A DNA stretch of 58,533 nucleotides, filler included, from Jimgerdemannia flammicorona (Eukaryota): NCBI GenBank assembly GCA_003990765.1. It is 3 parts of 3 records of this genome, joined end to end, with 100 filler letters (N's around TTAATTAATTAA, not from the genome) between each part and the next. Parts side by side here need not be neighbours in the genome. Positions count along the whole stretch, not along the records: positions 39,094 to 58,533 come from RBNJ01001938.1; 2 more parts are not named here. One strand, written 5' to 3'. Below, one piece after another: positions 1-58,533 of this stretch. Both the position numbers and the translations under genes were made by a program. Numbering within the stretch: position 1 is the stretch's first letter; every line of letters begins with the position of its first letter. The notes below the pieces were generated by a model. It did not search any database. It had not been told where the DNA came from and saw nothing but the letters and a program-made list of their open reading frames with translations.

Positions 1-1320
1 AAGAAAAAACCTAGACCATATAGACCAAACCTCTTCCCTACTCTCTCTCAAATACGATATCTCTATTAAATCTAGACTGGCTATTGTCCAGCAGCTTGAC
101 CATACCAGGTACAGCAGGGCTTATAGTAGCCTACACCTCATTCTGTACACCATACTCTACCTACTACTAGGGGGAAAGCAAGCATATGCCAACAACCAAA
201 GGTGTATATCTGAAACTCCAATATATGTACAAGGCCATATCCAAGCTAAATAGAATATCTCCCACTACTCCAAATAGAGTAACAGATAAAGAAAAAACCC
301 CTCTGAAAAATACAGAATGGTGAATAGGACCTAGTTCTCCCCAATGAGGTGAGTAGAGGACTTATATGTAAGGCAGGAGAAGACCCCCAATACTCTACTA
401 CTTAAGCCTATAGATCTCAATCATATTGCCATATCAACTCTCAGTTCCAGTTAAGTACAGCCAAGACATCTGACCTAGGTAACCTCAGGCTCTCCAATAT
501 CCCCTAAATGACACTATAGGATGGCCAAGAGTATCAGGAGTAACATCTATCACCTAATCACTCTATATCAATCAGAAGGTCCCACTAATACAGTACCCAC
601 CCCAGTCCTGATGACTATCACCAGCCTAGCACTCTACTGGTCTACCATTATCACTCTTCTATTTTTTTTTTTTTTTATAGTCATAATCACTTTTCTACCT
701 ATTTGTAATGGCCATCTCTTCTCTCATTCTGACCTCATCCAAAAAACAGTCACTATGCCAGAACCATATTTACTGGACCTCACTACAGGTATCAAAGATC
801 TGTAGGTAACCTATACTGATACTTGATACTTAAGGTTGGCCAACTCTCTATATAATCTATAATACTCTGAGATGATACCTTATTGATGATAGCAAAAGGA
901 AGAAGGCACTATACCAAAATAAGTATATCCTAAATATAGCCAGAGATATTAGAAACTATGAAAAAGTGGAGAAAGCACTGATCTGATATGATAAAGGAGT
1001 AACTTATTACTATTGTCTCTCTCTTACTACTCTGTAACAGATATAGTAAACCAATCTGAGATAGAGAGGATATAAGTTGTGGAAAAGGAACTTAGAAGAT
1101 TACTTACCAAAATCTTGTAACCAGTATGATAGCAGAGAAAGGTGTGACCTTGGTTAGATATTAGATAGATTCTCCAGAGTATATACTCAAATATGGAAGT
1201 CAATGTAGGCAAGTTAAGAGAAAGATCCTTTACAATAACTGACCTTTGGTTGCTTGGTAATATTAAGCCATAAATGAGGCAAAGGCTGGAGAATCTTGAT
1301 TCACCTTGACATGTCTTGAC
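1..1320. mobile_element. Degenerate retroelement-like coding relic, family unresolved
   Basis: No CpG seen by eye, many TAG/TAA, same composition as neighbouring decayed TEs. A Cys/His-like pattern around 920-1030 appears on + only after undoing transitions. No diagnostic motif. Confidence 0.3.
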
Positions 1321-1399
1321 AGGGGTACTAGTCAGGGCCAGACTTAACTGAGAGAGTGGGTTTGGCCTGAGCTATTGGGAATACTCAATACTCATTTTA

Positions 1400-2699
1400 C
1401 AAAAATACTATAATGGTCAGGGCTTTATATCTTTAAGAATCCTATCTTTAGCTCTACTGCTATATTTATTATATTAGAGCACCAAGATTAGATATATAGA
1501 TCTTCTTTTATTATTAAAGGTATTAATAGTACTCTGTTTTATTTAATATATATTTTAATTTAATAATTCTAACTTAATAAATTTGAATTTATTATACAAT
1601 TTATTATTCTGAAAAAATAGATATTATAGAATATAAAAAATATGATCAGCCTCTTCTTTATATCTTTATAATTTCTTAGAATATTATTCTATATCAAAGA
1701 TAAAGGCTCACACTCTCTCTAATATTGAAGAACTTTAAAAACTAGAAATATACTGAGGTTAAAAATTCATAGCTCTATTTTGTAATATAAGTATATCTGA
1801 AATTTAGCTTTTAAAGCTTTATTAGTAACTTGTTGATCTTATATATTTTATTGGAAATTTAGTATCTTAGGTAATTTTATATCAAATACTTAAAAGTCTT
1901 TTTATATTAATAATTAGAATAATATTCTTATATAAGTTACTAATATTATTTACAAAAAAATACTAATATAACATTATCATATACTTAATATTTATCATTC
2001 TATATAATTATTAAGTATATCATCAGTATATCTTATAGATAGAATTTACTTATTTATATATCTACTAACAGTATTAATATTTGTATAATTGACTAGTCTT
2101 AATTTTACTGTATATACTAAATAGACACTCATAGTTAAGCTATTAAAATTACTTATAAAGTATAATAAATAACAAGGCAATATTACTGAAATTGAGTTGA
2201 AATTAGTAATAATTTATAATAGTAGTTTTATTATAGATAGTGAGCAAATTTATAGAATTATCAGTTAATTTCTACAATATACCATACTTTTCTGATATTA
2301 TGAATCTTATCTTATCTGATCTAGATACCAATTGTGAAGAAAGAGTAGTCTATAAATATAGTTGTATCAAAACTCATACTTTTAATTTTTTTTTTAATAT
2401 TTTTTAGCAATTATTTGCTAGTATTTATTTGTTATTATAAATCTATTCAATAGTATCTTATTAATTGCTCTTATCTCAAGTTTCAAAATTCTGATCTTTT
2501 TTATTTATTCTACTATAGTATATAGATGATACAGTCTATATTATTCCTGATTTTGAAGTAGAGAGAAAAAGTGATAATTACTTTCTTATCAGAATATATC
2601 TGATTTGGTAATATAGTATCTTATATCTAAATTAAGTCTTGATAGAGGTAGAATTTATAAGGCACAATGTATGATATTAATACTACTTATAGAATAAGA

Positions 2700-2700
<1 letters not shown>
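1400..2700 (-). mobile_element. Very AT-rich TE relic with possible LTR end and PBS
   Basis: Minus strand reads ...TCTTCACA-AT-TGGTATCTAGATC near 2316-2340 (LTR-end CA followed by a TGGTATC PBS-like motif). The rest is too decayed to read. Confidence 0.3.
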
Positions 2701-8160
<5,460 letters not shown>

Positions 8161-8164
8161 AAAA

Positions 8165-9600
8165 TATGATAGACTTCTTTATATTAGAAAGTGGACTAAA
8201 GTGAAAAAGAAATAAAGTTTACAATCTCTTAAAAGTAGCTTTAGAGCAGTTATTTCTCCTAAGTATTATAATCCTTTTTAGATCAAGTAGCTCTTGGTAG
8301 ACATATCTCTTGAAGTATAATAGGCAGACTTGTTTTTTGCTTTTCTTGACTTTTTGGACTGAGATTTATTCACTCTTATCTCTGGAGTATTTTATATAGT
8401 TGTGATTGCTATTTGGAGAAGAGAGTAACTGGGTATATCTACTGAGTATAGGTATGTCTGATAGATACAGATATATCCAATGGACATAAGTATGTCTGAT
8501 GGGCACAGGTGTATCCTCAGAATACAGATCAATAAATCTGATTTATTATTTTTAGCTAATTATAAGTAATAGTATATATGGGTAACTATACTATATTGAG
8601 TGTTCATATCATCTGGCTAGTGCTCTCAAACAAATTGAATCAATTTGAATCAAATTGAATTGAGAGTCATTTGAATTGAATTGAATTGAGGATTCTTCAA
8701 TTCAAATAAATTTCAAATCTGATTTGAATACTATTTTTAGAAATATAATAACTTGATGAAAACATGTCCAAACTTAACAATCTTTAACTTATTAGATTCA
8801 CCTTATATAGGGAAATCTAACAAACTAAAGACTGTTAAATTTGGACATATATTCATCAAGTTATTATATTTTGAAAATAGAATTTCAAATCAAATTAGCC
8901 TTTGATTCAATTTAAATTAAATTGAATTGGACCATTGATTCATTAGAAGCACTGCATCTGGCTATACTATACTATTTGCTCATCATAATATTTATCTACA
9001 GATTTATTAGTTTCTTCACTTTTTTGCTTTTGAACTATTTTAATCTAAGGTTTATTTACTTTAGATATTGGAGATATTTATATATACAAGTTTGCTAGCT
9101 ATATAATAGTTAAGACTTCTTTTTCTATAAGTCATCTTTTACAATTGTAAGATTTTAACATTTATAGGATTCTTATAATTGTGAGTTTCTTACAAGTATA
9201 AGATTCTTATCTATAAGATCAGGTGACTACTAACCATAATGCTATACTATATCAGGAATCAGATTTAGATACTATGATCAAATATCTATTCTCCTGATTC
9301 TTATTTCTAATTTAGATCAACTGTCAATATATATATAGTCTCTATTATTTATTTTGGTTCTGTAATTATAATTATACTATGTATCAACTATTATACTAAA
9401 CTTACTCTATAAATATAAATATAGTTAATAAGTAGAGTGAAATATTCTAGCAGATAGAAATATTAATAGATATATTGTATATAGACTGTCATTATGTTAT
9501 ATAAAAGATTATCATCTCCTAGAGATTGCATCTAGTACTTTGTAAATAATAAATTTATTACCTGACAAGAGTATTGTTGAAAAAAATCATCAGAAGATTT
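8165..9600 (-). mobile_element. LTR-like relic with short tandem repeats
   Basis: Minus-strand TATA-like TATATAAAAATACTC (~8385-8400), ~19-nt repeats GGGCACAGGTATGTCTGAT (8430-8525) and ~18-nt quasi-palindromic repeats (9135-9220). CpG-free until an abrupt switch at ~9620. Confidence 0.4.
8618..8954. mobile_element. hAT-family MITE (337 bp)
   Basis: Termini TAGTGCTCTC...AGAAGCACTG, perfect 8-bp TSD CATCTGGC (8610-8617 and 8955-8962), subterminal GAATT/GAATC pentamer arrays and a long internal inverted repeat (~8730-8880). Confidence 0.9.
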
Positions 9601-9619
9601 CATTTTATTTTTTATTTAT

Positions 9620-11140
9620 TTTGGCGCCGACTGTGACTCTCGTTATCGTCGTCCAATAACATGTCGGTATAATATCTCGGAGGAGACTTTCCCAAACACC
9701 TTTTCCTCGCCTCATGCTGAGGAACCATCTCTTGCCTGCAGTGTTGACAAGCATCATGTCATTTTCGTTATAATAAGCCGACATGTCCTCATTGTTTAAA
9801 TTTTCTGCGGCCTCCTCTTAGCCTTCGATGTCCGCTCCGCCTACTTCAGTAGATCGGACCTTGAGCTGGATCCGGAAATAAGCAGGCAGATGCTTCTGGA
9901 CCTTGGCGGGGATCTCAAGGCTTGGCTTGCTGATCGTCCTTTTTCACACTCGGACATTTTTGAATTGGGTGTGATGTATGTGTGTGGCTTAATGACTTAG
10001 GAACAATCAATTTCACACACTCTTCTTTGTCCTGCGTCCGATTTGTCAAACTGATGCACGAACTCACAGGTCATCTACGACTGCGACAGCGACGTGCCCC
10101 TCGAATAGCAAGGAGTGTTGGCTTATCCTTCTAGTCTTCGTAGAACCTGGTGACAGGATGGAAGTGTACATCAAGACCGTGAGGGGCAAGACTCTGCTGA
10201 TCCGCGTATTCAAATATGAAACGGTGGCCCGGTTAAAGTCCATCATAGAAACGATAGGGGGTAGATCAGCAACGGCTGATATTAACCGGCCGTCAATTAG
10301 ATGACGGACTCTCGCTCTCCGACTACAACATCACACCGGCGAGCACATTGTATCTTTTGTACCATTTCTGGGGCAGTGGCGGGCCAATCCCAAAGTTTGC
10401 CAACTTGTCCAATGAGAGCGGGCTTCGGTATCGCGCGTGGTCCAGGTCGGCGCCTAGATGGCGCACTGCAACCGATGGAAGGCAGGACATATCGTTTTCC
10501 TGTATATAGAAAACTCCCAACATTGCGTTTACCCTCCATTTATCCAGGGCACATGCACGAATCCCGCCTGTGCCGCTCATGGGCGCCGCGTTATCATAGC
10601 AAGGGGCAAAGTAACTTTGACTTCTTCTACGAATCTCACAAATTCAAAAGTCCCATATGCTGGAAGCTCGTCGAGCCCGCCTTCAGCAATACCTGGTGGA
10701 CCTTCCGCGGACTGAAGAAGCTCCCGAAACACCTCTAGAGTACGTTCAGGGTCCCTGACGGCACGCCGGGGACGCGTACACGCCTTCGACGAGTCTCAGA
10801 GTGGCGTCGCCGGATGGTTGAGACTCAAGACCCTGGTAAATTCGTGGAATCCCGAGGACGTGTGCTCTGTGTGCTTTGAGAAATCGGAACTCATGGAGAA
10901 GGGTGTCGGTAGTTGTAGTCATAGCTTGCATCCCGCGTACCGGAAGAAGTAGAGGAATGTGCAGGCGATGGAATTGGGGATACAGTGCACATTGTACCGC
11001 GAGCTGGATAGGAATAAGTGATTGTTTAGAAAGCGAGGAGGCTCTGCGGATGGAGATGGTCCGGCGAGTTTGTTGTAGCAGAAAGTTCCCCGAAGCAAAG
11101 CGTTCAATATGATTGTTTGAAATCCGAAAGACACGTCCAT
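9620..11140 (-). pseudogene. Fragmented unknown gene; C-terminal part weakly resembles a PD-(D/E)xK/Mrr-type nuclease
   Basis: CpG-rich, coding-like segments broken by stops and frameshifts. The last segment reads YFRIQLKVRSTEVGGADIEG*EEAAENL...MMLVNTAG, containing a QxK-like motif. Family assignment is speculative. Confidence 0.25.
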
Positions 11141-11639
11141 GGGACTTTGGCTTCCCAGGATTCGTTTTTGGCTTCTTTTAGTTTCTTCGCTGCAAAATTA
11201 TCTCTTATCACTTCGTGATTGCTGGTTTTTTTTTTTTTTTTTTCCTTCTATTTCTATTATGTGACCAATAAATTGTCTCTGATAAAATCCCGAATCTCTA
11301 CTACATTGTCTTTTTGTGCATTATGCTGCATCGCCAAATCGATTCGCATTCCATACTGGAGCTTTGCAGCCACGGTCCCGGGCACCCTGGTGGTTAGACC
11401 ATACAGATACGAGAATGTTCTTTAATAGGTTTCCCAGATTACCAACTGAGGCTCTGGAAGCTAGATAACGAACGTCAGAATGATATCAGAGATATTTAGG
11501 TGGGGTTTGTATGAACGAAGCCCGAAATATGAATTAGAAGACCTTCCTTCATGATGTAAATATGTTTCTTCTTTATTTGTCACAATACCCACCGCCCTCT
11601 TCTCCGGCGCAACTCTTGAACACTAACCCACCCGCGACG

Positions 11640-12510
11640 TTACTTTCTCGTGGCTGGACTTGACAATCGAGCTCCTCGACTACCTCTTCTCCTTTCTGGA
11701 TATCACGGGCATCGACAGGGCCTTGTGGCAATATTTTCTCCGCAGCAGTACCGACTGGTCATCGATGACACACCTGTTTGGTCTGAGGCGGTTTGGAATG
11801 GTTCCTGGTCGAAATTTTGTCGTCAACGGTGCTGCGAACTCGTTATGTACACCGGCTGCTACTTCCATAGCAACCTGTCCCCCAACTTACTCACCATTGC
11901 CGCGCCACGTCATCTCCCCAACTTCGAGCAGCTCACCCCACGGGGTTACGACCTGCATTTCATATAAGTATCTTCAATCGGTCCCGTCCTGTCCCGCTCA
12001 AGTTGCACCGCTTGAACTTTGCCATCTATCTTCGTCGTTCCCTCGACGGGCTCAAGACTGACCCGTCGTCCTCAACGTCTGCGACTACGACACCTTGCAC
12101 AACGTGCTGCACAATGCCATCAGTCACGTGCTCGTATACGTAGGCTGGTCGTGTGGTGCCCGCTAGCGGAGTGTGGATGCAGTCTTCTGCTGCGTTACCT
12201 ATTGGCCGTGCAAATCCTAGATTTTGCTGGAGCAAATCTGAATTGCCGGCACACAATAGAAGCAGACATACGCAATAGGCGGGAACGCAGATACGAATCA
12301 CATGTATCGGCGAAGAGATATGATGCAGTTGTATCAGATACCCTACGTCGTTTTCGTTCTGGGATTCAGGCCGATGGCCGCAACGGGATTTGTTGGATCA
12401 CCGTTGTTTGCCCGTTATCGGACGTCGCTTTAACGGCTGCTAAATGGCGAAATGGGATGGTGTTGGAACGAAAATACCACCATTCTTTGTACACAAATAA
12501 TAGGGAATAA
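11640..12510 (+). pseudogene. F-box (probably F-box/LRR) protein pseudogene
   Basis: WLDLTIELLDYLFSFLD matches the start of the F-box consensus. Downstream leucine-rich segments are split over several frames. No clear start codon. Confidence 0.45.
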
Positions 12511-13551
12511 GAAACCACGTGGTATCTTTCCTGATTGGTGATTCCTCTGGGGTAGATGTGTCTTCTGGGTACAAGTTGACGGTATACTTTATAAATGAAA
12601 GAGAAGAGGAAAAAAATATCGGTGAGATCCGTACTTATATTATGGCGTGCACTCTTTAATCCGCCAGTTCATCCGCATTCATAGCCATCGTTCATCATCC
12701 ACATTTGTGTCCACCATCCATAGCTTACCCCTAACAATATATCGCCACCCTCCAACTTGTATAAATACTCCAAGATTGCATAGCAATAATTAACAGGTCG
12801 AATACGTGGCACAAGCACCGACGTCTGCGCGCACTTCGAGGTAATTAGGATTCCACCTCACAATGCAGGTTCAAGTAAGATGGAGAGTCTATCTCGACGT
12901 AATTCATATTGGTTTTCCTTCTAATATGTATGTCCTCAAAGAACACTTTTACTGCTTGCCGCAATATAGATGATATGTATTTAACCTTACCCTGGCATAG
13001 GTCAATCCAAAAATAATTAAAACTCGATATGATATCGGAGATAATGATAATTCTTAAAATAAATACCCTAGAAAAATTTATTATGAAATATATATATATA
13101 TATATAAGGATATTGGTAAAATGAATTGTTCCCAATGTTCCCCTCCCCCCCCGGAGCTGTCCACTATAGGGGTTCGTTCGTGAAGCTAATTTTGGGCAAT
13201 AAATCAATCTAAGCGACAGCATACCACTCGGGTCAGGCTGTTATCACCGTCAGAGGACCTATTTATATTCGAAGTCAGCGGGACGTGGACGTGAGGAAGG
13301 TTCAGTTTCACAATCGTTTTATCTGGATGCCCACCAAGATGTAATTGGAGTTCACTCCTTCGGATGATTAAACCCTAATGTAGTGGCGTATCCAACCTCG
13401 GAAGCAGGGACTGAATGCCCAATTCGAGAATACGACCTCAGATGACTCAAATCTAAACGCATTCGCGGGCCGAGACACTTACAAACCTGTCGATTCCTAA
13501 ACCGTCCTCGGCACCCTTCCTTCCCTCTCCAAAGACATCGCTTCGCACTCT

Positions 13552-15215
13552 ATGGGCCAATCTCTGTCCATCAAGGGCAAGAAAAACCGCCGCGAGAAAC
13601 CTGTCCAAGAAGAGACTTCCAGAGGCAAAGACTTGTACGGGGACCCAATTCCCAAAGACTCCAAGGTCATCGATGGTCGCGTTTTCAAAAAGTCTGGGAG
13701 CGCCGTTTACCCACTACCGAACGACAAGCACGAGTATAGCCGCTTGAACAACCAGCACTATCTTGTCCGGTGAGCGATTCGTCAATGGCTAGTTCGCATT
13801 TCATTGCGACATTATGTTTTTGTATTTTGGGACGATAGAAGCGCTGACATAAATACTACAATAATTGACTAACTTTCACATCCGGAAATTAGTTACATCC
13901 TTCAGAGGTAATAATTGATATTCAAAAGCTTTGTAGAGACTATATGCTTTGATAATTCATACCGTTTAGAACACTGATCCTTCTGTTTGTAGTAATTACA
14001 AAGCACCTGTCACGGAAGACCTGAAACGCGGAATAAAAGTTCTCGACGCTGGGTGAGACCTCCTATCATTTATTCCTCCAATGGCTAACTCCGCACGTAC
14101 TAATAGGAAGCTATCTTCACCCATCAGTTGCGGCACTGGCGTCTGGACTATTGTAAGTACCCTGCCCAATATCCTGCTCTCACATATCAATTGTCCTACC
14201 CGACTGACCCCCCTTCCCACTTCCCCGCCTCGCCTTCAACGATTACAAAGGAGCTCGCTACTGAGTTTCCGAACTCGACTTTCATTGGCACCGACATTAC
14301 CAACGTCTTCGCCGGGTCGTTGAAACCCGCGCCTTCCAATTGCACTTTTCTCGAAGCCGACACGACCAAGCTGCCATTCGATGACAACACATTCGACTAC
14401 GTATTCCAGCGATTTCAGAATGCGTGTTTCGCAAAACTAAGGTGGCCTAATGTTATCAAAGAGCTCATAAGAGTGTGCAAACCAGGTGGTCTTGTCGAGC
14501 TGCGTAAGTGGTTTTTATTTATTTATTTATTTTATTTGCCTTCTTTATCTCAAACGACGTTTGCTAGATTCTCAAGCTCACTTTCCCCATGCTTTTAATC
14601 CCTCCAAGCGCAGTCGAAAGCGCATTCGCACACGACGGCGGTCCGGCGATGTCAAGGCTTCGTGAATTATGTACATATTCTCTCGTCTAATCCGGCGTTT
14701 CATTGTTAGGTTTCACTCACCACGCCTGACATTGCCTTACACGCTCAACACTTCGCGCAGTGGTAACCCTCTTCTCCCTCCGTGGTATTGACATGACCAT
14801 TTTCGAGACCCCGGAGTATGTTATCAACGCGGGCCTGGTCGACGTTCAAAGCATTTACACACCCTGGCCGCTCAACTGGGGCCCTGACGAAAAACTAGGC
14901 GAACTGAGCGCACAGGTTTGTGCTCCAGTCTTGTTAGCTCTCTCCTTTCAATATATTAAAGACGAAATCTTCACCTCCCTTCCATAGAATTACGTGATCG
15001 GGATTCGCAACGTCCGTGCAGTTATCGGCGTAGCCCTTGGTATCGGCGACGACGAGTACGACGAGATTGAGCGCGAATGCGAGGCCGAGCTGCTCGTCCC
15101 CGGCGTCGAATACAAGGCATCCCAAACCATCTTCTCACACTACGGCCGAAAGCCCTTCCCCGTCGCAGACGACGCCCAGCCCGAGATACGCACGTTGTCC
15201 CGCTTATGTGAATGA
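13552..15215 (+). CDS. Class I SAM-dependent methyltransferase (LaeA-like/Methyltransf_23-25 type), 8 exons
   Basis: Exons 13552-13769, 13893-13907, 13993-14052, 14128-14152, 14251-14503, 14614-14670, 14761-14915, 14988-15215, all with GT-AG introns and frame preserved. Motifs: LPND..E..RLNNQHY, motif I VLDAGCGTGVW, LPFDDNTFDYVFQR, RVCKPGGLVEL, final YGRKP. Confidence 0.92.
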
Positions 15216-16276
15216 GTTCTTGCGAATATAGAATATTGCCCCAGTCGACGCCGCGAGTTATGTTTTTACATTATAAAAGAAAATAATTATGAGAGCAATC
15301 CTAAGCCTTAAGATGTTTTATAGTGGCGACAGCCAAAAATGTTGTGATCATAAAACTATGTTTTATACTCTACCGAAAATATGCTGCTCATGCAATGTTC
15401 ACTGTGTTTACGAGTTCAATACTGGACAACGTCTCGACAGCTGTTATAGGTTCTAATGAGGGTTTCTTTAATGTCATAATTCTATCTGAAATTTAAAAGG
15501 CACCCATGGCTATTCCATTTGATATTGCCATTTCATCGGGTGTACAATAAAGTTTTATGCTCCTTAACATCGAAAGTTCACCAAGATATTCAGTCCGATA
15601 ACCACAAATTTTTTCTTTTATAATTTCCTAAGCATAGCTCAAATAGTGAAGCAGAATGATATAAAGAATCTATACTTTTCAAGTAAATAAATATTAAATT
15701 AGCATTTAGTTCAATTTATATAAATTTTTAATAACATTTCGATTTGCATATAAAACCACTATAACTCTCAGATTCTAACTTATTAATAATATTTTCTCAG
15801 CCTTAAGAACTATATTTTTAAAAATAATAAATATAATAAGAAATCTAATTACCTCTTTGTAGTATATAACTAATATTAAGCATCTTAAAGGATAAAATAT
15901 AATATTATTATATATAACTAAATATTTTTGAGTAGATAAAAAATATTTAGCTTATGTATATAATATATATAATAGATAGAGAACTTATATAGAATAATAT
16001 TAGAAAAATACAAAGAATAAAATTATTAATAATTTAATAAATAATAATATTTCTATTAATAAAATATATCTAAAAAAAAAAAACTTTTAAAAAAATATTT
16101 ATTACTCAATTTATATATTTTTAATATTTTTACTTAATGAGATATAATTTATATACTCTAAATTAGAGAAGTACTGAAATACTAGAATTCTGAAAGAATA
16201 TAAATTATTTATTAATATAAAATTAACAATATCTTTATTAATATATATTATAAAAAAAATATTCAGTTTTAGATAT

Positions 16277-16740
16277 TGTGACAGTTGATCCGAATTAGTA
16301 ACATGAAACAGGGGAATTAGACATTTGATCGCGGTACCTGAATCCGATTCCCAATATAGTTTAGCCACATAAATAGCAGTCATATTCTGCAAAGTGTAGA
16401 AACTTTAATGTTTGCAAAGATTTAGGAGATGTTAGAATATTTGCAATCAGCAAAATCCTAGCAGATGTTGAAAGATCTGATACTTGCAAAATGAGTCACT
16501 ACTTAGCCACCTTATAGCTAGCAAACTTGTATAAATAACCCAGTATCTTCAAGTGAATAAACCTCAGATCGAAATAGTTCAAAGCAAAGAGAAAGCAAAG
16601 GAACTAGTAAGCCTGTGGGCAGATACACTTCGAACTCACCCACCCCTGCATCCCAAGGACTCCAAGGAGTTAGAGAAGATCAAGTATTCAAGATACAGAA
16701 ATCTGACATACTTTCAAGAGTAAGCATCCGCTATGTTACA
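16277..16740 (+). repeat. 5' LTR of gypsy element B (464 bp)
   Basis: TGTGACA...TGTTACA termini, TATAAATA at ~16530, followed by ACT-TGGTGCCCATTGG (PBS-like). Confidence 0.8.
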
Positions 16741-18867
16741 ACTTGGTGCCCATTGGCTGGTGATTCAAGACGAATCCCTCACTTTCAAGCTGAACAACGA
16801 ACAACTGCCACCACCTGAACAACTATACAAACCGAGGCAAGAAACCAAGACAAGATGGATATGAGACCACCAGTATTTCATGGATATACCTCAGATGAAT
16901 CAATCATCACTTTCATCAATGATTTTGAGCAGTATGCCACTGTAAGAACCCTGATAGCAGCACAGCAAGTAGCCCTCATGCCCTTCAGCCTATGAGGTCC
17001 TGCCAGAGCAGCATTCACAGCTGCAACCCATGCAGGAAATAATGCTGATACCATACTGACAGCACAGAAGATCTGGCTTCGAAATACCTACTACACAGAG
17101 GAGATTAAGCAAGCCCTGAAGGATCAGCTCAATACAATATACCAAGGAATGAGTGAGGATCCAAACACATTCTACACCTGAATCCGATATCAGATAATCC
17201 TCGCAGATTATGCTGATGCTATCCGAGATCAAGTAGCCGAAGCAAGCTTCATGAAAGGAGTCCACCCAGAGATAGCTATGGCTATTCACTCATCACCAGT
17301 AGTTCTGGATCTGGGATAGCCAGACATCCACAAGACCACACAATGGAAAGAGTCACTGGAGTTAGAATTGAAGCACCCAAGGCAACCAGTGTGATCCCCA
17401 CCACAATGATCAATCGAAACACACCTCAAATGAGAGCTATAGAGCAGCAGAGAAACAGCGACCCCATGGAGGAGCTTGCCAAGCAGTTTGCTGAAATGAC
17501 TGCTCACCTAGGGGATGTAGTAAAAGAAATTAGAGGAAGAGATCGCCACCTGATTCAGAAGTTTGCTGCCACCTCAGATAAGAAGAAAGGTACCTGCTAT
17601 AGCTGTGGAGAAGAAGGCCACTACTCATATGAATGTATGAGTGAAACTAAGCACAAGGCCCAGCCAAGCAATGCTAGTAAAAACAAGGAACAGGCCAACA
17701 TCATCACTTTTGAGGAAATTGGAGAGTCAGATGAAGAATGGGAGGCCTACTCTGCACAGACTACCAAGAAGGATGTTCGCAAGGAACCCTACAAGAGACC
17801 ACCAGGAAGACCCAAGAAGAACCTGGTGGAAAAACAGATGGAAACGGCCACAGAAAGCCAAGCCAAAGAAATGGATCAAGATATAGAGCTTGAACAAGCA
17901 GTTCAAGATATCATCCGAGGAACTACTCCAGCTTGTGAAGGAGAAAAGGAGAAGAAGCTTCGCAAAACCAAGACCTTCAAGTATGATATCTTCAAAGATC
18001 TCAGCCAACAAAAAGTCAATGCAACCTTTGGCCAGCTCGCAGAAATTCCTACGTTTAGACAGCAAATGAGATTTGGACTTGCCGAAACAACCAAGGAGCA
18101 GGGTTGGAAGATAACTGAAGCCAACAATGTTCAAGAAGATTCTGGAGAAGAAAGTGAAGACAACCGCAAGACTTCCACCTATGCAACCTGCCAAATCAAA
18201 GACAGAATCTTTGAAGCCATCATAGATACAGGAGCAGGAGGATGCCTCCTCAGCAAGAAGGCAGTAGACCACCTGGGATGGGAGGTTGAAGAAGCAATCA
18301 AATTGGTATTTGTTACAGCAGATGGTACAAGAGCCACCCCTTTGGGAAAAATCCGAGATGTTCCCATCAAGTTTGGAGGAGCAACTATTCCAGTGGATAT
18401 GATAGTAACCAATTGACATTCTTATTGGCAACCAGTGGTTTCATAAAGCCAGAGCAATAATCGACCTGAATGCTCAGAAGATGCAGATTATCTACTGAGG
18501 TCAGAAGATGCAAATTCCCATCAATGTCAACAAAGGAGTGCTCCCCAAGATGGAGGAAGATAAGCAAGAAGAAGCTTACATAGTGACCACACAGAAAAAG
18601 AAGAAGAAAGTCGGATGGATGAGTGAAGAAGAATGGTGCAAGAAGATCACAGAAGGATATGCACCACAAGGAGTCTGCCCACATGGGATTCGAATGTACT
18701 ATATGGAGCATGTCAATGAGTGCTACCAGTGCACCAGCAAAAGCAAAGAAATCTACCACCAAAGAAGAGAAAAGACTCTCAAGGAGCAAGCCAAAGAAGA
18801 AAAGGAGGAGGAGGAAGATGACGAACCACCAGCCCTCCTGGAAGACAGTGATGATGAAGAAGAAATC

Positions 18868-19285
18868 AAGGTCAAAATCCAGAAGATTCACGCTGATGTA
18901 GTCCTGCCAGAATATAAATCGGAAAATGCAGCTGGAATGGATATCGCCACAGTGGAGGAAACTGTGCTTGAACCCCAGACAACTACTCTACTTGCAACTG
19001 GCCTGGAGATGACAATTCCAAAAGATCATGTTGGGATCCTCAAGACAAGAAGCAGTTTGGCAAGAAGCAAAATTATGATTGAAGGAGGAGTCATCAATTC
19101 AGACTACATTGGAGAAATACTACTCATCACTAGAAATCACAATCCTACTATTCCATTCCCAATCAAGAAGAAGGACCGACTGGCACAGATGTTGATCTTA
19201 CCAGTCCGACAACCAAAGATCATAGAAGTCAAGAAGTTGGAGGAAACGAAAAGAGGAAAGAAAGGATTCGGATCCACAGGAAAAG
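18868..19285 (+). CDS. Retrotransposon-encoded trimeric dUTPase domain
   Basis: All five dUTPase motifs lie in ORF 18508-19500. The motif III Asp appears as Asn (INSDY), consistent with a G>A change. Confidence 0.9.
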
Positions 19286-19448
19286 GAGTATTCACCAGTA
19301 CCAAGATCACCGAACTGGAGCATAAGAAGGAGGAAACCACAAACAAGCACAGCTACACCATTGGAAACGAATTCCCACTCAAGGAGGAACTCAAGAAAAT
19401 ACTCCATGAATTCGAGGATGTCCTTGCCACAGACTTCAAAGATATCAA

Positions 19449-19548
19449 NNNNNNNNNNNNNNNNNNNNNNNNNNNNNNNNNNNNNNNNNNNNTTAATTAA
19501 TTAANNNNNNNNNNNNNNNNNNNNNNNNNNNNNNNNNNNNNNNNNNNN
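19449..19548. other. Assembly gap/linker (44N-TTAATTAATTAA-44N)
   Basis: Artificial all-frame stop spacer. An identical construct lies at 38994-39093. Confidence 0.97.
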
Positions 19549-21008
19549 ATTGGAACAATTGTCCCTACTGGTGAGATGGTGCGGTATCTGGGCATCTTCC
19601 TCTCTGTATATGGTTCTGTCTTGCCATGAGTGTGGTGGGAGGGCAGGGTGAATAGTTGGGGGGAGGCCCTTCAAGGATGGGGAGGCCACCATATCTCTCT
19701 AGCAGGGTGAGTGTCGATCCTGAATGTATATTGGTTCCCGAAGCTATGGTATGTAGCATATCATCTCGACTTCCCAGCATAGGTGGTGAAGAAGCTGATG
19801 AAGGTGGCTAGGGATTGGATTTGGGTGGGAAGGAGGTCCCAGGTCAGTTGGGATACTCTTGTGAGACCAGTAGTCAGGGGAGGTCTTGGTCTGGTGGATT
19901 TCCCTAAGAGGCTGCACTGCTTGAGAGCCTGGTGATTGAAGAGAGCTGTAGAACTGCAGGGCGGAGGTTGGGTGCCTCTGCTGCAGAAGGTATGGGAGAT
20001 GCGAACATCCCCCCAAGGGTCCTCTGGAGATCTGCTCTCTTTGGTGGGGCTGAATGGAGTTCGGAGGCTGTGGTTCAAGGGCTTTTGGTGGGAAGTGGCC
20101 AATGGAGCACACCGAATTGGCCTGCAATGGCAAGATAATGAGGGGGAGGCGGTGTGGGGGCCTAATATGTGGCGTTGGGATAGACTGCTCCTGGAGGGTA
20201 CTCTACTGGCTGCGTTCGATATTGGGGAGGGAGTGGAGTATCAGTGGGGGCTTGGCCAGGACCTTTGGTCGAGTGGCTGGCAGGCAGTTGGAATTGGAGA
20301 GGAGTGGGACTGGGCAGGCATCTGGTCTTGGAGTGCTGAGGTACAGAGGTGGCTTCCTCCCAAGTTCTGGGTGGTATGGTGGTGAATGTTGCAGAGGAAT
20401 GTCATGTTGAATTTCTGCTTGGGGCATTTAGTAGAGAGTGGACAATTTGACTGCGAGGAGTGTTATGGTGTTGGGCAGGCTGGGGGTCATATACAGATGC
20501 CGGAACATTGGCTGGGAGAGTGTGAGGTCTTGGGGGAATTTTGGGCTGAGATAGGGGATAGGCTGGGTGTGGGGTATTAGTGGGTGGGGGAGAGGGGTCG
20601 CTGGGAGGACTTAAGATCTCAGCTTGTAGGTGGGGTGGGGGATAGTTGGCTCACTGTAGGATGGGTGTTAGCAGTATGGGTGGGACTAGCGGGCCATTGG
20701 TTTTTTGTATTTGAAGAGGGGTAGTGGTTGGGGCTACATGAGAAGGTGTTAAGGTGAGAGGAGCTGGTGGGGGATCTGCTGACCGGATGGTGGGTGGGTT
20801 GGGGTCCTCAGGGAGGATGGCGTCGCAGCCTGGTGATGAAGATCTGTAAGCAGAGTGGTGGGAGGGTGGGGATGGTGTTCAACAAAGTGATCTTTCACAG
20901 AGAAGGGGTAGAGAGAGGGGGCCCCCCTAGGGGGATTGGATAGGGGGTGGGATCATTATAATTATATGAGATAGATGGGTATTAATAAAGGAAGGGAGTC
21001 TAAGCAAC

Positions 21009-21058
<50 letters not shown>
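19549..21058 (+). mobile_element. L1/Tx1-like non-LTR retrotransposon, 3' part with poly(A)
   Basis: RT-thumb RYLGIFL, W.GRRSQVSWDTL..P...GGLGLVDF motif, zf-RVT-like CEEC...EHWLGEC, G-rich 3' end, AATAAA and a ~47-nt A tail (21012-21058). Confidence 0.9.
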
Positions 21059-21061
<3 letters not shown>

Positions 21062-21549
21062 TATATAAGTTTGGTAGATCAGAAATTGAGAGCAATCCAG
21101 GTAGAGGTATTTGAGAATATTTGAGTATAAGAAGTACTAGAGAGACTCTATATAATTAATAGATAGAGAGAATGATATTATATATATAAAAGGATTACAA
21201 TTGCTGTAACTTAACTAGTGAAGTATCTAACTTAGATATAGATAGATTCAGTAGAGCTTATAATATATATAGATAACTATGTAATACTATTCTGAGATAG
21301 ATACTAAACTAAAAGATAAATATTGAACTAAAACTAGTACTAACATTTAAATTAAATAGGTGTGAAATAAAATAAATACTAAAACTGATACTAGTATTTA
21401 AATTATAATAGGACAAAACTGGTATAAACTGAGAAATATATTATCTTAAGATACTTAGGTTATGAGGAAACTAATTTATATGACTGTATAAATGTCTACA
21501 ATTTGGCCACTTTGCTGAAGTTTAAACTAAATTTATAACTATATTATAT

Positions 21550-24500
21550 TTTTTAATAAATTTAATATTTTAAGAACTTTATTAGTTTTTAGAGTCTTTT
21601 CAAAAACTTTTACAGTATATTGTATAATGTTATTTAATCTCAGATCTAATTAAGTAAGAGTTATGTTAATTTTAAAAGTCTTTGCAATAGCCTCTATACT
21701 ATTATTATTGATATTATTTACTCTTAAGTCTAATGAGATAAGAACTTTATTAGTTTTAAAAATATATATAATAGTTATTATATTTTTCTCTTTTATTACA
21801 TTTAATGATAGATCTAATGAGATGAGAGTTTTATTTATTCTAAGAGCCTTTCTGATGGTCTTTACACTCTTATTAAAGATGCCATTATTTTTTAGAACTA
21901 ATAATGAGAGAGTCTTATTAGTTTTGAGAACTTTTATAATAGTTTTTATACTCTTCTCTCTTATATTATTCATTCTCAGATTTAATAAGGTAAGGGTTTC
22001 ATTACTTTTGAGAGCTCTTATAATGATCTTTATACTACTTACTAAAGATATTATTTACTCTCAGATCTAATAATATAAGAGCCTTATTAGATTTGAGAAC
22101 TTTGTACTCTCCTCTCAGATGCAATTTGATGACAGATCTATTGAAGTATAGCTATTGTTAGTTTTAAGGGCTTTTGTGATGGCTATTGCACTCTCTATAC
22201 AAATGTGATTTGATAACAGATCTAATAAAGTGAGGATGTTATTACTTTAGAAGATTATTGTAATGGCCTTTATATCCTTATCAAAGATATAATTTGATAA
22301 TAGATTTAATAAAGTAAGGCTATTATTGATTTTGAGAGCTTCTGCAATAATCTTTGTATACTTATAGATGAAATTTGATGATAAATCTAATAAAGTGAGG
22401 ATATTGTTAGTTTTGACAGTCTTTGTAATGATCTTTACACTCTCCTCCAAGATATAATTTGATAACAGATCTAATGAAATGATAATATTGGTTTTGAGGG
22501 CCTTTGCAATGACCTTTGTGCTTTTCTTCCTGATGTTTTTTGATGATAGATCCAATGAGGTAAAAAGAAGATAGATATAGTAAATTTGCACTGATCATAC
22601 TCTCGAAGATCGACTCATTGCAAAAATGGTTTAGTCCAGGGCGAGATTATGTCAAGAGAATCCAGACAATAGTTACAGATCAGGATTACCTCCATCAGCA
22701 TTGTGGTGTCCAGTTAAAGGTACTTGAGGACTAAACAGTTGGGGTACCATTAAGAAAGGGGACCTGAAGCTACACCTCTTGCAGATTGGCACACTCTTTC
22801 ATTACTAGGTGTTTGAGAGATAGAAACTCTGCTGGAAACCCCTGAGATGGTGTGATCTTAAGAGATTCAATGGATTTGATCCAGGAAGATTTCTTGATAT
22901 AAGTCAAGAGAGTAAGCTGTGGACAGTAATTCAAGTTCAAGTACTCCAGGAAATTGCCACAGGCATTATAAAGGACACTAAATCCGGAATTGTTGAAGGC
23001 TTGGGCGCCCTGTAGATTGACACTAGTCAAGTGATGGCTACGGTCCTGAAATACTGAGGGTTTGAAATACTCTTTAATCAGATGGTAACTGTTGACAAAT
23101 TCCAGGCTTGTATGAGGAGTCTCATTAGCAAAGAGAACTTTGAGATTTTTTTTCTCCACCTCTGGAATTTGGGTGGCCATATTTCACTTTTTGTCTAGTA
23201 CCCATTCTCCTTCCAAACGCCCCATTTTCTGCTTGAATCTTTTGGCACAAGACCTGAAATCTCTCCAAGGCGTCTTGAGGTCCTGTTCTAAGCTCTTTGC
23301 GCTTCTTGTGATTTGCAATAGGTGCATAAATGTCAATCTCCAGAATCTTCAGCATTTCTTTGGTATTTATTGAAGTGATGGCGATACTTGCATTGCGGCG
23401 TCGATACAAATCATCGGTTACCATGCAAAACCTGCCCTTCAATGACCGAAGACTTCACCATAACTCTTAGTGGATGATGGTTGGATTTTGCAAAACCTCC
23501 CTTTGCAAGCGATGGGCTTTTCGATAGAGATTTTTCATGGATACATAGTGAGGGTAGCGGAGGATGCAAGACTGTGCATTTATACAGCAGTTGTTGTAGC
23601 AGATCTTCGGGAAAAAGTTTTTGATAAGTCTCTTCAACAATTTTCAACTCTTCCATCCAGGTGGTTAAAAATTCGTCAATCTCTAATATGCGAATCTGCT
23701 CTCTTACCACTGAGGGCAGAGGATCACACATCTGTGATAGACAAAGGTCAAGGTTTTGGCTTGCAACTGGGTGACAGCCTTAAAAGGAGCGCCAGCACCT
23801 TGTCCTTGATAAAGGACGCCGGGCAGAAAGGCGTGATCATTGTCTATAGGAATGAGGCGCTGGTTATCAGCGCTGATAATAAAGTTGTCTTCCTTGCTGT
23901 CTTCAGGATTAAGCAACATGGAGGCGACAATCATTCGACTTGTGAACACTGGATCTAGGTAAGCAAAGATGTCGTCGTTGTCCCAGACGGTATAAAGAAC
24001 ATTTCCTCTAACAGCTTGGCTCACGAGAACAGGGTAGGGGCCGTTCTTGGGGTTATGAAACATGAAGAGCTCGCAAAATGGAATATCTTGGAGATTCCAA
24101 CCACGCAAAAAGCGGGCGACGGCATATTCATAAACTGGAAGTTCCGGATAGGTTTTGAAGTAGAGCTTGGGGGTATTTTGCGGATAAAAGGTTACGGGGC
24201 TGCGTCCCGTGAGCGTTGTGTCAGCTTCAAACTGCCCTCGATGATTCAGGATGTGCCTACTGAGGTGGCGCTCGCCCATTAAAGCACATTTTACGTTCAA
24301 AGAGTACACCATCCGGTGCAGGACCACGGGGCAAAGCTTGAGCAATGGTGAGGCGCCATGCGAGTTGGGGATTGTGCGGCAGGAAGGGATCAAACATCCG
24401 GCCCAACGCCAGCGAGATGTCGGGGCCATATTGGAACGGATGGTTTTGCAGGTGCTGCTGGATCTCTTCCCAGAGATTGGCGGCGAGCTCGGAATTATTG

Positions 24501-25928
24501 ACATTAAGAAATCTCTCGTTTTGCAAGAGGCGGAGATCTTGAAACAGGCAGTCGATGGCAAAAAAATTTGCAGAAAATTGCTGTCTATAGTTCTCTATGA
24601 CTTGATCAGCCATAGGAAATTTGTCAATTTTGAGCGGGGAGAAAGATCTCTTTGAAACGGGCAGGATCTTCGTTCTGCTCTTGAGAGGTGGCCGATTGTA
24701 ATCTCTGCTTCACGGTAGTACCATTAGAAAGATTCCAACTTTCGTTCAGGAGAGATTCAACTTTCAAATCACCATGATAGAGATAGGCAAGCACTTCTAT
24801 AGGAGACGGGGAGTTCGGTATAATAATGGCCGAGCAATGGGTCGATAGCATTGAAGAGCTCCTGGGACGTGGTATTCGAAATTTCCAACGCTCGCTTGAG
24901 CTTCTCGAGCACTCCGCCCAGCGTCTGGGGCATTTTGAGGGGGAAGCCAGAGGTCCCTCACCTCCTATGTGACCAGAGGCGGATGACGATGGGTAAATAT
25001 AGAAAGAAGAGGAGAGTGCAATAATCTTGATTCTTGGCTATCAAGGTATTGGCCCAGGCCAAGAGAATTGCTTCCGGCACCAGGCTTCTGAAGACGACGC
25101 GGGTTTTTTGAGGAATGACATGGTTCATCAGGGGTAAGAGGTAGAGGAACGATTTGCTGTTGACACGGTCGCGCTTAATACTGGCAGCAAACACTTCCTC
25201 GTTATCAATACTGACAAGACTGTTCGTAGAGGCTTCGTATATCAAGTTGTCAGGCTTGCCGTCAGATGGTTGTGTGAGCAGGGCACCAATCACTTGCCGG
25301 GAATATAAATCGGGATTAAGATTGGCCAAGATGTTTCTCCCATCATCAGGGCTTTATGAGCAAGCAGCTCACGCAAAACGTTATTCCGGTCACACTTTTG
25401 CTTGTCGTCCGCGGTGGCGAATTCCTGCGCGGCCTGGATGACCTGTCGTTTGTAGGTTTCGTAAAATGCTTTGGTCTACTCCAGAGCCTGGAGCCAGGTG
25501 ATTTGGATCTCAGTATAGTTCCTAAGGGCTTGTTGAAAGTTGGTGAGGGCGGCAATATATTGATTCAACTTGTGGAACTCCTGGCCTTCTCCCAGCATTG
25601 CGTATTTAATGGGTTCGTCAATCCAGTCATGTCTCTTTGGCATAAGCGCTTCAGGGGGTACGGGACCGTCTTTGAAAAGAAAATTCCATTGACCCAGTAA
25701 CCCACCGTCCGTTTGAACATGATGCCAGAGGGTTTCGAAGAGGGCGTAATGGACCTGGCGGGGAACATCGGGGTCGGCTTAGGTAACGTCAAGGATTTTG
25801 TTGGGCAAGACGTTGGGGTTGGGCACGGACTCTGAGGATAAAAACCCAAATAAGCAGGCCTGATCTTCAGGAGTAAAGTGCCGTTGGATACGGGGCTCTC
25901 GACCCTGGCGAATTCGGTTTTCGTTCAT
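21550..25928 (-). pseudogene. Intronless multi-domain gene: TPR-like segment, two PI3/4-kinase/HipA-like kinase domains, LRRs; frameshifted
   Basis: Kinase 1 PSDGKPDNLI...LVSIDNEEVF (~25190-25270). Kinase 2 LYFKTYPELP...NPEDSKEDNFII...LIPIDNDHAF (~23820-24170). Cys-type LRRs at 22770-23100 and ~28-aa RNI-like LRRs (ALKTNxTLTSLDLSxNxI) at 21550-22570. Many stops and frameshifts. Confidence 0.75.
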
Positions 25929-27099
25929 GGTATGGTATGGTAGAACGATCGTTGAAAGACGAGATATCCAGTTCTGCTCACTTTTCTATCCACTCCAAAA
26001 TACTTGACTGCGGACATCCGTTAATCGCCAAATTAGTAATGGAGATGCATGATAATGGAGATGCGTCAATAGATCCCAGTACTGACTGCTCGGTTTGTTT
26101 GTTTAGGCCACATAAAGGCGATGAATCACTCACGATAATTACCTCAGAAAAGGACTCACCCAGGGTCGCTTACAAAACATCTGAGGGTTGCGTAGTCCCG
26201 GATAGACAAAGCCCTCATTAAAAAAAAATTACGAATTTCGTTCTGGTTCTCGTTTTGTTGTTACACGCACGTAGAGTTTACCATCTGTATGCCAATACAT
26301 GATTCTATGATCCCAGCAATTGCACTGACTCCGCTCTTCATTATTTATGTAGTCAGTGGTTAATGGAGCTGACGGAGAAATACATATGTTAGCTGATGTT
26401 TCCAATGCCTTCGCTTTTAGATTTTTGAGGCAAAATTTTATAATTGCCCATTGGCTGCAGAAACACGGCTGATCCTAAAGGGCAACATAAACTTCGGGCC
26501 GGCGGATCTTCTGCGTCATCTGAAGGACGCGATTCGTTCAAATTTGTTGGCCAAGCATACCAAACAAAATTATTGACAACACAACAAACACCGACAGTGG
26601 CAGGTATGACACGCCTACGGCAAATTGCATCTTTTTGAGAAAAAGAGCTGAGAATGGGTAAAAATCAATGCGCTGAATGCTTCGCCCATGGCCGGTTCGG
26701 AACTGACCTTGCTACAGTGTCTGGCGGGATCCTAGCTCGGGTAGGTATGGTGCAGTTTTGCCATTTCGCTATTTCGCTGTAAACCGAATTTCCAGGTCCA
26801 AAAAATTGTGGTCTGAGCCATCATAATATATCCCGCGCCCAGTCCTATTTCTCCTAGCAACACGCCACGCCACTTAATGCCACGCTCATGTGTTTGCCGT
26901 CCCCTCCCCCATTTCCTTTGACGATCGCCTGAGCCAGCCTTGCATGCATGGATGTGCAAAAAGGGGGGTCGATTACGGCGACGGCGACGGCTTCCTGTTA
27001 CAGACGAAGGGTAAAGCTCCCATAATCCGGGACCAAAGATCGCAGGAAGGTGCGTAATACTTTTGAGTCAGCAACGATAGCCAGCTGGGAATTGTGTGG

Positions 27100-27134
<35 letters not shown>

Positions 27135-27959
27135 CATCCCTTTCCGCGCGATGTCTCCATTATCATTAGCGGTGGATTGGAATCGGCCACCCGACAAATC
27201 GGCCAAAATAAATTTGAGAGATATGTTATTAAACTTTCTCCTTGGGATACTTCATTTTATGACAACCGAACGGAATGATGGAATCGGTCAGTGGTATGGT
27301 TGGCGACGTTCCTGGCGGAAGAGTCACAATACAATTGCATGATAAAATTCGGTGGCATGTTATGATATTTAATACATGTTCGCAAGGAACGTCCCATAAA
27401 CGCAAACCGTTGCTTTTCCAACTTCCCACATGATTAGTTGTAGCCTTGAACCCTCAAATACCGTGTGCTTTTTCAAAATTTTCCCCCCTCTCTCGTCGTG
27501 CCCTTTCCCAAACTCTTTTTCTTATTGGCAATCGTTTCTCGCTCGTCGGGTTCCCGTTTCCATTTTTACAAGTCCACCTAGCGGCCTTGTTATCCCGTAG
27601 TTTTATTGAAAGGCTTTCTCGGAATGACTATATATATAAATTCAAATGTATTAATATCATCAAATTTCGGGTATAGTTTCATTTTCAATATGCAGCATAA
27701 CTAGAGATGCGCGTCAGAGCAAGCCCATACCTATGCACATTGAGATCTACACCTCGTTCGGTTGCAGAAAAATGAGATACAATGCCTCCACACTTCAGGT
27801 GGGTTCTGGACGGGTATGCGAGATTATCGGGTTCGGCGTGTCAACATGTGGTTTCAGCCTGCATTAGGTTTCATAGAGTGCTTTGATTTGAAGTCGGTGC
27901 GCCTAATATATGTAGAACCCACTATCTAACGACTAATTACCTCTCTCTCTCTCTCACAC

Positions 27960-28014
27960 AAAAAAAAAAAAAAAAAAAAAAAAAAAATAAAAAAAATAAA
28001 ATAAAATAAAAAAA
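27960..28014. repeat. Poly(A)/AAAAT tract next to a CT microsatellite
   Basis: Direct reading. A 32-nt poly(T) also lies at 27101-27132. Confidence 0.8.
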
Positions 28015-28793
28015 AGAGAGAAAACGAACACAACCCTTTCGGCATTACCCAAAAGGAGATGGGGTTGCGTCGTCTCTCATATTTTTCTTGCTGTGTCGAT
28101 ACGGCGATGCCGAGATGGGGATTCAGACAAAGATGCTGATTGCCGGACGAATCATATTGCCAGCCGTCTCATCCGTATGCCGGAGGGCTGTCACCACAGC
28201 AGGAGGGACACCACAGCTCATCCATGGGCCAATTGCTGCCTCGCCTTAATGGCTCGGTTGCACTGAACGACACGACGTTGCGGTGCTCCCGATTCCGGTT
28301 GGAAAAGTTCAAAATAACCCTACAGGTCGGTTCATGACCGATGCTCGGGACACACGAATTGGTCACGGTCTGCTGCATACGTCTGAATCACATGTTACTG
28401 CCATTGTTACCCATCATCGTGGCGGAAACCACTCCGTGAAACCAAAAGGCTCCACATGATGATCTCTAAATCATTTACCAAGTATTGTTATATAAATAGA
28501 CATTCTCGCAAAGCTTGTGTCCCAATTATGGAATCACGAGCACGATGTACCACACACAATGAAGGAGCTTGTCTCATTTTGATGAATGTAGGCGAGACTA
28601 TACTTGACATTATTCCGCTCGATTAAAAAGAGAAGCTGACCCACGAGTTCAAGCATTATGAGTCCTTCGGTATAATGAATTACTCGTGGTCAAGCTCGGG
28701 GCCAAGGAAAATGGACTTCTCCAGCAAGTCATGCATTGGAGGTAAAATGAGATTGCCAAAGCATGGCGCGGAATATTAGCCACACCCACCCAC

Positions 28794-29747
28794 TTATACA
28801 GCTTTCAAAAACTCTTTCACAACACCTACGAAACCCTCCAAATCTTCCACAAACGGCCAATGCCCCACCCCCTCAAACTCCACAAATTTCGCCCCAGGCA
28901 CTGCCGTAGCAATCTTCCTGACTCCGTCGGAGGGCCTTGGATCCGCCGCCCCATGCACCATGAGGATAGGGACATCAGCTAACACCTCTTCGATCGCATT
29001 CCGCTCCACGAAATCTTCGGCATCAGCCCACTCCGATGTTTCATGACCTAGCACACGGTTCACCTCCAGATTCGGCTCACCGCCCGACACAATCTCCCGC
29101 GCCATCTCATACGCCCGATCAGGGTCAGCGGAGAAGCACCCGAGCTCGGAAGCTGTTGATAGAACCGATGCTTCGCGTTCTAACGTCTTGTAGCTCTCCA
29201 TCACGTATGGGACAACGGTCGCGGGTCGGTTGCGCGCCTTTTGTCGCATCTCGCGAAGCTCTCCAAGTCGGTCCGGACCCAGCAGCGTCGCGCGGTTGGA
29301 TCGATACGCGTCGTGCCATTCAGGAAATCCCACGCCCGTGCCGGAAACGTAAATCAAGCCTCTCACCCTCGTCGGATGCGCTAGTGCGTAGACGAGAGCC
29401 AAGCTTGCGCCGAAGGAGTGGCCCAGTACGATCCAGCGGCTGACGCCCCAGTGTGTGCGCAGGCGTTCGAGGTCGGAGAGCCATATAGAAAGGTTGTATG
29501 GTGGCGGAGAGGCGGAAGAAAGGCCACAGGCACGTTGGGAATAGGTGTAGACGGTATAGTGACGCGAGAGGGCCAGGGATAACCGGTCGAAGTAATCCCA
29601 CATTCCCGGGCCGCCGTGCAGGCAGACGATGGCGGGGAGGGAAGTGCCACGGCGTGTGGTGTGCAGGGAAACGCCGGCAGGGAGTTGAACGCCTTCGGTG
29701 ATGAGGTCCGGAGGTGGGAGGGAAGAGGGCGAGGGTGGAGGATTCAT
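28794..29747 (-). CDS. Alpha/beta hydrolase, proline iminopeptidase-like (peptidase S33 type), 317 aa, intronless
   Basis: CLHGGPG oxyanion motif, nucleophile GHSFG, acid HGAADP and catalytic GVGHWPF in one intact ORF. TATAA lies on the minus strand ~65 nt upstream (29809-29814). Confidence 0.9.
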   Translation of the reverse strand: MNPPPSPSSLPPPDLITEGVQLPAGVSLHTTRRGTSLPAIVCLHGGPGMWDYFDRLSLALSRHYTVYTYSQRACGLSSASPPPYNLSIWLSDLERLRTHWGVSRWIVLGHSFGASLALVYALAHPTRVRGLIYVSGTGVGFPEWHDAYRSNRATLLGPDRLGELREMRQKARNRPATVVPYVMESYKTLEREASVLSTASELGCFSADPDRAYEMAREIVSGGEPNLEVNRVLGHETSEWADAEDFVERNAIEEVLADVPILMVHGAADPRPSDGVRKIATAVPGAKFVEFEGVGHWPFVEDLEGFVGVVKEFLKAV

Positions 29748-32426
29748 TTGGGGGGAGGAGTGGATGGTGGCTGTGATGGGTTGGGTGGCAAAGTAACGCG
29801 TGAGTCACGTTATAGGTGACTCGCTTTAATCGGTGCTATCCACCTAAACCAATAAAGTTCCAACGTGTGCGCGGGGATACCACCTGCCACGATGACAAAG
29901 TAATTAATTACTACCGTAGTCGCAGGGGCTCCAGACCACCCGCCTACACAACGCCGACGTCGCATGAACACTACCACTTTGGGCATGTTCAATCAACGAC
30001 GACTTTGGAATTCTTCTCGGCTATCACAATTTTCTATAAACACACGAACAAAGTTTTTGCCCGCAGCCAGCTGGGTTCCTTGGAATTCGCGCCGTCGAAC
30101 CACGATCCTATTCTCCGATTCCTCCCAAAGAGATAAAATAAAAATAAATAAATAAACCTCCAGCTTTAGAGTGTTAGATGAAAATCCAGGATCGAATACA
30201 TTCCTCTTAATTATATTGAACGTATGTGACAAGATGTGGATCAATTAAGAGTTTGTGGCCATATCTTAGAGAAGTGTTCGAACCGCGTTTTGGAACCTCA
30301 ACATCAATTTGTCATCGCATTGAATCAAAGCCTTCGGGTCCAACTCACCGAACACACTGGGCTTTGCTATCCCCGAGTGAGCCATTTCGTCTTCCTCGCA
30401 TTTTTGTTATTTTCGCACAAGCAAAACATATCCCTTAATCCGTATCATCATGCCCCATCGTTCCCTCCCTTTGGCTAGTGTCGTCCTGTCTCGTTGCTCT
30501 CCCCTTGGCCTTTGTCGTCTTGTCTCGCCGTTTCTCTGGTGGCACAGCGACGGTAGCGCGGGTGCGAGGCTGTTGTGAATAATCGTAAGACGTAAGTCGC
30601 GTATTTCACGCGTTGACGTATATAAAACTGACGAAATGGCGTAAAGTCATATCGAGTTGCCATCCCAACAGAGGCCATTCATTATGTGTATGCTTTGTGA
30701 CAGCATGACGTTGCCGCTTCACAATATGGGGTTATTTTCGAACACTAAATACTGTATATCTCCTAGTTCAGCAAATATGATTAAGCACATGACACTCAAC
30801 AATCAACCATCCCATATATTCCCAAGCGCAGATCAAAATCCTTATTCATATCGATCAAGGAAGTATATATTGTAATATTTCAGTTGCAGTATAGTTTTTA
30901 CCGTAATATTCGGGATACAAGTGCCAAGTAGTCATAACGTTCCTGTCACCTCAAAGCAATATAACTCTCAACCACCGTAGTTCCTCGTCAAGACTCTACA
31001 AAGACAGAGTAATCCATTATTTCAACGTGGCGTGATGACTTTCAGGGATCAGAAAAATCTGTAATTTCAGCGATCGTAAAACAGCATCAGATTGCTCAGA
31101 TCATATTGTAGTGCAGCACCTTGAAATAAATATAATGAGTAGGAAAAAACAAAAGGGAGTTGCGGCGCCATGATGTTCTTTGAAAGCAAAATGAGTCGTT
31201 GCTTCGAATAGCGTCAAACGTACCGACAGCTTGCAAAACCGATGCAGCTGTGACGGTTGGAATTGGGGCTTAGGTAAAGAAGAAATGTTCTTTAGAGACA
31301 AATAATAGCAGGCAAATCACGATAGAACCCCTCTGTCTCCTGGGACAGACTTGTATTGGACCAAGTATTCAACCTGTCATTTATTCAAACCAAGTGCTGG
31401 GGTATCAAACGATAAGACGGCGCTATACTAAGGCTGACATGATTGAATATCGCAGTTGGGTAGGATTGTGACAGTGGCGTAGGATTGACGCAATTGAAAA
31501 GGTTGACTTGTAGTTACGTAGGGAGGGCTAGCCATAATACGAGCTGACTAAGATGGACTAACCTATACTAAGGCGGGCGGCCCGACTTAGGCGGACAGAC
31601 TATACTAAGGTTAGACTGACCGCCACACTACATAAATTTTTCCAGTATTTTAAGTTGTCGCGGTTGATATGGGCTGTAAGGAAGTGGGGTAAGGAAGTGG
31701 GAAATAAGACATGTGGCTCTATTAAGGGGAAAAGGTATGCGGGGTGGAAGGCTATGGAATTGTCTGGGGATGACTAAACACGTCGCCCGGACGTTGTCAA
31801 ATGCGTTGTTTCCCCACGCGGCTGTGGGAAAGCACCAGGTGCTGGTAAACTTCCATACATATAATCCCTCGATGGACATTGGCGCGTCAATGTATCGCGG
31901 AGAATTTTCGTCAAAAGCAATGAATCGTGGGTGCCATGTGCCTGGATCATCGGAATTTTCTATTCAACGATAGGGCCGGCATCGGGGCATTACCATACTT
32001 GGGTCGAGGCGTGTCCCACCTTATTCGCACGCAACCCAGTGTCCTGGTATGTATTCCTGTAATTACGTAGGAACATCCTATGGACGAGACAGCATCTGGG
32101 CATTTGAAGTCCGCTTGGGGCTTGCGAGACGTGTAGTTCTTTTTTAGTACATATAATTAGCAATATGACCGCGGCATGCGAATCTCGGGACCAACTCAAT
32201 TAAAATCATTTGATCACATCGTGTAACAGGGATTATCATTTTGGGATATAGTAATGAAATCGAATGTGGATATGTGGATGATACAAAGATATCAAAGTTT
32301 GAAGCAGAAAATGTTCATGTAGGTTGGCAATCATAGCTCCCAGTTACAATGATAACAATTATATGTAAATAAAATACATCGATATTACACCCAGATAAAT
32401 ATATACAAAACCCGTCTCCTAACACA

Positions 32427-33514
32427 TCACCTTCCCTCATTCAACGGCTTTCTTCCGTATGCGTACGGCGCATTCGTATAGCATCTACAGGCTCCATAGT
32501 CCTCATGGAACTGCCCAGCCAGATCCGCGTAGTCGTCTTCCCCTATTCCCAACACCGGCATGATCGACGGCTTCAGCGCATCCATCAGGAACGACATGTT
32601 CCGTTGCAGCAGAACCCCAGGTCGACCCCTCCACCCTATTGGGCACGAAATATAGTCGGCTGCCACGCCCGTGAACCCGTTATCCGTCAAGAGAGAGCCG
32701 AGCCTTGTCGGGTATTCGATGTCGATACCACGGGAGAGGGTTGTTGTGCGGACTATTGTGTGGGAGAGAGGGAAATAGGAATGAGATACGGAATTTGAGG
32801 AATAGGCCAGTGGGGAAGACGGAATTGTCATTTGAATACATTATACATACGAGCGTCGTAGAACCGACTATACCCCGGTGGCCCGTTGATGAAGTTAAAA
32901 CTCCCCTCGATGAGCTCCAGCCAGCCCCCCGGCTTCGTCACCCTCGCAAGCTCGTGTATCGCCGCCACCCAGTCGTTCTTCGTAAAGCTTAGGAAGAGAA
33001 ACCGCTGGTAGACAAAATCGAACTCCCCGTCAGCGAACGGTAGGCCCTCGACGGTGTCCGCGGTGATGAATGTCAGGTTCGGCGGCAGGCCCACAAACTT
33101 CGGAACAACATCTGGCAGCTCCGTCGCGATGAAGGTCGACCTCGGGTATTCCTTGGCCATCTCGATGCTCCACCGTCCGCTGCCGCAGCCGGCGTCCAAA
33201 ACGGTGATGCCCTTCTCCAGGAGCTCCTCGACGGGGGAGTTGAAGTTGCCCTGCAGAAGATAGCTGGAAGATCGAGCGAAGAAGGAAGATGAGGCGGACG
33301 ACCGACAGTCGAGAAACACACAAACTCACATAGATGTCAACTTAGCAACTTACCGTGCCATATAGTGTTGATAATCCAACCTATTGATCTCGTCCTCGTC
33401 ACACGGCAGAACGTGACTTGTATTCCCGCGCGACCTGAACTTGCGATCCTGAATGATTTTGAACCCTGGTGGACATGAAGTGTTCCTCCCTTCTTTTGGG
33501 TTAGTGTCGGTCAT
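32427..33514 (-). CDS. Class I SAM-dependent methyltransferase paralog, 3 exons
   Basis: Exons 33514-33354, 33263-32851, 32752-32427 with GT-AG introns in frame. Motifs: LPCDEDEINRLDYQHY, VLDAGCGSGRW, GLPFADGEFDFVYQR, RVTKPGGWLEL, YGRKP. Confidence 0.92.
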
Positions 33515-34038
33515 CGGCTTTGACAATTAGCTCCGCGAGAAAGTTGTAAAATGTAGGAAGAATGAACTCTTGTCACGTAGGCAATTATTTATGAATAGCT
33601 CGTTACACAATCACTTCTCTCCGTATGCTGAACTCGTCACCACGCACCGTGTGCAACGCGCGTCGTGTCCAATACCAGCAGAGGTCGGAACCTTATCATT
33701 TTGGGGTTTGTCTAAAGCGTATACAGTCACAACTCGGCCGCACCTAAAATTAGCCATACCTAAAATTAACTGTAGGCAATGACAATTGCCTTTCGAGCCT
33801 AATAAGTGAAAATTAAGCGACCCACACACAATGATATTTAAAAGAGAATATAATGAAAAAACCATTTTAACTGTTAGTCTGTATTATAGGAAAATTTTCC
33901 TACAAAAAAAAAAAAAAAAATTATATAAAATTTTTAATAATTCTTTTACTAACTCATTTTTGGATTTTTTTTTCAATATTTCTCACTTTTTTTCAAAAAT
34001 AAATAAATAAAAAACAATTTTAGTATCATTATTATTAA

Positions 34039-34057
34039 TATATATATATATATATAT

Positions 34058-34092
<35 letters not shown>
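34039..34092. repeat. Compound (TA)n(GA)n microsatellite in AT-rich relic DNA
   Basis: Direct reading. Confidence 0.85.
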
Positions 34093-34095
<3 letters not shown>

Positions 34096-34540
34096 ATCTA
34101 TATCAAATTATAGATAATTAATTAAAAATATTATAAAACTATTTATACTAAGCTATATTAATTCAATACTATAATTAAGTTGTTTATAAAATTAGTAACC
34201 TTTATAGTTTATTGGTATTGATTTATTAATTGTTTTAATATCTTTAAAAATATTAGTTAATGAGATTTTAATTATATAAAAGATAAAACTACTCTCTTAA
34301 AATTAGTATATTTCTTATTATTAATCTTAAATTAAAATTAAATAAGTATTAAAATTAAATACTTTAAATAAATATTAAATCAACTTATTAATTAACTTAT
34401 AAGTAACTAAAATAATAAACTTTAGTTTACTATAATGTAATAAAACTATATACTGATAGAATTACTTCATTATAGATAATTAAGATGACTATTAGTCTTA
34501 AATTCCAAGTTCTTGAGAAAACACTGAGTTCTGAATTGCC

Positions 34541-37500
34541 TGTTATAGCAAAGTCCAAGTATTGCTTTTAGGTTTTGATCAGGTATAAGATACCATACTT
34601 ATATCCTAAGTTAATCAGACTTAGAATTGTTAATAAGTCAGATCTGAGATTTTTATAGTAAGAATACTACTTTATTCTTATGTTCAGAGAAAGTAGAGCT
34701 GAGATTGTAATTTACTCAGTATATAGAGTATTTATATATATTCAAAGCTATAACTAAATATAGTATACTAGGTATGTCTATATATAGTTATACTACTTTG
34801 GGTAACTATGACTACTAGTCAGAAATTCTATAGAAAATTTCATAGGAATTTATATAGAAATTTTTGCTAGAAATTCCAGAGACTTGTAACAATTCATTAT
34901 ATTCTTCTCTTCTTTGCTTGAGCCTACTCATTAGACTTAGCACTAAACTTTAGATATTTATCAAACTGAAAAACAGTATACTAGACTACTTGAAAAATGA
35001 TTTCACTCTATTATTCATCACTCAGATTAATAATATTCTCAGAAGATACTCTACAGAGGTGGTTAAGGACTTAGAGTTAAATGTAGAAGAGAATGTAGAG
35101 TCTTTTAATAACTATGTAAGTATGATAGTTGATGAAGAGATAGGCTCATTGTTTAGTAGTACTGAGGGTAGCTTGTTGATAGATAAGGTATCTTATCTTA
35201 TAGTACTTTTTGGATTCTTGTTGATATTGGAAGATCTAGAAATGCTATATTCTTTTAAGATATTATTGGGCTTCATTTGGGTCTGGGTCTTTAGAGATAT
35301 TTATATTAATAGATAGTAGTTCAGTAGAGTTTCATTAGTATTTAATTACTCTAAGAACTGCAGTAGCAATCTTATTCCTAACTTGTTCTCAGTATTATTG
35401 CTGGGTGCTTGGAGGAGGTGAGTTATCTTATGCAGGGTTATATTAGGATACTTATACTTCTTTTTCACTGAGGTTATTCAGAGATATAACTGTCTTTTGG
35501 AAATTCTATTGAAATTTCCATTATATTAGATATCTGTATCAGATTACTGTTTCTTTTATATTTAGCAATAGGTTGTCTTCTTTTTTTCAAGTAGTATTAT
35601 ATTCAGAATATCCTTTCCATTTTATGAGATAGTACTGGGTGGGCTTGGCAGCTCTTTCAAATTGATAATCCTTGTGATCTAGAATATGGTCAACTTTATA
35701 TTCTGACTATTGATCAATAATTATTAAACCTGGAGATAGCATAGTTCTTTCTTTGAAAGTATTTAAGATATATAGCTGAAGTTGAGATATATAGAATATT
35801 AGATGAATTCTTCCTAGTATTATTAGGAGATTTAACTTATATAACAGATTTATATTTTTTAAGAATTTTGAATGGTCCAATATAGTATAGTCTAGTTTCT
35901 TTTTTAGACCTATATTGCTTGTTAGATACTAAATACTGAGTAATACTTATTCTTCTTTTTTGTAAATGACTTTCCTTTTATTCTTATCAGTATATACTAT
36001 TTGTATTCTTTGTACTTCTATGAGAGTATCTTATACTTACTGAATATTACCTTATATAGTATCAGTAATTCCTTATGCTGCTAGTACTGTAGTTTGGATA
36101 GCAACTGTTGGAATTTATAGATATTGTCTATGGTGAAGTAGAATAGTGTTATCTTGATACTTATACTTGAGCTATTATTATAGATGAATTTAGCTAGAGT
36201 TAGCTTTTTGTCTCAATCATTTTGTTTGTAGCCACAGTAGATACTAAGTATTTATTTTAGGATTCAATTAATTCTTTCTATCTAGTTATTTGTTTATAGG
36301 TAGTATGCTGTAGACATTTTCAGTTATACTCCTAGACTCTTGAAGAGTATTTTCCAAAAGTTACTTGTGAACTTTGTATTTTGATCTGAGATAATTACTG
36401 ATAATAGTCTATGAAGGTAGAATATATTATTGATGAGTAGCTGAGCTATTTTTAGTACTGTTGCTGTGGTAGTTATTATAATAAAGTGAGTCTGCTTGCT
36501 GAGATAATTGATGAAGATAATAATTACATCTCTTTCCTTTTTAGTTTTTAGTAACTAAACAATGAAGTCCATTCTAATATAGTCCTAATTTTGAGTAGAA
36601 ATTGGTAGCAGTTGTAGAGTTCCAGCTGATACTTAATTGCTGAGCTTATACCTTTGGCAAATATTACAAGATACAATATAGTTCTTAATATTAGATATCA
36701 TTTTGAGCCAGTAGAAGTCTCAGGCAATATATTGATATATCTTATCAAAATTCATATATTTAGCTATAGGTATATATATCATAAAGTTCTTATAGGATTT
36801 ATAAATAGATGGGGGGTATCAAGGATCTAAATTCTTATATTATCAAGATACATATATCTATTTTGAACTGATATATTTTTATAGACTTTCTTCATGATAT
36901 TGTTGCCTTCTTCAAGGTTTTGTCTGGTAATTTTTTATATATTAGCATTCTTGGTATACTCCTTTTTAATCTTCTCAAATAGGCTAGTGATAATATTGCT
37001 AATTACTGTAAGATTATCTTTCTGTATACTTCAAGAGAGTGCATTAGCTATCTTATTCTTGGTTCTAGCAATGTGCTTGATTTTAATATTGAAGAATATA
37101 AGAATCTGCATCCATCAGATCTGTCTTTTAGTAAGGATTAGCTATGTCTGGACATATTAGAGTGTCTGATAGTTAGACTATAAAGTGAACTTTTTGTTAA
37201 GAAGAAAATATCATCATACTTATAGAGATCAGATGATAGTGAGGAGTTCTTTATCTTGTATTGTGTAGTTCCTTTTATACTTATTGAGTTTCTGAGATAG
37301 ATAGGTAATAGAGTATTTATATTATATTAGGATAGCTCTAATGATAATATTTGAGATATTAGTAGTAACTACAAAGGATCCTGTAGAGTTAGAGCTGATC
37401 AGAATCAGTATATCTGTCAGCATTCTCTTGAGGGTATTCATGACTAGAGTATATACTTCTGTTTATTCTTTTTTGATATTGGCTCCTTTTTTAATAAAAC

Positions 37501-38979
37501 TTATAAGTAGGGCAGTAATTGTGGAGAATTCTTAGATAAATCTCTGATAATATTCTGCTAGTCTATTGAATCCTCATAAAGACTTGAGAGTTTTTAAGAT
37601 GGGCCAATTATAGATTGTTTGAGTCTTTTTGGGGTCAATAACAATACTGTTTTCTAAGATAATATAGCCTAAGTATTTGATTTTCTTCTTGAAAAAGTGA
37701 TATTTCTTTCTTTTTATAAGAGCTTGTATTTTTGAAGTATGTTAAAAACTATTTATAAATATTGTTGATATATAATATTACTTGTACTATATCAGAATAT
37801 CATCTAGATAGACCAGAATAAATACTCTAAGATATTTTTGAAAAATATTATTCATTAGTATCTAGAAGGTTACTAGTATATTGGTAAGATCAAATAGTAT
37901 TATACAAAATTCATAATGTCCAAATCTTATTTAAAAGACTGTCTTGAGAATATTTTCTTTTTTGATACATATTTAGTAGTATCTAGATATAAGGTCAATA
38001 AATGAGAAGGTCTTGGTCTTATACACTTGGTTAAGTAATTCATCAATTCTTAGAAGTATATATTAGTTCTTGATAGAGATCCTGTTGAGTACTTGGTAAT
38101 TAATATATATGTAGAGCCTTCTATCCTTCTTACAGATAAAGAGAATTGGTGTACCATATAGTGATTTTGATGAATGGATGAGATCTTTGCATATTAGTTC
38201 TACTAATTGTTCCTTGAGAGTCTCTAGTTTAGGTTGAACTAATTGGTAGATTCTGTGATAAGGAGGGTCAGAACTGAGAATAGTTTCAATACTATATTCT
38301 ACTACTCAAACTGGTGGCAGTTTCTGAGATTTCTGAAAGATATCTTTATAATTCTTGAGTAATTCTTAGAGGTTGTCTTCTTTATCATCCTTATTCTTCA
38401 GAAGTTCAAAGAGTTCTTCATCATCCTCTTCTAGGATCTTCTTAACTATACATATATAGATATACTGGTCTGGTTTTAAATTAGCTTCTTCATTTGAATA
38501 GCAGAGATAATATCATATCTAGGCTTTGATTTCTTCTTGATATACTCAGGTTGTAACTTAATATCTCCTAGGGAAATAGTATTAGTTCACCAATCAATGT
38601 AGGGATTTTCCTGAGTGAGCCAGGATTTTCCAAGAATGAGATTGTATCCAGAAAGATGTGTAATGTAGAAAGTTTATCTTATAGTATAGTTTCTAAGTTA
38701 TAGAAGTGCATTCTTGCATATCTTGGAGAGTTTCTATATTACTCCATTACTGAATATAGTAATGTTTCCTTCTGAATTTCTTTGTATCTTAAGGTTGAAT
38801 TTATTGGTAGTTTCTTGATTGAGATAATATTTACTTGCCCTACTGTTAATCAAGACTTCAACAGTATTTCCTTTAATTTTTCCTTATAGATATATACATT
38901 CTGTATCAGTCTCTTATCTGACAGTGATTGTTTCTGGGGTAGTTTCTTCTTTCCAATCTTATACTTCTCCATCTTCATC
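34541..38979 (-). mobile_element. Chromovirus-type Ty3/gypsy element D (PR-RT-RH-IN-chromodomain, LTR-like end), heavily mutated
   Basis: Minus strand: protease-like LINSRAS (~38840), RT (YLDD at ~37800), RNaseH, integrase ending in GPFKI (~35870), chromodomain EYKVDHILDH...YYLIKWKGY (~35600-35710). LTR-like segment TGTTA...TAACA at 34541-34891. Confidence 0.85.
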
Positions 38980-39862
38980 ATTTTTTTTTTTTTNNNNNNN
39001 NNNNNNNNNNNNNNNNNNNNNNNNNNNNNNNNNNNNNTTAATTAATTAANNNNNNNNNNNNNNNNNNNNNNNNNNNNNNNNNNNNNNNNNNNNCCCCCCC
39101 TACCCCTTCTCTGTGAAAGACCACTTTGTCGAACACTATCCCCACCCTCCCACTACTCTGCTCACAGATCCTTACCACCAAACTGTGACGTCGTCCCCCC
39201 TGAGGACCCCAACCCACCCACCATCCAGTCAGCAGATCCCCCACCAGCTCCTCCCACCTTAATACTTTCTCTTGCAGCCCCAACTGCTGCCCCTCCTCAA
39301 ATACAAAAAGTCAATATCCTGCCAATCCCACCCATACTGCTAACACCCACCCTACAGTGAGCCAACTATCCCCCACCCCACCCACTAGCTGAGATCTTAA
39401 GTCCTCCCAGCGACCCCCCTCCCCCACCAGCCAACACTCCACACCCAGTCTATCCCCTATCTCAGCCCAAAATTCCCCCAAGACTGCACACTCTCTCAGC
39501 CAATATTCTGGTATCTGTATATGACCCCCAGCTTGCCCAACATCATAACACTCCTTGCAGTCAAATTGTCTACCCTCTACTAAATACTCCAAGCAGAAAT
39601 TCAGCATGACATTCCTCCACAACATTCTCCACCATACCACCCAGAACTTGGGAGGAAGCTACCTCTGTACCTCTGCACTCTAAGACCAGATGCCTACTCA
39701 GTCCCACTCCTCTCCAATTCCAACCACCTGCCAGCCACTTGGCCAAAGATCCTGGCCAAGCCCCTGCTGACACTCCACTCTCTCCCCAATATTGAATGTA
39801 GCCAGTGGAGTACCCCCCAGGAGCAGTCTATCCCAATGCCACATATTAGGCCCCCATGCCAC
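38980..39862 (-). mobile_element. L1/Tx1-like fragment (same family as 19549-21058), spanning the gap
   Basis: 39094-39862 is the reverse complement of ~20150-20910 with transitions. Poly(T) at 38980-38993 fits its tail. Confidence 0.85.
38994..39093. other. Assembly gap/linker (44N-TTAATTAATTAA-44N)
   Basis: Artificial spacer. Confidence 0.97.
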
Positions 39863-41357
39863 CCTGGAATAGTCTTGATGGCATGGTCTACTACTCATTT
39901 GGGAGGTAGGCCTTTTGGGAGTTTCTTTGGGAATATGTCTCAGAATTTCTAAAGTAGTGATCTGACATAGCTGTCAACTTTGGAAAAGTCTTCTTCAGAG
40001 TTCTCGGGTTCTCCTTTGGATGGGCAGATGGAGATAGCAAAGAGAGGGCATTTCTTGGCCAATTTCTTGAGTTGTAGCTTGTTGATGTAAGTGATCTTTG
40101 GTCCAGTATCACAGGAGTTGAGTGGGTTCTTTTCACTTTATAGTTTGAAGTTATGGCATCCTTTCTTAATAATCAGAGAATGATTTACCCAATCAATCAT
40201 GAGGTTCTCTTGTTTCAACCATAAGGTTCCAAGGATGATTTCATTGTCAGGAAGTGGTACAATCTGGAGGGTAACATGTACTCAGTAGTCACCAATTTGG
40301 AAGGATAGGTTGCAGACTTCCTTGCTGATAATATGTGAGGTTCTATTGGCTGTAGTAACTGCTTGAGTTTGTTGTATTGGGGAGGTGAAGACCTTGAGTC
40401 TGTTGGCTATTTCTTCATTGATGAAGTTGCCTGAGACACTACTGTCTATCATAATTTTGACAGGTACTTGATTGACAAAAGCTTGAAGTATAAGCAGTTT
40501 GTCTGATCCAATGGTGGGAATTTCGGTTATAGGAGCTTTTCTTCTATTGATTCTTCTTTGAGCCAGTTTATTGACATAAGAGAAGCAATCATCAATCATA
40601 TGAGAAGAGTACATTCCAATGCCATGGGGGTACCAGCCACTTAGTACATATCTGTCTTCGATTTTCTTATAGAATTATTCTTCCTTGCTTATGGTAGGTT
40701 GGGCTGGGGCCTTATTTGATGAGCTAAATCTTTTGGATCCTCAGATGGTGGCAGTAGTTCAGAAACTTCCTTGACTATCAGGGTTGACTTGATCTTCTCA
40801 AATAGGATCTGGGCAATACAGAAACCAATAAGGATCTTGAAGGGTGTCCAACTGTGGTTTTGGATGAGGATAATAATTTTGCCTGTATAATCTTCATCAA
40901 TAACTCCTCCTTCTACTGAGAGTCCTTTCAATGCTAGGCTGCTGTGACAGCATATTCTTCCAACATATCCTTCAGGAATTTGGATGCTGATTCCTATGTA
41001 GACTTGCTTGACTTCTCAGTTGGAAACTGTAGCTTCTTCGGCTACATACAGGTCATATCCAGCTGCTCTTTGACTTCCTTTGGTTGGGGCCTTGGCAGTT
41101 TGCCTTAACTTGATAAAGTCTAGTGTTCTGGTGGTCAGGTTGTTGAGGTGGTGCAGAGTGGTAACAGTTGCTCATATTGCTGTTCAGGGTTTTTGGTTAG
41201 AGCAGGCACTGGCCATGTATCCTATCTTTCGGCAATAGAAGCATGCTCTGCTTCTTTGAAGTTCATTTCTTTCTCCTTCAGTGAGTTTCTTGAAGATACT
41301 CAGCTGGATGGGTTTATGATTTCTGGGTGTCCAAGAGGTGGATGTGGAGGGGGCTCA

Positions 41358-44300
41358 TATAAGAGGGTTGCTTTTTAGGGTAACCATTATATAGTTCTGA
41401 AAGGGTTTTCTGGAAGTTCTAGATATTCTGGAAGACTGTTTTCTTATGGTCAAGATCAATTTCATATAGAGTACATCCTCTATGCTTATTGATTTCAAGA
41501 TTGAGTTGATGTCTCAACCAAAGTCCTTTTTTCGAACTAGTTCTGGATATTCAGGATTTTCTGTATTTCAGAAAGTTTAAGAAACTAAGACCAGCTTAGT
41601 TGAATTGGCATATCGCTGCAGACAATACCCAATTAGAAAATTTCATGATAGAGTTAGGAGTAGGACCTAATGGGGAGCAGGTTTACTTAAGAGTAGTTTG
41701 TGGGTTATTAAATAGGTTTATTTACTATTCATGATATTGCTATACTAGGAGTAGTTGTATAAAGGGATATTGTGGGGAAGTGCTTAGGAGTTGTGTTCAG
41801 ATTGTTCAAGTGTTCAAGTCTGAGATTCTGAGGTCTGAGGGAGAGGGTATTTATATTAGTGAGGGGCTATCTGGACTATACTAGATATAGATGTAGCATT
41901 AAGTGTCTTACTGAGTCAGAATGCAGTTATATAGTACAAGTGTGATCTGATATATCAAGAGATCATCTGACTACTGAGTCAGTTCACAGTCATATCATAT
42001 AAGGCTAATCTAACTATACTATGACTGCTAAGCTATTTATAGGTTTAGACACTATCTGGGTAGTCTTTGATGACATCACTATTGATAACATCATTGCTGG
42101 CAAAGTCTGAGCAGTTTTCTGACTTCTGACATCATCAGTTTCAAGGTGTCATCACTTCTATCTCTTGCAAGATTAAGGCTGTTCTTGGTGGCAGTAGTTG
42201 TATAAGGATAACAGGTCTTGGTTCTTTTTTTTTTTAGTCTGCTGGTATATTTGCAAGAACTGACCATTCTTGTCTAGGGTGAGGGCTCCCAATGTTGCGA
42301 CTGGGGGTTTGAACCTCTCGAAAATGATATTTTCTGTAATCTGAGGCAATTTATAGTAGTAATATCTATCATGTGGATGGCTTGAGATTGATTTCGATGA
42401 TGTTGGCTTTTTTGAGTTTAGATGAAGCATCCATCACTCTCTAATAGAGGTAATACAGATAGAGCAAACAGAGTTGTTCAAATGTATTTTGCTTTTGCTA
42501 AGTAATGAGGTCTTGTATAGTTGTAGTGTATTCTGGTCTTGAGTTAATAAGTATAGTTCATGAACCTTTTGGTAGATGAGATAGGGTTCTTCTTGTCTCG
42601 ATTTGAGTTTGGTACTTTCAGTTTCCTTTTATAATAGTACAGTATACTATAACTAGTTATAGTGGTTCAGAGTTAGTCTTGTAGTTATAGTACTTCTTCT
42701 AGTATTCTTGTATCTTGGTAGTGGGTTCTCATACTTGCTGGTATATTTCATATAACCAGATGATCTCTTCAGTAACTTGTTTTGTAGTCTCACATGTAGT
42801 TTTCAAATTAGTTCTGAGGATGCTATGCAATTTTGGTGGCTTGGAAGTTGTGTGCTTACAACTCTCCCCTTTTTAGCTTTTGACATCCTTGTCAGGGCTT
42901 TCTAATTTGTTCTGGTGTTGTTGTACCATTTGGATGGTTCTTGTGGCTATATTTGTTGAGGATTTGTTCAACTTTGTATTCTTCTTGGTCATTAATAATG
43001 ACAGATACAGGTAGTTCTGTGGTTTGGTTCAGAAATGTGTCTTGGGCTTTCTAGAGTAGTGGTCTGACATGGCTGTCAACTTTGGAAAAATCTTCTTCAG
43101 AGTTCTCAGGTTCTCCTTTAGATGGGCGGATGAAGATGGCAAAGAGAGGGCATTTCTTGGCCAATTTCGTAAGTTGTAGCTTGTTGATGTGGGTGATCTT
43201 TGGTCCAGAGTTACTAGAACTGAGTGGGTCCTTTTTACCTTGCAGTTTGAAGTTATGGCATCCTTTCTTGATGGTCAGAGAATGGTTTACCCAATCGATC
43301 ATGGGGTTCTCTTGTTTCAGCCATGGGATTCCAAGAATGATTTCATTGTCAGGAAGTGGTACAATTTGGAGGGTAATATGTACTTGGTAGTCTCTAATTC
43401 AGAAGAGTAGATTGCAGACTTTCTTACTAATAACATGTGAGGTTCCATCAGCTATGGTGACTGCTTGAGTTTGTTATACCAGAGAGGTGAAGACCTTAAG
43501 TCTGTTGGCTGTCTCTTCATTGATGAAGTTGCCTGAGGCACTACTGTCTATCATAATCTTGACAGGTGCTTGGTTGACAAAAGCTTTAAGAGTAAGCAGT
43601 TTGTCTGATCCAATGGTGGTGATTTTGGTTGTAGGAGCTTTCCTTCTGTTGGTTCTTCTTTGAGCCAGTTCATTGATATAAGAGAAGCAATCATCAATCA
43701 TTTGGGAAGAGTACATTCTAATGCCATGGGGGCATCAGCCACTTGGTACATATCTGTCTTCGATTTTCTTATAGAATTGTTCTTCTTTGTTTGTAGTAGG
43801 TTGGGCTGAGACCTTGTTTGATGAGCCAAATTCTTTGGATCCTTGGATGGTGGGCAGTAGTTTAGGGACTTCCTTGACTGTCAGGGTTGATTCGATTTTT
43901 TTGAATAGAATCTGTACAATGCAGAAACCAATAGGGATCTTGAAGGGTATCCAACTGTGGTTTCGGATGAGGACAATAATTTCACCTGTATAATCTTCAT
44001 CAATGACTCCTCCTTCTACTGAGAGTTCTTTCAATGCTAAGCTGCTGTGACAGCATATTCTTCCAATATGTCCTTCAGGAATTTGGATACTGATTTCTGT
44101 ATAGACTTGCTTGACTTCTCAGTTGGAAACTGTAGCTTCTTTGGCTGCATACAGGTCATATCCAGCTGCTTTTTGACTTCCTTTGGTTGGGGTCTTAGCT
44201 GTTTGTCTTAACTTGACAAAGTCCAGTATTCTGGTGGTCAGGTTATTGAGGTGATACAGAGTGGTAACAGTTGCTCATGTTGCTGTTCAGAGTTTTTAGT

Positions 44301-47300
44301 TGGGGCAGACACTGGCCATGTGTCCTGTCTTTCGGCAATAGAAGTATGCTCCACTTCTTCAAAGTTCATTTCTTTTATCTTTGGTGAGTTTCTTGAAGGT
44401 ACTTGGCTGGGTGGGTTTATGATTTCTGGGTATCCATAAGGTGGATGTGGAGGGAGCTCGGGATGCCTCATACTTGGGCTCTTCTTTCTTAGTCCAAGTC
44501 TTTTCCTTGTTGTTGAATTGTCTTAGGGGCAGAATTGGTCCAGCTGTTAGGATTTGCTTGACCATAGTCTTGATTCTTGCTAGGCACCATTGTTGGTGAT
44601 CACAACCAACTGGGTAGCCTTGTTCATGGATTTTTCTTATAAGCCATTCAGGCAGAGCATCAAATAAATGGTCTACTCTTATACCATTTTGTGCTTCATC
44701 ATTGGTGATATATCCTAGGCCAACAGTGTTCAGGAGTGACTCAAGTTTTGTATAGAAGGTTTTGAATTCTTCTTTGCCATGTACATTAAATTTGAGATTG
44801 CGGAGTTTTACTTAAGATTCAGCAATCATAGTTTCACTGTGGTATTGGGCAATTATGAGTTGTTTGAGTTCAGGGGCTACGGATGGGCTCTATATCCTGG
44901 GGCATTGTTTGCTGTATTCTGAGCAACTACTGCAGGTTGGGTATCCTATGTGAGGGGTTTTTCAGGAAGGATTCGCCACCATTCTTCAGCAGGTCCTCAG
45001 AAGAATATAACAACTCAGCAGACATAGGCTATAGTGATAGCAAAGAGTTGTTCCAGAGTGTGGTCTTGATTGTTTGTCAGAACATGGTCAGCAACTTGCT
45101 CATTGGTCCATTGATTGGCTTTGAAGTTGGTGTCAACTATACTAATAAAGCTTTGGACTTCTTGTGCAGTACCATTGAAGGTAGGTAGGCTCAGATTTTT
45201 GGTAGGTCGGGTCTGTTTGGCTAAGGCAGTAATGGTGGCTGCCATTATCGCTATCTGGGCTATGAGGTCTAGAATCTGTTGATTCACCATATTGTTTCTG
45301 AAGGTGATTGGACTACTGGTAGTGGTGTTACTGGTACTACTTGAGGTACTGGTGTAGAGTGTGAGGGTGTTCTTTGGGTCTGTGTAAGATGCTGGAGTAG
45401 TAGTTGTGGGTCTGGAGTAAGGGCTTGATAGATAGCTGTTTGTTGCTGTGTAGGTATATTCTATCCTGATGGAAGTGCATCTCCTTCAGTGGTGTATCCA
45501 GGATCAAATTCACTAAGATACTCCTCTTCTTCTTCAGTTTGGTCCCCATGTAATTGGGTTTGCTCAGCATCAAAGTAGACAGAATCAGTGGTATATCTGA
45601 TTTCAGATGGACTTAATTCAAAGTCAAGTTCAGGTTCAGTATTGGTTTCAGATTTAGGTAGAGCTGTAGCAGGGCCTGCTTCTGGTTCAGAGTTAGGTAG
45701 TTGATGAAGGATTTCTCTTACTTCTTCTTTAAGAATATAGCAGGCCTTGCTGTTCTAGAATCGATAGTATAGTGTGGTCTTGGTTCTGGTATAGTGAAAA
45801 TCAGTAGAGTTGAGCCACTTGGCTACAGAGGCTTGGGCTTCATGAGGAACTAAGACTAGAAAGACTGCTGCTGGTTGTCCTAAGTCGCTCAGATTTGTAG
45901 AGCTGACAAAACTCTTATTGAGAAGAGTAAAGAAGGCTTCTATAAGACCTTCTTCATCTTGACTTGCTGGGTGTAGAGCAAGGAGTTCAGTGAATAAGGT
46001 CTCATCTATTTGCTGATTTAACTGGAGTATTTCTTTCTTCGAATAAAGCTTGTCCTACTTATTGTAGGTATGGAGGTCAAATTGTCCTTGTATGTCAGGT
46101 TCAATTCTCTCTAGATTGTCAGATGGTTCAGGATAAATTCCAGTTCAGAGGTTGGGCTTTATACCAACTTGTAGAAATTTGCAGAGGGGTTTGTAACAGG
46201 GTGAGGAAGTATCTTGAAGCAAAATTGGATTGTAAACCGCTGCTACCAAGTTGTAAGAGGGTTGCTTTTTAGGGTAACCATTACATAGTTCTGGAAGGGT
46301 TTTCTGGAAGTTCTGGATATTCTGGAAGACCGTTTTCTTATGGTCAAGATCAATTTCATATAGAGTATATCCTCTATACTTATTAATTTCAAGATCAGGT
46401 TAACATCTCAACCAAAGTCCTTTTTTCGGACTAGTTCTGGATGTTCAGGATTTTCTATATTTCAGGAAGTTCAAGAAACTAAGACTAGCTTAGTTGAATT
46501 GGCATATCGCTGCAGACAATACCCAATTAGGAAATTTTGTGATGGGGTTAGGAGTGGGACCTAACGGGGAGCAAGTTTACATAAGAGTGGTTTATGGGTT
46601 ATTAAATAGATTTATTCACTATTCATAATATTGCTATACTAGGAGTAGTGGTGTAAAGAGATATTGTGAGGAAGTATTCAGGAGTTGTGTTCAGATTATT
46701 CAAATGTTCAAGTCTGAGATTCTGAGGTCTGGAGGAGAGAGTATTTATACTAGTGAGGGGCTATCTGGACTATGCTAGATATGGATGTAGTACTAAGTGT
46801 CTTGCTGAGTCGAAATACAATCACATAGTACAAGTGTGATCTGATATATCAAGAGATCATCTGACTGCTGAGTCAGTTCACAGTTATGTTGTATAAGACT
46901 AATCTAACTATACTATGACTGCTAAGCTATTTATAGGTTTAGATACTGTCTGGGTAGTCTTTGATGACATCACTATTGATAATATCATTACTGGCAAAGT
47001 CTGAGCAGTTTTCTGACTTCTGACATCATCAGTTTCAAGGTGTCGTCACTTCTATCTCTTGCAAGATTAAGACTATCCTTAGTGGTGGTGGTTGTACAAG
47101 GATAATAGGTCTTGGTTCTCTTTTTTTTTGATCTGCTGGTACATTTGCAAGGACTGACCATTCTTGTCTAGGGTGAGGGCTCTCAATGTTATGGCTGGGG
47201 GTTCAAATCTCTTGGAAATGATATTTTCTATAATCTGAGGCAATTTCTAGTAGTAATATCTGTCACATGGATGGCTTGAGATTGGTTTCAACAATGTCAG

Positions 47301-47754
47301 CTTTCTTGAGTTCAGATGAAGTATCTGTCACTCTCCAACAGAGGTAACACAGATAGAGCAAACAGAGTTGTTCAAATGTGTTTTGCTTCTGCTAAGTAAT
47401 AAGGTCTTGTATAGTTGTAGTATATTCTGGTCTTGAGTTAATAAGTACAGTTCATGAACCTTTTGGTAGATGAGATAGGGTTCTTTTTGTCTTGATTTGA
47501 GTTTGGTACTTTCAGTTTCTTTTTGTAATAGTACAGTACACTATAACTAGTTATAGTAGTTCAGAGTCAGTCTTGTGGTTGTAGTACTTCTTCTAGTATT
47601 CTTGTATCTTGGTGGTGAGTTCTTGTACTTGCTGGTATATTTCATGTAACCAGATGATCTCTTCAGTAACTTGTTTTATAGTCTTACATGTGGTTTCCAA
47701 ATTAGTTCTGAGGATACCATGTGATTTTGGTGACTTAGAGGTTATGTGCTTATA
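41358..47754 (-). mobile_element. Gypsy family C, inner non-autonomous copy nested in the gag of the outer copy
   Basis: Two 1503-bp LTRs (41358-42860, 46252-47754), 5-bp TSD GCTCA (41353-41357, 47755-47759), PBS TGGTAGCAGCGG (46237-46248), PPT AAAAGGGGAGAGT (42861-42873). Internal order is gag-dUTPase-PR, then a direct junction (~43050) to a chromodomain remnant (EEYKVEQILN). RT, RH and IN are absent. Confidence 0.93.
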
Positions 47755-50239
47755 GCTCAGGATGCTTTATACTTGGGTTCTTCCTTCTTGGTCCAAGTCT
47801 TTTCCTTGTTGTTGAATTGTCTTCAGGGCAGAATTGGTCCAGCTATTAGGATTCACTTGACCATAGTCTTGATTCTCACCAGGTACTATTATTGGTAATT
47901 GCAATCAACTGGGCAGTCTTGTTCTCAGATTTTTCTAGTAAGCTATTCAGGCAGTATATCAAATAGATGGTCTGCTCTTGTATCATTTCGTGCTTCATCA
48001 TTGGCAATATATCTCAGGCCAATGGTATTCAAGAGTGATTTGAGTTTTGTACAGAAGGTTTTAAATTCTTCTTTGTCATATATATCAAATTTGAGGTTGT
48101 GGAGTTTTACTCGAGATTCAGCAATCATGGTTTTGCTGCAGTATTGAGCAATTATGAGTTATTTGAGTCCAGGGGCTGCAGGATGGGCTCTATATCCTGG
48201 GGCATTATTTGCTGCATTCTGAGCAACTACTGCAGATCGGGTGTCCCATGTAAGGGATTTTTCAGAAAGGGTTCACTACTATTCTTCAGCAGGTCCTCGA
48301 AAGAATATAACAACTCAGTGGACATAGGCTGTGGTGGTAGCAAAGAGTTGTTCCAGAGTGTGGTCTTGATTGTTTGTCAGAACACAGTCAGTAACTTGCT
48401 CATTGGTCCATTGATTGGCTTCAAAGTTAGTGTCAACTATACTAATAAAGCTTTGGACTTCTTGTGTAGTACTATTGAAGATGGGTAGGCTTAGATTTTT
48501 GGTAGGTTGGGTCTGTTCAGCTAAGGCAGTAATGGTTGCTGCCATTATGGCTACCTGAGCTATGAGGTCTAGAATCTATTAGTTTGCTATATTATTTGCT
48601 AGAGGTAGTTGGACTACTGGTAGTGGTATTACTGGTACTACTTGAGATACTGGTGCAGAGTATGAGGGTGTTCTCTGGGTCTGTATAAGTTGCTGGAGTA
48701 ATAGTTATGAGTTTGGAGTGGAGGCTTGATAGATAGCTGTTTGTTGCTGTATAGGTGTATTCTGTCTTGATGGAGGTACTTCTCCTTCTATAGTATATCC
48801 AGGATTGAATTCACTAAGATACTCCTCCTCCTCTTCAGTTTGGTCCTTATGTAATTGGGTTTGCTTGGTATCAAAGTAGACAGAATCAGTTATATCTGAT
48901 TTCAGATGGACTTAATTCAAAGTCAAGTTCTGGTTCAGTATTAGTTTCAGGTTCAGGTAGGGCTGTAGCTGGGCCTGCTTCTGGTTTGGGATCAGGTAGT
49001 TGATGAAGGGTTTCTCTTGCTTTTTCTTTAAGAATATAGCAGGCCTTGCTGTTCTGGAATTAGTAGTATAGTACAGTCTTGGTCCAGGTATGGTGAAAGT
49101 CAGTAGAGTTGAGCCACTTGGCTATAGAGGCTTGGGCTTCATGAGGAACTAAGGCTAGAAAGACTGCTGCTGGTTGTCCTAGATCACTCAGATTTATAGA
49201 GCTGACAAAACTCTTGTTGAGAAGAGTAAAGAAGGCTTCTATAAGACCTTTTTCATCTTAACTTGCTGGGTGTAGTGCAAGGAGTTCAGTGAATAGGGTT
49301 TCACCTATTTGCTAGTTTAATCAGAGTATTTCTTTCTTTGAATGAAGTTTGTCCCACTTGTTATAGATGTGGAGGTCAAATTGTTCTTGTACATCAGGTT
49401 CAATTCTCTCTAGATTGTCAGATGGTTTAGGATAAATTTCAGTTCAGAGGTTGGGCTTTATACCAACTTGTAGGAATTCTCAGAGGGATTTGTAGTGGGG
49501 TGAGGAAGTGTCTTGAAGCAGAATTGGATTGTAAACCACTGCTACCAAGTTATAAGAGAATTGCTTTTTAGAGTAACTGTTACATAGTTCTGGAAGGGTT
49601 TTCTGGAGGTTCTGGATATTCTGGAAGACTGTTTTCTTATGGTTAAGATCAATTTCATATGGAGTATATCCTCTATGCTTATTGATTTCAAGATTGGGTT
49701 GACATCTCAACTAAAGTCCTTTTTCAGACTAGTTTTGGATATTCAGGATTTTCTATATTTCAGGAAGTTCAAGAAACTAAGACCAGCTTAGTTGAATTGA
49801 TATATCGCTGCAGACAATACCCAATTAGGAAATTTCATAATAGGGTTAGAAGTGGGACCTAACAGGGAGTGGATTTACTTAAGAGTGGTTTGTGGATTAT
49901 TAAATAGGTTTATTCACTATTTATGATATTATTATATATACTAGGAGTAGTTGTGTGAAGGGATATTATGGGAAGTGTTCAGGAATGTTCTTGTGTGTTC
50001 AAGTCTGTTCCAGTCTGAGATTCTGAGGTCTGGAAGAGGGGGTATTTATACTAGTGAGGGGCTATCTAGACTATACTAAATATGGATATAGCACTAAGTG
50101 CCTTGCTGAGTCGGAATGCAGTCACATAGTACAAGAGTGATCTGACATATCAAGAGATCGTCTGAATGCTGAGTCAGTTCAAAGTCATGTCATATAGGGC
50201 TAATCTAACTATACTATGACTGCTAAGCTATTTATAGAT

Positions 50240-51699
50240 TTAGATGCTATCTGAGTAGTCTTCGATGACATCACTATCGATAACATCATCTCTGATGAAG
50301 TAGTCATCCAGGAAGAGTAGTTTGCAGATTACTTCTCCTTCTTGGCTAAGGTAGTAATATATTAGGACTTTGTTGCTGTCCCACAGGATAGCATCATCTG
50401 TCTCATATGCTGGATAAGATGTTAGTAGGTGAAGGAGTAGTGTATTATCTTTGCTTTCATCAGATTCACTATCTGCATACCTTCTATAAGTTACAATACT
50501 ATGAGTCATGTAGTTGTAGTTAGTGCTCTCAACAAATCGAATCAAGGGTCCAATTCGATTTGAAGTTCGATTCGAACCTTAATTTTCAAAATATAATAAC
50601 TCGACGAAAACTCATCCAAATTTAACGTATTTTAGCTTGTTAGATTCACTGTATTAATGTGATTCTAACAAGCTAAAGTATGTTAGATTTGGATGAGTTT
50701 ATGCTGAGTTATTGTATTTTGAAAATTAGGGTTTGAATCAGACCCTCAATTCGATTCGACTTTTGATTCAATTCAAATTGATTTGAATTGAAAAATCCCC
50801 AATTCGATTCGACTCGTTTAACCCTCAATTTGATTCAATTTGAATTGATTTGACTCATTTGAGAGCACTAGTTATATGTAGTATGCTGACAGCTGTGGTT
50901 TATATGGCTCATACTTAGGTGGTGGAGTGATTGGTTCAATCTCAAGGATTGTCTGAAGGTATAGGTTGTGTTCTCTAGTCTCTTCATTGTAGTTGAAGTA
51001 GTCGGGAGTGAACGTGGGTTGGTATTCATATCAGTGGTCATTGTCTCAATAAGTCTCATATGTAGTTATGAACTATTGTAAGTTCATTGACAAGATTGGC
51101 AGCATGATCAGAGTTGGTAGAGATTCTTGGCTTGAGGTCATGTTGGCATCAAAGGGATCATTGTCTTCTGCTTCATTTTTGTCAAATCAAATTATGTTGT
51201 AGATATCCTTCATAGCATATCTGACTTAAGACATTTGTAGGATATGGTCATCAGGGTATAGGAAGGTTTTGTCTGTGGTTTCAATATACTTGAGGTAATT
51301 GTGGTTGAGTTCTTATATCATGTCATTGATTTGGCCATAGGACAGGGTAGCAATCATTTTACTGATAGTAACTTGGAGGTGGGGAATAAAGGTACTATAC
51401 TCATAGAAGAGTTCTCGGTGTTTGCAGGCAATGAGCTTCTGGTATTGAGACATCTGAGTGATATCTGTATCATGGTGGTGTTCGACCATGTCTTCCAGGA
51501 GGCAGCCGATCTGATAGTAGCTTGAGATTTGTCTGATTTGGTAGGCCTCAGTAAGCATGTTCAGGGCATTCCATCAGGCTTCCACAAAGTAGAGGGATGC
51601 CAGGCTATAGATATTCATAAGGGGCAGAGGGGGTGTAGCTCAGTTGACAATAGCATTCCAAATATCAGTACAGATGCAGTTATAGATCTTGGTGGTCAT
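50240..51699 (-). pseudogene. LTR-embedded accessory ORF of unknown function (~370 codons after removing the MITE)
   Basis: ACACAAAC-ATG at 51699 with a TATA-like run at 51769-51779. One frame continues across the 350-bp MITE with several TAA/TGA/TAG stops. Similar to the ORF at 57393-58250. Confidence 0.6.
50521..50870. mobile_element. hAT-family MITE (350 bp), same family as 8618-8954
   Basis: Perfect terminal inverted repeat TAGTGCTCTC...GAGAGCACTA, TTCGA/GAATT pentamer arrays and an internal inverted repeat (~50570-50740). TSD not clean. Confidence 0.88.
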
Positions 51700-52050
51700 G
51701 TTTGTGTGTTTGGAAGTTGTGGTTGTTGTTTGTTTTGGTTCTCTGTTTCAACATATCTTGGTGCTCAGTATATATATATTTGGTCCTGATTGGTAAGATT
51801 CCATTTATGTGAATCTTATATTCTGTGACTTTGTATTGACTCAGCTTTGTAATCAGGCAGATTATTTCCAAATTTGTTTGGAGGTCACATGTGATTTCAG
51901 TGGCTTGTTCAGAGGGTGATGTGTGATTTCAGTGGCTTAGAGGTTATACACTTACACTTATTTATATTCTTTTACAATTACTCATATTTCTTTAGACTTT
52001 CTCTAGTATTATCAAAGTAAGTAGAGAGAGCTTTAGTTTTTAGAGTAATC

Positions 52051-52383
52051 TGAAGAAAAGAAATTAGTATAGTTATTAATTTTCATTACTGAAGAAGAGA
52101 GGTTGACAGAGTTATCAATTTTTGTTACTAGAGAAGGAAAGTTGATATAGTTATTAATTTTCATTACTAGAGAAGATCAAGTCCTTCAGGACTGCTGACA
52201 CTTGAAAAAATTGGAATGATACAGAGAAGATTAGCATGGCCCCTGCATAAGGATGATACTATCTTCCTGAGTGGATAGCCCTATATGGGCAAGTTTCATT
52301 ACTGGAGAAGAGAGGTTGGCATAGTTATTAATTTTCATTACTAAAGAAGAAAAATTAATATAGTTATCAATTTTTATCACTGA
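52051..52383. repeat. 39-bp tandem repeat (~6 units) interrupted by a U6 copy
   Basis: Consensus TGGAGAAGAGAGGTTGACATAGTTATCAATTTTCATTAC, bracketed by a ~55-bp direct repeat (~51980-52032 and ~52400-52453). Confidence 0.8.
52181..52296 (+). ncRNA. U6: U6 snRNA copy, probably a retro-pseudogene
   Basis: 5' hairpin GTCC-TTCA-GGAC, core AAATTGGAATGATACAGAGAAGATTAGCATGGCCCCTGCATAAGGATGATAC (ACAGAGA box, AGC triad, ISL). Departures from consensus in the core are C>T/G>A. 17-bp flanking duplication. Confidence 0.9.
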
Positions 52384-52905
52384 ATTGACTCTTACTTATA
52401 TTCTTATATTTTTTTAGACTTTCTCTAGTATTGTCAAAATAAGTAAAGAGAGCTAGTACTCTCAATGAATCAAATCAAATCGAATTTGATCTCAATTTGA
52501 ATCTAAATATAGTAGTATTTTATATATATAGTTTAATATACAACAATACTCTCTCAAAGTAATCAAGTATGTTTAATGTACTTTTGATACTACTATCTAT
52601 AGAGAATACTATGGTAATAGCTTTAGTATCGGATATAAGTATAGCTACTAAGTATAGTCTCATCATAGATCTCATCATAGTCTGAGAAAGGAAAAGAATA
52701 CTCTGATATTTAGAAGGAGTTTACAAAGGAGCATATGGAAAATAGAGATATTCAAATTAAATATAACTACTGTAGAGTATTATATAAGACTATTGGTAGT
52801 TCAACAACAAATTTGTAGGCACATTTTAATAAGTATCATAAGAGTCATCAAAGAGAAGGAGAGATAGAGTTATTTTTTTCATAAGTATATTTTTTATATA
52901 ACTTG

Positions 52906-52959
<54 letters not shown>

Positions 52960-53559
52960 TTATTATTATTAATTTATTATTACTTTATAATATTCAAATA
53001 GCCAAAATTCTCTATGTCATTATTTTGAGAAAAGTTTATTTGCTGAATTATTAGTAACAGTCAGCCTTTTATAGTTGTTGAGAATTTAGAGTTAAAAGAT
53101 CTTTTTTTCCTTTTAAAACTGGACATTATTATGTCTTCTACTGGGACTATATAAAATAAAATTAAACTGATCTTTTAACAGAAGCATGATATTATCAAAA
53201 TTATACTACAGGTAAGATCTAATATTTTGATATTAAATATTAATTCAAATATTTCCAAGTTGAATATCTATTTGAATTAATCTTATTATATTTGAAAATA
53301 GAATATATAAGGACAAATATTTTTCACTATTGATATATAGATACATATCTCCAAATATACATATATTTCTTAGAATTAATATATATTAGATCTGTCAGAA
53401 TTGACAACTTAACTATATACTGATTGATTTTATCAAACTATTAGAATCTCATTCAGGTGAAAATCTTACTAATGCCTTTGGAAGATATGTTTGAGATTTT
53501 AGCATACAGACAAAGGTACATAGATCATATATATTTTGAAAAGATCAAAAAAAAAAAAA

Positions 53560-53730
53560 GGTTGAGATAGTCAGGATTTTTAAAAAAGAGTAGAATTTTT
53601 GGGATTTTTTTAAAAAAGAGTAGAATTTTTGGGATTTTTTTAAAAAAGAGTAGGATTTTTCAAAAAAAGGTTGGATTTTCGAATTTTTAAAAAAGGTCAG
53701 AATTTTTGAAAAAAATCAGAATTTTTGAAA
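53560..53730. repeat. A/T-run tandem repeats inside a hAT intron
   Basis: 30-nt unit TAAAAAAGAGTAGAATTTTTGGGATTTTTT repeated, followed by shorter variants. Confidence 0.7.
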
Positions 53731-53980
53731 ACTTATATTTTGAATTATTGATCTTTTACTTTAGATATTAGCTATAATAATAGACAATATATCTAATAAT
53801 AACATATTTTTTCAAGAAATTGGAATGGAGTTTGATATTGGTCTTTATTGGCTAATACAATATATTCATTACCTGGCTCATATTATTAATCTGACTGCTC
53901 AGACCTTTTTAGTTTATATGAAGGCTAATGATGATAGATAACTAACTTTAAAACTCTAAACAAATATTATCAAGATCTAG

Positions 53981-55405
53981 TTTTTTTTTTTTTTTTTTTT
54001 TTTTTTTATAGTCACTTGGACTCTTCCTTTATTATACCCATCTATCCTATATAAGTATAGTGAACCCACCCCCTATCCAATCCCCCTAGAGGGGCCCCTC
54101 CCCTCTATCCCTTCTCGACGAAACACTACTCTATCAAATACAATCCCCACTCTCCCACCACTCTGTTCATATATCCTCACTACCAAACCTCACTGCCGCC
54201 ACTCTGAAGGACCCCAACCTATCCACCATCTAGCCAACAGATCCCCCAACAGCTCCTCCCACCTTAAAACCTTCTTCTGCAGACTCATCCACCACTCCTC
54301 CTCAAATACAAATAGCCAATATCCTGCCAATCTCACCCAAACTGCTAATACCCACCCAACAGTAAGCCAACTATCACACACCTCCCCCACCAGCCAAGAT
54401 CTCAAGTCCTTCCAGTGATCTCTTCCACCTGCTGGCCTACACTCCACACCCAGTCTATTTTCTATTTTAACCCAAAAGTCCCCCAAAATCTCACACTCTC
54501 CCAGCCAATGTTCTGGTGTCTGCACCAAACCCCCAGCTTGCCCTACATCATAACACTCCTCACAATCAAAACAGCCACCATCCACCAGATACCTGGTGCA
54601 GAAATTCAGCATGACATTCCTTCATAGCATTTACCACCACACTACCCAGAACTTGGGAGGAAGCCACTGCCGTACCTCAGCACTCCAAGACCAGATACCT
54701 GCCCAGTCCCACTCCTTGCTGATCCTGACTGCCTGTCAACCACTTGGCCAAAGGTCCTAGCCAAGACCCTTCTGACACTCTACTCCATCCCCAATATCAA
54801 AATCAGCAAGTAGAGCACCCCCCAGTAGCAGTCTATCCTATCGCCACATACTAGGACCCCACAACACCCCCCCCTCATTGCCTTGCCAGTATAGACTAAT
54901 TCTGTATACTCTATTGACCACTCCTCACCAAAAGCCCTTAAATCGCAGCCACTGAATTCCATTGAGCCCTACTAAAGAGAGTAGATCTCCTGAGGACTCT
55001 TGGGGGGAGGTTCTCATCTCCCACACCTTCTGCATCAGAAGTACCCACCCCCCTCCCTGTAGTTCAGCTGCTCTCTTCAACCACCAGGCTCGCAAGCAGT
55101 GCAACCTCTTAGGGAAATCCACAAGACCAAGACCTCCTCTGTCCACCAGTATCGCAAGAGTATCCCAACTAATCTGGGACCTCCTCCCTGCCCAAATCCA
55201 ATCCCTAGCCACCTTTGTCAGCCTCTTCACCACCCAAACTGGGAAGTCTAGGTGATATGCCACATACTATAGCTTGGGGAACCAGTATGTATTCAGAATT
55301 GATACTTGCCCTGCTAGAGAGATATGGCAGCCTCTCCAACCTTGAAGGGCCTCCCCCCAAATAGCCACCCTGCTCTCCCACCACACTCATGGCAAGACAG
55401 AACCA
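53981..55405 (-). mobile_element. 5'-truncated L1/Tx1-like insertion with poly(A) and TSD, inside the hAT transposase
   Basis: Poly(T) 53981-54007, TSD TATCAAGATCTAG (53968-53980 and 55406-55418), same ORF2 motifs as the other two copies. Confidence 0.93.
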
Positions 55406-56728
55406 TATCAAGATCTAGTTATCACTATAATATCTTGATCAATTTAAAGTATAATGTAAAGCTTTTAGAATCAGCAATTTAAAAGAACTTATTCTGGATA
55501 TTAAGACTTAGTGGAATTTGATATATTTTATAATTGAATGGATCTTAGAATTATCAGAGATAAGTTTTATATTATATTATATTATATTATATTATAATTT
55601 ATATTATAATAATTTATTTATTAATAAATTAATTTTTATTAATAGCCCTTAACCACAATAATTATGGTCAATAAAGATTTGCAAAAATATACTATTGAAG
55701 ATAATACTTGGCAGATACTAAAAGATATTATGAAAATTCTAAAGAACTTTTAAAAGACAATAGATCTTGCAGCTAAACAGAAATATATAATAGTTTATAT
55801 GACTATTCTAATTTACAACTATCTGCTGAATAAGTTGGAGGATGACAAAGATATTTGAATACTAAAGATAGAAGAGCTGACAGATATTATTTACTAGACA
55901 ATAACAGCAGCTATTGATAAGTTGAAGATATATTATTCAATGACAGATAGTCTTTATTATATTAGGACTAGTAAGTAAATATTTCAATAAATCTATTATT
56001 CAAAATTTGTTTGATCAGTTGGTCACTACAAATCTATTTTTTGAAATAAAAACCAGTTTTCAATTCCAGGATTAAACTAGGATATTATTTATCTTATAGT
56101 TGGGAAGACATTTAGATCCAAGAGACTGAAAACACACTTTGTATAGTCTATAACAAAAACTATACTCCTCTATCTGGATCAGTTTATCACATAATTTCCA
56201 ATATTGATGTCAATATTGATGTTGATGCTATAATTGAAGATAATAATGACATCCTTACTGAACTAGATAAATATATATTCTATAGTAACAAAAGATAAAA
56301 ACTGACAACAAATCCAGAGTAAGAGGTAGATACTTATTTAAAAAGTGAAATTGTTAAATTTCAATTAGGAGTTAATATATTATTATAGTGATAAGTGAGT
56401 TGGGCTTTCATATTCAAATTTGATCTATATATTTCAAAAGTTTTTTCTAATTAATTAATTTATTAGAAATATTAAAGCCATAGCAGAGATTTCTGAAATT
56501 TAGCAAAAATAGCATGTGACTATTTAGCTATCTCAGCAACAAGTGCTCTAATTGAGCAGGTTTTTTTAAGTAGTACAGATCTTATAATACCCAAAAGAGG
56601 TACTTTAGACCCTAAAATGATCTATAAACATATGCATTTAAAGATATAGTAATCAGTCTAGTATTCTGATCTTAAAATATAGTATAATCTCAAAATATAG
56701 TTTCTCAAAATACTAAATATATATATAT

Positions 56729-58492
56729 TGTCATGTAGTGGTTACTGAGTCCTTCAAATACACCAGATTCTCTTCAAGGTATATCTCTTAGACTAACTCA
56801 AGTTGTTATAAGCAAGTTCTTATTGGAGTGCCTTCCCAAGGTCTTATAGTCCTCAAACTTCTTATCTTTAACTGTCTTGTTATCTCTTAGATTGCTTGCA
56901 AGGAATTGTGTATTGCACTGAGAGGAACTATATTATATACATTGTCATATAGTGGGTATTGAGTTCTTCAAATACATCAGATTCTCTTCAAAGTATATCT
57001 CTTAGACTAACTATAAGTTTGTTATAAGCAAGTTCTTATTGGAGTGCCTTCCCAAGGTCTTATAGTCCTCAAACTTCTTATCTTTAAACTGTCTTGTTAT
57101 CTCTTAGATTGCTTGTAAGGAAGTATATGTATTGCACTGAGAGGAACTGACTTTATTTCAGAGGAAATAAGAGAGGTATTTATACAAAATATAATTCAAT
57201 AGTTGCTAAGATATAAAGCTAAATATAAATTCCAATAACTAAAACTACTAAGTTCCAGGGCTGGCATTATTTAGTACCATATCAAAATACCGGTGCTGGA
57301 ACAATTTCGCATCACCTCAGAATACCAGTGCTGGCATTATTCAGTGTTACATGAGAATACCAGTGCTGGCATTATCCAGTGTAACAAAGAACTTAGAGCA
57401 GAAAGTTCAGGATCATGGGAACTTCATCATCATCATCATCATCATCACTGAAGGAGATGAGGTCTGCAAATTCATTATGTAGGTCATGTGTTTCGCATAC
57501 TTCACATGCCTCGTCACACGGTTCATGTGCTTCAGGTATGTCGTGTGGGATGACATCATCGATGACGTCATCACGTTCGGCTGTGGCAGGGAAGTCAGGA
57601 ACAAGGTCTGGGGCTCTCCAGTCTATGAGGTTCTCTTCCACAAAATAGGGGACAAATGTGGGGTCTTGGGGAGATCTAACCTGGATGCTTGGGCCTTGGA
57701 ATACTGAGATCAATCCTTGCAGGAATTGGTCTGGGTTGTTCTGAAGGATAGGGTGCCAGAAGTCTTCTACTTCTTTGCTGTTGAGGGTGATGGTGGACTG
57801 GGCTTTTGTGGCTACCCTGGCTTCTAGTGCATTGATACAGTGGGATGACAGGTCTCTGAAGTCTGAGACTCTAACATATTCCAAGTTGGGGATCGACTAT
57901 GGTGCATGCCTGAAGATCTGATGGATCTTCTTTGCTGTCCTTGCCTCACGTAAGTCCATGGGGGTGATATCTTGTAGCTCTTGAGGGCTGGCCTGTGGGA
58001 ACTCCTGACAGAGGAGGTTTCCTATTTCGTACTCCTGCCATATTTGGAGGCATTCAGTGGCAATGGTGATCCTTGTTTCCATTTCACAGTGGTAGAGGAT
58101 AAAGTGATAAGGGTCTGCAGTACCCAGGTTGACACTAGGAGTCCTTCTTGAGTGAGTCCTCATGGCTTTTCTGATGTCTTGGAACATCCTTTCCTCGACC
58201 GAGATACCTTGATGATTCCTTGACCTTGAGGTTTGACAAGCAGCAGGCATTTTGTTTGTGGTAAGTCTTTGAGCTATTTTGGGATTGGGGGTTCTTGTTG
58301 GTTGCTGCTACTGTAGTTCCTTGATTCTTCTTTTATATTCTTCAGGATGCTTGTACTGTGGTCACAATGACTCACAGTTGGTCATCATTGCTCATCTCGT
58401 ATGCTGTATGATCTTCTTGTACTCTGATCTGGTGGCTTGTAAAGAAAGGCTGTCTCCTGTGCTGATGTCATCATTCTGGGGTCACTGTTACA
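56729..58492 (-). mobile_element. 3' LTR of retroelement E (~1.55 kb plus duplicated R-U5)
   Basis: Minus strand: PPT AGGAGGAAGA (58493-58502), then TGTAACA start at 58492, main TATAAATA at ~57177-57184, ends ...ATGACA at 56943 and again at 56729. 35-bp repeats at 57255-57385. Confidence 0.82.
57393..58250 (-). pseudogene. LTR-embedded accessory ORF, 285 codons with one in-frame TAG
   Basis: ORFs 57897-58250 and 57393-57884 are in the same frame. ACAAACAAA-ATG start, TATAAAAG at ~58330-58337, acidic C-terminus with a small CDEACEVC motif. Confidence 0.75.
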
Positions 58493-58533
58493 TCTTCCTC
58501 CTGAATAAGGATCTTCCTGAGCATCCTTATTCA

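Follow-up and report, generated by a model that had tools for sequence, protein, structure and literature searches.

Repeats in the genome of Jimgerdemannia flammicorona (Endogonales) are decaying by C>T transitions that fall most heavily on CpG and extend to CpA and CpC, a pattern that is RIP-like in outcome without being a member of RIP. The observation itself is real, and the repeat decay is read as a further form of repeat mutagenesis linked to methylation, the methylation being presumed from sequence features. The starting point was a window of 58,533 nt, filler included (three joined parts of assembly GCA_003990765.1), in which an earlier note had read a RIP-like signature from one pair of LTRs; it had made the point conditional on a host in the Mucoromycota and not the Pezizomycotina, and J. 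flammicorona is such a host. Protein matches bear this out: the top hits of the window methyltransferase are J. flammicorona proteins, one of which aligns to the genome at 92-98% per exon, and a DNA methyltransferase frame of the genome shows 100% identity to a J. flammicorona protein. The LTR pair belongs to an element nested in an older member of the same family:

41358..47754, minus strand: inner LTR element, recognised by two LTRs and a target duplication
41353..41357: left copy of the 5-bp target-site duplication GCTCA
47755..47759: right copy of the target-site duplication GCTCA
41358..42860, minus strand: inner-element 3' LTR, 1,503 nt, subtype A of the family, its terminal CA now reading TA on the element strand
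42861..42875, minus strand: polypurine tract before the 3' LTR, seen in the sequence
42876..46233, minus strand: internal region, 3.4 kb, stop-interrupted, with a gag-like part, a dUTPase and a protease-like motif
46234..46251, minus strand: likely primer-binding site, starting TGG just inside the 5' LTR and common to the internal-flanked copies
46252..47754, minus strand: inner-element 5' LTR, 1,503 nt, its terminal TG now reading TA on the element strand
39932..41357, minus strand: left part of an older same-family copy, the target of the inner-element insertion
47760..51956, minus strand: right part of the older copy, with a subtype-B LTR at its end
49551 to ~51956, minus strand: subtype-B LTR of the older copy, split by a MITE at 50520-50872
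19449-19548 and 38994-39093: N runs with a TTAATTAATTAA spacer, gap fillers and not biology

Since the GCTCA duplication flanks both LTRs, the pair was identical at insertion, as standard retroelement biology has it. The dUTPase inside the inner element lies at 43735-44118 (-), the gag-like part is a putative assignment by position with no Pfam match, and an ARAGORN search of the window for the primer tRNA returned no tRNA. The internal region is without ~2.65 kb present in longer family members, presumably RT/integrase, and this stretch is missing in most A-type elements; LTR subtypes A (1,503 nt) and B (~2,050 nt) have ~737 nt in common and differ in the remainder. A dUTPase is an uncommon cargo in LTR retrotransposons, and it is encoded by two different LTR elements of the window, the other at 18499-19500 (+). 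The 353-nt MITE with terminal inverted repeats is present at 50520-50872 and at 8617-8913, with 12 CpG retained in the copy within the old LTR and 0 in the copy at 8.6 kb.

The full 1,503-nt alignment of the inner LTR pair contained 143 differences, 140 transitions and 3 transversions, and 0 indels, in keeping with the equal, indel-free LTRs described earlier. About 14 differences had been counted by hand over the first ~160 nt, mostly at CpG and CpA/TpG; the number is exactly 14 in the first 160 nt, all transitions, of which 13 are at these sites (8 CpA, 5 CpG) and 1 at CpC. Per-cytosine rates over the whole pair were 32/44 at CpG, 70/216 at CpA, 26/126 at CpC and 12/224 at CpT, and the older LINE-like pairs of the window had the same context order with more numerous transversions. 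The contrast between nearly CpG-free repeat DNA and CpG-normal gene DNA held as well, with 2 CpG in 1-9600 vs 359 in 9600-15650. Two old repeat blocks mark it:

1..9620: old repeat block at a CpG o/e of 0.01, with a sharp edge and the first CpG past it at 9625
33850..38990: old repeat block with no CpG, the last CpG at 33818 and the next only at 39130

The switches in CpG content, which had been called abrupt, are sharp at 9625 and 33818 and graded at the boundary at ~22.6-23.5 kb. Likewise, the TpA richness ascribed to the repeats applies to the old ones (o/e 1.03-1.10) and not to the inner element (0.87) or the element at 16.5-19.4 kb (0.63), genes having 0.76-0.82. The RIP indices of the inner element (TpA/ApT 0.98, (CpA+TpG)/(ApC+GpT) 1.22) did not trip the usual RIP thresholds. 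Repeat DNA also harbours a U6 snRNA copy at 52185-52288 (+) (Rfam, 76.4 bits) whose conserved core has four changes, each C>T or G>A; this makes it a likely pseudogene struck by the same process.

For the family-wide spectrum, the best 40 of 4,763 and the best 40 of 1,809 candidate matches to two LTR pieces were taken, a best-scoring sample and therefore biased to similar copies. From 30 self-alignments, 20 were kept as end-to-end pairs of one element on the basis of spacing and identity (one of them, L093, extends ~300 nt beyond the LTR), and 10 that were nested, short or older were left out. The 20 LTR pairs contained 2,144 transitions vs 42 transversions in 26,825 sites, a Ts/Tv of ~50 that is inflated by the pair selection, as the excluded rows had Ts/Tv of 3.5-17. 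Rates by context were 808/1300 at CpG (0.62), 847/3798 at CpA (0.22), 352/2463 at CpC (0.14) and 122/3847 at CpT (0.03), giving the order CpG >> CpA > CpC > CpT, and non-CpG sites made up 1,321 of the 2,129 scored transitions. At the trinucleotide level CAY exceeded CAR and CCT exceeded CCG, with CAG and CCG below CAY and CCY. The CpA rate was equal between strands (0.227 and 0.221), and the CpG changes were mildly strand-skewed (369 vs 439 of 650).

Column tallies over 61 LTR copies and 42 internal copies gave the direction of change, which is C>T: true CpA columns held 17.6% T and CpC columns 10.8%, vs 0.4-0.7% for T>C and 0.2-0.3% for transversions. The spectrum is thus skewed outside CpG too, and the C>T process in repeats reaching beyond CpG, which the earlier note had inferred from its hand count, stands. 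Hidden CpG was ruled out as the source of the CpA changes, since the 17.6% refers to CpA columns without G in any copy. Internal-region rates (CpA 0.172, CpG 0.43) matched those of the LTRs. The progenitor was CpG-rich, with 57 CpG sites per LTR, of which 369/2,433 survive in the LTR copies, and 625/3,141 survive in the internal copies, so that 80-85% have been destroyed. Each element of the family has its own set of changes and intact CpG ranges from 2% to 49% between elements, while the load is common to the whole element (intact CpG 16/56, 18/56 and 28/102 in the element on contig C1491; 5/57, 5/57 and 15/101 in that of the window), and CpG survival falls with CpA load (rho -0.78 and -0.66). 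The C>T load does not increase with private transversions plus T>C (rho -0.49 and -0.42 in internal copies and ~0 in LTRs, from small counts), and it is thus not a simple clock. Per-cytosine hazards computed from the tallies were ~0.9 at CpG, 0.19 at CpA and 0.11 at CpC vs ~0.005 for T>C, i.e. elevations of ~200-fold, ~40-fold and ~20-fold.

Tandem repeats inside host genes are affected as well. A multi-copy LRR gene family, present in the window at 21542-26200 (-) and on contigs C10753, C8027, C8691, C3198, C6533 and C156, combines a core without Pfam matches with an LRR array of 84-nt period and 0.4-3.3 kb, in which C>T erosion is variable. The array of the window gene is the following:

21542..22564, minus strand: LRR array of the host gene, 84-nt period, CpG-free, 25% GC

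The C>T excess in this gene is limited to its array end and declines over ~1 kb into the unique gene part. Among the seven array-bearing paralogs, four arrays are CpG-depleted (o/e 0, 0.06, 0.40 and 0.52 vs 0.84, 0.93 and 0.99), three of these four with CpG-normal flanks, and erosion is absent from the array of greatest regularity (period identity 77%). Eroded arrays with CpG-normal flanks imply that tandem repeats can start the process with no transposon next to them, so that a trigger by pairing or small RNA has a place.

Three DIM-2-like methyltransferase genes were identified, on contigs C8187, C11271 and C3657, all with the catalytic PCQ motif. The C5-methylase family search of the genome returned C8187, C3657 and two DNMT2 fragments and missed C11271, which was added by DUF7893 and protein searches. 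C8187 has RFTS, DUF7893, BAH and methylase domains, its best PDB match is DIM-2 (136 bits vs 92 for DNMT1; entries 9BAP/9BAQ, which we take to be Neurospora DIM-2), and its GT-AG introns are spliced out in X1 and X2, two sequencing runs presumed to be RNA; these domains and the splicing indicate an intact, expressed DIM-2-type gene. For the N-terminal frame of C11271 the PDB entry taken as DIM-2 was the sole match. C3657 is nearly tied between DIM-2 and DNMT1 (123 vs 116 bits), and in a tree of 80 of 150 proteins, with 10 relatives named and no RID or DNMT1 outgroup, it forms a long-branched group with proteins of Glomeromycota, Basidiobolus and Mucorales, next to ascomycete Dim-2. An exon-wise, non-exhaustive genome search, made with no RID query, found neither a RID among its loci nor a canonical DNMT1; a weak search for a separate DNMT1 through the RFD domain matched only C11271, and for P0028 the ESM Atlas gave no distinction between DNMT1 and DIM-2.

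The reading that we prefer, at a probability of roughly 0.55, is DIM-2-type methylation of repeat chromatin with assisted C>T conversion, one site at a time. Putative DIM-2-type writers would methylate repeat-rich chromatin domains, and the methylated cytosines would turn into T far faster than by ordinary decay, enzyme-assisted or poorly repaired, as with the Dim2 of Zymoseptoria. On either strand cytosines would be lost singly, CpG fastest, then CpA and CpC; the target would be set by sequence location (transposon blocks, some tandem arrays) and not by copy-copy pairing, with spreading from targeted domains of up to ~1 kb, and the timing would be independent of the sexual cycle. The basis is the spectrum with its C>T direction, the unclustered changes, the element-wide load, the one-sided change in dispersed duplicates (below) and the three DIM-2-like genes. 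Several points speak against it: CpG is the first target here and is spared by Zymoseptoria Dim2, a tandem-pairing trigger would explain the four of seven eroded LRR arrays equally well, CpG changes are mildly strand-skewed, and the C>T load is not clock-like. A more specific proposal, which we put forward tentatively, is that a RID-less repeat mutator of the Endogonales evolved from expanded, fast-evolving DIM-2 paralogs, converting C enzymatically in CG and CHH and seedable by tandem arrays inside host genes. If true, it kills transposons, causes LRR receptor-like genes to erode or diversify, and is missed by k-mer- and index-based RIP screens.

The same repeat methylation could also act through spontaneous 5mC deamination only, given a very low background rate in long-lived, dormant nuclei, an explanation that is possible and, on the present evidence, doubtful. 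It suits changes that are independent, unclustered and two-stranded, with CpG first and with histone copies graded from light to heavy, and no dedicated mutator gene was identified. However, hazards of 20-200-fold over T>C seem more than passive decay would give, short of a very low background mutation rate; in animals, methylated CpG is elevated ~10-15 fold. Loss of TDG repair was ruled out as a simple explanation, because a gene for a TDG-type G:T glycosylase is present, its activity being predicted from sequence.

A homology-pairing defence, RIP- or MIP-like, acting around the sexual cycle, weak per round and favouring linked or tandem repeats, is improbable. It would be consistent with the Ts/Tv of ~50, with the eroded LRR arrays in CpG-normal flanks, and with the finding that the 80 best-scoring matches contain no family copy above 94% identity to the query pieces, where near-identical copies may have collapsed in the assembly. 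Near-pure C:G>T:A change concentrated in repeats and fading into the flanks is shared with RIP of Neurospora crassa as described in the available text (PMC7296669, PMC11969663), and DIM-2 there contributes to RIP of old heterochromatic repeats (PMC11969663, same qualification). That the process works like RIP is nevertheless not supported: the first target is CpG and not CpA, and single-strand clusters, which account for ~92% in Neurospora according to the accessible part of the report (PMC7296669), were not found. In 40 LTR copies the strand split of non-CpG changes was not overdispersed (chi2 25.9, 40 df), no adjacency or clustering excess was seen at these changes, and simulation rejected a mean strand-exclusive cluster >= 1.25; runs and clustering tests at CpG were discarded, as their null allows both strands of one CpG to mutate. 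A long series of weak RIP rounds, each leaving a single mutation, would be compatible with these data. The LTRs showed no excess over the sequence between them, which is itself a dispersed repeat, the standard RIP indices were untriggered, and the search described above found no RID.

Duplicated genes bear on pairing, since a homology trigger would strike both copies. Seven parent-copy histone pairs, duplicates of 600-860 nt, were compared in 8 segments, drawn from 4 parent regions and so not fully independent; T/A-side differences numbered 13 in the parents, which lie in CpG-normal DNA, vs 263 in the copies, which lie in CpG-poor DNA, with 13 transversions. At sites without amino-acid change the split was 12 vs 172 (10 vs 161 minus a frame-unassigned pair), and as the parents are spared also at silent sites, selection on the parent is not the explanation. 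In a separate histone-bearing repeat family, in which every copy is CpG-reduced, the split was less one-sided (17:20, 24:76 and 42:147). The pair C19024/C16947 was again one-sided, with 4 vs 108 over 3.7 kb. An 8.2-kb gene duplicate that is 95% identical (C1887/C5419) had an ordinary spectrum of 60:61 transitions and 60 transversions, and its CpG-free end 31:26 with 10 transversions. The LRR-gene family retains duplicates of 2-8 kb that are 88-97% identical, have a Ts/Tv of 1-2.5 in most cases and lie near 0.85 in CpG o/e; some of them could be alleles, though ~10 copies exist. Large gene duplicates thus survive in Jimgerdemannia, in contrast to Neurospora. EF1-alpha was set aside as a duplicate test because it has 3 matches only in the genome. 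Histone pseudogene copies are numerous in repeat DNA (contigs C549, C28274, C1376, C2694, C13283, C14943 and C10146), and two of them are intron-less relative to the C830 gene.

An APOBEC-like cytidine deaminase on retroelement cDNA or transcripts is very unlikely: it would suit transition-only changes and the mild CpG skew, but changes that set the two LTRs of an element apart postdate insertion, the CpA rates are strand-equal, and targets other than retroelements (the MITE, histone copies, LRR arrays and the U6 copy) are changed as well. An artefact of DNA damage or assembly is scarcely credible, for although the assembly is fragmented into 35,354 contigs, the boundaries track repeats, gene paralogs of the same assembly have Ts/Tv of ~1.5-2, and every element carries its own change set.

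Assisted conversion of methylated repeats has a close counterpart in Zymoseptoria tritici, where, in the portions of the study at hand, Dim2-dependent mitotic C>T change in repeats is >98% at CpA with CpG spared (PMC8016269). The two have in common a DIM-2-type gene, C>T change confined to repeats with prominent CpA>TpA, and, presumably for Jimgerdemannia, no need of a sexual cycle. They differ in that Jimgerdemannia has 80-85% of CpG destroyed and CpC also changed, against a CpA-specific process, does not belong to Dikarya and encodes three paralogs of DIM-2 type. Phycomyces blakesleeanus, of the same subphylum and with DIM2 and DNMT1, carries transposon 5mC in CG and CHH and not in CHG (PMC11258239, PMC7862722), which matches the mutation order in Jimgerdemannia; the available parts of these reports describe methylation and not hypermutation, and Phycomyces has DNMT1, where the non-exhaustive search of Jimgerdemannia found no canonical one.

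As shown in its accessible part, a kingdom-wide screen of scaffolds over 50 kb found recent RIP signatures in four ascomycete classes only, and scored as no_rip both Phycomyces and J. flammicorona, the latter with 23 k-mers enriched in non-coding DNA, a number that none of the other 27 Mucoromycota rows shown exceeds (PMC12543289). Transposons of J. flammicorona are degraded at RIP-level Ts/Tv despite a 'no_rip' score. RIP-like indices outside Dikarya are on record for Entomophthorales in the text available (PMC11105155), and a search mostly of freely accessible papers found no description of the present signature in Endogonales.

MIP of Ascobolus (PMC13297926) is methylation induced premeiotically, and CpG hypermutation of repeats is reportedly found in Basidiomycota and some early-diverging fungi, following Clutterbuck 2017. 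Jimgerdemannia resembles these systems in CpG-first loss, expandable gene families and, possibly, tandem repeats as targets, and departs from them in its large non-CpG share (1,321/2,129) and a Ts/Tv at RIP level.

If DIM-2-type methylation alone suffices, RIP may have arisen from an older mutator that needed no pairing, an idea that is testable because three candidate enzymes are named. In this genome LTR divergence overdates insertions >tenfold, and the decay accounts for the death of transposons in a 231-Mb repeat-rich genome whose large gene families are kept.

The two methyltransferase genes of the window, at 32246-33546 (-) and 14107-14598 (+), were ruled out as DNA methyltransferases, both being Methyltransf_25, a family greatly expanded here with 144 genome matches; the former is spliced in runs X1 and X2. 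The window also encodes an intron-free alpha/beta hydrolase of 336 aa and ~59% GC at 28794-29804 (-).

Follow-up and report, generated by a model that had tools for sequence, protein, structure and literature searches.

In the window, i.e. the whole stretch of 58,533 nucleotides that was analysed, the U3 region of LTR retrotransposons very probably harbours a real gene which is under selection. An ORF (ORF E) lies wholly within U3 of the 3' LTR termed LTR E, upstream of its main TATA motif, and a second ORF (ORF C) was found within U3 of the outer LTR of another family, family C. The wider claim, namely a selected accessory gene that resides in U3 and is shared by both LTR families, is favoured on balance, discounted for the mechanism proposed below. 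The gene would be an old accessory gene, carried by a lineage of LTR retrotransposons whose body encodes gag(CCHC), protease and dUTPase; it lies in sense orientation in the part of U3 that is bounded by the LTR start on one side and the main TATA on the other. A U3-resident gene in an LTR retrotransposon is an arrangement otherwise known from MMTV. Features are listed in Table 1.

LTR boundaries, ORF positions and putative promoters

The boundaries of LTR E were checked by aligning contigs to positions 56500-58533. They came from four public runs, of which three were DNA (soil metagenomes or unlabelled) and the fourth was presumed to be RNA. The element is highly repeated; 2035 contigs aligned in one run. 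At the end of the LTR, contigs of all four runs broke off at 56728/56729, and beyond this point three of the four continued into one common primer-binding-site-like sequence (..ACTTGGTGCCCATTGG on the element strand). A start of this kind is expected directly after 5' LTR copies. At the start of the LTR, two contigs of one run broke at 58492/58493 into two different sequences. LTR E has TG...CA termini, a polypurine tract (PPT) directly upstream and boundaries common to many copies, and the body of its element lies beyond the window end. Since the limits of the LTR are given by the contig break-offs, ORF E is wholly inside the 1764-bp LTR and in U3, starting 243 nt inside the LTR in sense orientation. 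The duplication at the R-U5 end is absent from some other copies, where contig joints skip 224-232 nt (runs X1 and X4). For the 35-bp repeats, TRF reported 57319-57386 with 1.9 copies and 93%. In the run guessed to be RNA, which may be DNA and whose contigs were mostly < 90% alike, contig depth was higher over 57996-58267, a difference from which no conclusion is drawn.

Table 1. Positions of LTRs, ORFs and associated motifs, counted along the whole window.
Feature	Position	Strand	Remark
LTR E	56729..58492	-	1764 bp, TGTAACAG...CATGACA; ends from PPT and contig break-offs
Polypurine tract AGGAGGAAGA	58493..58502	-	directly upstream of LTR E; read from sequence
LTR E start TGTAACAG	from 58492	-	read from sequence
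Upstream TATAAAAG of LTR E	58330..58337	-	155 nt into LTR, 87 nt before ATG; motif by eye
ORF E	57393..58250	-	285 codons plus stop (57395-57393), ATG 58250; one in-frame TAG
About four degenerate 35-bp repeats of LTR E	57240..57386	-	between ORF stop and main promoter
Main TATAAATA of LTR E, in GTATAAATACC	57177..57184	-	motif as in family C; putative main promoter
AATAAA of LTR E	57157-57152	-	shortly after main TATA
~218 bp tandem duplication (two copies, 92%), R-U5 end of LTR E	56712..57148	-	self-comparison
LTR E end ...CATGACA	56729	-	read from sequence
Outer family-C 5' LTR	49551..51956	-	2406 bp including insertion; start TGTAAG at 51956
TATA run of outer C LTR	51779-51768	-	~70 nt before ATG 51699; motif by eye
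ORF C pseudogene	50240..51699	-	ATG 51699; stop 50242-50240
Palindromic MITE-like insertion, ~360 bp	50519..50877		splits ORF C; self-comparison and P0012 mapping
Main TATAAATA of LTR C	50043..50050	-	~190 nt beyond ORF C stop
5' LTR of nested ORF-less C-type element	46252..47754	-	retains last ~17 ORF codons only
3' LTR of nested C-type element	41358..42860	-	PPT AAAAAGGGGAGAG upstream, then TGTAAG...TTATA

For family C, the outer LTR was compared with the two inner LTRs of a nested C-type element. The first ~100 bp are 68% and the last ~750 bp 87% alike, and the middle differs (1556 bp in the outer LTR vs 650 bp in the inner ones). As the ends of the outer LTR match those of the inner LTRs, 51956 was taken as the true LTR start. 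The C LTRs continue into ACTTGGTAGCAGCGG. The nested element was inserted within the body of the outer C element and is recognised by its LTR pair (1503 bp each, 90.5% identical in self-comparison), a PPT and a target-site duplication of 5 bp (TGAGC; 47759-47755 and 41357-41353). Its ORF was already gone at the time of insertion. The U3 gene is not needed in cis, because this element, with LTRs from which nearly the whole ORF is missing, still inserted.

Gag with a CCHC knuckle, a protease of the RVP_2 type and a dUTPase are encoded in the element bodies; judged by Pfam domains, no window copy retains an intact RT or integrase, these being deleted or interrupted. For a C-terminal Chromo domain, which together with the order PR-RT-RH-IN marks the chromoviruses of Ty3/gypsy (Metaviridae), no Pfam match was found; the sequence EEYKVEQILNK upstream of the PPT resembles a chromodomain start by eye. 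All landmarks which a sequence-only reading had named for LTR E and the outer family-C LTR are present in the sequence, and the positions of both ORFs bear out its claim that U3 contains an ORF in two different LTR families.

Upstream of each ORF a TATA motif is found. The leader of LTR E, from TATAAAAG to the ATG, is CA-rich and without ATG, and ORF C is preceded by a CA-rich leader after the TATA run of the outer C LTR. A TGAGTCA motif was seen by eye ~35 nt further upstream of TATAAAAG in LTR E. The ORF may be driven by an additional pol II promoter, made up of the TATA and an ATG-free CA-rich leader in the 5' portion of U3; in LTR E, the ORF transcript would end at the AATAAA after the main TATA, which would make each LTR a complete gene. 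The motifs were identified by eye, in a single copy of each family, and the chances that the U3 gene has a promoter of its own are judged to be even. The same gene could alternatively be expressed from the main promoter by a spliced subgenomic RNA, like nef or foamy-virus bel, in which case the upstream TATA would be incidental and the copies in solo and 5' LTRs silent. The ORF within the 3' LTR part is indeed contained in every genomic RNA, TATA-like words are frequent in this AT-rich DNA, and the upstream ATGs present in LTR E between LTR start and upstream TATA would require a splice or an internal start either way. However, the TATA stands 70-87 nt before the ATG in both families and is followed by a similar CA-rich, ATG-poor leader, and no convincing acceptor site was seen by eye. 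Expression by splicing alone is therefore considered the less likely route, though the strongest of the alternatives.

Encoded proteins and the relationship of ORF E to ORF C

Judged by sequence similarity, ORF E and ORF C are each part of a protein family of which members with an open frame exist in other sequences. For ORF E, five public metagenome proteins were found at E ≤ 0.01 (among 481 candidates), and a search of 1.84 billion representatives gave five proteins at E ≤ 0.001. Both searches together yielded nine distinct relatives with 30-90% identity in the alignment. Database proteins are gene calls, hence open frames alone are reported, and several of the relatives are fragments. Two relatives are open over their whole length, namely P0003 (271 aa, 70% identity) and P0008 (342 aa, 36% identity). 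Like ORF E, both begin with MP..R...QT and have an LNF motif in the C-terminal part, beyond which P0008 extends by ~45 residues. The window copy of ORF E is a pseudogene; its in-frame TAG is located at 57899-57897, where five of the seven relatives covering this position have Trp.

The window copy of ORF C is a pseudogene as well. Its frame contains eight stops (read as X) in 51699-50875, followed by the insertion and then an open frame up to the stop; with the inserted element set aside, ORF C comprises ~360 codons. A related copy of the MITE-like insertion is present at 8617-8929. One of 64 candidates, P0012 (247 aa, 56% identity, no stop), matches both flanks of the insertion. P0013, one of three shorter candidates, covers the N-terminal 128 aa with 83% identity and has Arg where the window ORF C has two TGA. 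The end of P0013 coincides exactly with a stop in the window ORF C.

Contig scans were run as well. The first scan of metagenome contigs gave no match, and neither did scans of viral and prokaryote genome contigs. The sole locus from a second metagenome contig scan (L001) was AT-rich, had phage-like ORFs and was without repeats; it was judged to be a chance match.

The products of 270-360 aa have a conserved start, are predicted to be soluble and have no hydrophobic segment; the maximum Kyte-Doolittle mean over 19 residues was 0.57-1.05 in seven family members. The N-terminus is polar and basic, and the charge drops steadily towards a tail that is strongly acidic and contains hydrophobic-acidic motifs, namely RDDVIDxDVI and, in E, additionally DLISFxD and ILNFLL. 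Between the N-terminal domain and the tail lies a middle part rich in Pro and aromatic residues. A helical N-terminal domain of ~130 aa is probably common to families E and C. AlphaFold was run with ten sequences and gave weak models; that of P0007 reached pLDDT 65 with a helical domain at ~21-160 (block pLDDT 62-89), and that of P0003 pLDDT 48, too poor for a fold search.

In searches for known domains and folds no significant match was found, and none of the families and folds compared points to a function. The two ORF pieces from the window matched no Pfam family at E ≤ 0.01, and for ten family members at E ≤ 1 a weak ATG5_HBR match alone was found, in three of them (best E 0.028). PDB sequences gave no match for either ORF. 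In the ESM Atlas, nothing at 0.9 or above was found for P0003, whose stored model has pLDDT 0.35. The P0007 model (pLDDT 65) had no Foldseek match on PDB at E ≤ 0.001, and VIA-align of this model against 48,161 chains gave a best Z of 4.5, rated as noise, and none ≥ 5. Rows with Z 3-3.5, which is in the noise range, include several helix-turn-helix DNA-binding domains (ParB/KorB/SopB/VirB, sigma region 4, DeoR) and are no more than a lead. A match to an already described env or ORF3 domain, which would have spoken against the earlier reading, was found for neither ORF. An env or env-like ORF3 was rejected on account of the polar, basic N-terminus, the missing hydrophobic segment and the start of the ORF inside the LTR; readings as a gag-like or captured host gene were rejected alongside.

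At the DNA level the two LTR families are dissimilar, as had been stated before: blastn (word size 7) gave a single 32-nt match with E 0.67, located at the RDDVID site. When a single E protein was compared to family C by tblastn, nothing was found at E ≤ 10. When the 2424 ORFs of the window were searched with a narrow E profile, ORF C came third of the non-self matches (E 4), and with a wider profile of nine E sequences it was the best of them, with E 0.12. The read-through ORF C obtained 8.9 bits, a value reached by none of 2000 shuffles (maximum 7.3). In hhalign, the E family matched P0013 with P 2.8e-4 over 118 columns (E 21-141 / C 8-126) and the C alignment with P 8.7e-4; the hhalign probability was 23-41% across the two comparisons. 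The E/C score of 32.1 was reached by none of 190 composition-preserving shuffles (mean 13.2, sd 2.6, maximum 23.5). The longest shuffle alignment had 67 columns, whereas the true alignment spans the N-terminal ~120 residues almost fully. MAFFT placed P0013 in the same register with the E family.

For the C-terminal two thirds, the comparison of E and C was not significant (hhalign E 0.45, BLASTP E 0.11), and the C tail piece matched the E profile no better than 367 of 2000 shuffles. By eye, the C-terminal parts have RDDVIDxDVI and a P.F..YF...ID motif in common. Of the protein alignment proposed in the sequence-only reading, the N-terminal ~120 residues were thus substantiated by profiles and by the shuffled controls it had called for, all of which stayed below the E/C similarity in this part; the remainder was not, save for RDDVIDxDVI, and the late RDDVID motif does occur in both proteins.

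Both LTR families further have in common the position and orientation of the ORF, its offset from the LTR start, the GTATAAATACC core promoter and a ..ACA-ACT-TGGT junction to the primer site. Because of the profile evidence and these common features, the N-terminal domains of the E and C genes are, with good confidence, regarded as homologous. An alternative is that the two ORFs are unrelated and were separately acquired or evolved, their similarity being due to chance and acidic low-complexity motifs. This would agree with the empty tblastn search, a best profile E-value of 0.12 against window ORFs, an hhalign probability below 50% and the C-terminal parts that are not significant. It is considered unlikely, since none of the composition-preserving shuffles reached the observed scores (0/2000 and 0/190), since the true alignment spans nearly all of the N-terminal ~120 residues against at most 67 columns in shuffles, and since position, orientation, LTR-start offset, main TATA motif and LTR-end/primer-site junction are the same in both families.

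Selection, proposed function and implications

Variant sites between the window and other copies were taken from the best-supported 40 of 299 sites, a subset originating from mixed soil metagenomes. Of these, 21 fall into ORF E (12 synonymous, 9 nonsynonymous), with 7, 2 and 12 variants at codon positions 1, 2 and 3, respectively (chi-square P 0.028). The weakest alternative is a passenger ORF which does nothing for the element, be it a gene fragment captured from the host or from a foreign source or a frame kept open by an enhancer role, and which decays neutrally. It would fit two broken window copies, an ORF-less derivative that still inserted, the lack of a known domain and the ascertainment bias of gene calls, but is quite improbable in view of two frames (271 and 342 codons) that are still open at identities of 70% and 36%, respectively, and whose start and end are conserved, the excess of synonymous and third-position variants, a protein similarity that persists where DNA similarity is gone, and the few, unnamed or hypothetical relatives (jgi and ena sources) which are all that both large protein searches yielded.

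For the selected U3 gene, consequences for copy number follow from established mechanism. Reverse transcription copies U3 to both ends; therefore the gene is present twice in each new copy and is retained in a solo LTR, just as had been claimed for duplication at every transposition and survival in solo LTRs.

The product might be a nuclear regulator which raises the expression of its own element or counters silencing, with the 35-bp repeats as candidate targets. Speculatively, the acidic tail with its hydrophobic-acidic motifs and the helical N-domain would be compatible with a nuclear regulator. The CpG observed/expected ratio was 0.13-0.28 in the elements vs 1.05-1.16 in neighbouring host genes. 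Strong CpG depletion is a mark of methylated repeats. In elements that are CpG-depleted and presumably methylated, a factor boosting expression or acting against silencing would therefore make sense; such a function is proposed tentatively and is more doubtful than the existence of a separate promoter.

Taken jointly, each LTR might be a self-contained gene, complete with promoter, ORF and poly(A) signal, whose product acts in trans in the nucleus to activate or de-silence the family. Producers and free-riders would then be linked in a network made up of solo LTRs and ORF-less derivatives, and the gene would be older than the divergence of two or more LTR families that can no longer be aligned at the DNA level. 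This combined reading is rather unlikely to hold in all its parts. If true, retrotransposons would have a counterpart to the transactivators of retroviruses or to the anti-silencing factor of VANDAL.

LTRs of retrotransposons are usually regarded as non-coding control regions. If a selected gene resides in U3, coding capacity could exist even in solo LTRs, which are generally considered dead remnants, and dating by LTR divergence would not be neutral across the repeat. An accessory-gene layer would be added which is known in that position from a mammalian retrovirus. Being without a known relative, the protein family would offer a clean target for studies of elements versus host silencing.

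Comparison with known systems

Extra ORFs of Ty3/gypsy elements (Athila/Tat/Ogre/Retand, rotifer ORF3 types, the 'add. ORF' of fungal chromoviruses) are, like the U3 gene, lineage-specific and of obscure or borrowed function. In the passages describing them, however, none is placed in the LTR, and the ORFs of Athila and Retand follow pol. According to passages of PMC2864245 and PMC5408684, a dUTPase is located between PR and RT in basidiomycete and bdelloid elements. Given this and the soil-metagenome runs in which the element occurs, its host is likely a soil fungus. Subfamilies of crapaud (Podospora) have common LTR ends and differ in the 5' half of U3, as described in passages of PMC10787394; similarly, the outer and inner C LTRs share their ends and differ inside. 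The crapaud LTRs measure 339-443 bp, and the same passages mention no ORF in them (PMC10787394). In the openly accessible full texts searched, LTR-internal ORFs were found for MMTV and other retroviruses, and no case for an LTR retrotransposon.

Like HIV/SIV nef and foamy-virus tas/bet, the gene is an accessory one, located 3'-terminally in the genomic RNA and overlapping U3. Foamy-virus Tas possesses an acidic activation region, and it has an internal promoter of its own. In contrast to the gene described here, which lies inside the LTR as a whole together with its putative promoter, nef, tas and bet start in the internal region. No match in sequence or fold was found for the E/C protein.

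The closest arrangement is that of MMTV. MMTV Sag is a type II membrane glycoprotein, whereas the E/C protein has no hydrophobic segment and no Pfam match; for membership of Sag, neither a sequence match nor a membrane anchor was found. The hosts differ as well, the present element being a retrotransposon without env in the window and its host probably a fungus. According to passages of PMC9412291, transcription of the MMTV ORF in U3 (sag/naf) is directed by promoter P2, which is likewise located in U3; this second promoter lies upstream of the ORF, the place where the present LTRs have a TATA motif alone. The elements agree with MMTV in encoding a dUTPase, and, as in sag, a sense ORF of ~300 codons lies wholly inside U3 and hence in both LTRs.

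Truncated and nested elements

The outer C element (family C; its 5' LTR carries the pseudogene ORF C) is interrupted within its body by a nested C-type element, with LTRs of 1503 bp (pair identity 90.5%) and the target duplication TGAGC. The body of this nested copy runs through gag-PR-dUTPase and then jumps directly to the final ~40 codons before the polypurine tract (PPT), so RT-RH-IN has been deleted. The U3 ORF, the accessory frame 5' of the main TATA, is absent from the LTRs of this copy. On visual inspection, the ORFs of the 0.8-1.4 kb repeat resemble the C-terminal region of ORF2 from a non-LTR (LINE) element. Of the copies of this LINE-like repeat, one truncates the plus-strand gag-PR-dUTPase element and another the outer C element. 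In that plus-strand element, the third body, gag CCHC, protease and dUTPase lie in two extended open frames, of 399 and 333 codons when counted from stop to stop; the LINE-like repeat cuts it off, and the 2.6 kb upstream of it hold no plus-strand frame of ≥ 90 codons.

Coordinates of features in the window
Feature	Position	Strand	Remarks
Nested C-type element	41353-47759
Third element body	17217-19497	+	gag CCHC, protease, dUTPase
Repeat of 0.8-1.4 kb	19608-21038, 39095-39864, 53981-55408		three copies, 79-90%
R-U5 end of LTR E	56712-57148		two tandem copies, 92%
Palindromic MITE-like element	50519-50877		inserted in ORF C
Second copy of palindrome	8617-8929		68-71% similar
Diverged tandem repeats	21542-22560		units ~81-240 bp, 65-67% alike
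GC-rich host-like gene	28797-29747	-
GC-rich host-like gene	14107-14595	+
GC-rich host-like gene	32831-33325	-

Doubled LTR end, palindrome and tandem repeats

Both R-U5 copies of LTR E, a minus-strand LTR, end in ...ATGACAAT and are separated by ~13 nt; one unit is skipped by contigs in two sequencing runs. The doubled end either arose by duplication or includes a second, partial LTR. The MITE-like palindrome in ORF C has arms of 115 nt with 79% complementarity. Weak leucine-rich-repeat matches were obtained on the minus strand of the diverged tandem repeats.

Host-like genes and CpG depletion

One of the three GC-rich host-like genes codes, without introns, for an alpha/beta hydrolase (Abhydrolase_1, E 5e-27); every look-alike of it in the ESM Atlas was bacterial. 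The other two are class-I methyltransferase fragments. Across the whole window, the CpG observed/expected ratio is 0.13-0.28 in all retroelement parts versus 1.05-1.16 in the GC-rich host genes. TpG/CpA is in excess in the retroelement parts, and many of the window-specific changes turn Arg into Cys, His or stop. This combination is the signature of methylated-CpG deamination, not of classical RIP.
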